A stretch of 64,000 bases of DNA from Microthyrium microscopicum (lineage: Eukaryota). The stretch covers positions 1,933,345 to 1,997,344 of the forward strand of contig MU004237.1 in assembly GCA_010405405.1 (NCBI GenBank), read 5' to 3'. Shown one piece after another: positions 1-64,000 of the stretch; positions within the stretch are counted from its first letter, which is position 1; each line of letters begins with the position of its first letter. The position numbers were made by a program, and so were the translations under genes. The notes beneath the pieces were generated by a model, which was not told the origin of the DNA, ran no database searches, and worked only from the letters and a program-made list of their open reading frames with translations.

Positions 1-2435
1 ACGTTCCAGACCAAGTGACAAATGCAGAAAGGGCACTGGCCAGAGCAATCTGGCATGCGACGCCGTTTACTCCTGGACCGAGATTGTTTCCTTTGTTTCC
101 CAGCGGGATCGACTAGATCCGCCGGCTGCAGTTGCAATGGGCAGATGAGGGTATTTGTATATCAGGCGGCTTGCCAAGCTGGTTTAGAGCTTGTCCGGTT
201 TGTGAACGCGTGGATGTGCTAGAATATATTGCGAATCTCGGCAGTGGAGAAACGGTTGCCTTTTTGGTCGTTGATGAGGCTCAACACCATGGGATGAGAA
301 CATCATGACTTGGAAGATGGAGTGACTTGCGCGAGTCGCGAATAAATCCACGTTAATCGCTGGGGCATAGCAAGAGGTTGGAATCATGTTCGTGGTCATC
401 CAATACTGATTAGACTGTCATACTCTCAAATGTCAGGGGGCAAGGAAAAGGCAGAGGGCGAAAGTACAACACCACTCTCGTGATCTTCACGATACCTGTC
501 TACGGCGGGACTGCGCTGATCCGGACATCATCTCGCAGCACCAGATCCAGGAAGTCATCTGGAAGAAAGGACCGCCAAGAGCTGACAGCGTTGCGTAAAC
601 AGCATCTCAGAACCTCGTTGCCCTGTAAATAAGCACTGGCAGGGATAAAAGTCTTATTTCGGGGTCCTGTGTGTCCGATGCTGTGCACTCAAGGGATGGC
701 GGTCAACTGGAGAGGACTGGACTTATCACGAACTTGCTTTTATTCGGCGCGTGTGTGGGCGCGTGTGTCAACACCAACCGAGACCCAACCGAATAAGGCA
801 AGCTGGCGCTTCAAGGTGGTCAGCCTTCACTACGGAGTACTCGCGGACGAGGACTGCAATTTGAGGCCGCATTCTTGGCGGATCCTTTCACGATTGAGAC
901 AGTAGATGGGAGATTTGGCTGGGATCAACGACGTGCCTGGATTTGGGTGGGTTGAGCGGGCGCGCAGGCAGATCAGTACTTGTGCATTACAGGGTGCATT
1001 TGAGGTGATGAGTCGGAGTGGGAATACGGTATGAGAGGGATGATAATAAAAAAGACAGCAGATGGAATAAATTGAAGTGATAATGAAAGGCCTAAAGGAA
1101 GTATCGTGTAACATGTCAAAATCAGCACTAAAGTGATATGGAGGAGGTTGGTGTATGACCCCGTAGCGTGGGATATGGCACGCAGCAAACTATTTCACGG
1201 AAGATGCAGGCGTAAACCATGTAAATCAGGTACCAGACGCCAAAAGAAGCTTGTCTTTGGAAATGCTCCAATCTGGGTATGGTGTAAGGTACCGAGAGCG
1301 GTTTGATGGAGTACATGTACAAACCAAGCCATCTAGGAGATCTTAACTGCCATGGAACTACCCTATATGTTAGGGGTAGAGGGTTTGTACCTATTATCAG
1401 TATTATCAGAGTTAGGGAGCACTATTTACCTGCAGTAGTACTAGTTACGGAGAATACATGAGCCAATTCCAACTTCACTCCGTCCTGACTTCTGCCCCTA
1501 TTCCTTCAACACCATGCTTATCATCCGTGAGCTATCCCATCCAGCGTCCGTAGCATATATCCAAATTGCAATCAATCTATCATGGCCTCTATACTTATTG
1601 AAATTGTGCCTGGCATGAATCGGCGGCTACCTGTCCGCCGGAATACGCAGCGGCCGGAACAGGACAGCCCGCTGGTTCTCCAACATAACCGGTTTCAAGG
1701 TGCAGGTAACCTCATAGCAAAACTCGCCACTCCCCAACACTTTTTCGTCTCATCTTGTCCCTACCCGCGCACTCCAGAAACTTTGTTTCAACTTTGCCAT
1801 CCAGATACTGGTTGGCCCTCAAAGCCTCGATGCTCCTCTTCATCATATTTGTGCGCTCTCTCATAAACTCACATGCACGGGCCGGAGCTCCCACGAGGTT
1901 CGGTAGGCGTCCTATCTGCCCCTTCCATTGATTCAATGTTCTTGTTCTGCGCCTAACCATCTCCCTGATGCTTTTTGCTCTGGTTTCTTGCCGAAATACA
2001 GTCTTGGCTCGCAGCCGGGGCCTAATCCAGCCAGTGTATTATACCATCCAGGCAAACAGGGGCATGGACTTGTTCCTATTCCGAAGCCTCGTTGCTGTCT
2101 CAGAGACGTCCGTTGATGCAAGGTTCCATTATAAGGTCCATTGATCCGCCGAGAATTCTGTTTCCTTCCTCTCCTCCAACAACCTCAGTGGTCAAGTATT
2201 CTCTCATAAAGTCGCCGTTGTTTCCCGGTCTGGGCTGTTGGTTTTTGGGCTTGCCCTTTTTTGCTTCTCAACTTTCACTTGCACTTTTATAGGCCGGCCT
2301 ACTCCCACAAACACTGTACAGTATCAAGAACATAAAAGCGGTGCTTTGTGTTAGTCCCTGGTTGGACTCATTTATTTCTCGACACTCCTTTGCCGACAGC
2401 AGAAATCTATTACAATCTAATATCAATTCGACATT

Positions 2436-3565
2436 ATGCCTTCCGTGGCTTCTATCGCAAAGCTCGCCCTGATCTTGGGATCAGTGGCTCAAGTAGCAGC
2501 TCACCCAAAGTTCCTTCGTCCAAGAACGATCGAGATCAGACAAGCGCCAGCAGCACCACCAGCTGCCCCAGCACCAGGAGCACCAGCTCCAGCAGCTCCT
2601 CCAGCAGCTGGCGCAGCACCAGCACTCACTGATACTGACATCTTGCAATTGTAAGTAGCATCTAACAGATTTGGAAGTATCACAGACTAATAGCCAAAAG
2701 CGCCCTCACACTCGAGAACCTCGAGTCAACATTCTACATGCAGGGATTCCAAAAGTTCCCCGACTCTGATTTCATGGCTCTCGGCCTCACACAAGATCAA
2801 GTTGGAGCGCTCAAGATTGTCGGTCAAACTGAGGCTACACATGTCACCACATTGACATCTGCTATCTCTGCTGCCGGAGCTCAACCCGTGCAAGCATGCC
2901 AATATAACTTTGGTTTCACCACCGCTGCCAACATGGTTGCCACTGCCCGTGTTCTTGAGGCTGTCGGTATCTCTGCGTATGTTCTTCAGCCACTTGAGAC
3001 CGCGAAACATGAACTAACAGCGAGAACAGATACCTTGGAGCTGCTCCTCTAGTCAAGATGCCAGCTGTTCTTACCGCTGCCGCCGAGATTGTTACCGTCG
3101 AGGCTCGTCATCAGACCTTCATCCGAACTGCTTCCAAGGCTCTCCCAGTGCCCAACGCATTCGACTCACCTCTCGGACCACGCGCTGTCTTCACCCTTGC
3201 CAGCCAATTCATCCAATCTTGCCCACAAGGCAGCAACTTGAACATCCAAGCCTTCCCAGCTATCGCCCTCGCTGGAGGCGGAACTGGTATCGCAGCTGGC
3301 CAATCTCTCGTCCTCGCCGACCCCAACCAGCCAACTGGTGCTCAATTCTGCGCTTTCGTCAACCAAGGACAATCCATGTTCGCTCAGCTCACCTCCGGCA
3401 GCTGCACTGTACCCCAGAACATGAGCGGAGAAGTCTACATGATGGTTACACGGAGCGCAAGCATCGCTGACACTGAGATCCTCGCTGGGTAAGTTATCAT
3501 CTATGTCCTCATTATTACGAAAAGCTAACAACATCTCTAGACCTTCAGTAATCATCATGTCATAG
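2436..3565 (+). CDS. Secreted ferritin-like domain protein (Rds1/desiccation-related type), 4 exons
   Basis: Signal-peptide-like N-terminus, Ala/Pro linker, then TDTDILQFALTLENLESTFY, ETEATH-like and LEAVGISAYLGAA..VEARHQ ferritin-like motifs. Introns 2651-2700, 2977-3029 and 3489-3540 join in frame; stop TAG at 3563-3565. Confidence 0.85.
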
Positions 3566-4596
3566 GAAATTGATTTGAGCGTTGGATTGTAGTATTTATT
3601 TTTTCCTGCGAATACTTTCTCTACATGTTTTTTTCTTCAATTCTACTACACGGCATCCCCGAAATCAAAACCACACAGAACTCCCCACAAATGAAGAAGA
3701 AAATTTGACCACAAAAAAACACAAGTTCTGAACAAGGCTCCTTGATTATCGATCATTGATATCCAAACCAAATGTTGCGCCGAAGCCATTTGTTAGCAAA
3801 ATCTTCTTTTTAACTAAATTCCAATCATGTCCATAGTCACCCATACAAAAAACATTTGGAAAGATAAAAAAATGATGCTACAGTCCTTCCTTGCTCAACT
3901 CACCATAACCTTCCTCGCCTGCTTTATTTTGCTAATACGCCTCGTGATCTGTGAGCCTTTTTTTCTTATGCGTTTGTGATTTGCATATTTTGGTCTGCCA
4001 GGGGTGTGGTGTTTGAGCCACTGAAACATGATTCTCGTTCGCACTGGGAAATGCATGCGTTGAGCCTCTGTGACTGCGAGTGTCGCGTTTCGAGGGCCTG
4101 CCCTGGTTGGGCTCGGCTGATAAGATGACCGGAAAACAAAATTGGTTGCTTTGCTCGGTTGCTTGTGCGTAGGTCAGCTTTTGCTTTATTTTCCTGGGGT
4201 AAGTCTTTTGGGGGAGAAGTACGTGCGGTAGAACTGGTCGGATTGTTTTGACTGAAGGGGGGCTGCTATTACGATTGAGGCAGGTGAATTTGTTTCTTGG
4301 AGTAGTAGGGCGATCTCATGTGCGGCGTGAGGATCGTTTGGATGAGATCTCCTGCATGTGCGGAGATGGTTGTGGTGTCATTGTGTTGTGGATGTAAGGT
4401 TTCTTGACGACTGCTAGGTGATATAGTTCATCTCCATTGCAGTTGTCTTTGCTGTCTGTGAAAGTATAAAAGTATGGCATTTAGCCTACATACCGAATAT
4501 TACAATAGCGACTGACTGATAAATCGCCTGGTCAAGTTGAAGTGCATGGCACTCCGCCTTCAATATGCCCAAATCGCACTCGCTCAAGCGAATCCT

Positions 4597-6942
4597 TCAA
4601 ACAGGTTCTCGACACTCCTCGTCCCTCGACGGCGCAAAGAACTCCAAGTAATCATCCGAAAACTGTCCCATCATTCCCATTGCCTGCCCATCCCTCAACC
4701 CAGGCAAATTATGTGAAGCGCTATCCTCCCAATTCTCCTGAAACCATGATGAAGGCATGGCAGGATACGCCGATGCAGTACCATAATATCTGACATCCTC
4801 ACTCGTGGGAGTCTTATCTGACTGACTAGGCTGCTCTGCTGGCATTTGTAGATTTAACAAATTGCCCCATGCTGGCGTGTACGGCACCTTCTTCCACGTT
4901 CGTGGCTCAGCGGTCTTATCTCGCGGGCTTTCTCCACCCAGACTGCGGATGAAGTGATCGACTACACTGAACATGACGCTTGCCGGCTCATATGTCTCTG
5001 AGATTGCGTCCATACACTCGCTTAGTGTACCTAAGTGATGTAGCAGTGTTTTTTGGTCTGCTGGGTTGGCCATGGCTTCGATTTCCACGATGAGTGCTGT
5101 GGCAGCGGTGCCGAGATGTTGCATCGCGGAGACGAACGCTTGCTTGATGTCGAACTTTGCGCGGTACTGGTCGAAGATGCTGGCGGCTTGGACGGCAGAC
5201 TCGACACATACTTTGCGTGAAGATGTGGCGAAGTGGTGGAGTTGTTGCGGGTTTATGCGACGAGGACCAAACGTGTGTGAATTTTTGGGATGGGCGAGTT
5301 CGCGATGTAGTAGAATCATAGAGGTGTAGAATTGGGTGCTTAATATTCATTAGAGCCTTTGCTAAATTGTAAAATGGTGACTTACTGGAGAAGATAGAAG
5401 GAGGCAGGCGCGTCGACGGTGTTGGCCTCTGTGAATTTTAGATTGCTAGGAAGATTATCGCGCCACTCGTTGAGTTTGCGGTCCAGACCAAGGATCTCGA
5501 AGTATCTTTCGCTAAGTGGTGATACTTGGCGCAGATTATCGGCCGAGCAGAGTGGGTCAATGAGATCCATTAATCGGAGTAATTGTTCGTATACGAGTGT
5601 CTCTGGCATCTTTTCAAGCTTCGTCGTACGTGCTGCTACAGGCATCGCGCGAGTTGATATCAGCATACCGAAGTCCTTGAATAGACATGCCGGAGCAATG
5701 TCGGTCGCTTTTAGACTGGTCGGGCGACCGAGATATAGCGCCCAGTACTTGTCCTTCAATATTGCCGCCCAGAGAAGCATATGTCTGATCTGACGTTCTC
5801 TTTCTGTCATGGGAACGTCTGTCGAATCGACGTGCAGACCTATCTCAAACAAGAGACGATTTGCCATGCCAGTGAACATCCATCCAGTGTCATCTCGCCC
5901 CACGCCAGCTTCGAGGTCAGCAAGCAGCAAAAGTCCTTGAATAGAAGTAATCCCTCGCGTCTTTTCTAGCTCCAACTCTGCCATCTTCTTGGCTTTGGCG
6001 TGTAATATAGACGACATGTGTGGTTCATTGGAAGCCAGCCTTTGAATGTCGGGTCTTGTTTTATCAGCATAACGGTAGCCTTCAGCAAGCACGCACATAT
6101 GCAGGAAATTGGAATAGCAAAATGTCTTGCCTTGTTGCATGTCATCAATAAAAGCCCATTGATGGACCATGTGAAGCACCGAATTATAGCATCCCCAGTA
6201 TAGCTCTAGCAAGTAATCATGCGTAGCCGGTGCAAAATCACAGATTAGCGCCGAAATTGGCCACTGAGTGTCGTTTGTAGCTGTAGAAGATGGCGCGCCA
6301 TTATTGAAAACGAGCATGTTTGTGGTTGATCCAAAGAATCGCAGTCGGCCTGTTGAGAGATCGAATTTAACAGGTCGCGGAGTCAAGTCAACGACTGGTG
6401 TATTAGGCAGTGTACTAGGTGCCCGTGGTTGTAGCATCTTGCCTTGGTTGCTGACTTCAGTAGAATGCATGATGACTTCTCGAGTTAGTGGTGACTGATC
6501 AGGTACGTATATATCTTGAGATTCCGCATGGATTAAGGATGCTTGCGCAGGGACAGGGACTCCATTTTGAGTTTGTGGAGTATCGGAACTTTTGTGCTGT
6601 AGCATTCGCTCTAACTCTTCGATTCTGATTTTGAGATCGGCAGCTGCTGCTTTTGATGAGCCTCGACTAGATCTGTCAGTTGCAGTATCTCATCCAGTCT
6701 TTCAAGACTGTGTAGAGATAGCTTACTTCTTACGTCCATCTCTATCATCATATATACAATCTAGGCGGTTACTTCGACATTGATGGCAACTGACATCTGT
6801 TGGGCCTTTTGAACACTGTATATGTCAATCTGTGCCGTCCTCTACGCAGCGGCTTCGGACTTACTCGTATTCGACTCGAGCGACAATTGATACATGCAGT
6901 ACTCGCTCGTTTTTGATTTCGTTGCGGTCGAGTCAATTGCAT
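4597..6942 (-). CDS. Zn(II)2Cys6 transcription factor with fungal-specific TF (middle homology) domain
   Basis: Splicing (introns 6816-6864, 6673-6726, 5339-5385) gives CINCRSSRIRCSKGPTDVSCHQCRSNRLDC, a coiled coil, then GWMFTGMANRL..GLH and LYLGRP motifs. Confidence 0.9.
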
Positions 6943-7440
6943 CGTCAGCAGTACTACTCTCAAGTGTCGAAGGTTTTTGAAGAAGCTAATGGTGAATGTG
7001 CTGATTCAAAGTCTTTTGATTGACGAAATGCTCGAACTTGGATGTGGACACTTTACTTGCGTAAATTTGAGATCGTGATCGAGGTTCTTCTGGCTCATTT
7101 GCCTCTTCACCTAAGAAACTAACAAATTAGCGTATTGCGGGGCCCCGCGCATGAGTTGTCTGCTAAATGTAGCTGAAGGGAGTGTTCGTGTGGTGGACGG
7201 GAAACCTTATCCCTTCATGCTCCCAACCCCCTTTCCCAGTGGTGATAGCTTGAATCCTAAACTTCAAGCGCAGTATCCAAAAGATTTATTAAGATGTAAG
7301 CTAAAAGAGACTGCTCGAAAGTCAATAGCATGGTGGGACCTATGAGAATATTCTAAAAGGTATGCGGTAAAAAGCCAGTAAGAAACACCCACATAAAAAG
7401 TGATGGTCCGTAGCGCATTATCATTTCAACCATAAATACC

Positions 7441-9559
7441 TCAGAACCTTCCTCGATGAAGGAACCGGTTTGGCAAATAAACATGCTTTGATCGTAAATA
7501 CTCGCAAACATTCTTTCCCAAAGTATCGTAAGTGCTCGTGGAGTTGAACCCACGATCTAGATGATCTCGTAGCAAGAAATGTACTGCTCGTATACCCGGT
7601 ATCTCGAATCGCTCGACTTTGCCTCCCTTGTACTCCTCTTCCAAGAGCTCTTTGATCTTGTCAATCGACAATACGGTTCGGAGCCAGTCCCATTCGTCAT
7701 CTTTTCTCACATAGAACCCAATGTTGGCATCTGACGCTTTATCACCGGATCTACCGCCAACAATCCAACCTAAAGGTCCCCGTGTACAAGGTCCGAATTT
7801 GCTGAGGTCGATTGGATCTTTGGTATCGTAGCTTGGTTGGTCACGTTGATACTCTTCCATCTTCGCCGCGGGTTTGATATCGATAGTCTTGTTATTTTTC
7901 CATGGTAGTATCACTCGGTGCTGCACCTCAGATTGTGGAAGAAGAGTGGGATAATACTCGTAGTAGAGCTTGCCCTCCGATTGTCTCTGATCATTGCCCA
8001 AGGTCCATCCTGGGCATCCTTGAAGGCCATTGTCCATACACCATCGATTGAATCCTGGTACATCAAGCGTAGCTTTTGAGACCAGGCTTTTGTTTTGAGT
8101 TTGAACAAATACTCGTAGATCGCAAGTGGCCACGTCCTGATTACGAGGGTTATCAGGACAATATCCATTCAGAGTAAAGTTGAAACAAGATAGTTCCTTT
8201 GCCGCATCGCCAGCAGAGTATCGAATCTGCCTTTCGATCCATTCGGCCTTCGCTTCGAGATCCAAGCCACAGATGAACACATGGAATTCCGCCTGATAAC
8301 CACCAACAGCAGTTAATCCGACTTTGGTGGTCCTTGGTGGAGGGCGACCTTTGACACCAGCAACTTTGACGCGATCTTCTCCAACTTGAGTCATAACGAT
8401 CCCTTCTAGCAAAGCAGTGACATCAGAGCCATAGTAAAGCGGACCCTGAATTTCGTAGAGCAGCTGAGATGCTACTGTCCCAACGGATACCTATGTGGAA
8501 ATTAGTTCGATCCATAATGATGGGAAACTGATGGAAATAGGCTCACTTCTCCACCAGTACCGTTAGCTTCTTTTGTAATAACACAACTTCCGTCTTCATA
8601 TAGTTCTGCAATGGGGAAGCCAAGATTCTCACACTGTTCAATAAGTCGTTTGAAGCCAGAAAAGTAGCCGCCTGAGAGTGTCAGTCACGCCTTGTAAGGG
8701 ATAGAGAAGAGATCAGTACCTGTGACATATGCAGCACATTCAATGAGATGTCCACAAATAAGAGATCCGGCGATTTGATCAAAATCAACTTCTTTATCCC
8801 ATCCATGCCACCACATTCCAGCTAAAACGTACGTCAGGAAATGGGCATAATCGTTCCTTCACAAAGAACTCACCTCCGACTGAAGGAGCTGCATCAGCAA
8901 CGCGACCACATATAACGATGTCCGCGCCAGCTCGAAGAGCTTCAGCTATTCCTGCGCCACCTAGATAGCACCTTTCTAGTGAGTGCAAGCGTGGTTAAAT
9001 TGGGAGATTTGACATACTGAGCATATATTGGCGTAAACCCCCAATCTTTGAGTTCAATGCCGTCCATCAGACTAACAAACTTCTCCCCCTGTTTAATCAA
9101 TTGATTCACTCTCTCCGTCACCTCGTCTCCTTCAACATACGCCACTTTGAGATCGAGTCCCAACCTTTTCACCTCCGCTTCAACCGTTTCCGCGAGAAGC
9201 TTCGTGTCTGAGGCGCCAGCATTGACAGCAACTTTGATGCCTTTAGTCTGGATATCGTGTAGAGCTGGCGATAAATTATCGATGAAGGTGGGATCGAACA
9301 AGCCAATGGGTTCCTCCATGAGCTTGCCTGCAGCTCGTAGCTTCTCATTGTCAACCTTTTGAGCTCCATGCAATGTCATTGTGCATTCTGATAGCCAGTC
9401 ACCAACGATGACATCGATGTCCAGCTTGGCCAGAGAGCTGATCGCGCGTTGGCGGTCAGAGAAGCCGCCTGAAGCACCGGCAATGCGTACAGGTCGTTTC
9501 TGATGCCCATTGCTTGCACCATTGGAGTGTCCATTCGATGGTCCGTTTGCTGTCGCCAT
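7441..9559 (-). CDS. AtuA-like / DUF1446 (acyclic terpene utilization family) protein, multi-exon
   Basis: Motifs RIAGASGGFSDR, GDWLSE, YLGGAGIAEALRAGADIVICGRVADA, GHLIECAAYVTG and C-terminal GRSGDKASDANIG...DTLGKN. About four short introns between 8490 and 9016. Confidence 0.88.
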
Positions 9560-9807
9560 GGCTGTGCCTGCAACGCTTTGGTAAAATTCAAGATAGTATC
9601 AGTGAACTGTAAATGGGTATGCCTGGAATCGCATCCAGATGCATTGCTGGCTAGAAAGGCCAGCAGAAATAGCCGCCATTGTACAACTTATTCCCATACT
9701 CTTTTCGGCATGTTCCAGCCGCTGCAACCAACCAACAATGGTCTCAACCAAAGAACATCGCGAATGGTGGTGAACAAGTTGGAGCTTTCGCGACGCGTCC
9801 GGAAGTC

Positions 9808-10560
9808 CGGGAAGTGTGGGCCTGTTATCTCAGCCAATCAGACGCCGCCAAGATCTTCCGCTGGCTGCGAGCTGGCGAGCGTCTGAGGACAACTGGGAAA
9901 ATTAACTAGTGATCCGCTTCGTGGTTTTGCCTTTTTGATAATAAACGAGTTAAGCCACCAAAACAAAGCTTTTAGTCAAAAATCTATACTATTTAATCCC
10001 TAGAGTAAGAATTCGTCTTTCTTATAATAGAATTTCTATTATGTGGCGACTAAATTGACGAAATTGAAGTGATCCTCTTAAGGTATGCAAAACCATCAGA
10101 CGCCTTCGTTTTACTATAAGGCGACCTTTAACAAGAGATAACGAAGCAGCGAATAAGCTGCACCTCTTTATAAGATATCCATTTAAAAGAGGAAAGTCTA
10201 GGCTACATAATGTGTGTAACCGTTTAGAAAGAAACCTTTATTTGAAGTCGTAATCATAGTTTAAAGTTTTCGAAAAGGTAAACTTCATCATCAAATATCT
10301 TAATAACGAAAAGTGTCAGCAAAGCCAAAGAATATACGTTATGAAGGCCAGTTTCTAAGCTTTTTTAAGAAGTAAAAAAATTTTTATAAGAATAAGAATT
10401 GAAGGTACAGGATTAATTTGAAAACAGTAAGTCTTTGCTAACAAACAGGAAACCGATCGCTACTAAAAGGTCCGAGTTATCCTTAGACCCTCCTGCGGAG
10501 GGGAGCCTGCGAGCAGGCAGGATGGTCTGATTGGCTGAGATAATGGGCCTGTGCTTTTCC
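9808..10560. mobile_element. Degenerate non-autonomous element (MITE/MULE-like) with about 120-bp imperfect terminal inverted repeats and AT-rich core
   Basis: 9825-9843 TTATCTCAGCCAATCAGAC is the exact reverse complement of 10525-10543. Similarity continues inward (9877-9928 vs reverse complement of 10441-10492) and outward with mostly transition mismatches. Core 9930-10440 is AT/TpA-rich. No TSD identified; ends approximate. Confidence 0.55.
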
Positions 10561-10997
10561 TCCAACTCAACTTCCACTCCTACTTTTTGCACGGATTTGA
10601 AGACACACTCCTGATCTTATGATGAGTGAGATGTGCATACAGGGGCCTATTTGATCTCATGTTCATTTGAACTAAACATATATTGGCCAGTGGCTGCGGT
10701 TGGAGCGGCAATGGCGGAGGGTGACTCCATCCACTGCTAAAGACCTCCAACTCCACTGAAGCGTAGAGTACCAGACATGGAAATACAAGGCCGGTAAGTG
10801 CGAAGTATGTTAGGGAATCAAACCTCAATTCGCAGTGATTTCGGCTCCAACTGCAGGCAACTTACTTTCCATACTCCACAACATACACTGTGACGTTGAT
10901 AATCACTCATCTCATTAAGCGGAAGCCTATAGCTCAAAACTTTCAAGCCTTGGACACTATCGAACTTCCACTCATCAGATCTTGACATAGGATCGAA

Positions 10998-11747
10998 ATG
11001 TCTCTAAAGGACAAAGTCATCGTTATCACTGGCGCCGCAAGCGGTATGGGACTGGAAACCGCCAGACTCCTGGCTTCCACTGGTGCCAAAGTTTCCATGG
11101 CGGACGTTCAAGAAGGTCCACTCAAGGAAGCCGCCGCAGAAATTGAGAAAGCTGGGGGCACAGTGATGGCAACAGTCGTGGATGTCCGCAATCGTCAACA
11201 AGTCGAATCCTGGATCAAGGCCACAGCAGAGAAATTCGGCAAGCTTGACGGTGCCGCAAATCTCGCTGGTGTCATTGGCAAAGGAATCAACATGACCCCC
11301 ATACAAGATATCGATGATGACGACTGGGACTTTGTCATGGGAGTCAACACCAAAGGACTGCTGAATTGTATGCGGGCCCAAGTACCCTACTTCAATGATA
11401 ACGGATCCATTGTCAACGCGGCCAGTGTTTCTGGGGTTATTGGATCACCGCGGAATGCCTCTTATGTAGCGTCGAAGCACGCGGTTGTAGGCTTGACGAA
11501 GGTTGTCGCCAAAGAACTTGGCCCTCGACAGATTCGATGCAACTGTTTCTGCCCTGGATTAATTGACACTCCTATGGCGAGGCAAAGTGCTGCTATTCGA
11601 GGCTCGAAAATGCCTACCGATCATATGGCTTTGAGGCGCCAGGGAGAGGCATCAGAGGTTGCAAATTTGATTGAATTTCTGCTCTCCTCCAAATCGTCTT
11701 TTATCACTGGAACAACACAAATGATCGATGGAGGATGGGTTTGCTAG
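10998..11747 (+). CDS. Classical short-chain dehydrogenase/reductase (SDR), intronless
   Basis: TGAASGMG nucleotide-binding motif, NLAGV, YVASK catalytic motif, CPGLIDT, IDGG. Confidence 0.93.
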   Translation: MSLKDKVIVITGAASGMGLETARLLASTGAKVSMADVQEGPLKEAAAEIEKAGGTVMATVVDVRNRQQVESWIKATAEKFGKLDGAANLAGVIGKGINMTPIQDIDDDDWDFVMGVNTKGLLNCMRAQVPYFNDNGSIVNAASVSGVIGSPRNASYVASKHAVVGLTKVVAKELGPRQIRCNCFCPGLIDTPMARQSAAIRGSKMPTDHMALRRQGEASEVANLIEFLLSSKSSFITGTTQMIDGGWVC

Positions 11748-12189
11748 TCGCAGATAGGAAATGTTATTTGATTAGCATTATGATTTTGCTATTATATGAC
11801 TTCATCTGGACGCTAGACAGGTGCTTTTCCGAGTTGCGACTTGATTCTAATTATCAAAGCCGGCGGAAGCCATGTGAGCTGCTGGTTACTGAAGCAGTCT
11901 TAGAGACTACTGTTGCCTGACTGACCTGGAAATGTATTTTCCGAGTCTTTTGCAACAGAACTGTTTGACCAGCGTGGCCATGTTGTCCCCAGGCGAATGA
12001 CTTTGGGGGTTGTCATGGGTCCATTTGTATACCGAGTATCACGGCTGTGCTTCGCCGGACTATACACCAGTAGACATGATTTCTTAGTCGCGATTGTCTC
12101 TAGAATATAAGTGACAATACTAACAACCTCCAGAACATTTGATTTCCGGATCATAATATTACAATATTGCGACTTCCTCCGTCTTCAAA

Positions 12190-12673
12190 ATGATTAACAC
12201 AGAGTCTCTCGTCAGAGTAACTGTACACGTCAACCGAAAACCTGGAACAACAGAAGATGAATTCAACAAATACTGGTCATACAACCACGGACCGTTGGCA
12301 CTCGACTGGCTCACCCGTAATGGAGTCATAAAATATACACAGGTACGAAATATTCATAAAAGTCCTATCCAAAGTCAAGATCTGACGCATCCGATTTCCA
12401 TAGTTCCATACACCTTCTGAATGGAAAGCTCACGGGAAGAAAATGAGCGACGCTACAGGACGACCCATGTTTGCTTTCGACGGCTCAGCGGATTTCTACG
12501 TCCGAAAGTATGAAGATTTTGAAGCTTGTTTCTTGGATCCACATTACGAGAAGGTCATCAAGCCTGATGAGCAAAAGTTGATTGATATGGAGACCATTGC
12601 GGTGACGATTGGATATGAGTATGTTATGATTGAGGATGGAAAAGCGTTTACAGCACATGAAAGAACAGTCTAG
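12190..12673 (+). CDS. EthD-domain protein (dimeric alpha/beta barrel)
   Basis: RKPGTTEDEFNKYWSYNHGPL...YTQFH...FDG...DPHYEKVIKPDEQKLID; intron 12343-12403 joins the two listed ORFs in frame. Confidence 0.85.
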
Positions 12674-13379
12674 AAATCGTATTCAGTAAAAGACGGCTGG
12701 CATTGGAAATGTAGAGACCAGCAATGCTTCCTACTAAGTTCTTTCTGAGCTCCACTTTACCCCATATTTTGAAAGATGAAACTTGACGGCTAATGCTGTC
12801 ACCAAATGTGGAGTGCATGTTTTCTGTGGGGTGCATATTTCCGTGCCGTAGAGCCATGAGGCAGGATGTTGAGAAATGGATATATCAAGACAATTCGGAT
12901 TCGCATTCACCTGCTACTGAAGTAGGCATGAGCCCACTAAATAGAAGTCGAGATGGTAGGTTGTGTGTCAGTTGGTCTCTTATTTATGTCTCAAAAAGAC
13001 ATGCACTATATACTACAATTACAACTTATTTATACAGGCCAAATACAGAGCCCCGTCTCCCATTACTTTTGAATATGGTAAGCGCTTCTAACACGCTAAA
13101 TAGACCGCTAATAACGCTGAGAAAAGTTCTTTCGGAATGGTGAAATGAGAAAATGCAACAGTTTAGTAGTTTCGGTGCCTTGGGTGGTGAAGTGGGAGAG
13201 AGGAGGAAATCTCCTCATTTTGCCGTTGGATTCATCGATGTGACAACTTTGTGTGGCGATGTGATTGGAGGGACGGGCGAATTGTCAGCGCGGCAATGTT
13301 GCTACGCTGGTTTGGGGAGGGTCGTGGAAAGCAAGGCAGCCTCTGTCGAGTGATTAAGGGAAGGATTATGATGTGGTGA

Positions 13380-15042
13380 TTATATTATGGCGCCGGACGA
13401 TTTCGATCGTTTCTTCTTTTGCAACTTTTTCGAGGACTTCTTTTCTCCCTTTTTTATTTTCACCTCCAGTGCTGTATCCACGGCTGGAAGAGGTGGAAGC
13501 TCAACAGGTGATGTCCAGGAAACAGTAGTCTCACGACTTCGGCCTTGACCTTCAAGATGTGATCTTGCTTTACGAGGATCGGGATACCTTGAAGATACCT
13601 CTGGGGCAGATTTCGTGGTGGGTGCAAGAGAGATGTCGTCGTCGTTGTTGACCGACTGGCTTCCATTGGAGAATTTTCGCACAACCGGGTGGTTTGCTTC
13701 TGACATGGATTGGGACATATACTCTGCCAGCATTGGGGATGGATGATGTCCTGTAATGAGAAGGTTGCCAGATGGTGTTCTTATATGTGGTGTATGTCCC
13801 CAATCTGAAGACATACCGTCAGCACTGAAAGTCCTCAGGTCAAATTGCGGTCTGTTGGCAGCAAGAACTGGCTTGGGAGCATGAAGAGTTGGAAGGTGGC
13901 TTTCGCTAAAAGAGGTAAATCCAGGTGGAGCCAATGTGTTAAATGTCCCTCTAGTTGGTGATCGTACCTTGGGGGGTGGGTGATGTGCGAAATTGAAAGT
14001 TGATGCTGAGTAATGCGCTGGGTTCATGGATGGTACGGTGATGCTGTCTCCTGCTCTCGGCATTCGAACCCTGGGTGTGAGTTGTCCAGTCTCAGCAACA
14101 TGGGATAGACGATGATTTGATTCACTTAGATATGCAGATAAAGCTGGTCGCATATCTGAGCTTGACAGAGGCGTATCCGCTCTGGAAGCGCCATCTGTCA
14201 GTGCTGGTGGGCTCGGGCTACCATCTCTATTTGTTGAGCTTTCTCCGTAATGACTACTCATATCGGATCTGGACTTCCTATCGCGCCGATATTGGTCGTC
14301 TATGGCTATGGGAATGTCAGTGTCATATCTTCCACCTTGCGCATTGAGCTTACAGCTTTTGCCTGGTGACCGCACCCGACCTTCCAACGCATCCAATGTT
14401 GACATGTAGATGCCACTGGAATCAGACTCTGAACGCTGATATTCGTAGAGCTGTTCCATAGACACGCCAAACGAAGTAGCCAACGACTCTAATGTAAAGC
14501 TCGGTATTCGAGGAGTCTGCTCAGGCCTCCCGAGACTAAGTCGAGGTATAGCAAACTCCGAGCCAGGTATTTCTGGAGGGGGTAGTCGACCGCTTGGACT
14601 TCCGAAAAGTGATGCTGGAGGACTAGGAAAGGCGGACGTAACGGGGCTCCCGGGCATAGGAGTGTTGGTCTGAGAAATCCAAACGCCTTCCACCTCTATG
14701 CCTCGTTGTAGTGCTCGAATCCCAAACGGTATTTCGTCAATCTCAGCCATTACTCGAGCCTCGATATCGATGTCAATCCTCTTCGGAAAGGTTGAAGCTC
14801 CTATGGGCCCTTGCAGCTTGATGTACTTTCGATTCTTGTGCCATGCATACCAGTTTTTGAGAAGACCAAGACTTATTGTTATAATCTATTCGGTTAGAAA
14901 AGGAACGCAATCGCCCGCCGTACTTTACTCACCAGGAGCCCGAAAAGTACCTGTCGCTGCATTAGTGAAGATTTATCACTGAGGGTTGGGATCTTACAAA
15001 AGTCATCTGTAGCCACAGCGCCCATGCTAGAAAGAACACCAT
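13380..15042 (-). CDS. Conserved fungal hypothetical protein with N-terminal transmembrane segment and long Ser/Pro-rich tail
   Basis: Exons 15042-14998, 14950-14933 and 14885-13380 give MVFFLAWALWLQMTFVLFGLLIITISLGLL..., followed by IPFGIRALQRGIEVEGVWISQTNTP, a block I recognise from Pezizomycotina hypothetical proteins. A further in-frame intron near 14300-14360 is possible. Confidence 0.75.
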
Positions 15043-18000
15043 AATGCAGGGTCGGATTGAAACCTATGGAGCAAAGATGGTCAGGCATAAAAGCTCATAT
15101 AACTGGCCTGAAAAGCCTAAAACAATATGAAGGATGTTGAAGATTGCACTAAGAACATTGGAAATCGTGAAGGATACAAGAACAGGATGTTTGTTGTCGG
15201 CCAAAGGTCCCGGTATTCGATGTCCGGTATTCGATGGCAGCGGTTGTCCAAAAGACTGGCGGTTGATGTGGTCAAGCTCGACTCGAAGTTTTATTTTCAG
15301 GCGATGAAACCAATTTCAGGTAGCTACGTATGAGGCGGAGATCAGAGTCGTTATTTCTCGCGAACTGGGTAGTCGCTTCTGTGCACGTCTTCACGTTGAC
15401 AGATACCTCAGTCACGATTGAGATTTAACTTGCCACAAGCGCCATGACGTTGTCGGTTTTGATCCTTCAGATGAATTATGTAAACTTTGACGGACATTTT
15501 CACGAGGCTTGTAGCTGCTTTGTTTCTCCTAGTCGTTGAGTCTTAAAATCCTGGGGCAAAAATGGAACAAGTTCAGCTTGGTGTTGAGTGCGACCCTTGG
15601 TTATTGCTGCTTTAACTTTCGAGTGTTGGTATGTTCAGGAACATGGCAGCGACCTGGACGATTGCGACTGCCTAAGTGGTATATCCGGAGGAAACCGAGT
15701 TGTTGCGCTCCCTTGTTCTTTCTCTTCACGTTCGTGATAAGTAGACGGGAAGGTGCATACTAGCTCCGCGATGTGCAACTCTAGCCTTTCTCCGGATGGT
15801 TCGTGTATTTTCAACGTTCTCGTGGACTACCTAAGAACAGGAAAGAAATTATGTGCTCACTTACCGGCGTGACAACAACTTAGTGTTGTGATTACCCACT
15901 CCCCTTCCAGTCCAATGGCACCAGGTGAATATAATGAGCCAGTAGGTTATTAACAGCGACGTTTTTCGTTTCGGGCGAACGGTAATGCCATGGTAGTTAT
16001 TAAAACGACCTCTTGAGGTATTGCGTGGGCGTCGAGATAGCCGCAATGATTTGGAGATGCGGGATTCTGTAGGAAGTGGATAGGAATGACGGCGAGGAGG
16101 TTTGAAAGTGGCTGGTATATCAAGCTGTTGTACCAGCATCTGGAAATTATGCCCGATTACGCCAATGTCTAGTCTCCTTACATAAAATCTGTCAAGCGGT
16201 GCGGACCTCTCCGGGAGTCGGAAGTCGAATCGTGCCAGTCGAGTTGAAGTTAGACGAATTGAAGGCTCAATAGCTGCGTCACTGTCCCTTGGAGGACTTG
16301 GAGGCTCTTTGATGGACCTAAAAGCCGGGCATTTCCGTCCGCGCTGGTAGGCTGTTGACTTCCTGCGTGTCCAACAATGCAAGGTTCCAGTACATTGTGG
16401 AGTGGATTGGGAAGATGGAGCACGAGCTGATAGAACTCCTTCAGAAAAAAGTCGAAATAGGACAGAGAGGGGAGTAGGAAAACAGCATCTGGCTAGGATC
16501 AGCATAATAATAGAGTGCTACATGGGTCGCGTTTACTACCATATGTCACCCATTATTATTGTCATATTGGTTGTAGAGAGATCGATATTTGCCAGTGAAT
16601 CCTTCCACGCCATGTAAAGAATGGCTGTCGCAATGACCACCCTTGGGATCAGCTGGCTTGCCATGCTTGGGGATTCTAGAGCAGGGGATGACGATCCAGA
16701 ATATTGCCCAGAAGCAGGAATGCTGCTGTGAACGAACCATTCTCCAAGGGGAAAACCTTGATGTTGTTAATATATGACTATGAGGATGTAGATATTCAAT
16801 ATCGGATATGCCAGGGTCCTGGTCAGGTTGTTTGAACTGGTCATAAAACAAGGTTCAATAGAGTAAGATCAAGGATCAAGGATTGGCTAAATCAGGTACC
16901 ACACACAAAGGTATGTACAACACGAGTTCGGCCTCTTTCACTGATATTGTTGATCTTCCTAGATCTTCAAAGAGCCCCGTAGAACAACTTCCAGATTCGT
17001 TGGTGCTGCCAACTTTTGATAATGCATCTCAGGGAGGCTCGAGAAAAATTCCGTGTGAACATCAGAACGCTCATCTCTAGCTAACCACATCATGGAATCA
17101 AAAAACGTGGCCACCGGGAACGCGGTCTTCAACTTCTCTAGAATGCCACAAGCCGAAAGCATTTTGGGTAGTTGATCGGTAGGATATTCTGTGTAAACGA
17201 GGCCAACACACGTGGCCCTAACTTCGTGATAGATATTGAGAACAAGCTTAGGATCAACTTTTCCTAGCAGTCCCCTAGCATACCGCCTTTCACTAGGGTT
17301 TGACTGAAAGGAAACAAGGTCGGTATTCTTGATTCAGACTTTCTGTCATCTGCATATCAATCAGACTAGAAGGATAGCCCCAAGCTATTGTTGTTGTCAA
17401 AATAGTCGAAAAAGAGTTGTCAAGAAGACAAAAACGTTGAAAATAGTAAACAAAAGACATACCTTGATGGTCCAGATCAGCCAGGATAGTCCTAGAAGTG
17501 ACTTTCCAAAAATCGTTCTTGAGAGCCAGATTTCTCTAGCAAGGAAGCGTAGCGTGGAGCAAGGCCTCTCCCCATACTGTTACTAACCCTACTACGCCGC
17601 ACGCGAAGATAGTACGCGGGATGATCATTGGCCCCCAGGAATTAATCTATCTTTCTAGATTGCTAACTTTCCATTCGGCCCGTCTTCCTTCGAAGATACC
17701 TGCCTTTCTGTCGAACGTAGCTGAGAATCATCTGTACTCGCCTGTGGTAGAGTAATCTATGGTAGGTTCAGCCGCGGTGCAGATTGTGCAGCAACGTAGG
17801 TCAAGTAGCATATAGTGAGCAAATGCAGGATTAGGAAAAACCCTGTGTTGGAGGTCCTAGAACAGTTGCAGAATTCGTACAATGCTAATCTTCGTTCATA
17901 ATATTGAGTAAGTAAAATGGTGAATCTGCGATACCTTGAAGCAGTTGTATGACAGTACCTGGACAATGCTAGAAGTACCTCTTTTGTGCCTTTCGAATTT

Positions 18001-18390
18001 CATGGCAAGCCAAATATTTTGCAGTAATGCAAAGAAAACGTCCGCCTGGGACTCGATCAGTTATTGAAGAACTGAAAGCAAGGGGAGACCTACTTGGCGA
18101 TCCACCCACTGTCACTTGCTTAGCGGCAGTTACACAACTTCAATCCATTACCACATTACCATACTCTTTGGTAATTCTCCAAGGTATTGATCATTCAAAT
18201 ACCAGGGGAGAATGATATGATTGCGTTAAATTATCAGGACTAACTACCTCGTAGCTATGCGCTGGGATCGTCTTCATTTGGAAGTTCTGTTTTTATCCGG
18301 ATCGCTCGAGGGGGTATCATGATGCTGAGGTAAAAAACCCGGTCAAGGGAGTCATATGCTGGGAACGTAACGTCGTACTTCGGATGTGAT

Positions 18391-20069
18391 CTACTTGCGA
18401 ACAATTTTCAAGAGAGGAGCAATTCGAACTCGTTTGCTGAGACCGACCCGGTGAGGCCCTTTTCCATCCCGTGAAACACCAGTAGATTTGGTCGTCTTCG
18501 TCTTGATTTGAATCGACTTTAGTTCTTCGCCAAGTGTGATGTTCTCTTTTGCCTGATCGGGTTCACTGGGCTCCTTTGGAATTTCTTCGTCTTCCGTCTT
18601 AAGCAGGGGAAAGTCGGCAGCTTTTTCTGTCAATTGCTTGACTGCATTGTCGCTCTCTTCCATGATGACTTTGTCAAGATCTTGAACTGCGGCTTCGTCG
18701 TCCAGAACTTTGACTGGAGTTGTCACAGAGCCTTTCTTGGGTCGACCACGACCCCGTTTCTTCGCCATCTTCTCAGTCTGAGGCGTTTGAGTCTCGTCCA
18801 CAACTTCTTGATGTTGATCTGGATGGTTTTCTGTTGCTTGTAGTAGAGGAATTTCAACGACGACCTTAGATTTCGAGTCAACCTCTGAATTGGTGGTTAA
18901 GCCTTGAAAAGTTGTAGTGTCCACAGCTGTAATCTCTCGTGGTTCCGGAGGATCTTCATCGGATACCGCGATGACATCAGCATTTCCCTCCTTGGCTTCT
19001 TCTTCATCCGCCACTTCGGGCTCTGTAACAGACTTTCTTGGTCGTCCTCTCTTCTTTCGCTTTTCCTTCTGCGCAGCTGGCTTTGGAGTCTCCATTTGCA
19101 GCTCGTCGGTCTCGCCATCCTCAGGTTTCGAACGCTTCCGTTTCATTTTGGAGGTTGACTTATCGGTCAATGGAGTGTCAATTGGTTCAACATGATCCTG
19201 AGAAGTGATCTCGAGTATCTGCGGAGTACCAGGAGGCGTCCAATTTTCCTGCACTATGGGCTGTTCAACCATTGCAGCCGCCGTTACATTCTCTTGCGCG
19301 ACATCTGTTTCTGGGTTCTTATCGGTGTTGACCACGGCATCATCAGTGTTCAGAGTCGGTTCTTCGAGAAGTGCAACTTGATCTTCGACTCCCTTGGTCT
19401 AAATTAGCTTTGAAGCAACGCTAACAACAATAGCCACGTACCGCTTCAGAATTGATCAATTGTGACCAATTAAGTGATGATTTGACCTTTTCGCCATCCA
19501 CCAACTCCCCAGCATATTCTGGAACTGTAGAAAGTTCCGGTGGTCCCATATGCATGTGCATTTGCTCTAGAACTCTCCGCTGTGTTGCAGATGTATCAGG
19601 AATCGTGCTAGCCCCTTCAGAAAACATGGTATGCGGTTGGTGCTGGTTGAATTCTTCCTGCATACTTGGCGGAAGATTCCAAACTGTGCCGCCATCCACT
19701 GGTTGAGTTGTGTGCATCACGGAGTATTGTTCGCCAACGCTCTGTGGAATCAGAACATGATCACTGCTAGAGCCTTCTTCTCTATCCGCCTGAACTACGG
19801 GCGATCGTTGAATAAGGGATCGTTTGCGCTTTTTGGAAGTCGGGGTCTCCTGATGCGATATGCTCCCTTTCGATATGGGCGCAATTGGTGAGGACTCCAC
19901 GTCGTAAATAGACGTTTTCTTTGCTATGTAACGCGTTAGATGGAGATATCAGCCATTGAGTGCGCTTACCTGACGCGTTTGTTGTTGACATGGATCGTCG
20001 AGTTGGAACTGGTGAGATTGGAGCATCGAGTCCATCCTCATCATCGGAGTCCTGGATTACTCTAGGCAT
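18391..20069 (-). CDS. Acidic, disordered AT-hook protein with conserved C-terminal RVGLSKR motif
   Basis: Exons 20069-19970, 19918-19442 and 19398-18391 join in frame. Starts MPRVIQDSDDED; AT-hooks KKRGRPRK and KRGRGRPKK; ends HRVGLSKRVRIAPLLKIVRK. Confidence 0.85.
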
Positions 20070-20136
20070 GTTGATAGACCTATCGATCAACTATTGCAGT
20101 GAGCTGTCGCGGGAGTGGCATGAGTGGGGAATTGCG

Positions 20137-20142
20137 ACGCGT
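20137..20142. promoter_or_regulatory. MCB (MluI cell-cycle box) upstream of the AT-hook gene
   Basis: ACGCGT within GCGACGCGTCG, 68 bp upstream of the ATG at 20069; a related TCGCGT lies near 20187. Confidence 0.45.
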
Positions 20143-23100
20143 CGAGAATTGAAGAATGTTACACGTAGTCACGTGCCAGTGACGATTCGCGTCGTTCCTT
20201 CCCGAATCCCGTCTTACAACTTTGAAAAAAAGACTCTACAAATACAAAGGCCCAAATTCATGCACGTACCTTAACTTAACGAAGAGATTAGAGGTGTACG
20301 ATCACGTTCTGATGTTATTACCCCAACTTCGACAGCCAGTCGAGATAGCGAATCCCAGGTCGTTCAAGACACACTCGATCTCTTAATCAGTTTGCTAAAA
20401 GCTCGAGAAAAATAGACATAATCATCACTCGCAGCAGTACTTCATCTTTCTATGGTTACAATTGTGTATACCGTATCCTGCGAAACGTAAAGCCCATAAA
20501 TACGACGAATGAGCTTGGAATTCTCTCATCCGAGGTTGCCACCCCGACGGACCAATCTCAAAGTGCCCACCACCTGTGCCTCCTTACTCGTGGTCCACGG
20601 GGCTTCGCACATTCAGTTTGCCAATGGTGGGCAAAAGGAAACCGATAACATCACGCCTAATTTGGAAAAGTACAACTTTGCGACTTTTGGAGGACCTGAA
20701 TGCATGTCCAATCATATGCAAACTGACACCGAGCAACTGACCCTTTGGAGTGGTAGGGTTACTATCATAACTCCACTTCGTGAAGATGATCACCCGCTGT
20801 GACGTATAACTGTGGGACGTTTGGCATTTTGCGGGGAAGCCAAAAGTCTGGGGAAACTGCATCGGAAGGCTTCCGCAACTTCTTTTATTGGGGAGCGTTA
20901 GCAGATAATTATTGAACAGGATTTGAACAGGATTTGAATTCCATAGCTTTTTGCTACTAACCTGATGGAGGGCTGATCCGCGCTAGTGGCGTAAATGTGT
21001 ATTATTAAGTAGGGATAAATGGTGTTATATAAATTTCCCCTATACGCGTTTTTAGGTCATAATCTAGCGTATTTTGACTATAACGCTATTAAATAATACC
21101 TAAAATAGACCCTATTTGAAAGGAATTAGCTATAATAACTAGCGTTATAGTATTATTATTAATGCTTTATGTCCTAATTAAGGAAGAGCTTTAAGAATAT
21201 AGTTATTAACCTCTGCCTAAATATATTTATTGTAATTAGAGTCTTAAAGATAGATCTAATTGCCTAATGGTAATAGAATATTAGTAACTACTTTAAATTA
21301 GTAGAGGATAATATCTATAGTACTAATTAGTATATAATAGATTTAAGAAGGATGAAATCTTATAGCTAGTAGAGCTATTTAACCTTAAGAATATTATAAT
21401 TCTATACTGTCTCTATTTACTAGAGAAGGGCCTATTTCTACTTTATATAGTATTATATAGGTTAGCAAAAATCTATACTTATAATAATATTTATTAGCAC
21501 TTTGGAAGAAGTATAATATACCTAAAGACTTGCTTTAACGCTACTATTATATATCTTAACTAAAGATATATAGATACGCTATTAAGATTCTATCTATTAT
21601 TAATACTAAATTGAATTTATTAGTACTCTAAAGTAATTAATTAAGCTAGTAATAGTAATCTATTTTAGGGTTATATTAATGGTACCTATATTAATATCTA
21701 TAGGCTAATAAGTCCTATCTAAAGGTTATTATATTCTAGATATAATAAAGTATATTATATTAAATACTAGGTTATCTATTACTTTAATAGATTAATAATA
21801 GTAATAGATTTAGCATATTTAGAAAGTTTAAACAATTTAGGTATATTAATAGCGTTAGGTCTTAAAGATAGACTTTAATAGGTTAGTTTCTATACCGTTA
21901 AGATATAATAATATAATAACTTACCTATTTAGATATTTAATGGCGGTCTAAAACTATAGCTGTATAGCAACGTAGTATATCTAAATAACGACTTAATAAT
22001 GTTGCCTTTCTAAGGTATTTTGACCCTAGAATAGTGCTAATTAAATAAAGAGATATTAAAATATTATGTTGCTATTAAATAGGTGTTTAGTAATATGAAA
22101 GTATTCTTTAAGGGAGGGATATTAGATTTTAGGCTTAGGTTAAGGATAGGATTAATGCCTATTAGCGCCTATATATCTATTAGCTTCCTGTTAGCTAATT
22201 GTTATACTTATTTTAGAGGGAATATTATTTCTACTCGCTTTAAGATAGATCTACCTATAATTAAACGATACCTTAATCTAGGTAGTATATTTAATAGCTA
22301 GACACTATTAAATTTATAAGACTAGGGTAATTTAAATAGTATAGAATAGTTATAATAGTAGTTAAAGAGGTAGAAGTTATAAAGTAAAGTTAGATATTCT
22401 TACTAAAGGAGAAGAAGTTAATAGAGTAGAGTTAGCTAATTATTTAACTCTTTTATATACTTTTAAAGCTTTTAGTGTCTATTGTAATATTTCTATAAAA
22501 ACTAGATTCTATCTTTACTACTAATTTATATAAGAAATACTAGCCTAACCTTTATAATTATAATTAACCTAAAGACTCCCTTAATAACTTCTTTATCTTT
22601 ATTATCTTTAAGTAAGCTACTTTTACTTCTTTCCTTAATTTTATAACTTTATCTACTCCACTATTACTACTACTACTATTAATTTTACTACTAATAACTA
22701 TATTATCTTAAGTACTAGACTTATTAGAATTAATCTTTTCTAACTAAGTAACTAGGCTATTATAAATACTTATAATTCTATTAACCCTAGATATAGAAGT
22801 TTAAGTTCTACGCGTAGGTGCTAAAACTAGCGTTATAGTAGGTTAAGTTTAAATAAGTAGAGCTAGTAGGGTTGCTATAGCGTTATTACTACTTTTTACT
22901 ACTAGCGTAGTAGTAGGAAGTTAAGTCTCTAAAACTATAGCATCTTTAGGTTTAATAATTATTATCTTAAGATCTTTAGGTTAAATACTAGATAGAAGTG
23001 CTCTCTTCTTAGCGTAGGTTAGGCTTAAAGATATATAGAGCTTTATAACTTTTTTACGCTATTTTTAGATAGTAACTTAAGTTGCTCTTCTTAAGTTTAT

Positions 23101-23266
23101 ATAATTCTAATAACTATTATAGGTTTCTATAAAGTTATCTAAAGTAATATAGAATTTATTTATTAATATATTATGTCTTAACTTATCTTCTAGTTTAATA
23201 TAGCGTTAAGTAATTACTTGTTTAATTGCTTATTAAATAGCTTATTTAGAGGGTCCTTAGGGTAAA

Positions 23267-23626
23267 TATTAGGAATTAAACCTAATGAACTCTCTAAGAT
23301 AGGTATTATAGCCTAAGTACCTTAGCCTAATAGCTATTAGAAGCTAGCAGAGCTGCTTCTTTAGCTTTAGTATATTCTATAGTTAAGAGAACTAATAGGT
23401 TCTTAACTATTATAATTAGTAGCTAAGCATACTTTTAAGGTACCTTAGCTTATAGATAGACTACTCTAGCTTAGAGAGAAACCTTAAAGGTTCCTAAGTA
23501 ATAAGATAGAGGCTAAGGAATTTCTTTATAGTTTCTTAGTAATTACTTCTATCCTTATTTCTATATATCTAATTTATTAAGTATCTTATAATCTTTTTAC
23601 TTACTTTATAACCCTAATCTCTAATA
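23267..23626 (+). repeat. 5' LTR of element 1
   Basis: Direct repeat of 31643-32002, differing mainly by C/T and G/A transitions; termini TA..TA consistent with RIPed TG..CA. Confidence 0.92.
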
Positions 23627-26600
23627 TTATAATTACTTTTTACTAATAGAGTGCCTATAAAGCTTTTTCTTTAAAATACTATAATTAGTTATAAATAATA
23701 AACTAATAAAACCTAAGGGTAAGGTCCTTAGAGTAAAACTAGCTAAACTAAATCTAGTTATACTAGATATAACTATACTAATACTAGTAGGACTAAGTAG
23801 CCCTATAGGTAATTTTACTAATATAGAATAAGCTTATTTAGAATTAGTAGTAAATATAAAAGAGACGCTAGAATAGCTATAAGCTAAAATATAGTAAATA
23901 TATAATATACTTAAAATTAAATAACTTAAAGTAATAAAAGTAGCTTATAAATATAAAGAACTCTACTTAGTTAAATAGATTAATAAATAGGATTAATATA
24001 ATACTAGCCTAGCTATTTTAGCTTATATTAAATATAATAGCTCTAAATTAGCTTATAGTAGTAATAAACTATAGATATATAAAGCTAAAAGTCTATAAGA
24101 GTATAAGGATTAGGTCTTTAATATAACTAATATACTTACTATAAAGAAATATAAGGAGGATCTATACCTAGTAGTTCTTTAAGCCTATAATTACCTTAAT
24201 AAGGAGGTTATATAACCTACTTAGAATAATTATGTTAATTTCTAGACCTAGTTAGCTAAACTAGATTAATATAAACCTACGTAGGCCCTTATAAAATAAT
24301 AGGCCCTTAAACTTCTTAATTTACCTATTAAGAAGTATTATAAGGCCTTTTAAAGCCTCCTAATTACTATAATAAGGAAAAAGACTCCTTAAGAATACTT
24401 TAATAAGCTTATATCTTTCTTTTATAAGTATAAGATTAATAACGTATTAATTTACTTATTATTCTTTAGTAATAGACTATCTACTTACCTTAGAAATAAT
24501 ATAATCTTTAACCTAGACTATATAGTTAAGATAGCTAAAAAAGCTTTATTTTAATATATTTTAAAATATTTAAGACTTATTAGTAACTAGAAAATACTAA
24601 CTACTCCTAAGAAAAATACTAAAAATAGTAAATTCTCTAAATAGCATTTAATATCTATAGATTTAGAGAATAAGACTTAATAAGGTTCTTAGAAGAATAA
24701 GTTAAAGAAGTCTAGATTAAGCTCTCCTAATAGGGCTTTAAAGCTAGATAAACTAAAGAGTAACGTAATACCTAAAATTAAATAGCTATTTTCTAGTAAC
24801 CTTAGTAAAGATAAGTACTAAAATTATAATAAGGTAGGCTATATAGCTTATAAGTGCCCTAACTTAAAGCTAAAGAGAATTAAGGAAAAAGACTAAGCTA
24901 TAAGGTAGCTAATTAGGATCTTATAGCTTCTATTATAAATAATTTAGTTCTTAACCTTCTTAGTAACTTCTATAAAGTTATTATTACTTAGGTTTTAGAA
25001 GTAGTAAAGAATAAGAGGATTCTAGATAAAGAGGTATACTAATTAAAGAAATTGCGCTAAATTATCTTATAAGGAATTACTTAGAATTAAGTAGGCTAAG
25101 ATTATACGTTATAGAATATAATAATAGATAGTAGAGCCTATTTTAATATTATAGACTATGCCTTAGCTAAGAAGCTTTAATTAAAAATATATTATCTTCT
25201 AGAGGAGTTAGCTAAGTACTTAAATAGTATACTTATAGCTATCTATAAAGTAGTAACTATTAAAGTAATAGTAGTTAACTTTAATAGGATCTTAAAGACT
25301 AATAAGGTATTATTTTGTATTATAGACTTATTATACTATATAATTATTATAAGAATGCCCTAGCTTAAGGATTAGAACCCCTTACTAGACTTTAAGGTTA
25401 AGACTTTATTTTTTATTTATTTAGAAGATAACTACTATAATAAGATTAGCTCTATCTTCCTAGAGAAATTGCTTTAATTAGGTTAAGATAAATCTACTTA
25501 GCTCTTTAAGTATTTAGTAAATTTATTAGACTATATTAGCCTATAAGACTTACTATATTATTATAAGAGGCTTATAGAGACCTTTAGTAAGGATAAAGCA
25601 TAAGATTTAGTAGAATATAGTCTATAGGACCTAGCTATTAACTTTAAGCTAGGTATAACTATACCTTATTAGCTTATTTATAGCTTATTAAAAGTAGAAC
25701 TAGTTATTCTATATAAATATCTTAAGAAAGATCTTAAGAGAGAATTTATTTATAAATCTTAGTCTTCTATTAAAGCCCTAATTATCTTTATAAAGAAGAA
25801 GAATAGTACTTTACGTTTATATATAAACTATAGAAGCTTAAATAATATTATAGTTAAGGATTATTATACTCTACTACTAATTAAAAAGTTACTAGACTAA
25901 CTATTAAGAGCTAAACTCTTTATAAGCTTAGACTTTTATAAAGTATATTATTATATCTATATTTATATTAGTAATAAGTAGAAGATAGCGTTCTAAACTA
26001 AATATAAGTCTTTTAAGTATTAAGTAATACTCTTTAAGCTTACTAACGTTTTTACTACTTTCTAAGTATATATTAATTAAGCCTTATATAGCTTTATTAA
26101 CGTAACTTATATTATCTACCTTAATAATATCCTTATCTTCTCTAAGAACGAAGAAGATTATATTAAATATATAAAGAAGGTACTTAAAAGACTTATTAAG
26201 TTTAAGTTATATACTAAGCTATTAAAGTATAGCTTCTATATAAACTAAACTAAGTACCTTAAGTACGTTATAACCTTAAATAGTACTATAATAGAACTAG
26301 AATAGATTATAATAGTTATAAATTAGCTAATACTATATAATATATACTAAGTAAGAAAGTTTATTAGCTTTATAAATTACTATTAACGTTTTATTACTAA
26401 CTTCTTTTATATTACTTCCTTATTAAACTCTTTAACTAAGAAGCTTTTAAGGTAGGCCTTAAAAGACTAATAGCTACGTAATAAGAAATTAGTTCCTATT
26501 AACCTTTCTTCTAAAGCTATTTAATCTTTTAACGACCTAAAGATTACCTTTACGTATATATTAATTTTTACTTATTATAATTCTATATTAAAGACCTATT

Positions 26601-29600
26601 TAGAGATAAACGCCTCTAGATAAGTAATTTATAGTATTTTAAGCTAAAAGTAAACTAAGCTAGGCTAAAAGAGCTAATAGTAACTTATAGTATTTTACTT
26701 AAGAAAGCTATTAAGACTTAAGAGTTACTATAGGACTCTATAATAAAAGTTCCTAGCTATTATTAACTTTATAAAAATCTTTTATAAGTATCTATATAGT
26801 ATTCTAAAGTTCTTAGTCCTAATAGATTATATAAACCTTTATTTACTTAATACGTCCTAAAATATTTTTACTATATATATAAGATAGATAGATTTCCTTA
26901 CTAAGTTTAAGTTTAATATTAAGTACTATTTAGGAAAAATAAACCCTATAGATAGACCCTTATAAAGACTAGACTATATCTCCTTAAGTAATATAGAATA
27001 AAAAAGAACTATAGATACCTTATTAAACCTTATCTAAGATAAACTATAACTATCTAAGGTCCTTAAGCCTAATAAAGACCTAGTTAGGTTTATTAATACC
27101 TTAGTTATATTTATTAGTACCTTATTATAGTACCTAAGAAATAATTCTTAAGAAGTAAATATTATTACTACGTTAGACGTACTTAATAGCTCTCCTACTA
27201 AGCTAATAGAAGATAAATAGACTTATTTATAAATAGAAGTTACTATAAAGAATAGTAAAGTCTAAGTTCTTTAACGTTTTTATAATAACTTTCTAGAAGA
27301 AGGCTATAAAGACTAATATAAGATATTAAAAAAGATTTAATACTATTATACTTAGGATAATATTAATAAGAATATCTAAGAGTACTATATAGCTTATTTA
27401 AAGTATAAATAAAATACGTCTATTAAATAAAGCTAAAATAGGCTCCTTCTACTCCTATTAATATTAATAGCTCCTTAGAAAGATATTATAATTAATTTTA
27501 TTACTAACTTACCTCTAAGCGTCTTCTAAGGGTAGCTATATAACTCTATTATAGTAGTTATTTATAAATTAACTAAAATAGCTTATTACGTACCTTATTA
27601 TAAAGATATAAATATAAATAATCTTACTAAGCTTTTCTTACGTAAAGTAATATAACTCTATAGCGTACTAAATATAATTATATTTAATAAAGGCCTTATA
27701 TTTATCTCTAAGTTCTAGAATATATTCCTCTACTACTTAAGGATCTAATAAAAGCTATCTACTATATTTTAACCTTAAATAGATAGATAAATAGAGTATT
27801 AAAACTAAGAGATTAAGTACTATCTATATATCTACTATAGCTAAGAGTAAGATAATTAGGCTAAAAAGCTTAATTCTACTAAGTTTATATATAATAATAG
27901 TATATATAGCTTAATTAGTATTACTTTATTTATAGCATATATAGATAGATACTTATATATATTAGAAGTATCTAAAGAGTACTTAATAAATACTACTTTT
28001 AACGCAAAGAAATTAGTAGAATATATTCTATCTTTTTAGAAAGCTCTTTAGGCTTATCTAGAGAATATTTAAACCTTATAAGCTAAATATTATAATAAAA
28101 GCTATAAGAACGTTACCTTAAAAGTAAATAACTAAGTTCTACTTAATATAAAGAATATTAGAATAGCTAAGTCTAAAAAGAAACTAGATATTAAGTATAT
28201 AGGCCCTTTTAAAGTAATAAAGGTTATTAATTATAATACGTATTATATTAACTTACTTAAGAGCGCTCTAGTTTATAACGTCTTTTATATCTCCTTATTA
28301 TAATAATATATATCTAATATATATTTCTTATAATAAATAGTCTTACCTTAGAAAACCTTAGACTCTAAAGAGATTAATTACTATAAAGTTAAAGATATAA
28401 TTAAATATAAAGTTAATAAAGATAGTACTTATTACTATAAAGTAAAGTAGAAGAACTACCTTATATTTAAAGTAAGTTAGAAACTTATTAGTAACCTCTC
28501 CTTAGTTATACTAAAGCGCTACTAAGAGAAGTTAAAGAAAAAAGGTATCTCCTTAGCTAAATTAGCTCTAATAAGAGTAACTAAATATAAATTAAAATAA
28601 CTTAACTTAGATAAACCCTATTTAGAGCCTAAGAAGCTAAGAGGATATCTAAAGAAGCCTTTAGTATCTATTAAATCTATACTAGCTAAGAAAGAGCTAA
28701 GTAAACTAAAATAGTTATAATAAGACTTAGAATAAGCCTCTTTTTATAAGGAAGATAAGTATAAAAGCGTAGTTACTCTATAGCGTATATAGATATATAA
28801 TAATAATTTATCTTACTTATAATTAAGATAAACTTATTTAGATAAAACTAAATAGTACTTAGATAGTACTATTATAATACTTTAGAATAAATAGGTTCTT
28901 ATAAATATATATATAAATATAGTCTAAATAGAAAAGACTTAGAGAAAATTTAGAACTAGATATAGAACTAATTTTAAACCTAAACCTAAAATTATTAGTA
29001 TTACTTTAGCTTTACTTATTAACTTTTAAAAAAGTACCCTTTAAATACCTTAAAATAATAATTTTAGGTTTATAGAAATATACCCTTAGATACTATTTAG
29101 GTTTATAAGAGAAGACTTAGAAATTTAAGAAAGTATTTTATTAAAAGAAACTATCTTATACTATTTATATAAATTAGTTTAAATAAAACTTAATAGCTAC
29201 TAAGTATTAATAAATAGCTTATAATAAACCTAAAATATAATTAATCTTATCTATTAAATACTAGACGTATTAACCTAATACTAAATATATCTACTAGATA
29301 CTATATTTACTCTTTAGACTCTTTAGACTCTTTAAACTCTAAATTATTATCCTTAGAATTAATTTAATCTATTATAACTAAATAATAATAAAAAACTACC
29401 TATTTATTTATTCTAAGCTTATACTTATTAATTTAGCTCTAAAGGGTTATAAACTAACTTATATTAAAAACCTTTTTCTTCTTTTTAGCGTTATTAGCTT
29501 ACTAAGAAGTAAGTATCTTTATAATGTTAGTAAGATTACTAATTTAACGTAATAAAGTACTTATAATTTAGAATAAAGTTAGTTAGAATCTAAGTAATAT

Positions 29601-31642
29601 AACTAGAGTACTTATACCTTTTTAGCTACTATTTATAAATAGTTTAAATCTATAATAATAGGCGTAAAGGTTATTATAGTACTTAATATAAGTAGTATTA
29701 ATAATAGCTCTAAGTAGAACTACTTTAGAGTAATAGGTAGCCTTCTTAGTTATAAAGACCTTTTTGCTATTTTTATAATATACTAGTATTATATAGATAC
29801 TATTATATCTATTCTTAGTAATACTAGAATATAAAGAGAAGGTATTATTTATAGTATTAATATAAATATATCTATTTATATTAGTTTAAACCTAAGTATA
29901 ATAAGAGGGTTTACTTATATCTAAATAGCTTTTATAACGTTCTTATTAGTAATATAAACTACCTTTTTAGTATAAAGGAGCTAACTTATATTATACTTAC
30001 TTAGATTACTATTATAAGTTTACTAATAAAGTATATAGATCTTTATTACGTTATAATATTTTTAAAGAAGGTTCTTAGTAATGCCTTTCTTATAAGGAAT
30101 AACTTAGAAAATAATTAGTAATAATTAGATTTAAATTAAATTAATTAGAAATAACTTACTTTAAGGTACTACTAATAAGACTTAGTAGTCTTATAAGTTA
30201 TATAGTAGTAACTATTTTAAACCTTAAAGGCTAATATATAGTCCTTAGAAGCTATATAGTACTAATTCTTTAGATTAGTATATAGGAAAGTCTTAGTATA
30301 TACTTTAGTATATTATTAATATAGATTAAGTATAAGAAACTATTTAATAATTAACTTAGCCTTATTCTTATATAGAATAGACTTATTTATATTAGATAGT
30401 TCTATCTTATTATTATTAAAGTTATATAAAAGACGTTTACTATCTAACTAACTATAATTAATTAATACGTTATAGATAAGAGAAGTTTAGTATAATTTAA
30501 ACTAAGCCTAAGCCTTATTAGTATATATAATATTATTATTATATATTTACTTCGTATTAAGCTAAGAAGGTTTAGATTTACTATTATAGTTATATTTAGG
30601 AGCCTTTTCCTTCTTTTTAGCTTAGGTAGTATCCTTTTTAATCTCCTTAGATTTAGAAAGCTCTAAAGAGAAGTAGCTTAAACTTAATAGTTTAATATAG
30701 TTATTATTAGTATTAATTTAGGTACTATTAATAAATTTAACCTTATTAATTACCTTTTTAGTAGTATTAGTATTAGTAAAATTAGCTAGTTTTATAACGC
30801 TAGTAATTAGAGTCTTTAGTAAAGTAATAGTATCTTTAGAGACCTTAGAGATATCTTTAAAGACCTTAGAGGCGTTAGATAAAAATAGACTAAGTCTATT
30901 TAGAGCCTTATTAGTTTTTACTTTATTCTTTATAGTAGCTATTAAAGAGAATAAGTATAAAAGGATATAAAGTATACTAAGTAGATTTATAAGGAAGCTA
31001 CTAGTAAAATATTAAGACTATTAGCTAAGACTTATTTTTATACTATAGCCTTATTTATAAAGGTTAGCTTTACTTAATTAGCTAGGGTTTACTTAGATAT
31101 ATATCTTAATTTTATAAAAGTAGAATAAAAAAAAATTAGAAGAAGTACGTAATTATAAGATTAAATATACTTTATTTAATACTTTCCTACCTAATTAGGT
31201 TAATAAAGAGTAAATATTTACTTTATTAAGTACTTCTTATTAAGGAAAGCTTTAATATTAATTCTTACTATAAGTAAAGATTCTAAAGAGAGAAGTTACC
31301 CTTAGTAGGTAATAACCTATAGATTAGGTAGGCTTAAAGTAATAGCCTAAAAAAACTTAAAAACGCCTAAGTCTTTAATAAACCTAGATAAACCTAAATA
31401 GGTACCTAATAGTAATATTTAGCTTTATAAATTATTATTTAAGGAGTACTTCTTTAAGTAACGTTTAAAACTAATAATAGGTTTACTAGGATTTACTAAG
31501 ATTATTATTTAGCTAGCTAGATAGTAGCTAAGTAATTTATACTATTATAATATAATATACTTTAAAGTATATTAGTACTATTAGAACGTAGTTAACCCTT
31601 TAGAGACTTATAAGGACGTTTAGGTTCTTATTAGAGGGATAA

Positions 31643-32002
31643 TATTAGGAATTAAACTTAATAAACTTTCTAAGATAGGTATTATAGCCTAAGTACCTTA
31701 GCCTAATAGTTATTAAAAGCTAGTAGAGCTACTTCTTTAGCTTTAGTATATTTTATAGTTAAAAAAACTAATAAGTTCTTAACTATTATAATTAGTAGCT
31801 AAGTATACTTTTAAGGTACCTTAGCTTATAAATAGACTACTCTAGCTTAGAGAGGAACTTTAAAAGTTTCTAAGTAATAAAATAGAGGCTAAGGAATCTC
31901 CTTATAGTTTCTTAGTAATTACTCTTATTTCTATTTCTATATGCCTAATCTATTAAGTATCTTATAACCTTTTTACTTACTCTATAACCCTAATTTCTAA
32001 TA
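31643..32002 (+). repeat. 3' LTR of element 1
   Basis: Direct repeat of 23267-23626, preceded by AGAGGGATAA and followed by TSD GTAAA. Confidence 0.92.
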
Positions 32003-33283
32003 GTAAATCTATGCCTATTTTATAGGCTATAGTAATATCTTTCTACTACTTTAACTTCTAGTTACTAATAGTACTATTGCTATTACTATTATAGCTATCT
32101 TTTAGTTAAGAAGTATAAAGAATTGTATTAGTTAAGATACGCCGTTTCTATACTAAATTCTACTTTATTCCTTAATAAGTAGTAATAGATCTAGGAGTAC
32201 TAAAAGGAGCTCTAAATTCTTAGCGACGTAAGGGCCCTATAGTAGTATTTTAAGTAGTAGGCGTCTCTATTAGTAGGCGTTAAAGAGCTTGTATTAGGCT
32301 CTAAGATGTTAAATCCTACGTAAAGCTATCTAGCTCCTTAGTAGGGGTATTTTAGCGTAGATAATTAGTATCTTAAAGCTAAGTTTCTAGTTTAACCTAA
32401 GTCTCTAGGTTAAAGTAGTATAGATTTAGCTAGTAAGTGCTAGGAATTAAGGCATATAGTAATACTAATCTTAAAGTAGGTTAAATATACTATAGTTTTA
32501 AAGATAATAATACTAGTAACGGCTCTAGCGTATACTTAGAATATTCTAAATATAGTAGAGGAAGTATAATAGAATTATAAAGCTTAGGATTAATCTAGTT
32601 TAATAGTATATTAAACGATATTAGCATTAAATTACTTAGTAAATTTCGTTATATTTTAAAGGAATTACTAATGTTAAAAATAGATATTTTAAATTTTAGC
32701 TTTATCTATATAAATAGCATTATTTTATATTATATCTATATTAAAATTAATATTATTAATTATTGTTTTTGCCTTTAGTATATTTAACGTATTTAAGATA
32801 ACTTTATAATCTTTATAATAATACTATTCTATAGGACTTACGTAAATACAAGATGACGTTAAAAGAAACCTCATGCTAGGCTTAAAGAGGAAATAAATAC
32901 GCTAATTTATTAGTTTAAATCTAATTTAAGGTCTTTAAACTAAGTTTAAGGGCCTTGAATAGGATTTAAACTTACTAACCCGATTAGGAAGAGATTAGTT
33001 CCTACGGAGTATTCCGAGGGACCTGGATTTGAATTGCTGACGCTGCCCATTTTGCAACGAAAGTTCCGCCAAACATTGAAGTTCATCGCAGAAACTCGGT
33101 GCTCGGTTCAAAGCATATAAATCGCCATCTTCACAAGGAAAAAGAAGCTTGGGCCCAGAAACCCCATAAACTGGCCCGTGGAAATTGTAGATCATCTCTT
33201 TTACACTTTCAATACTACTAATCTCTTCCACACTTTACCAATCCTTCTACCTCTTCTTCTTTACGACATAACCTCACATCACA

Positions 33284-35334
33284 ATGGCCAGCATGGCAGC
33301 ACAAGGACTCCACCAAGCGCCTCCACCCCAAGGACCAGGCTACAAACCCTACCGCGTCGCAACAAAAGACCGCATCTACCGACGAGGAGGCTACAGCGAT
33401 GAAGGATACACATACTACCCAGCCGTGATAGTTGGCGCCGGCGAGTCCGGCATATGTATGGCGCACAAGTTAAAACACGAGTTTGGAATCGACCAATTCC
33501 GCGTCTTCGATCGTCAATCTGGCATTGGTGGTACTTGGTATATCAATCGATATCCGGGCGTTGCTTGTGATGTGCCTGCTGTCTTTTACTCGTTCAGCTT
33601 TGCGCCGAATCCAAACTGGACGGTCTTTTATCCTACTGGGCCGGAGATTTATGACTATTATCAGGAGGTTTGTGATAAGTTTAAACTTACGGATAAGATT
33701 CAGCTTAATACGGATGTTGTTTCTTGTCGGTGGTTGAAGGACGAGGAGGAGTGGGAGATTGTGTTGCAGCATTTGGTTCCTGGGGCTGGAGATTTGAGTG
33801 GTTCGGATCGGAGGAAGCGGATTGATAAATTAGGGGAGTTGAGTGTTTATATTGGGCAAGAGAAGATTCGGTCGAAGGTTCTGATTAGTGCTGTCGGTGG
33901 ACTGGTAGGTTGCCTGTAAGCTTCTAAAGGGGTAGAAGGCTGACTTCCGTACAGGTTGAGCCAAAAGATCTTGGAGATATACCCGGAAAAGATACCTTCA
34001 AGGGCGATAGATTCCACTCCGCGCGATGGGACTACAGCGTTGACTTCCATGACAAGAACGTCGTAGTTGTTGGAACAGGCTGCAGTGCCGCACAATTTGT
34101 CCCATTCCTGACGAAGCCTCAATTTGGAGCCAAGTCAGTAACTCAAGTAATGCGATCCCCTCCATGGGTAGTTCCCCGAGTACCTACACCCGGTGGCGAA
34201 GAGTGGTGGGCAAAATGGGCCCCTTTTATTTTCACAAACGTCCCGGGCGTGATGAAAGCTCTTCGCTTCGCTGTATTCGCTGGAGCAGAGTTGCAGTTCG
34301 TCATTTTCGGCAGCGACGCCAAATCTGAGCGCGCTCGAAAAGTGATGGAGGAGCAAATGGTGAAAAGGATGAAGAGCCAAGCTCCGGCAAAATATCATGA
34401 GATGCTGACGCCGAATTATGCGATTGCTTGTAAGAGACGTATATATGATGCTACCTGGTATCCGTCTTTCCATAATCCAAAGATGGAACTCACAACTTTA
34501 CCGATTACCAGCATTCAAGAGAACAGCATAACATTGGGTCCTGGGCGCATGTATCCAGATCAGAATATTGCCTCATCTGTGACATCTGAGGAAAAGACCA
34601 TACCGGTGGATATCATTGTCCAGGCAAACGGCTTCGAGACACATCAGTGGCTCCATCCATTGAAGATTGCGGGTGACAACGGCCAGGACTTGATCGATAC
34701 CATGATGGAGCGTGGTGGATCGCAAGCATATCAAGGAACTGCCATGGATGGCTTTCCCAACTTCTTCATGATCTTTGGTCCCAACACAGCTACGGGCCAC
34801 AGCAGTGTGGTCATGGCCAGCGAGAACATGGTCGACTACGCAGGCAGATTTGTGAAGCTCCTGCTCAACGGCGATGTCAAAACTGTCGATGTGAAAAAGG
34901 AAGCCGAGATCGCATACACCACCGATATACAAAAGAAATTGAAAAACACCGTGTTCCATACCGGTGGATGTAGCAGTTGGTACTTTTCGAAGGATGGATG
35001 GAACTCCACAGTCCTTCCGTAAGTCACGACATTCTCTCGAACCCGGCGTAGCTAATTATTTTGCAGTTATAATCAGGTGTGGTTCTGGTACAGATGCCAA
35101 TTTACGCGCTGGGGAGATTGGAATATTCGCTACACGCGGAAAGGACTCATCAAGATGATCTTGAAGCGCGGTATTCGCTTTGTTCTGATGATTGCCGTGC
35201 TAATTGGGCTATATCGAGCGCGCCGCAGTGACACAACTATGCGTGATCGGTTGACTGCTGCGAAGTACATAAGTATCGGTGGAACTGTTGCGTTACTCGA
35301 CAAGGCGAAGCAGGCTGTAATGAACCTGGTGTAG
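33284..35334 (+). CDS. Baeyer-Villiger-type flavin-binding monooxygenase
   Basis: GAGESG, GGTWYINRYPGVACD, BVMO fingerprint FKGDRFHSARWD, VVGTGCSAAQ, ANGF, FPNFFMIFGPNT. Introns 33905-33954 and 35019-35066. Confidence 0.92.
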
Positions 35335-35599
35335 ATATAGATCCCAATTTGAGATTAGCCGTCTATCAGGCTGAGGTTGGCATGCAATTTTGCGAAGAAA
35401 TAATCCTGGCGTCGCTGGTCTAACTGGGAGTGCCGGAGAGCCGACTTCCCTACTTGAAGATTGTGACTTTGACAGATATCTATGTAAATAAAACCTTCCT
35501 GGAAAATGAATCTCACGTCAACATCAAGAATTCAAAATGAAGGTGAGTTTGAAAGAAACCTTGGAAATGATACTGACGAAGCCTCATGCGGTTAGTGTC

Positions 35600-35695
35600 G
35601 ATTGGCTGAGAATCACATGATTTCGCACTTCGAGCGCGTCAAAAGTGGAAGGCACGGACTATCAACAGTCGCGTTGGCTGCCTGTTCCAACGCGT
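35600..35695. promoter_or_regulatory. RAD51 proximal promoter: CCAAT box and MCB-like sites
   Basis: GATTGGCTGAGA (reverse CCAAT) at 35600-35611, GCGCGTCAAAA ~35634, TCGCGT ~35669, ACGCGT 35690-35695. Confidence 0.5.
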
Positions 35696-35793
35696 TCCCT
35701 CAACTCCCATTGCCACTCTACCTTACTGATCGAGTACCCAGTGCAAACAAAATCCCCAAATCTTGTTCAACCGTTTTTGATACATTTGAAAAC

Positions 35794-36990
35794 ATGGCCG
35801 ACAGTCAAGAGCAGTCCCAAGGCGGATTCGATGAGGCCGTTTCTGGCCCTGGCGCACCCATGCCGCTCACTCAACTCGAGGTTCGTAAATTCATGGGAAC
35901 ATGTCCGAGTAAATGCTAACTTGCGATCAGGGTGTGAATGGCATGACCAAACGAGACATCCAGCTCTTTGTCGATGCTGGATACCATACCGTCGAGTCCA
36001 TCGCTTACACGTATGTGCCTCCTTGGTAGTGGCGAGATAATCCAAGCTAACATTCATAAGTCCGAAGCGCATATTGGAACAAATCAAAGGTGTCTCCGAA
36101 CAAAAGGCGAATAAAGTACTCTCAGAGGCCCAAAAACTTGTCCCTATGGGATTCACCACTGCCACCGAGATGCATTTGCGACGAAGCGAACTCATATCCA
36201 TCACAACAGGCTCAAAGCAGCTTGACACATTACTTGCGGGAGGCATAGAGACCGGCTCTATAACGGAGGTGTTTGGAGAGTTCAGAACGGGAAAGAGTCA
36301 GCTGTGTCACACTCTCGCCGTGACATGTCAATTACCGTTCGACATGGGTGGTGGCGAAGGCAAATGTCTCTACATCGACACGGAGGGAACATTCCGGTAC
36401 GCGGCCAATGCATAATTGAGAAAGCCTCCAGCTAACATCGCCCTAGTCCAGTTCGTCTTCTTGCCGTAGCCCAGCGATTCGGTCTCAATGGCGAAGAAGT
36501 CCTAGACAATGTCGCTTACGCCCGTGCCTACAACTCAGAACATCAACTTGAACTCCTCAAACAAGCAGCTCAGATGATGACGGAAACTCGCTTTGCCCTG
36601 CTTATTGTTGATTCCGCCATGGCTCTTTATCGCACTGACTTCTCTGGTCGTGGCGAGTTATCAAATCGCCAGATGCATCTCGCGAAGTTTATGCGTACTT
36701 TGCAACGACTGGCGGACGAGTTTGGTATCGCGGTCGTGATAACGAATCAAGTTGTCGCACAGGTTGATGGTGGACCAAGTGCAATGTTCAATCCAGACCC
36801 CAAGAAACCTATCGGAGGCAATATCATCGCGCACGCATCGACTACTCGTCTCTTCTTCAAGAAGGGTCGTGGGGAGACCCGTGTGTGCAAGATCTATGAC
36901 AGTCCGTGTCTGCCAGAATCGGATTGCCTGTTTGCGATCAACGAGGACGGCATCGGAGACCCGAGCCCCAAAGATCTAGAGAAAGATTAG
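35794..36990 (+). CDS. RAD51: DNA recombinase Rad51
   Basis: PMGFTTA, Walker [20 protein letters not shown], Walker [35 protein letters not shown]. Introns 35881-35930, 36011-36060, 36397-36446. Confidence 0.97.
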
Positions 36991-37364
36991 TCGCACAAGA
37001 CCGAAAAGTGTGGCCTCGTCCAGTAAGAACGGCTCTGGAGTGGCATTCTGTTTCATCGTGGGGGGTTTCCAGCGGGCGTTTAGATGTTATGATGTATGCT
37101 TTGTAATGGAATAGATCATGATAGACCATTTTGTACAAGTTAAAAATGAAATCTTAAGCACAGTCTTAGTCTAAGATGTGGTTCTGTAAAAAGTTGGAGG
37201 TGACTCGTGAGACAACACCAACTGCTATAGAAGCTTGGACCACCTTCAATTGTTGTCCATCTCGCATCTGATGTTTCTTAAATCTTCCTAACTCACCTTT
37301 CTCTCCAACAACTCTCCGACCCCCCATCATCATCTTACAAATCCGCCACGGTCAATGGAACAGG

Positions 37365-40300
37365 ATGGCGAAGCCACGCGCCCGTTATAATTACACAGAG
37401 ACGCGCCTAAACCTCGATCAAGCCTACGCAGGCTCCACAGTTGAACTCGCGATACCTGAAAGCTCACACTACAACGCCCTCCAGCCAAAGCGAACAATTC
37501 TCAGCAGCTCAAGTTCAGGCACCGATGAAGCCAGCTTCTTACGCGACAATCTCGCCCTCGATTGTTCCATTTTCTTCAGACACGAAAACCGATACCCGCG
37601 CTCCTTTCTCTGGCGCCTTCTCGATGAACGCAAAGTCCTAGAAATACAATCCGTTGATTTGACGCAAGATGCTGGCGAGAAAGTAGAGGCTCTGCTTACG
37701 CTGCGCCTGCGTTTCCCAAGCTCGATACGGCCGTACTGTCTTGCCTTTGCGGACCCAGAAGTGAAGGATGCTTTGACCGTATATGCGATTACTGCTACGA
37801 ATGAGCTCTACACCATTACCCTACAGAAAGACTTGTTTGTACACTTGAAGAGCTCGGAAACATTACCTACGGATTGGTGTCGGATTTTTGCACCACCTGC
37901 GCTACGTGTTAGGGAGCCATTTCGGTTGACTTCCATCAATGCGGAGGAGCTGTTTGTTTCGCTGAGTGATGGCGCGTTGTTGAAGCTTGATCAGAAATCA
38001 CATGAAAACAGTGAGTTTCTCTTCCAAGTAGCCAAAGCGCTGGCTAGAATGCTAACATTTACCAGCGAACCTTTGGCGCGAAACTTACTTCTCAGCACCG
38101 GGCTGGAACCTTTCCCTTCCGCGTGCCATAGCGAAATGGAAGGGTAACAACTACGTCAAATACGGCGACATTGACCTTGACCCATCGAGCGCCTTGTCTG
38201 TGGCTATTTCTCCAGATGAGGAGACCATCATCACAGTCTGCCTAAATCATACGCTCAGGATATTCAACGCGAAGAATGGCCGCATAGCAATGCAGGCAGA
38301 CCTCACGGAACCAGATGAGCATAAGCTCCAAAATCAACCAAAATTCCTCATCGGTCCAAACCAGAAACAACTGCTCCAGGTCCTAGATGTGCCCGGTCGT
38401 GATGGCGACCAATTCTACATTGTGACATTCTCACCAAAACAACATGAGTTTACTTTCTGGGCAGTGCTGGATACTGAATCGGGAGTGGAAGGTGTACGCC
38501 GCGTACAGACCGATATTCGCTTTGTTCCCCCAATCGACGATTTGATGGAGACTTCGGCCTGGACTCTGGAGGAATTCAATATTCAAGCGAACAATGGCTG
38601 GTCGAAAACTAGACTTTGGCTTCGAGCACGATCAGGTCCTATATCGAGAGTCTTCACGGTTGAGTTCGATCTCTTCGGCGATGAAGATACCTTGGAACAC
38701 AGCTGGTATAATGAATGGGACGCTGTCAATGCTGGCCGACAAGCAACAGAATATCTCAATGATGCCGCCCCTCCTGAGTTTGAAGAGGGCAGTATTGGTC
38801 TCCAATCCCCAAGTGTCACCAACAAATGGCTAGACTTTTTATTCTACCCGGGTCGGTTTACACTTCCCACTCTAGAGACTGCTTTGCATGTCTACTCCAA
38901 AGGACCCAACCCAACTTCCAGATCCACACATCTCGCCATAAAAGGACCTCTCAAAGAGCGCATTGCTCAAGCAGTATCGAAAAAGGCATCCTTCTCGCTT
39001 TTGGGCGCTGATGTCGAAGAGCGCGAAATCAAATTCTCCGAAGAATGGCAAGTCTTTTATGGTCTCGTCCAAGATCTACACAAACGACGAGCCACTGCCA
39101 TGTCCTTCACATTCGATGACCATGATCGGTTACCGTGGATAGTTTCCGCAGATTTTGTCTCGCCTGTTCGACTCTGCAAGGCGCTTGATATATGTGACTT
39201 CCATCGATCTCCGGAACGCAATGACGTTGCAGAAGAGCAGGCCGTCAAAAGTGTGAACGCTTCATATGAGATGCTGGATCTACTTTATGTTTCTTACATG
39301 TTCTGCAACTCACTACCGCCCATGTTCATTGACAACTTGAAGCGAGTTCTCCTTCCAGAACTGCTCTCTGACCCATCATCCTCAATTGCTGATCGGATGG
39401 TGTCGCTACATGATCAGGCCGAGTTCTCTACCTACATCAATGATGAAGACTGGGAACGATTACACGAAGTGATGAACGACTCAGGAGAATACAATGTTCT
39501 CGATTCCGAAAACTTTGAGGCCATACTAAGCCAACTGGAAGAAGAACGTGCGGGACGAAGAGGCAACGAACAAACTACTCGATATGGCGCAAGAGCATTG
39601 ATACGAACATCGCAGGAGAATCTCTATCTCTATACCAAAACTCTGGTAGACCTTCTGATTGTCGTTATCTTTGTAGAAACCGAGATCGATAGGAAAGATC
39701 TTGAAGATGGGATGCGGCCAAAAATCTGGAAAGGTCAAGATCTATATGTGGCAATACTTGACAAGCTACGAGAACAAGCTGTGCTCGACTTTCTCATGCG
39801 TAATCTCCGCACAGAAACTACTTCGAAGCGGTCGCGGCGACTGTCAGTGGGAGATAGCCCAACAACACTACGATCTTCTACATCTGAACGTAGTCCTTCG
39901 TACACCATTACACTGATGGAGAGCTTGTTCATTGGTGACTGGGCTGCAATACACGTCCCGGCTGATATGGAGCTCCCTGAATTGATATCTTATTGGTCTC
40001 GACGATGGACTTGCGGCCTTGAGCTGAACTCACAGATAGAGAACTTCACCGCACATGTTTTGGCGGATATGATCAAGCATGGAGAAGATGCGCTGGCTTC
40101 TGAGTTTGCTCAGTATGTGCCAAACACCGGATGGAGCACATATCTCAAAGGACGTCTTCAACTTCTTCTAGGTGATTATGATCAAGCAGCCTTGAACTTC
40201 AAGAAAGCTGCATATGCGATCTGTAAGTCATCCTTTCTAATATTTAAATACCGCTAACACACCCTCAGCATTAACGAACATCTCTGAAATTGATACCGCC

Positions 40301-41218
40301 AACCTCCTCCGTCCTGATGAAAAGTCGAACTTCTCCCGCGGCATCGTGGGATACCTGGAACATATCATGAATCTCTACGACTCCCTCAAATCCTTCACCT
40401 ACGTTGTCGACTTCGCCCAATCCGCACTCCAATACCAAGAAAGCCACCCTCCCCCATCTAAAAAGACCAAATCATCACAAACGATCCTCCCACCAACTTC
40501 CCAAGCAAACCTCCTCTCGCGCCTCTTCACCGCCGCCGTCGACTCAACACAGTACGACGTAGCCTACTCTATCCTAACCCGCATTACCAACCCCGCGCTC
40601 CGCAAGTCCTCCCTACAACAATTCATCGATGCGCTCATGCGTGCGCGTCAAGCATCCCGTCTCCTCGCCTATCCGTTTGCCACGCTGGCCACGGAGCTTG
40701 ATGCGGAATTGGCGCATAAGGCGAGAACGGCGCTGAATGTTGTTGCGGCTAATAGCCTTGGCTACCATCGCGTCCTATACGCTCGCCGCATCCAGACAGG
40801 TGACTTCCGTGGTGCGGCGCAGTGTCTGTGGGAATACCTAGCACGTCTGAAATCCGCTAGCGAAAGCGTAATGGATCCGCGAGACGAGTCGCTTGTGCAG
40901 GCATATCTCATGGTCATCAATGCGCTAGCTTGTTGCGGAGAGGATGATGGGTGGGTGCTTGATGAGAGTGGTGACACAGCGGGCTCCCCTGGCTTTGGTG
41001 GCATGAATGGTTCAGGAAAGACAGTGCGGTTTGAAAATGCGCGGTCTTCTACGGCTACAGATACTGGACCGACGGTGCCGTCGAGCAAGAAAAGACGGTT
41101 GGTGTTTTTGGAGGATGTAAGGGTGGAGTATCAGGCATTGCTGGATCGGATGGCGGCGTTGGAGGAGGGCAAGTTTGCGTTTGGGGGGAGTGATGGGATG
41201 GAGGTTGATGTTTTGTAG
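37365..41218 (+). CDS. NUP120: Nucleoporin Nup120/Nup160
   Basis: Large protein with YPRSFLWR, VCLNHTLRIFN, WLDFLFYPGRFT..TLETAL, YLKGR and GDFRGAAQCLWE blocks typical of fungal Nup120/160. Introns 38011-38065 and 40223-40268. Confidence 0.85.
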
Positions 41219-42434
41219 ACTTCACTGACAGGGACTTTTGAATGAATACCCTTTGCATTGCTGATGGGGGTTTGATGAGTTGCATGTGCGCATCGGGTGA
41301 TTGTAGAGGTGTGTTGGTAAGATAGAGCCTCAAGCGAATTAGACGTTCGCTAGTATCTAAACAGCGGTTCAAGGTATCGGCGGTTGGTATAGTCAACCTT
41401 GGACTTTACAATATTCGGTTCTAACGAGACAGGATTTAGACACTTGAAGAAATAACTATTCTGTATAAAGGACACGGTACATTGGGTCTGTTATTCACAG
41501 GAGAACATCGAAACTGTATGTTCTTTGTTGATTCAATGTCTTCTGACGAAGGAAATTTCATACTACAAATCGGGATAAAAGTTTATATTCACAAGGTTTG
41601 CTAAGTTTCCAGTACTGTCTACTCAAGTCGAGATGATTTCGTTTGACTACGCTTCCTTTCAATAATCTTCTTGCGATTTGGGCTTCCTCCGAACTAATCT
41701 CAAGCTGCTTACAAATTTTTCTAGCTCAGCTTTTATGTTGGGTGTCAATTTTGTCAATTTTGCCAAAATATCAGTCAGTGAACATTGGCCGCCATAAGGC
41801 TGACGCTAGTGGACGCTAGCGCAAGGAGTGTTTTGCGGCTTAAGATATCAGTTGAAGTATGAACGCTTTTTTGCCTCAGGTGTCCGAAAGTCAGCGAATC
41901 TTTAGAGCCTATGACGTGGTTCATCGTGAAGTTAGATAGTTTTGTGCAAAGTGATTTGTGCGCCCAGTCATAAGGCTGTCTTAATCAAAACCTCACTTGC
42001 AACCAAGACGACAGACTGCAAAACCATTGGATCCTCAAAGCTCACTGAGAGCCCCAGTGACATTGACTTGATCTTAGCGGTATGCACTAGTCTGTTCTAG
42101 TTGATCTATGATCTTAGAGCTTGCAGGAGCTCTCGAGATCTTGCCGTAACGAATGGGCAAGGTGTCAGAATAGTATTAATGTCGACTCCACCAACACTGC
42201 TGTGTTTAGCTTTTGCGAATGAGCTTCTAGAAATTGAAAGAACGATCTTGAATGTTGAATTATCTGAGTTTTCAGCCCGCGTAATGCAGGCACCCGCGCT
42301 AGGCAATATCGTAGGTCTACTTGGCTACAAGTGGTATATAAAGCTGCCTTGTCCATCCCTCAAACCCACAAAGCATCCGAAAACCCTTCACTACTCTCAC
42401 TAGAGTACAACTCATCAACTCACATTCGTTCAGT

Positions 42435-43370
42435 ATGTCTCTACAACGAACAACATTTTCTCAACCAACCCACGGCCAAGGCCAATCACTATTCTTCAAA
42501 CTCCCGCCACTCATCCGGGAGATGGTCTACGAAAACCTCTTTCCCGTTGCCGCCCAAGTGAACGTCTTCAGCGAAGCAAAAACCGAAGACCGCGTTGGAA
42601 CAGGAGTTACTCAAGTCTTCTTTGATGAAGACTCTCAGCCTGTCCTTATCCAAGGTTTTCCCACCCTGGAGAAAGTTGGAAGCTTGAGATGTCAGCGAAT
42701 GTACGTTTCACCAAGAACTCGCAACTTTTGCGCCAACACTGACATGTCACATAGCTATTTTGAAGCCATCTGGTTCATCTTCAACAAGAACACCTGGGCT
42801 TTCAATTCCACTGCCAACTTCTCGGGGTTCCTCTCCGATCTCCGACCAGGCCTCCTACGATCCATAAGCACAATTTCCCTGGATATCCTGCCATGTCACT
42901 TCGAGGAACTAGCATACCGCCAAACCCGAAACGTCAATCAACAATTTGCGCAAGAATACGAACAACATAAACCTCGTTTCGCAATATTCGATCTGAACCG
43001 GGAATTTCCCGACGCTTATGGAATGATTCTCGCACGGCGATTCCGCGTCCGCCTGCCAAATCTTCAAGTCGTGAAGAACGTATACCTCCGAGAACGCCGC
43101 GAATATGTCTCGTGGGACCCACGCAAAATCAGCGTGTACAAAACTGAGCTGCATGAAGCCGAGCACTTGAAAGAGCTGGAAGATGGAGAGGACTGGACGT
43201 CCCTTGACTATGCGTGGGCAGGTGTTGAAAGCGTAACCGAGACGGCCTCTTTGCTCCATGACGAGCCAGATCCTGCCATCGATCCGGTTTGGACTGTCGT
43301 GAGAATTTTCAACCTGCCTCCTCCTCCTCCTCCACGACAGCAAGCACCTCCCGTTCAGCGAGCAGCTTGA
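42435..43370 (+). CDS. Hypothetical protein with F-box-like N-terminal motif (DUF7730/2EXR-like)
   Basis: QSLFFKLPPLIREMVYENLF and LRCQRxYFEAIWFIFNKNTWAF; probable in-frame intron ~42701-42754; TATA-like TATATAAA at ~42335. Confidence 0.7.
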   Translation: MSLQRTTFSQPTHGQGQSLFFKLPPLIREMVYENLFPVAAQVNVFSEAKTEDRVGTGVTQVFFDEDSQPVLIQGFPTLEKVGSLRCQRMYVSPRTRNFCANTDMSHSYFEAIWFIFNKNTWAFNSTANFSGFLSDLRPGLLRSISTISLDILPCHFEELAYRQTRNVNQQFAQEYEQHKPRFAIFDLNREFPDAYGMILARRFRVRLPNLQVVKNVYLRERREYVSWDPRKISVYKTELHEAEHLKELEDGEDWTSLDYAWAGVESVTETASLLHDEPDPAIDPVWTVVRIFNLPPPPPPRQQAPPVQRAA

Positions 43371-43694
43371 ACGCTCAATCCTGGAACGCTTTTCTTTTGG
43401 TTCGATGTATTATATACTGACCTGACGAACGCAATATTCTTTCACACCAGCACCGCATTTTTTTTTTTTGGATCGTTGTTTTTCTTATCGAGCGGCATAG
43501 GAGTGCGAGGCTAAATAGGGCCTTGAAAAGTTTGGTTGTTTAGCGCTGGGTAATCAAAAAATCATAATAGAATTGATCAAAACTGTGTTTTCCATATCTT
43601 TACTGCTTCATGATCTGCGCCCAAAGCCTTCTTCAAAAATCCCTCGCCTGATATACATCACGAGTGCTGTTATGTGTTGATACCATGACCTCGA

Positions 43695-46485
43695 CTATAT
43701 GATAGCGGTCACCTCACGCTCAAAATCTCTCATGAAACTCAAGTTCCAGGCCGATCCCATACCAACACGATTGAAAGTATTCTCAAGCACTTGATCCTTC
43801 ACCAACAACAATCCCCAATGCTGAGGGAACGGTTTCGTCCAGTAATCTGCCTGCGCTAAAAGAAGGAAGAAGACATCTTCTTGTTCGCTCAACGCATCTC
43901 GATCGTCGTCAAACTCAATCCAGCCATATGGCTCCTCGTCCTTAAGCCCAATTGAAAATCCCTGAATAAGAGGCTGACGGTATGCTCGTGTTGCCTTTTC
44001 TCCTATGAGATCGTTGACCGAATTTCTCTCCATTACAGATGAGATAAGATTGCCAATATTCACCCGCTTCGCCTCAATGCTTAGCAGACCGGAGGTTCTA
44101 TCAACCCCAAGAACTTTGCAATCGTTGCCAAAGCTATCATCAGGGCGGCCATAATCAAAATCTCGAAATCGTAGCCATACCGCCCCACCAGCAGATGCCC
44201 ATGACCAGGAAGGACATGATTTGCTCTTCTCCCCATGGCGGTAAGAAGCCCAGAGAATGTATTCTGGAATATCGACAAGGAACGTGCCAAAATAGTACGT
44301 CTCTAGGCTGGAAGAGTTGTTGCTTGCCTTTGACACCTCTCTCGCCAGTCCTTGTAGTGATACGAGGCGGTCTTTTTCGTATGTGAAGAGACGACCCGAA
44401 TGCTCAAAGATGATTCTGCCCCATTCAGTAGCCCAGTCACCCTCACTGAGTCCCCTTCCAATAATCATTTGACCAGTCTCATCTTCTGATCTTCCCTTAC
44501 AGACCCAGACCATGCCTTCTTCCAGGAAATGTACGATGCGTCTGGAGAGTATTAGTTCTTGCGTACACCAGCCTCGTTGAGCAAGGGGAGTTAGCATGGG
44601 ATCCATGTGTGTCATGAATGGTTCTTGTCGCCAGTCAAGTCCTATAGAAAACGTCCCTAGTGTATCAAAGTCGTTGGTGTCTGCTGTTTGCACCCTAAAG
44701 GGAACCTCAATCGAAGGGAATTTGATCTTGGCGTATGGTCTTTCAACGAAAAGGCCATGTGTCGAGTCCTTTGCTGCGGAAGCGGCAAGAGTGACGATAG
44801 CATGTTCGTATATCGTACCCATCATTTCTGATTCTTTTAACCAATCGACCTCGTCATCTTGTACAATGCAAATGGAATCTATCCACAGGAAGCGAACTCC
44901 AAGGGCTCTGGTGGCTATTACGGCATCTTGAAATGTCTTCGGCAAACTTGACATTGGTATACCCTTCGAATGATCGGCAAGTGTTTGACGAGTGGTTCGA
45001 AGCGGATGCTTGTCTTTATCTCCCCAGCAGTGACTAAGCGCTACCCAATGTCCTTGTGATTCAGAGGCAGTCTGTACCAGACGTGGATTGTCTTCACTAC
45101 CAGCCGGTCCTACGTCGATGACACGGCTTGGTAATTGATTAAGCTCATCTTCGGCAATAGCTTGATGTGAAATAGTGTCTCTGCAATGTTCATGACCGTA
45201 CCTGCAGCTTTCAAACCACCGTTTGAGTTGATTTAGCGCTTCTGGGGAACCCGAGTTGCTAAGAGGCTGGCGCGTTGAGATATAAGGCAGTAACGGTGAA
45301 TCTAATTTTCGTCAAGACCTGTAAAATCGATCAGCGTTTCGACTTACTACTAGCAGAGGTAAACACATTCAATTTGGTGAAAACCACCTTTCGATCTTTA
45401 CTACCCTCATTTGTCATACTGGCTGGCTTTTGCCATATGACGCGAATGTTACCAAGGACAAAGGGATGCTCCTTTCCATTATCTTGTTTGTCGTTTCTCT
45501 CAATCATGAGGTAAATAGCATCTTGGCTACTACGAATCCCGTCTAGAATTCTGCTGAATGTATCGGTTCCACCTCCCAATCTAATAGCCATGATCACGGC
45601 GCTCAGCTCTTCGGTAGGCCGATCGATGGGATAGTCGTATTTCCGAAAGGAGTCCAGGATGATGGCTATTCTCAGTAGCTCACATAATGGACAATCTTTG
45701 GCGCTTTCCGGGAGGTTGCTGGCATTTATATGGTGCTGGATGACGTTGGGAGGAAGCGTATCCCCCGGCTTGACATTTTCTGGAGGGAGCAAACGAGTGC
45801 CGTCGGTGAACGCAGCTCCTCTATTACCATCCCATTCTATATCTCGTTCGGGCCAGAAATTATCCAGACCTTTTCCACCACTGCACACAAATGCTGAAAT
45901 TGCTTCTAAAGCTGATAGACAAACATCGCATAGTTCTGTTCGAGATGTGAGCGCAGAACACAACGCATCAATTTGCCCACTCAATGTCAAGGATGCAGTG
46001 ATTCTCTGATCAAGTTCTCTCTCGTCCTGTATGGCGAAGGTGGCAGCCAGTGCCTTGATCTCTTGCGGCGGATCGGTGAGTTGCTCTGCTTGTCTCCGCA
46101 AGTCATCTACAAAGCCCGTCACTCCTTTGTGGGCTAAGATTGCTTTGGTCGATGGATCAGTATCTGCGCGCAGTATGTCCATGAGGCCATTTATGTACTT
46201 TTTGAAAGTTGACTCAAGCGAAGTTGCGACACCACATGTGCGATCACGCTCTGTTAGAGGTGGAACGTCAAGCCCAAGAGCAACCCACATCGCTCTGAGA
46301 TCTTGCCACTTTGCGTGCTTGGTTGCTTCAGCTCCCCGCTGGATCTCCTCGGACCCAGTTGGTTGCCCGTCATTGAGCATTATATCTTCTTGCGCATCGT
46401 TGGTGCTGTCCCTCCACGCCGCATCTGTGGCCATTTCGAACTCGATACCGTCATCATTCATATGGTGCGTGCTAGCAGCTTCCAT
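43695..46485 (-). CDS. HET-domain (heterokaryon incompatibility, TOL-like) protein
   Basis: LPSRVIDVG, WVALSHCWG, LPKTFQDAV..TRALGVRFLWIDSICIVQDD, MGTIYEHA, RGWCTQE, PSWSWAS, RVG. Intron 45347-45302 links the two long ORFs. Confidence 0.9.
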
Positions 46486-47666
46486 GTTGCCCAGTCAGGT
46501 ATCAATTGAACATACTGGACAAAAAGCTAACGCTGTGCTATCAGGTAATTATAGTCGTTGAATATTTGACGTGTCTCGCTAATGGATTCAGCAAATATCG
46601 CAGAACCAAAGCGCTCGCTGACCAAGAGTGGCACTTGGTACGGTATGTACCTTCGCAAAGGAAAGCGATTCAAAAGAAGCTGGAAGTTGTATGATGAGGG
46701 AGTGAGGTGAAGTCAGACGCTCGATGATAGGCTACTCGACCAAGTATTCCTTTTGCTGCGCCTTACACAAGCTGCATGGGGCAGATTTTGTCTGAATGAC
46801 TCTTTCACAGATTTGCACGTATCCTCAAAATCAGAAAATCGCAACAGAATCAATAGCATATCTGACAGGTGGAATTGTTCACCGCAGTCATCTGGCCAAT
46901 ATTTCAGTGCCTAGCGGACGACAAAATAATGGCTCGCTCTTTCAGTCAATATATCTTTCATCACATTATTTCAAGAGATTTAATTCCCAGTGTATTGGAT
47001 TGCGAGTCTAGTATTTTACGTGGACAATGGAAGACTTTGCATCTACCAATAAAGCGTAGTAGATTTCTGGCAGACATCATGCTTGCTGAAGCGTGTCTTT
47101 ATATTGTCGCCCAGTCAATTGTCATCTTATATGCTCAGACTCGTTCTCGAACCTAGCTTGTGAAGCTCTCTATTGCCTAGTAGCACAATTTATGGTCGTA
47201 CACGCACTACGGACTTATGGAAGAGTTACGCAAACATGTTCGATAGCATGGGTACGATAGTAAAATCCTGACGACAAGCGTATAACTTCTGGATTCTGCC
47301 AGCATAGCCGAGTTGATACTACAACATCATGACACTGCGGAAAAAATCACGAACGAGCGGCCAAAACAGACGGCGAAGTGAAAGACAAGATGTCAACTAC
47401 CACTAGAATGTTGTGAAACTGTCATATTCTTTTCTATGTAATCTAAACTTTTGATCCTCGTATCTTCCACCGATTCCAGATCTTTCAAATGCCCATGTGC
47501 CCAGGCTTGTTTGCCCCTAGTGTTACCATCCGTGTATTCTAAATCACCCAAAAACTGAAGTAATATGACTGTATAATAATTACAAATTCATACAGGAACG
47601 GTAACGGTATACCGACCAAAAAGCAGAACTCCGCGCGAATAACGTCAGATCGTTGGGTTTGAAAGT

Positions 47667-48995
47667 TCATCGTACTGCCTGCTTCTTCTTCGTCTCAAGA
47701 AAACGCATCAGATCGTCACAACAATCCTGCAGCGACTTTTCCGTCTGCCAGTGTAGCTGCGTGGCCGCCTTCACGGGCTCCGCCACACACATCTTCACAT
47801 CACCCTCCCGACGACCCGTTGGATTGGTAGGAATAGGCTTGCCGGACGTGGTCTCCATAGCGGTCACAATCTCCTTGACGGTCTGTCCGCGGCCGGTACC
47901 CAAGTTGAAGGTATGGAAGCCTTTGATCGGACTGGCACCTACGACTGCGGCGAGGGCAGCAAGGTGGCCACGCGCTAGATCTGTGACGTGGATGAAGTCG
48001 CGGATTGCTGTGCCGTCGCGTGTCTCCCAGTCGGTACCGAAGACGGTAAGAGCCGGGATCTCGCCGGTCATGACTTTGATGACAACTGGCATAAGGTTCT
48101 GCGGTGGTGTGCGTGGGTCTTCGCCGATGATCGCTGAGGGATCGCAACCGATGGGATTGAAGTAGCGTAGCGCCATGATGGACCACGAGGGATCTGAGAT
48201 GGCGAGGTCGTTGAGGATAGCTTCACACATCCATTTCGAGCGGCCATAGGGGTTGGTGATGGCTGTACATCCGCCGTGGGTGGTATGCGCGTTGCCGTTG
48301 ACGTCGGTCCAGTCTGTAGTCTTGTGGGTGCAGTAATCTTCTGGAATGCGGCCGGTTGGTGGTGTGACTTCGCCGTAAACGGCGGCGGACGAGGAGAAGA
48401 TGAAGTTCTTAATTTCATATTCGCCCATGAGCGTGCAGAAATCGATCATTCCAGCAACATTGTTGGAGTAGTATCTGAGAGGTTGCTGAATGCTTTCTGG
48501 CACGGCTTTGTATGCGGCAAAGTGAATGAGACCAACAATGTCTGTCTGTCCGGTGGCCGTAGGCTGAGGGTTCTTAATGTCCTGTTCTGTGGTCTTGTGA
48601 CGGTTGAGGATGAATCGGACAATGGCCTCGTTGCGGTAATCGCACTCATAGAACTCAATAGATGGTTGGCAAGCCTTGCCCTTGTAATGTTCGGACTTGA
48701 GGCGCTCAAGACGCTCTAGAGCAGTCTTGTATGAATTACTGAGGTTGTCGAGGATTATGACGCTGTATCCTTCCTTCAACAGCTCCCATGAAGTATGACT
48801 GCCAATGTATCCTAGACCACCGACCACCAGCACATATTGGTGATGTCTAATGACGTCGGAAAATGATAGAGGATCGGCATCTTGAAGAGAGATTGACTTG
48901 TCAGATGTTGGTGTCGCTGCGTTCGATTGCGCGGTTGAGGACAATGCGCTTCTGTCCACAGGGCTTGTGGGACGAGAGATTTGGAGGTCTGACAT
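47667..48995 (-). CDS. UDP-glucose/UDP-GlcNAc 4-epimerase, Uge3-like (N-terminally extended)
   Basis: GGLGYIGSHT, HFAAYKAV.ES, FSSSAAVYG, NPYGRSK, LRYFNPIG, DGTAIRDFIHV. First ATG (MSDLQ) at 48995; adjacency to spherulin-4 genes favours Uge3 type over Gal10. Confidence 0.9.
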   Translation of the reverse strand: MSDLQISRPTSPVDRSALSSTAQSNAATPTSDKSISLQDADPLSFSDVIRHHQYVLVVGGLGYIGSHTSWELLKEGYSVIILDNLSNSYKTALERLERLKSEHYKGKACQPSIEFYECDYRNEAIVRFILNRHKTTEQDIKNPQPTATGQTDIVGLIHFAAYKAVPESIQQPLRYYSNNVAGMIDFCTLMGEYEIKNFIFSSSAAVYGEVTPPTGRIPEDYCTHKTTDWTDVNGNAHTTHGGCTAITNPYGRSKWMCEAILNDLAISDPSWSIMALRYFNPIGCDPSAIIGEDPRTPPQNLMPVVIKVMTGEIPALTVFGTDWETRDGTAIRDFIHVTDLARGHLAALAAVVGASPIKGFHTFNLGTGRGQTVKEIVTAMETTSGKPIPTNPTGRREGDVKMCVAEPVKAATQLHWQTEKSLQDCCDDLMRFLETKKKQAVR

Positions 48996-51085
48996 TATTG
49001 ATAATGAGTCTTTCAAACCGCAAACCTGAAGGTGGGGTTGCAAATAGCGAATATATCGATATCCCTCGGTAACGACGCGAAGGTGGCGATGCAAGTAGAG
49101 CGAATGTTCGATAAGATATGAGAAAGAGCTTAATGCAGATGAGATGTTATTAAAGGTTCATGAAAATGGATACTATCAACCCTACAGATATCTCATGAGA
49201 TGGTTCGCGTGTCCCTTACATCTAGAATTACCGTCAGACAAGCATTTGCACGTATCGGTGGCGTGCTGGGTTAAAGGATTACCATCCGGGAATGCTTGTT
49301 GCATCGAGTCGCGACTGAGCAGCCAAAACTCGCGTGTGGGTCTTTTGAAAGTCTGTGCCTTACGTCCCTTTCAAAGGATCAAGCACAGGAACCTGGGCGC
49401 GAACGATGAGTCGAGGTTCCGCGCGGTAGCATGCCATTATTTACAGTTGCAAGCGGATGCAGCTTTTCGCTCACGGATTGTTCGGCAAGAACTGGTCAAC
49501 CAGCCATGCTGGGTCTGTGTGATAGAAAACGCCATGGATGAGCTAGAACACTCCAGATTGGCTGTCAATCTCTCCATGGCGGACAGCTAGTGAAAAGGCA
49601 ATTGCCGGTACAGCTAAATAAATTATAATTCCCCTGTAGCCATGAGTTGTGGATGAATTACAAGGCTGAGAGGAGTTGGGGGTTGACGAGTGTCCAAGTT
49701 GAAAAGGAGAAGCGACGCGATGTTTTGATACGGTTAGCCGGCTTTTTGATAGGGGCTCACCAAGCGCCTGGTTCACACACGCCCTGGATTCCCCCTTTTC
49801 TAACCAAATCGGCTACCAACTCACTCGTGGCTTGAGCCTCGAGGTCAGGTACCCGCAGAGGCTCCACACTAGCGATTCTTGGGTCCACACGTGGGATGGT
49901 TTTGATCCAATTCCAGGTGCAAATTGCGAGGAAATAATAATGGGCACCTTTGAAGGACTCAACTCTCAACTTTCAAGAGTCGGGAAGAACGCTGGCTTAG
50001 AGACAGGCCTTCCTAGAGATAGTTCAAGAATATCTTCAACGAACGCTTGGAATTATCTAATCTTCCATTCTGCTTGTTGTAGTTTCGATTTATGCTTAAA
50101 TGGTCTCATATGTTGCCTCATCTGTGCATGCCCAGCGCCAATGTTGTATGCTCCCAAGACTAGTATAATCTAGGCCAGATCTGGATTGAATTGACACTAT
50201 GGAGTTATGGCATTTTCACCAAGATCACGGAATTCGGTTGTCCGTCTTGAGGGAGCACAGCATTTAAAGATCGTTGGAAGCTGAGTTGTGCAAGAGCCGC
50301 GCTTAGGATTTGGTATCCGTATGCTCAAATATCTCGTGTTTTCTGTCGACTCAACGCTGCATCCATCTTTCCAATCGCAATAGGTTTTGTACTTTGATAG
50401 CTCTTCGCTTCGGAGCAATCGGCCAGAACCATACCATTCACAGCGAGTGTGCCATCGTGTCACCATTACCTGTACGGCAGATTTTGAAGTCTTCAAAGTT
50501 CAGGGTGACTCTGCAGCGAATCTTACGAGTGAACCAACCAGCAACAAGAAGACATCTTTCAGATTGTCCTATCTTGAACCAGGCTTCATAACACCAGCTT
50601 ATTATGCTTATATCATAAAAAACTGCGGGGTAGAAAGGCCTATCAGGGCAGTTTCTATCAATGTGATGGGCTCTTTGTTCCTTTTAAGTGAGTTATGTCT
50701 GCGAGCCTGGCCAATATCTTCGTCCAGCCCTCGGCCTTTTTGGTGAAAGCAGCCTTGCTTAGCGAACATTTTAAACGGAACGGCAGCCTTTTCTAAACTT
50801 GGCGTTACTCTAAGCCTAAATCTATTACTTTTTGCTGCATAAAGCGCGGAGATGTGGCACATTTAACCAAGTGCATGATCCCAAAGAAGTTGATACAACT
50901 AAAGGGGTGCAGCCAGATTGGTTTGAAATTGATCGTCCCTTTGTTTCTCTCCAAGCTTCAACATCACAAACAGTTCACTCGCTCTGTTTGACTGTTCCGT
51001 TCGTTTCGCAATAACCCTGATCCCCGCCATGTTCTTTTGTTAAATACTCTCGTGGGGCTCCCTTGAATTTTTTGACCTTCTCGAC

Positions 51086-52166
51086 ATGGAGGCCGCAGAT
51101 CGCATAGCCATCCGCATGAGACGGCGGAAGAAGGCCAAACTCACTGCAATTATTGGATGCGCCATCCTAGTTGTCCTTCTCGCGATCATTATTCCTGTCG
51201 CTGTATATTTTCACAACAAAAGACCTGATGGCAATGGCCTACCATCAAGTCTCCTCTTCCCCCTTTACATCTATCCCACTGCAGGCGCCTGGGATCCATT
51301 ATTTACTGCGTATGTTGTCCTTCGGCTGATCGCGGCAAGCTTCTTGCTCTGATTTTATGGAAAGCTAACATGCGCGCAGAATCACAGCCAACAAGAACCT
51401 CAACTTTACCGTAGTCGTTAATCCACAAAGTGGCCCTGGAAACACTTCCTACCCTGGCGACGCGTACGCAGATGGAGTTATCAAGCTCAACTCCTTCCCG
51501 AACGTACAAACCATCGGCTATGTCCGCACATCGTGGGCCGCGCGCAATATCACTGAGGTCCTTGGCGACATTTCTACATACAATGGATGGGCACAGGTGA
51601 ATGGAGCGACCAAGGCTGGAATGGCAGTGGATGGCATATTTTTCGACGAATCTCCAAGCCAGTATACCCAAGATGGTGCAGATTTCGTGAAGACTGTGAA
51701 TGCCGCAGTCAAAAGCGCGTCCGGCTTTGGGGGCAACAAAACCGTAAGTAGGCTCTATTTTTTACGCCCGACGAATCTACCGAGTTGCTCTGTATTCGCG
51801 TGGATTGCGGCTCAAACTTTTGGTTACGCTGGCTAACATGGTGCTATGCAGATCATACATAACCCGGGTACTACGATTGACACCCGCCTGGCTCAAGCCA
51901 ACACCGATATTACCATTGTCTTTGAAGGCAACTACACCGACTTTCTACATCTGGAGCCATCGCTAGCTGCTCTACCTGTCGATAGGACGCGCAACAGCTA
52001 TGTCATCCACACCGCGCCGCAATTGAGCGTGAAAGATCTGGCCGCATTTCTCGGCAAAGCGAGTCAACATGCCTCACATCTATTTGCGACTTCACTTGAC
52101 GGGAGCCACCCATATGAGAGCTTTGGGCCAGATTGGCTGGACTTGTTGAAGGCAATACCACTATGA
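51086..52166 (+). CDS. Spherulin-4-like glycoside hydrolase (GH135, Sph3-like) with N-terminal membrane anchor
   Basis: RRRKK then a hydrophobic helix; PLYIYP, VVNPQSGPG, IGYVRT, DGIFFDE, IIHNPGT, VFEG. Introns 51310-51379 and 51744-51851. Confidence 0.9.
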
Positions 52167-52587
52167 GACTGATAGCCCCGCAATTTGGGGATTTGGACAC
52201 AAAGGACTGGGTGGGATCCGAAGTGGGTCTGTCGGGAATTTCTCGCTTATATCGCATCTTTTCCATAATTAAATGTACTATTTTCTTACCACTTGTGTGC
52301 GTCTGCACAGATCACGAATCGAATATTCTTGGGTCACTATGATGGACGATCTTGGAAAAGGCTTACACTATGTCTCAGGGCAAACATAGGGTTCTGATTG
52401 GAGTTGATTTTTTCCTTACTGGTACATAAACCACTTGTCCCGTTGTCACACTTTACATATACCCCTCACAAACCTTTATCGAAAGATTTGAAGAACTTAA
52501 CAACTCAAAGAGGCTCAACGTTGACTGCAGTCCTCAAAGACTTTACCAGAGCTGTCAGCAACGGACATCTTACAAACCAGTCATACA

Positions 52588-53505
52588 ATGGCGGCGAAGG
52601 CAGGCGTAATTGTTCCCTTGTACATATACCCACTTGAAGGAGCTTGGGAGCCACTATATTCAGCGTAAGTGCATATACCCATGACCTGTCAAAACCTTAA
52701 CGCGATCGAGGCGTTTTAACTGACAGGTCCAAAAATATACAGAATATCAGCACACCCCAACGTCCAATTCACGATCATAGTCAATCCCCACGATGGCCCA
52801 GGAGCCGGACTGATGCCTGACGAGTACTACTCCGTCGAAATCCCAAAACTAAATGCTTTTCCCAATGTCCGGACCGTCGGCTACGTACGTGTAAACTACT
52901 GCACAAGAGATGTCACCGAAGTATGCAATGATGTCGCCAAATACGCAGGCTGGTCCAAAGATTTCGCCAACACAGGCCTAGGCGTCGAAGGAATATTTTT
53001 CGACGAGACGCCAAATAGCAATACCAGCCTCCCGCAGCTTGACAACGTGGCCTCGTATCTGCAGACTGTATCACGCTATGCCAAAGATTCAGAAGGCATT
53101 CTCGGTGACCGCTTGGTATGTACCTATATGCGGAAATCATTCCACATCCCATGCCACCAGCTAACGAACTCGTCTTAACAGATTATCCACAACCCAGGCA
53201 CGCCGCCAGATGTAGAAGTGGGCAATGCTGGCGCGGATGTAACGACGGTAGTTGAGGAGAGCTTCGCCTCATACGAGTCTCCAGCACTGCAAGAGTACTA
53301 TGCAGCTCGTTATGCGCTGCTGCCAGATTTTGACCGGGCCAAACGCGCGTATATGGTGCACTCGACGCCGGTGGAGTCGCTCAGCGATCTGGTGCTGCGG
53401 TTACGTGACAGTGGCGATTATCTGTTCATCACTGATTTGTGCGAGGACTACTATTGTAAATTTGGCCATAGCTGGCTTGAATTTGTGCGTGCTGTAGGTA
53501 GTTGA
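52588..53505 (+). CDS. Second spherulin-4-like (GH135) protein, no leader peptide
   Basis: MAAKAGVIVPLYIYP, IVNPHDGPG, VGYVRV, EGIFFDE, IIHNPGT, VVEES. Introns 52665-52743 and 53116-53181. Confidence 0.88.
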
Positions 53506-54519
53506 AAGGTTTGGAGCCAAAAATACGAAACAGATGACGCATTATTTCATAGCATGAAAAATCGTTTGGCTTGGTTCCGATATAGAGTAGCTGAGCGGAG
53601 GCGAGACAGGCGGTGTCGGTTTGTAAATAGTACCAAATGGGTGGTATGCGATCCACTGTGAGTGGGAAATGGAGTTCGACCGACAGGTAGTCTTTTGCAA
53701 ATGGTACAAATGCGCCATGCAGATGGGAAAAATGCAGATATTGGATGTCAATATTGAGGATCTGGGAGTATGCGGTCACTACATATCAGCAAGCGATGTT
53801 GAAGTTGCATACACTGAACTACGAAATGTGATTGCCAGCTACCCTCCCCCCTTTATACATGTTTTCTGGAGATATTAACCAATCAATAGCGTAATAAAGC
53901 GTGCTTTAGAGTAATTCTGGGACCAAAAAGAGGCTAGCACTATTTGTCCCAACATTTACGAACATCCTATCTACATGATTGGCTAACGCCGCTGGATAAA
54001 TCCAGGAAAGACTATGAGGGGGAGAGGGTCGCTGGCAATCACATTTCGTAGTTGGGTGTAAAATCAGATGTTGCAGCACCTAGCCGCATATTGGCACATA
54101 TAAAATGGATTTCTATTCAAGGATTAGAGTAGGTATGTAGTTCCTTTTGAAGGAATAATGCAGACCGACTTTCTAGGGAAAGTACATCATTAACCTATAT
54201 TTGGGGCTGCCTGTGTTCTAAGGTTGGCAAACTAGTTAGTAGCAAAACTAGTCTAGTCTAGTAAACTAGTCGCGTGACTAGTATAGTATTATACTATACT
54301 AGTTACGTAACTAGTATAGTATAGTACTAGTTTAGAAAAATTTAATAACTAGTTAGTACTAGTATAAAATATTAAACTAGTTAACTAGTATAGTATAATA
54401 GTAGTATACTAGTTCTACTAGTTTAATACTAGCCAAGCCTTTTATATTTAAACTAAATAATATATTATTTAATAGCTCTATATCTCTAGAATCTAAATCT
54501 AGTCTTATAATTTTAATAA

Positions 54520-55470
54520 TATTAGTAGTTATAGAGTTATAGATAATATAATATATAGATTTTAATAAAATATATAAGTATATATATTTACTTTTATTAT
54601 TAATAAATAATATAATAATATACTTCTTTAGTTCTAAGTTATAGTATTATAGTATAGTTTAGTAGCTCTATAACGTAGTATAGGTTTAATATCTTATTTC
54701 TATTTAGTTATTATAATATAAAATAGCTTATAAAGTTAGTACTTTTTAAAATATAAATAAATATAGAAGAAGATAAGATATATACTAGATGTTACTATTA
54801 TACTAACTACTATAGAATACTCTATATATATTTATTAAATAGATATATTAATAATATATAATTTATTAATAAGATTAAAATAAAAATATAAGAAAATAAA
54901 TATATAAAGATTAAATTTAATATATATTATAATATCTAGTATTTAATAGTACGTTTAAAAGATTTAGATAAATATTATATAGTATTATAATGTTATTAAG
55001 TAGGTCTATAACGTTATATAGGTTTTAACTCTTATTTATATTTAGTTTCTATAATATAAAATAATATATAGAAAACTACTTTATAAAATATAATATTATC
55101 TAGTAGAAAATAAGATATATAATAGGTATTACTATAATACTACTTATTAGGAAATACTTTAGAGATTCTAATTATATAAATATATTAATATTATATAATC
55201 TACTAATAATATTTTAATAAAAATATAAAAGAATAAATATATAATAAATAAATTTAATATCTTTTATTATAACTATAATAAAAAAGTAGTCTTTATAGTT
55301 TTTTATAAGATTTAAATATTATTATAACGCTTAAGAGTAGCTCTATAACCTTATATAGGTTTAAAGTCTTATTTATATCTAATTTCTATATAATAAAATA
55401 ATATATAAAAAAGTTACTTTTATAAATATATTAAGATCTAGAAAGAGATAAGATATATATTATATATAGT
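54520..55470. repeat. Diverged tandem repeat, period about 337 bp, about 3 copies
   Basis: The block TAG(C/G)TCTATAAC..TATAGGTTT..TCTTATTT recurs near 54663, 55001 and 55338. Confidence 0.75.
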
Positions 55471-55489
55471 TATTATAAGAAAAAATAGC

Positions 55490-55717
55490 TGTGAGGATTC
55501 CTCGCCAAAGCATAATAGCTTTAGTGTTGAGCTAGATCTTTATAAAGATCTAGCGGCGTTAGTCCCAATTGGGGCTAGCGTCTTTAAGGATTTACTAAGC
55601 ATTACCCTTTTCTTCCCTTAGCGTAGATTCTACTCTACCTCTCTCTCTCTCTTTATATACTAGATCGTTAAATATTATCTACCCTTTACTTAATTACGTA
55701 CCCATTAGATCCTTATA
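55490..55717 (+). repeat. 5' LTR of element 2
   Basis: Direct repeat of 63036-63263 with mainly transition differences. Confidence 0.93.
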
Positions 55718-58700
55718 TAATCTAGCATACCTATTAAACTAAAAAATTAACTTTAAAATTATTTGCGTATTTATCCTTAGGGATTAGCGCTCTTAGATTT
55801 TAAGACCTATACTTAAGAGATAGCTTACGCGCGTTCTTACTTATAGACTTCTTAATATAGTTAGGTAGCATATTTTTACTACCTTCTAAAACACTAATTA
55901 ATTATCTTTAATAAAGTATTTAATATAAATACCTAAATCTTATAGTAGTCTAAGCTCTTAGAACCCCTCTACTTAGCTATATAGAACCTTCGCCCTTCTG
56001 TCTCTCTCTATACTACTAACCTATATTCTAATTATCCTTAATCTATTAATCTATTTATCTTAGGTAATTAAGAAATTATCTAATTATTATTACTCGTCAT
56101 TACCCCTATATAGCTACCTATTAATAAAACCATAGACCCTCTTAAAGAGTTTCTTCCCTTAGCGCCTCTAGGCCTTAATGTAACTACTTGCTCTTAATCG
56201 TAGTTTGTGTCTCCTTAATGCTAAGACGAAATAGTTCTAGGCCCTTCTTAGAGCCACTATATGTTAGTTATTAGCCGCTATTAGGATTAAGATCCTAAGG
56301 GCCTATTTATAAAGAAAGTAGTAGTAGATACGTAGGACTCTACGTAAGCTACTATTTAGACCTCTTAGTAAGAAAAGAGTAAACGCTAACTATCTTATAC
56401 TAATTCTAATAAAGATAATAACCTCTTACTCTCTAATCTATCTACTTATAGTTAGGTAAACTAGAAGCTAATCCTATTACCTATTTAGCGTATACTTAGT
56501 AGTAAACTCTTATAACTAATTAAAACCATAACGTTTACTACGCCCTTAGTAGAACTAGTCACTCTAGTAATACTTTTAGCTTTCTGTAAAAATATATAAG
56601 AAGTAAAAGAAGGAAAGGTATTTAAAAGAATCTATTCTACTATATTAATCTAGCTATAGGAAATATAGCTCTAAAACGATAGTCGTAAGGAGGTCCCTCT
56701 AGCTTTCTAAAATAACTACCTAATAGTTAATAATATAGTACGTATCGTGTTCTTCTAAGTCTTCTAAGGCCTTCTCTAAATATAAGCCTACGAAGATCTA
56801 AAAGTAGCTATACTAGAAGGTTCTTTAAACTTGTTACTACTATTCCGTCGTTAAGAACCTAATCCTACTACTAAAGTGTTTAAAGATTACTATCTAATTC
56901 GCAATACTTAAGAGCTAAAGCGGGAAGTTATATAGAAAGATCCTTAACTCTTATTTAATTAGATTTACGCTACCTTAGCTATAAACTAAGCTATAGTAGT
57001 ACGCTACTAATTTTACTATAATAAATTATGAAAGAGCAACATCCAAAATGCTAAGTCCTTAGAGGAGATCTAAGATCTTACGAATAAGGTAGACGACCTA
57101 AAAAGCTCTATAGTTAACTATAAGGTAGAAGTAGACAAGCTCTTCTTAGAAATTAAAGAACTTTAGATTAGTATAATTAATTACTATAAACTTATCTCTA
57201 ATTATTATTAACTATAGTACGATATCTAGGTAATAGAAAACTATATTACTTTTATAGAAGTAGAGTTAGTATATTATATAAAATAACTCTAAGAATACTA
57301 TAAGTAGATATAACTTTAGAATACTACTATTACGAACCTTAATACTAAAAACGAATCTCTTACTTAACGTCTTTATACTATAAAATAGTAAATATAAGAT
57401 CTTCTAACCTTTATAAAACCTTATAATATACTAGCTTTTATACGCCTAGGAGATAAAGAAGACGCTAAATTACTTAGTAATATACTATATTAACCTATAA
57501 TTACTTAACCTAACCTAGTATAAATACGTTTCGTATTACCTTTCTTAAGAGTAGGGTCTAACCCTTTAAATAATACTACTCTATATATTAGTCAACCTCG
57601 TTGTATAGTTAAATAGTATAATGGCAAGGATAAAAGTAAATACTATTAATAAAAGGATTAGGTATTAAACATTCTAGAAGAAGATACTTAGTTTTACTTA
57701 ACTAATAAGAAGAAGATTTAGTTTATCTATAATAACCTAAATAATCTAGTATAGTCTTTAATATTACGTCGCTTAGGCTATAACTCTATAAGCCCTTACC
57801 TTACTATTAATAATATATAGAAGGACCTAGATGCTTATAATAAAGTAATAAATAGATATAATATTGCGAAGTAATAGCTCTATTTAGCAGACGCTAAGAT
57901 AAAAACTATAAAAGACCTAATAGAATTCTTAAGCTACTTTTTAGAAAAAACTAAAGACGTAGACCTAAAAGATTATAATAAAGTCACTAAACTACGCTCA
58001 CTTCTCCTAGGATAGTTTATCCACCCTCTAATAAGACATAATATTAAGACCTATCTAGAACTCTATACGTATCTATATAATATAGAACAAGACTTAAACT
58101 TCCTAAAATAGAATAATAATAATAATTCTAATGCTAATAACTCTAATAGCAATAGTACTAATAATAATAACTTAACTAACAATTTAGGGAACTAGAATAG
58201 AGGCGCCTATAATAATAATAATTAGAATAGTAGTAAGCGTCTACGCCGCCCTAATAATATCTTTCTAGCTTTATAAGCATAGAATAGGTACCCTAAATAT
58301 AGTAAGAAGAGTTATACCTTAGAATAGAAGGATGCTCCTTATAGACAAAAGGCTTACTTAATAGATAACGAAATTTAACTAAAGGTTTCTACTATGCTTA
58401 TAGCTATAGCAAACGCTTTATAGGTAGAGATACTTAACGCGTACTCTCGTAAGTATTTAAACTAAATGCTCTACTTTATCAACGCAAGGAAGAGCTAAAC
58501 CTATAAGAAGCGCATAATTAGTAAAAGAAGCAAGAGTTAGGCTAGATTCAAGATAGGATTTAGGAGCTAGAAACCTAGTAGGCAAATCTAAACCTACTAT
58601 TAGAGGCATACTACGTTATTTAACTATCTATAGTAGCAATTAATCTAGGATAGCTACTACCAAATAACGTTAACTACGTACCTTTTATAGGACTATAATA

Positions 58701-61700
58701 AATAATAGTTAAAGGTATACTAATTCTAGAGGCTAACGCCTTTAAAAAGTATAACGTACTAATTAACACTAGTAGTAGCATACTTAAAATCATCTATACT
58801 TACTTTATTAAATAGTATAATATACTAAAAATATAACTTAATTAACTACGTTTAGTAGAGCTTGCGAATAGGAAGACTATCGTTAAAATTAATAAAGCCA
58901 CACTAGTTACCGTACGCATTAAGAGTTATATTAAATAAATATACTATTTCGTTATAAAAGCAGCTACTTATAATCTTATTCTTAGCAACCCTTAGATCTA
59001 ACTTTATAAGGTCTACTTAAGAGGAAGTAAGAAGACTATTACGTTTAACTCTTATTATTACCTTTATAACTATATTCTAATATAGCGCCTTATTAAAGTT
59101 AATACTTAGGATTAATATAATTTCGTTACAAAACTTCTAGAGGATAAAGAAGTAGTAGCTATATCTATATGCGTTATAGTAATATTAGTAAAGTAATAAG
59201 GATAGAAAGTAGAAGTTCTCTATTCTAAGGACTTCGCTAAGCCTAAAGAAAAGAAGCCGCTAGATAACCCTTTACTAAAGAACCCTTTAATAGAAGAATT
59301 AGAACTATTTAACCTCTTAGGAATATTAGACCTAATCTTCTTTATAGATAACGTAGCGATTAACCTATCTACTATCTTAGAATACGACTTTAAGAAGTAG
59401 TAAGAGAAGTACAAACGACCTTATCTTACTTATAAAGAACTCTATAAGATAATCCTAAAGAAATTTTACTACTATCTTAAGGTCTTTAATCTATAGAAAG
59501 TAGATAAATTACTACCCTACCGCCTAGGATTTAATTATTCTATTAATTTAATTCTAGACGCTATAATACTAAAACGACGTAGCACTAGTATAAACCTAAA
59601 GCAGAATATCGTTATTAAATAGTATCTAGAGGGTCTGTTAGGAAAGGGTTTTGCATACCTATTAAAGTTATATTTTATAGTACTAATACTATGCGCGTAT
59701 AAACCTAATAGTAATATTTAAGTTTGTATTAATTATTAAGGCCTTAATAAGATCTCTTATAAGAATAAGAATATACTACTATTGCTTCTTAATACTTTAG
59801 TAAAGCTATGTTAAGCACGGTACTATAGCAAATTTAATGTTATTATAGCCTACGAGCGGATATAGATTAAACCTAGGGATAAGCATAAGATAGCCTTCTC
59901 TATACGATATAGTCTCTATAAGTTTATTATTATACCCTTTAGGTTAATAGGCGCTCTAGGCACCTTTTAAGCATACGTTAACTATATCCTAATAAAATAT
60001 CTTAACGACTTTACTATAGTCTATATAGATAATATTCTTATTTTTAGCAAGATATACGAAGAATATATAACTTATATGCACTTAGTACTTAATAAGCTAA
60101 AGAAAGCTAGTCTATATTTTAATATCTGCAAATTAGAGTTTACTACTATAGAAGTAAAATATTTAGGGCTAATTATTACTACGGAAAGTATTAAGATAGA
60201 CTTAGCGAAGATAGAATTAGTATTAGAATAGAAACGACCATTATGTGTAAAAGACGTCTAGGCCTTCCTTAGTTTTACTAACTTCTATTGTCATTTTATA
60301 TAAGGATACTTAGAAATCGCTATACCTCTTATAGCTTTAATAAAGAAGGACGTAGTAACTATCTTCCTATAGAATGTTAGAGGTCCTAAGGACTAGGCGT
60401 TTAGTAAACTAAAAAAGGCGTTTATAATAGCGCCTATTTTAAAACACTTTAACTATACTAAGGAGACTTAGCTTAAAACTAACGCGTTAGACTAGGTATA
60501 TGTAGGGGTATTATCTTAAAAGAATAATAATAAAGATCTATATCTTATAGCGTTCCTATTAAAGAAGATGTCTCTAGCTAAGTATAATTACGACATTTAC
60601 GATAAAGAGCTTCTTATAATTATGTACGCTTTTAAGAAATAGGAACTAGAGTTATTCTTTACTAACGATCTTATTAAGGTATTCTCTAACTATTAAAATC
60701 TATAGACGTTTATAACTACTAAGAAGCTCTCACGCTATTAAGTACGCTAAGTAGAGTTTCTATCGTAGTTCTACTTTAAGATCGTATATTATCTTAGACT
60801 AGCTAATAAAAAAGCAGACGTGCTAACTTAGTGCTCTTAAGATCTTCTCTAAAGTAATAACAATCTATATATTTAGTACTAAGTATGCCCTCTACTTTTT
60901 CCTTACTAGTTTAATACTACGTATGCAATTAAGATAGTATGTTTGCTAGTTAAACCTATTACGTTGTCTCTTATATAGATTACTGCTATTATTGCAGATA
61001 AGTTAGATTTCCCTATTAGAGCAAAAGAGTCGTTAGAGGACCTTATAATAATAGACTTTAGTAATAAGGACTAGCTTAAGAACGTACCTAAGAGCAACTT
61101 CTTAGAGCTTAATAAATTCCTAGATTTTAACGTCAATTAGTTTCTAATAGAGATAATAGAAGTAGGTAAAGACGATGCGTTGCTAAATGCTATTCGCTAT
61201 ACTAAGTAAGAAGGATTATTATATCTCCTCTTTAGCATTCTAGAATAATAGGACATTAAGCTTAGCAATTATATAATCTTAGTAGAGGGCCTAGTCCTTT
61301 ATTACTAACGTATTCTAATACCTAAAGGCAAACTTCGTTATTACGCTATAACATATGCCTACTACTATAAAGTTATAGGCTATAGAGGCTTAGCGACTAC
61401 TTATTACTAGCTCTAGCAAGATTACTAGTAGCTATATATATTATAGGACGTAAAGAAGTACGTCTTAAAATATAAATATGTCTTTGCTAAACTAATCCGC
61501 TAGAAGAAGCAAGGACTTCTTTAGTCCTTCCCTCTACTAAAACGAGCGTGGTTAGATATCTTAATCAACTTTGCTATCTCTCTATTCTAGTGTACCTATT
61601 TAGGTATTACTTTTCATTACGTTATAGTTATTATAGACTAATATACTTACTAACGACGCTTCGTCCCTCTATCTAATCTCTCTATTAAGATAATAGTTCT

Positions 61701-63035
61701 CGCATTTATTAATTAAGTCTAGAAGTTAACTAGATAGCTAAGCACGATCCTATTAGATAGAGGGTTACAGTTCACTTTGGCGTTTTAGAAACGATTATGC
61801 GATTATGTAGGCATAGTGCTATAGCTAAGTACTATATAGCACCTATAGACTAATAGGATTATAGAGATCTCGATATTAGCACTTAAGTAATATCTTCACG
61901 CTTTTATTAACTAGGATTAGGATAATTAGGTCTAGTTACTACTATTTACAGAATTTGCTATCAACTCTGCTATTAGTATAACAATAGGCTTTGCTTCCTT
62001 TAAGATCTAATATAGCTTCTTCCCTAAATCTAGACTTAAATTAGCTCGCTAAGCACTAGCACTATACTAATACTCCTCCTCTTTAGCTTAATAAGAATAG
62101 AAAGACGCTAATAAGATATAGGAAGGCCGTAAAGATATATATAATTATCTTATAGAATAGCTAATGTAGGCATAAGTACAATAAGCTAAATAAGCTAATA
62201 AGTACCAACGTATAGTACTAGATCTTTAACCTAGAGACTAGGTACGTCTAAATATTTAAAACTATTATACGACACGCGTGTCTAAAACCCTTAATAGTAA
62301 AAGCGTAGGGCCTTTCTACATCCTAAAGAAGCTTAACGCCGTTATATTTAAACTTAACTTGCTAAAGTATATAAAGATGTACCCTATGTTTTACGTTTAG
62401 CTACTATATGCTATTATAGACGATATAGAGCTTCTACGTTAGTATAACCCTCTACTAGTAGTAGTAGGTAAAGCACTAGAAGAAAAAGAATAGCAAGTTA
62501 ATAAGATCCTTAATAGCTACTATAAAAAGAGCACCCGCAAGAAGTTAGAATACTTTGTAAAATAGATAGGTTACGATACGCCTTTATAGCAGCTATAGGA
62601 AGACCTTAAAAACGTAGTAAACCTAATCTACGACTTCTATAAACATAATCCTACAAAGCTTAGCCCTAACCCTAAGTAGTCACTATCTGTTATTAGATCT
62701 AATACATCCAACTCTACTAACTATAATAGCAATGGTTTACTAGATAACTAGTTAGAGGAATAAAAGTATTTATTTATTTATAGTATACTGCCATTGGCGC
62801 CTTATTAGCGCTATGAACTAGAGTATTTTAAGGACATCTAGGTTCGTCAATGCCTAGATAGTTGCCTTAGTAGGCTAGAGGATAGTAGAATAGCAAAAGG
62901 ATGCAAATAGTACTTTGTTAGATATAGAGCGGATTAGATTAGACTAGACTAGATTAGATTAGCCTAGCCTAGCCTAGAATAGGATAGCATAGGTTAGAAC
63001 GTAGCTTAGAGCGCTAGTTTTGGAGGGGGGAGTAA

Positions 63036-63263
63036 TGTAAGGATTCCTTACTAAAGCATAATGGCTTTAGTGTTGAGCTAGATCTTTATAAAGATCTAGC
63101 GGTGCTAGTCCTGATTAGGGCTAGCGTCTCTAAGGATTTACTAAGTATTACCCTCTTCTTCCCTTAGCGTAGATTCTACTCTACCTCTCTCTCTCCCTTC
63201 GTACGCTAGATTATTAAATATTATCTACCCTTTGCTTAATTACGTGCCTATTGGATCCTCACA
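63036..63263 (+). repeat. 3' LTR of element 2
   Basis: TGTAAGGATT...GATCCTCACA, followed by TSD ATAGC. Confidence 0.93.
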
Positions 63264-64000
63264 ATAGCTTTATTTTATAGGCAAAAGAATAATTAATTAC
63301 ATAAGTATTAGAATTCTAAAAACAAATTATAAAAAGAAAATAACTAAAATTTTAACTAAGATATAAACTAATTATCTTCTAAAGCTATATCTAGCTCTTT
63401 ATCCTTAATATAAGTCAAATTAGAGGAATTACTAGGAGTAGGGCTAGAAGTAGCTAAATTTAGCGCTTTAAGCTTTTTTATTTTCTATATTAAATTAGTA
63501 TATAAAAGTAATATTATTAATAAAAACTAACTTTCTAAAAGCCTTATTTAAGCTCTTTTTCTACTCATTGTTCTTCCTTAATCTTCTTATAAGTTTCTAG
63601 TAGCTATTAGTATCTAATTTGACGTAACTTAGTAGAAGCTTCTTATAATTTAATAAAGTATTTTAGGTTAAATTTATAGGTTTTTTAAACCTAATCTTTG
63701 CTACTATAAAAGGTTAGTATAAGTTAGAAATAAAAGAACGAATATAACTTACTTAAAAGCTATTTTGTTAGTTTTAAAAGTAGTTTTAGTCTAATCTACT
63801 TATAATCCTTTCTAATTAATTACTAAATTTAGTATAGTTAATAATTTAGTTTTATATCTACGTAACGACTAAATAGTAATAGGCCTATATATAATAGGAA
63901 TAGTAGTTTCCTTACTATTATATAAAAACATAGCTTTATAGTCTACTTCCTTAATTTCTAAGATAAAGTAAACTATAAAAGATTTAATATTTCTACTTTC

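What the first reader, a model, noticed from the sequence alone, without database searches (positions are those of the whole stretch)
18391..20069. Candidate fungal RAD51AP1/AP2-like mediator: AT-hook protein with a RAD51-interaction-type tail near RAD51
Seen: a disordered acidic protein with two AT-hooks ending HRVGLSKRVRIAPLLK (18391-18453). Known (recalled, needs verifying): the C-terminal RAD51-binding motifs of vertebrate RAD51AP1 (LRLGLSRLARVKPLH) and RAD51AP2 (IRIGLSRKARIKQLH) share R-[LIV]-GLS-[RK]-x-x-R-[IV]-x-[PQ]-L, which this tail matches, also at the C-terminus. RAD51AP1 is likewise a disordered DNA-binding protein usually described as vertebrate/metazoan. RAD51 is only one intact gene away (about 4 kb once the 12-kb RIP block is removed). 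Inference: an unrecognised fungal Rad51 accessory factor linked to its partner gene.
Basis: partly seen in the sequence, partly recalled or inferred. Interest (0 to 1): 0.8.

Follow-up and report, generated by a model that had tools for sequence, protein, structure and literature searches.

The report
Fungal protein with Rad51-binding-type tail
This gene encodes a disordered, DNA-hook-bearing protein from an unstudied family of filamentous fungi, and its invariant last 20 residues closely resemble the peptides that human RAD51AP1 and yeast Hed1 use to grip the recombination enzyme Rad51, so it is probably an unrecognised Rad51 partner, although its position near the RAD51 gene looks accidental.

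Summary
A three-exon minus-strand gene (18391-20069) encodes a 527-aa acidic, disordered protein of Microthyrium microscopicum. It has two GRP AT-hook cores and ends in HRVGLSKRVRIAPLLKIVRK. A spliced contig from a public run confirms both introns.

The tail is the most conserved part of an uncharacterised family found in Dothideomycetes, Lecanoromycetes and Eurotiomycetes. Of 164 stored relatives, 146 carry the core, always 19-20 residues from the C-terminus.

Two independent searches point to Rad51-binding peptides:
- Pfam RAD51_interact was the only recurrent family on the tails (23 of 40). Nearly all hits were below threshold, one reached 25.3 bits against a cutoff of 25, and the window's own tail gave no hit.
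- A profile of the tails found one solved chain at E below 1, the yeast Hed1 peptide bound to Rad51 (E 0.007). It aligns over residues whose mutation abolishes Hed1 function.

The RAD51AP1 histidine anchor is leucine in every member seen.

The linkage argument fails: 0 of 36 related loci have Rad51 nearby.

Verdict: probably a Rad51-filament-binding accessory protein (about 0.65). Whether it stimulates or inhibits is open. It is not an orthologue of RAD51AP1. Binding is untested.

The parts
18391..20069 (-). Whole coding region (ATG 20069, stop 18391-18393) of the 527-aa protein P0001
   Evidence: Exact mapping of P0001 onto the window; ORFs; spliced contig of run X1
19970..20069 (-). Exon 1. 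It includes the N-terminal acidic, SIM-like motif RVIQDSDDED (aa 3-12, 20034-20063)
   Evidence: [VIL][VIL]xDS[DE][DE] lies near the N-terminus in 39 of 164 stored relatives (many models are fragments). The SIM reading is my inference
19924..19969 (-). Intron 1 (46 nt, GT..AG)
   Evidence: the X1 contig joint skips 46 nt here
19442..19923 (-). Exon 2. It holds the second conserved block of the family (aa 113-194, 19442-19687): WNLPPSMQEEFNQHQPHTMFSEGASTIPDTSATQRR ... KSSLNWS
   Evidence: Best-matching stretch in many hits; alignment A6. No Pfam hit and no solved-structure hit
19393..19441 (-). Intron 2 (49 nt, GT..AG)
   Evidence: the X1 contig joint skips 49 nt here
18391..19392 (-). Exon 3: disordered acidic region, both AT-hooks and the tail
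19030..19062 (-). AT-hook 1 (aa 305-315, KRKKRGRPRKS)
   Evidence: GRP core at aa 310; weak Pfam AT_hook match; AT_hook hit in 13 of 35 relatives
18727..18765 (-). AT-hook 2 (aa 404-416, AKKRGRGRPKKGS)
   Evidence: GRP core at aa 410; G410 and R411 are nearly invariant in A1
18394..18453 (-). C-terminal tail H508-K527 (HRVGLSKRVRIAPLLKIVRK), the candidate Rad51-binding peptide
   Evidence: R509, V510, G511, L512, L521, L522 and K527 are invariant in 35 full-length relatives. Core present in 146 of 164. Pfam RAD51_interact hits in relatives. Hed1 peptide match
35794..36990 (+). Rad51 gene (4 exons), the proposed partner. Its linkage to the gene is probably accidental
   Evidence: PF08423, E 1.6e-87; exon reading; no Rad51 in 36 related loci
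20950..32950 (.). AT-rich RIP-degraded block between the gene and Rad51 (limits approximate)
   Evidence: GC 0.23, TpA/ApT 1.74, (CpA+TpG)/(ApC+GpT) 0.11

Best explanation
The gene encodes a member of an uncharacterised Pezizomycotina family of intrinsically disordered nuclear proteins. The family layout is an N-terminal acidic VIQDSDDE motif (SIM-like), a conserved W-L-P-P...H-x-P..MF..SSTIP block, usually a UBA domain (lost in Microthyrium and its nearest relatives), AT-hooks, and an invariant C-terminal peptide.

Proposed mechanism (inferred, not shown). [quoted passage not shown] Human RAD51AP1 Site-M and the C-terminal loop of yeast Hed1 occupy that same cleft.
- R509 would pair with the conserved Glu of the N-terminal domain.
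- V510 and L512 would sit in the hydrophobic VPMGF pocket.
- R515 would pair with the Glu of RRSE.
- L521-L522 would take the place of the human Leu-His anchor.

The AT-hooks would bind duplex DNA, so the protein would tether Rad51 filaments to DNA or chromatin. The SIM-like motif, and in relatives the UBA domain, would tie this to SUMO and ubiquitin marks at damage sites.

I put about 0.65 on the tail binding Rad51. Given binding, I favour a stimulating or tethering (RAD51AP1-like) role over a blocking (Hed1-like) role by about 2:1.
For: 1. The tail is the family's most conserved element. R509, V510, G511, L512, L521, L522 and K527 are invariant, and S513, R515, R517, I518, A519 and P520 at least 90% conserved, in 35 full-length relatives that share only 20-27% identity overall. 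The core is present in 146 of 164 stored relatives, always 19-20 residues from the end.

2. Pfam. RAD51_interact (PF15696) is the only recurrent family among 24,736 on the isolated tails: 23 of 40 at E<=10, with one other family hit once. Five of 33 tails reach E<=0.01, and the best scores 25.3 bits against a cutoff of 25 (E 1.8e-5). Tail positions 23-39 align to profile positions 19-35 of 39.

3. Solved structures. A profile of 40 tails searched against 177,635 PDB sequences gave one hit, chain 9e6n_G, the yeast Hed1 peptide bound to Rad51 (E 0.0072). The alignment is 'lskgKvpYRVGLSKR' against 'VDSNKVKYKVGLSKK'. The hit was again top with the 45-residue profile (E 0.017).

4. Shin et al. (PMC11974805, sections 11-12 read). 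The aligned Hed1 residues V143, Y145 and L149 (hydrophobic pocket), K146 (pairs with E108) and K152 (pairs with E156) contact Rad51. Alanine changes at V143, K146, L149 and K152 abolish Hed1 action.

5. Kuhlen et al. (PMC12704761, sections 5, 9 and 14 read). Human Site-M, 332-LRLGLSR-338, is the most important RAD51AP1 site. L345/H346 lie seven residues after R338, the same spacing as K514 to L521.

6. PMC13748634 (passages read) states that Hed1 and RAD51AP1 engage the same RAD51 surface, including the deep cleft.

7. The Rad51 contact residues are conserved in 43 Pezizomycotina Rad51s, by my offset of 56 from yeast numbering. E52, G262 and A264 are invariant; V84, P85, G87, F88, E100 and I263 are at least 90% conserved. 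The same strings are in the window's Rad51 exons.

8. DNA-binding AT-hooks together with a recombinase-binding tail in a disordered protein is the functional layout of RAD51AP1. RAD51AP1 also uses a SIM (PMC12751084, passage read).

9. The gene is spliced as annotated in a contig of public run X1.
Against: - The window's own tail gives no RAD51_interact hit at E<=10. Nearly all hits in relatives are below Pfam's cutoff (16-20 bits against 25).
- The histidine of the human Leu-His anchor, whose mutation to alanine impairs RAD51 binding (PMC12704761, section 5), is leucine in all 146 cores.
- The Hed1 match covers only the C-terminal loop. It does not cover the Hed1 helix (I128, T131, N132) that is also needed for binding.
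- Both links rest on about 15 residues rich in Arg, Lys and Leu. Short motifs can converge or mislead.
- No human RAD51AP1 chain appeared in the solved-structure searches.
- No binding experiment exists, and I obtained no model of the complex that could be used.
- Linkage with RAD51 is not conserved.
- The direction of the effect on Rad51 is pure inference.
Confidence: 0.65

Rival explanations
1. Hed1-like negative regulator. The tail binds the same Rad51 cleft, but the protein acts by occupying the surface that Rad54 needs, so it restrains Rad51 strand exchange (for example in meiosis or at particular chromatin) rather than stimulating it.
For: The only solved-structure match is Hed1. The half of the tail N-terminal to GLS (K-V-x-Y-[KR]-V-G-L-S-K-[KR]) is closer to Hed1 than to the human Site-M. 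Hed1 competes with Rad54 for this surface (PMC11974805, section 11).
Against: - The Hed1 helix that contacts the neighbouring protomer was not matched.
- The family carries AT-hooks, a SIM-like motif and usually a UBA domain. These suggest recruitment or tethering rather than a small plug. Hed1 has only 162 residues (PMC11974805, Fig. 4 legend).
- Some Pezizomycotina have lost Dmc1 (PMC7923544, passages read), which removes the known reason for Hed1-type inhibition. Whether Microthyrium has Dmc1 was not tested, because no genome is held.
Confidence: 0.2
2. The tail has nothing to do with Rad51. It would be a nuclear-import, nucleolar or chromatin-docking signal of an AT-hook chromatin protein, and its likeness to Rad51-binding peptides would be coincidence between short basic and hydrophobic motifs.
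For: The tail is basic (KR...KK) and lies at the end of a DNA-binding protein. Pfam scores are mostly below the cutoff, with no hit for the window's own tail. The key human histidine is absent. No binding data exist.
Against: - The invariant positions are R-V-G-L and L-L, not the basic residues. That pattern fits a specific docking groove better than an import signal.
- Two independent libraries returned Rad51-binding peptides and nothing else recurrent: one family of 24,736 in Pfam and one chain of 177,635 in the PDB.
- The aligned residues are the ones that contact Rad51 in the solved complexes.
Confidence: 0.28
3. The gene and RAD51 form a conserved linked module.
For: In this window the two start codons are about 3.7 kb apart once the RIP block is discounted, and the genes are divergently oriented.
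Against: None of 36 related loci has a Rad51 match within the fetched flanks (tblastn, E<=1e-5). Fourteen of them have at least 6.5 kb on the side where Rad51 lies here. None of the window's other neighbours was found in the matching position either; the only match was monooxygenase-like sequence on the opposite side, in L020 and L022. By contrast, the Rad51-Nup120 adjacency recurs in a Talaromyces fused gene model.
Confidence: 0.03

Closest known systems
Human RAD51AP1 (and RAD51AP2) C-terminal RAD51-interacting motif, Pfam PF15696
   Same: The motif lies near the C-terminus. It has the same R-[LV]-G-L-S-[RK] core, with a Leu at the same spacing seven residues after the [RK]. The protein is disordered and DNA-binding, and a SIM-type motif is present. 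The Pfam profile aligns to the family tails (PMC12704761; PMC1636435).
   Different: - The window's tail does not reach any Pfam score, and relatives are mostly below the cutoff.
- His346 of the Leu-His anchor is Leu here.
- No WVPP 'Site-N' lies next to the tail.
- DNA binding would be through AT-hooks.
- No similarity outside the tail was shown, so this is a shared motif and not orthology.
- A 2012 review calls RAD51AP1 vertebrate-specific (PMC3401455, passage read).
Saccharomyces cerevisiae Hed1 Rad51-interaction motif (PDB 9e6n chain G)
   Same: It is the only solved chain below E 1 for the tail profile. K-V-x-Y-[KR]-V-G-L-S-K-[KR] aligns with Hed1 142-152, which includes the contact residues V143, Y145, K146, L149 and K152. 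In both proteins the motif lies close to the C-terminus (PMC11974805).
   Different: Hed1 has 162 residues, is meiosis-specific and inhibitory, and needs a preceding helix that is not matched here. It has no AT-hook, UBA or N-terminal acidic motif as far as I know (recalled). Hed1 is reported to have no known homologue outside budding yeasts (PMC11974805, section 10; PMC3401455).
Rad54/RAD54B N-terminal Rad51-binding peptides (FxxP/FxPP class)
   Same: They bind the same general Rad51 surface (PMC11974805; PMC13748634). Kovalenko et al. noted 50% similarity between RAD54 residues 96-111 and the AP1/AP2 motif (PMC1636435).
   Different: They have a different key motif (FxxP) and bind in the opposite orientation. 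The family's W-[DN]-L-P-P is not consistently conserved (PP in 7 of 14 sequences) and lies far from the tail.
Schizosaccharomyces pombe Swi2 (recalled from memory; no call)
   Same: A fungal protein said to combine AT-hooks with Rad51 (Rhp51) binding.
   Different: As I recall, Swi2 binds through a Sfr1-like region together with Swi5. No Sfr1/Mei5-type domain was reported by Pfam in the 35 family members scanned.

Membership tests
RAD51AP1/RAD51AP2 RAD51-interacting motif (Pfam PF15696 RAD51_interact) | Match to the Pfam profile at or above its gathering score (25 bits) | tested here: not met
   Window protein: no hit at E<=10, whether as exon 3, as the 40-aa tail or as the 45-aa tail. Relatives: 23 of 40 tails hit at E<=10, typically at 16-20 bits. 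One (the tail of P0033) scores 25.3 bits.
RAD51AP1/RAD51AP2 RAD51-interacting motif (Pfam PF15696 RAD51_interact) | Site-M core L-R-L-G-L-S-R (human 332-338), whose R333, L334 and L336 insert into the RAD51 cleft | tested here: met
   The window has H-R-V-G-L-S-K (aa 508-514). R, G, L and S are identical, with V for L and K for R (against PMC12704761, section 9). R, V, G and L are invariant in the family.
RAD51AP1/RAD51AP2 RAD51-interacting motif (Pfam PF15696 RAD51_interact) | Site-C Leu-His anchor (human L345-H346) seven residues after the core | tested here: not met
   The Leu is present at the same spacing (L521), but the His is Leu (L522) here and in all 146 cores seen.
RAD51AP1/RAD51AP2 RAD51-interacting motif (Pfam PF15696 RAD51_interact) | Motif lies at the extreme C-terminus, encoded by the last exon | tested here: met
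   The core starts 19-20 residues from the end in 146 of 146 core-bearing relatives. It lies in exon 3, the last exon.
RAD51AP1/RAD51AP2 RAD51-interacting motif (Pfam PF15696 RAD51_interact) | Physical binding to RAD51 | not testable with these tools
   This needs a pull-down, a two-hybrid assay or a solved or well-validated modelled complex.
RAD51AP1 protein family (orthology) | Sequence similarity outside the C-terminal motif | not tested
   No RAD51AP1 sequence could be fetched with the tools. The 60 hits of the exhaustive search appear to be fungal family members or fragments, and those whose names were looked up are all fungal hypothetical proteins.
Hed1 Rad51-interaction motif | C-terminal loop K-V-x-Y-K-V-G-L-S-K-K that contacts one Rad51 protomer | tested here: met
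   Profile of 40 tails against the PDB: 9e6n_G was the only hit, E 0.0072, 19.4 bits. It was top again at E 0.017.
Hed1 Rad51-interaction motif | Preceding three-turn helix (L124-F135) that contacts the neighbouring protomer | tested here: inconclusive
   The alignment covers chain residues 15-32 only. The region before the tail (TPE...HSP) shows no matched helix, but no structure-based test was possible.
Hed1 Rad51-interaction motif | Meiosis-specific expression | not testable with these tools
   A spliced transcript contig exists in run X1, but the growth state of that sample is unknown to me.
AT-hook DNA-binding proteins (Pfam PF02178) | R-G-R-P core flanked by basic residues | tested here: met
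   Two cores lie at aa 310 and 410. The Pfam score is below the cutoff (10.1 against 17.4 bits), as is common for this 13-residue model. AT_hook hits in 13 of 35 relatives.
UBA domain proteins (Pfam PF00627) | UBA domain (MGF...AL...G...L) | tested here: not met
   UBA is present in 23 of 35 relatives but absent from the window protein and its nearest relatives, where the segment is deleted.

The most novel reading that the evidence does not exclude
The family is a sequence bridge. It would show that budding-yeast Hed1 and vertebrate RAD51AP1/RAD51AP2 carry versions of one ancient opisthokont peptide that docks into the Rad51 cleft. The fungal tail matches Hed1 in its N-terminal half and RAD51AP1 in its C-terminal half. 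On this reading, filamentous ascomycetes, so far credited with neither protein, have their own Rad51 accessory factor that couples this peptide to AT-hook DNA binding and to SUMO and ubiquitin reading.
Probability: 0.4. Interest if true: 0.8.

Novelty: new variant of a known kind. Interest (0 to 1): 0.68.

Why it matters
RAD51AP1 is described as vertebrate-specific, and Hed1 as having no homologue outside budding yeasts (PMC3401455; PMC11974805).

A conserved family with the same kind of Rad51-docking peptide, spread through Dothideomycetes, Lecanoromycetes and Eurotiomycetes, would have three consequences:
- It would add a missing Rad51 regulator to filamentous fungi, some of which rely on Rad51 alone in meiosis.
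- It would suggest that the cleft-binding peptide is much older than thought.
- It would offer genetically tractable systems such as Aspergillus in which to study how this Rad51 surface is shared among competing partners.

The hypothesis can be tested directly with a 20-residue peptide and three point mutants.

Tried and rejected
- Complex prediction. I submitted two copies of a stand-in Rad51 (P0089, Neohortaea, about 87% identical to the window's exons) with the 45-aa tail. The result was no verdict (score 0.01, mark 0.34). The alignments were not used and peptides are outside the test's calibration. This is evidence neither for nor against binding.
- Single-sequence searches. The word-based search with exon 3 found only the protein itself. 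phmmer of the window tail and of the P0007 tail against the PDB gave 0 hits.
- Atlas look-alikes. The whole protein gave only its own kind of AT-hook cluster plus weak leads. The tail alone gave no usable hit.
- Middle conserved block (alignment A6) against the PDB: 0 hits.
- A RAD51AP1-like 'Site-N'. WTPP at aa 245 is unique to this protein, since the other W.PP matches lie in the middle block. W-[DN]-L-P-P in the middle block has PP in only 7 of 14 sequences. I rejected both as evidence.
- Whole-genome checks (Dmc1, other carriers of the tail): no genome is held. The contigs behind the related loci cannot be searched.
- The look-up of sequencing runs: no RNA holder listed. The single holder, X1, is labelled RNA only as a guess.
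- Earlier scan notes: nothing related.
- Literature. One search was badly framed, and none of the 15 listed papers held 'Hed1'. One search (Pfam/InterPro accession and name) found one unrelated paper.
- Calls that returned errors: 33 and 51 (term format), 41 (query under 40 aa, so I remade the alignment at 45 aa), 61 and 62 (alignment not conserved enough, so I used 7 close tails).
Full report
WHAT IS THERE

The minus strand between 18391 and 20069 carries a three-exon gene. The last exon reads as a 335-aa open frame ending ...GKGPHRVGLSKRVRIAPLLKIVRK followed by a stop.

The database protein P0001 is 527 aa and is named 'hypothetical protein BT63DRAFT_457259' of Microthyrium microscopicum (Dothideomycetes, Microthyriales). 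UniRef calls it 'AT hook domain-containing'. It maps letter for letter onto exon 1 (20069-19970), exon 2 (19923-19442) and exon 3 (19392-18391), with GT..AG introns.

A 3,344-letter contig of the one public run that holds this stretch (X1) lies on 18000-20110. The tool labels X1 as RNA only as a guess. The contig skips exactly the two introns and a third 48-nt stretch at 18045-18092. All three have GT..AG ends on the minus strand. So the gene model is supported by a spliced transcript. Contigs say nothing about expression level or growth stage.

The protein is acidic: D+E 94, K+R 67, pI 4.97, with only 10 aromatic residues. The Atlas model has mean pLDDT 0.39. Two GRP AT-hook cores lie at aa 310 and 410. 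The short Pfam AT_hook model scores only 10.1 bits against a cutoff of 17.4.

THE NEIGHBOURHOOD

Rad51 lies at 35794-36990 on the plus strand (PF08423, E 1.6e-87 for the last exon). It is followed by Nup120. A flavin monooxygenase gene lies at 33272-35022.

The stretch from about 20.9 to 33.1 kb has GC 0.23, TpA/ApT 1.74 and (CpA+TpG)/(ApC+GpT) 0.11. The flanks have 0.69 and 1.29. Without it the two start codons are about 3.7 kb apart.

THE FAMILY

The word-based search found only the protein itself. The exhaustive phmmer search over 1.84 billion representatives found 60 proteins at E<=1e-3, six of them at E<=1e-10.

Of the 61 proteins then stored, 43 end in a nearly identical tail. The rest are short gene models that cover only a middle block.

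In 35 full-length members that share only 20-27% identity with the window protein, the invariant columns are S139, T140, R509, V510, G511, L512, L521, L522 and K527. S513, R515, R517, I518, A519 and P520 are at least 90% conserved. The tail is therefore the most conserved element of the protein.

A profile of 40 tails, searched in the 5.8-billion-protein collection, gave 730 proteins at E<=10 among the 8,000 candidates scored. The 120 listed are all 'hypothetical' or 'UBA domain-containing' wherever a source names them. They come mostly from Dothideomycetes, but also from Lecanoromycetes (Usnea florida, Cornicularia normoerica) and Eurotiomycetes (Aspergillus bertholletiae). Ten members looked up by exact sequence carry no functional name.

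Over all 164 stored family proteins, 146 hold the core [RK][VILM]GL[SNT][RK], and it always starts 19 or 20 residues from the C-terminus. The commonest form is YRVGLSKRARIAPLL, seen 78 times.

The family layout is:
- an N-terminal M-x-R-V-I-Q-D-S-D-D-E motif, found by a strict pattern in 39 of 164 (many models are fragments);
- a block W-[DN]-L-P-P...F-x-Q-H-E-P..M-F-P..S-S-T-I-P-D-N-T, followed by K-S-S-[IL]-P-W-S;
- a UBA domain in 23 of 35 members, and AT-hook hits in 13 of 35;
- the tail.

Microthyrium and its nearest relatives lack the UBA segment.

WHAT THE TAIL RESEMBLES

Pfam. On the isolated 45-aa tails, RAD51_interact (PF15696) matched 23 of 40 at E<=10. The only other family matched one tail at E 0.15.

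Scores are mostly 16-20 bits against a gathering score of 25. Five of 33 tails reach E<=0.01. One, the tail of P0033, reaches 25.3 bits (E 1.8e-5). Tail positions 23-39 align to profile positions 19-35 of 39. On full-length proteins, 5 of 35 matched at E<=1, with a best E of 0.0029.

The window's own tail gave no match at E<=10. It has H for Y or L before the core and V for A after it.

Solved structures. A profile of 40 tails, searched against 177,635 distinct PDB sequences at E<=10, gave a single hit. It is 9e6n chain G, 'Meiosis-specific protein HED1', at E 0.0072 and 19.4 bits. The alignment is 'lskgKvpYRVGLSKR' against 'VDSNKVKYKVGLSKK'. With the 45-column profile Hed1 was again first (E 0.017). 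The only other row was at E 1.9.

WHAT THE PAPERS SAY ABOUT THOSE PEPTIDES

Kuhlen et al. 2025 (PMC12704761; outline and sections 5, 9 and 14 read):
- Human RAD51AP1 binds RAD51 filaments through three sites: Site-N (WVPP), Site-M (332-LRLGLSR-338) and Site-C (L345, H346).
[quoted passage not shown] It is 'the most important site'.
- R333 pairs with an acidic residue of the N-terminal domain.
- L336Q disrupts binding, and H346A weakens it about 2.5-fold.

Mapped on the window protein, R333 corresponds to R509, L334 to V510, G335 to G511, L336 to L512, S337 to S513 and R338 to K514. L345 corresponds to L521 at identical spacing, and H346 to L522.

Shin et al. 2025 (PMC11974805; passages and sections 10-12 read):
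- The Hed1 peptide K121-L153 is visible on the yeast Rad51 filament.
- Its C-terminal loop contacts one protomer through V138, V143, Y145 and L149, which sit in a pocket made of A137, V140-F144 and G318-A320.
- K146 pairs with E108, and K152 pairs with E156.
- Alanine changes at V143, K146, L149 and K152 abolish Hed1 action.

By these residues align with the family's conserved V, R509, L512 and R515.

Two independent libraries thus point to two experimentally solved peptides that occupy one Rad51 cleft. The fungal tail looks like Hed1 in its first half and like RAD51AP1 in its second half.

THE RECEPTOR SIDE

In 43 Pezizomycotina Rad51 proteins the presumed contact residues are conserved. I mapped them with an offset of 56 from yeast numbering, fixed on the VPMGF string. 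E52, G262 and A264 are invariant. V84, P85, G87, F88, E100 and I263 are at least 90% conserved. The window's Rad51 exons carry the same strings: HTVES, KLVPMGF, RRSEL and EFGIAVV. This is expected for so conserved a protein. It shows only that nothing forbids the docking.

THE LINKAGE ARGUMENT

A scan of metagenome contigs with seven close tails gave 36 loci. Eleven of them also show the family's middle block upstream of the tail. Fourteen loci have at least 6.5 kb on the side where Rad51 lies in the window; I counted these from the table.

tblastn with a Rad51 protein (E<=1e-5) found nothing in any of the 36 loci. None of the window's other neighbours was found in the matching position either. 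Monooxygenase-like sequence appeared in L020 and L022, but on the opposite side.

Larger contigs could not be searched, and no genome is held for the window. I conclude that the proximity to RAD51 is accidental.

HOW IT MOST LIKELY WORKS

Shown:
- a conserved, transcribed gene;
- an invariant C-terminal peptide;
- statistically supported likeness of that peptide to two known Rad51-cleft binders;
- AT-hook cores.

Inferred:
- The tail docks on Rad51 filaments, with R509, V510 and L512 in the cleft, R515 on the RRSE glutamate, and L521-L522 in the groove used by the human Leu-His.
- The AT-hooks hold duplex DNA.
- The protein therefore bridges filament and DNA or chromatin, as RAD51AP1 does with its own DNA-binding regions.
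- The N-terminal acidic V-I-x-D-S-D-D-E motif looks like a SUMO-interacting motif (my reading, recalled consensus). RAD51AP1 uses a SIM to bind the SUMO-like domain of UAF1 (PMC12751084, passage read). The UBA domain of most relatives would read ubiquitin.

I put 0.65 on Rad51 binding. Given binding, I lean about 2:1 to a stimulatory or tethering role rather than a Hed1-like block of Rad54 access. Two reasons support this lean. The architecture looks like an adaptor. And some Pezizomycotina have lost Dmc1 (PMC7923544, passages read), which removes the known rationale for Hed1.

The main rival (0.28) is that the tail is an unrelated docking or import signal.

AGAINST THE READING

- The window's own tail is invisible to the Pfam model.
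- Almost all family scores are below Pfam's cutoff.
- The histidine of the human anchor is never present.
- The Hed1 helix is not matched.
- No RAD51AP1 chain appeared in four solved-structure searches.
- Everything rests on about 15 residues.
- There is no binding evidence of any kind.

IS IT KNOWN?

- In the library searched, RAD51AP1 is called vertebrate-specific, and Hed1 is said to have no apparent homologues in higher eukaryotes (PMC3401455, passages read).
- Shin et al. say that no homologue of Hed1 is known in higher eukaryotes, and they never mention RAD51AP1 (0 occurrences).
- 'Hed1' together with 'RAD51AP1' occurs in 6 papers, of which 4 were listed. I read passages of two, and neither claims sequence kinship.
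- 'RAD51AP1', 'fungi' and 'RAD51-interacting' gave nothing on fungal homologues among the 20 listed papers, judging by titles and abstract openings.
- The Pfam/InterPro accession and name gave one unrelated paper.
- 'Hed1' with 'Neurospora' gave 18 papers, of which 10 were listed. I read passages of one, which has nothing on a Hed1-like protein in filamentous fungi.

The library holds open-access papers only. Figures and most supplements were not visible, so an alignment in a figure could have escaped me.

I class the finding as a new variant of a known kind: a known type of Rad51-docking peptide in a new, differently built protein family.

VERDICT

Noticed in passing
window 20901-33100 and 53901-64000: Two AT-rich blocks (GC 0.23 and 0.28) with strong RIP signatures. 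TpA/ApT is 1.74 and 1.70, and (CpA+TpG)/(ApC+GpT) is 0.11 and 0.29, against 0.66-0.69 and 1.28-1.29 in the gene-bearing parts. I did not look for the degraded repeat families in them.
   Followed up: partly
window 35794-40257; protein P0126: Rad51 is followed directly, on the same strand, by Nup120. A 1,705-aa Talaromyces islandicus gene model carries both Rad51 and Nup120 Pfam domains. This suggests that the Rad51-Nup120 adjacency, unlike the one in the finding, is conserved into Eurotiomycetes and is sometimes mis-fused by gene callers.
   Followed up: no
window 18000-18390 and further left: The X1 contig that carries the spliced mRNA continues about 390 nt past the stop codon. It skips a further GT..AG stretch at 18045-18092 and extends 1,376 more letters to the left of 18000. 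This is either a long 3' UTR with an intron or a contig merged with the next minus-strand gene.
   Followed up: no
window 20275-20400 and beyond: A second X1 contig (644 letters) starts at 20275, between the gene's start and the RIP block. There may be a small transcribed unit here, so RAD51 may be more than 'one intact gene' away. Strand and coding potential were not examined.
   Followed up: no
P0001 aa 113-194 (window 19442-19687) and alignment A6: This is the second conserved block of the family: W-[DN]-L-P-P..F-x-Q-H-E-P..M-F-P..S-S-T-I-P-D-N-T..T-Q-R-R, then K-S-S-[IL]-P-W-S. Many databases hold it as separate short gene models of 98-260 aa. It has no Pfam match and no solved-structure match, so its partner is unknown. 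In some members it begins W-L-P-P, which is reminiscent of the WxPP/FxPP recombinase-binding motifs, but the prolines are not consistently kept.
   Followed up: partly
alignment A1, UBA region: The UBA domain is present in 23 of 35 family members. It is missing in the Microthyrium protein and its closest relatives (P0002, P0004, P0006, P0008, P0013, P0060) and in a second group (P0015, P0024, P0025, P0053). This suggests repeated loss of the ubiquitin-reading module while the tail is kept.
   Followed up: partly
window 7441-9598 (minus strand): An AtuA-like (acyclic terpene utilisation family) gene is split over two long frames and has an AtuA ferredoxin-like domain. A short-chain dehydrogenase lies at 10986-11747. 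These are ordinary metabolic neighbours and were not examined further.
   Followed up: no
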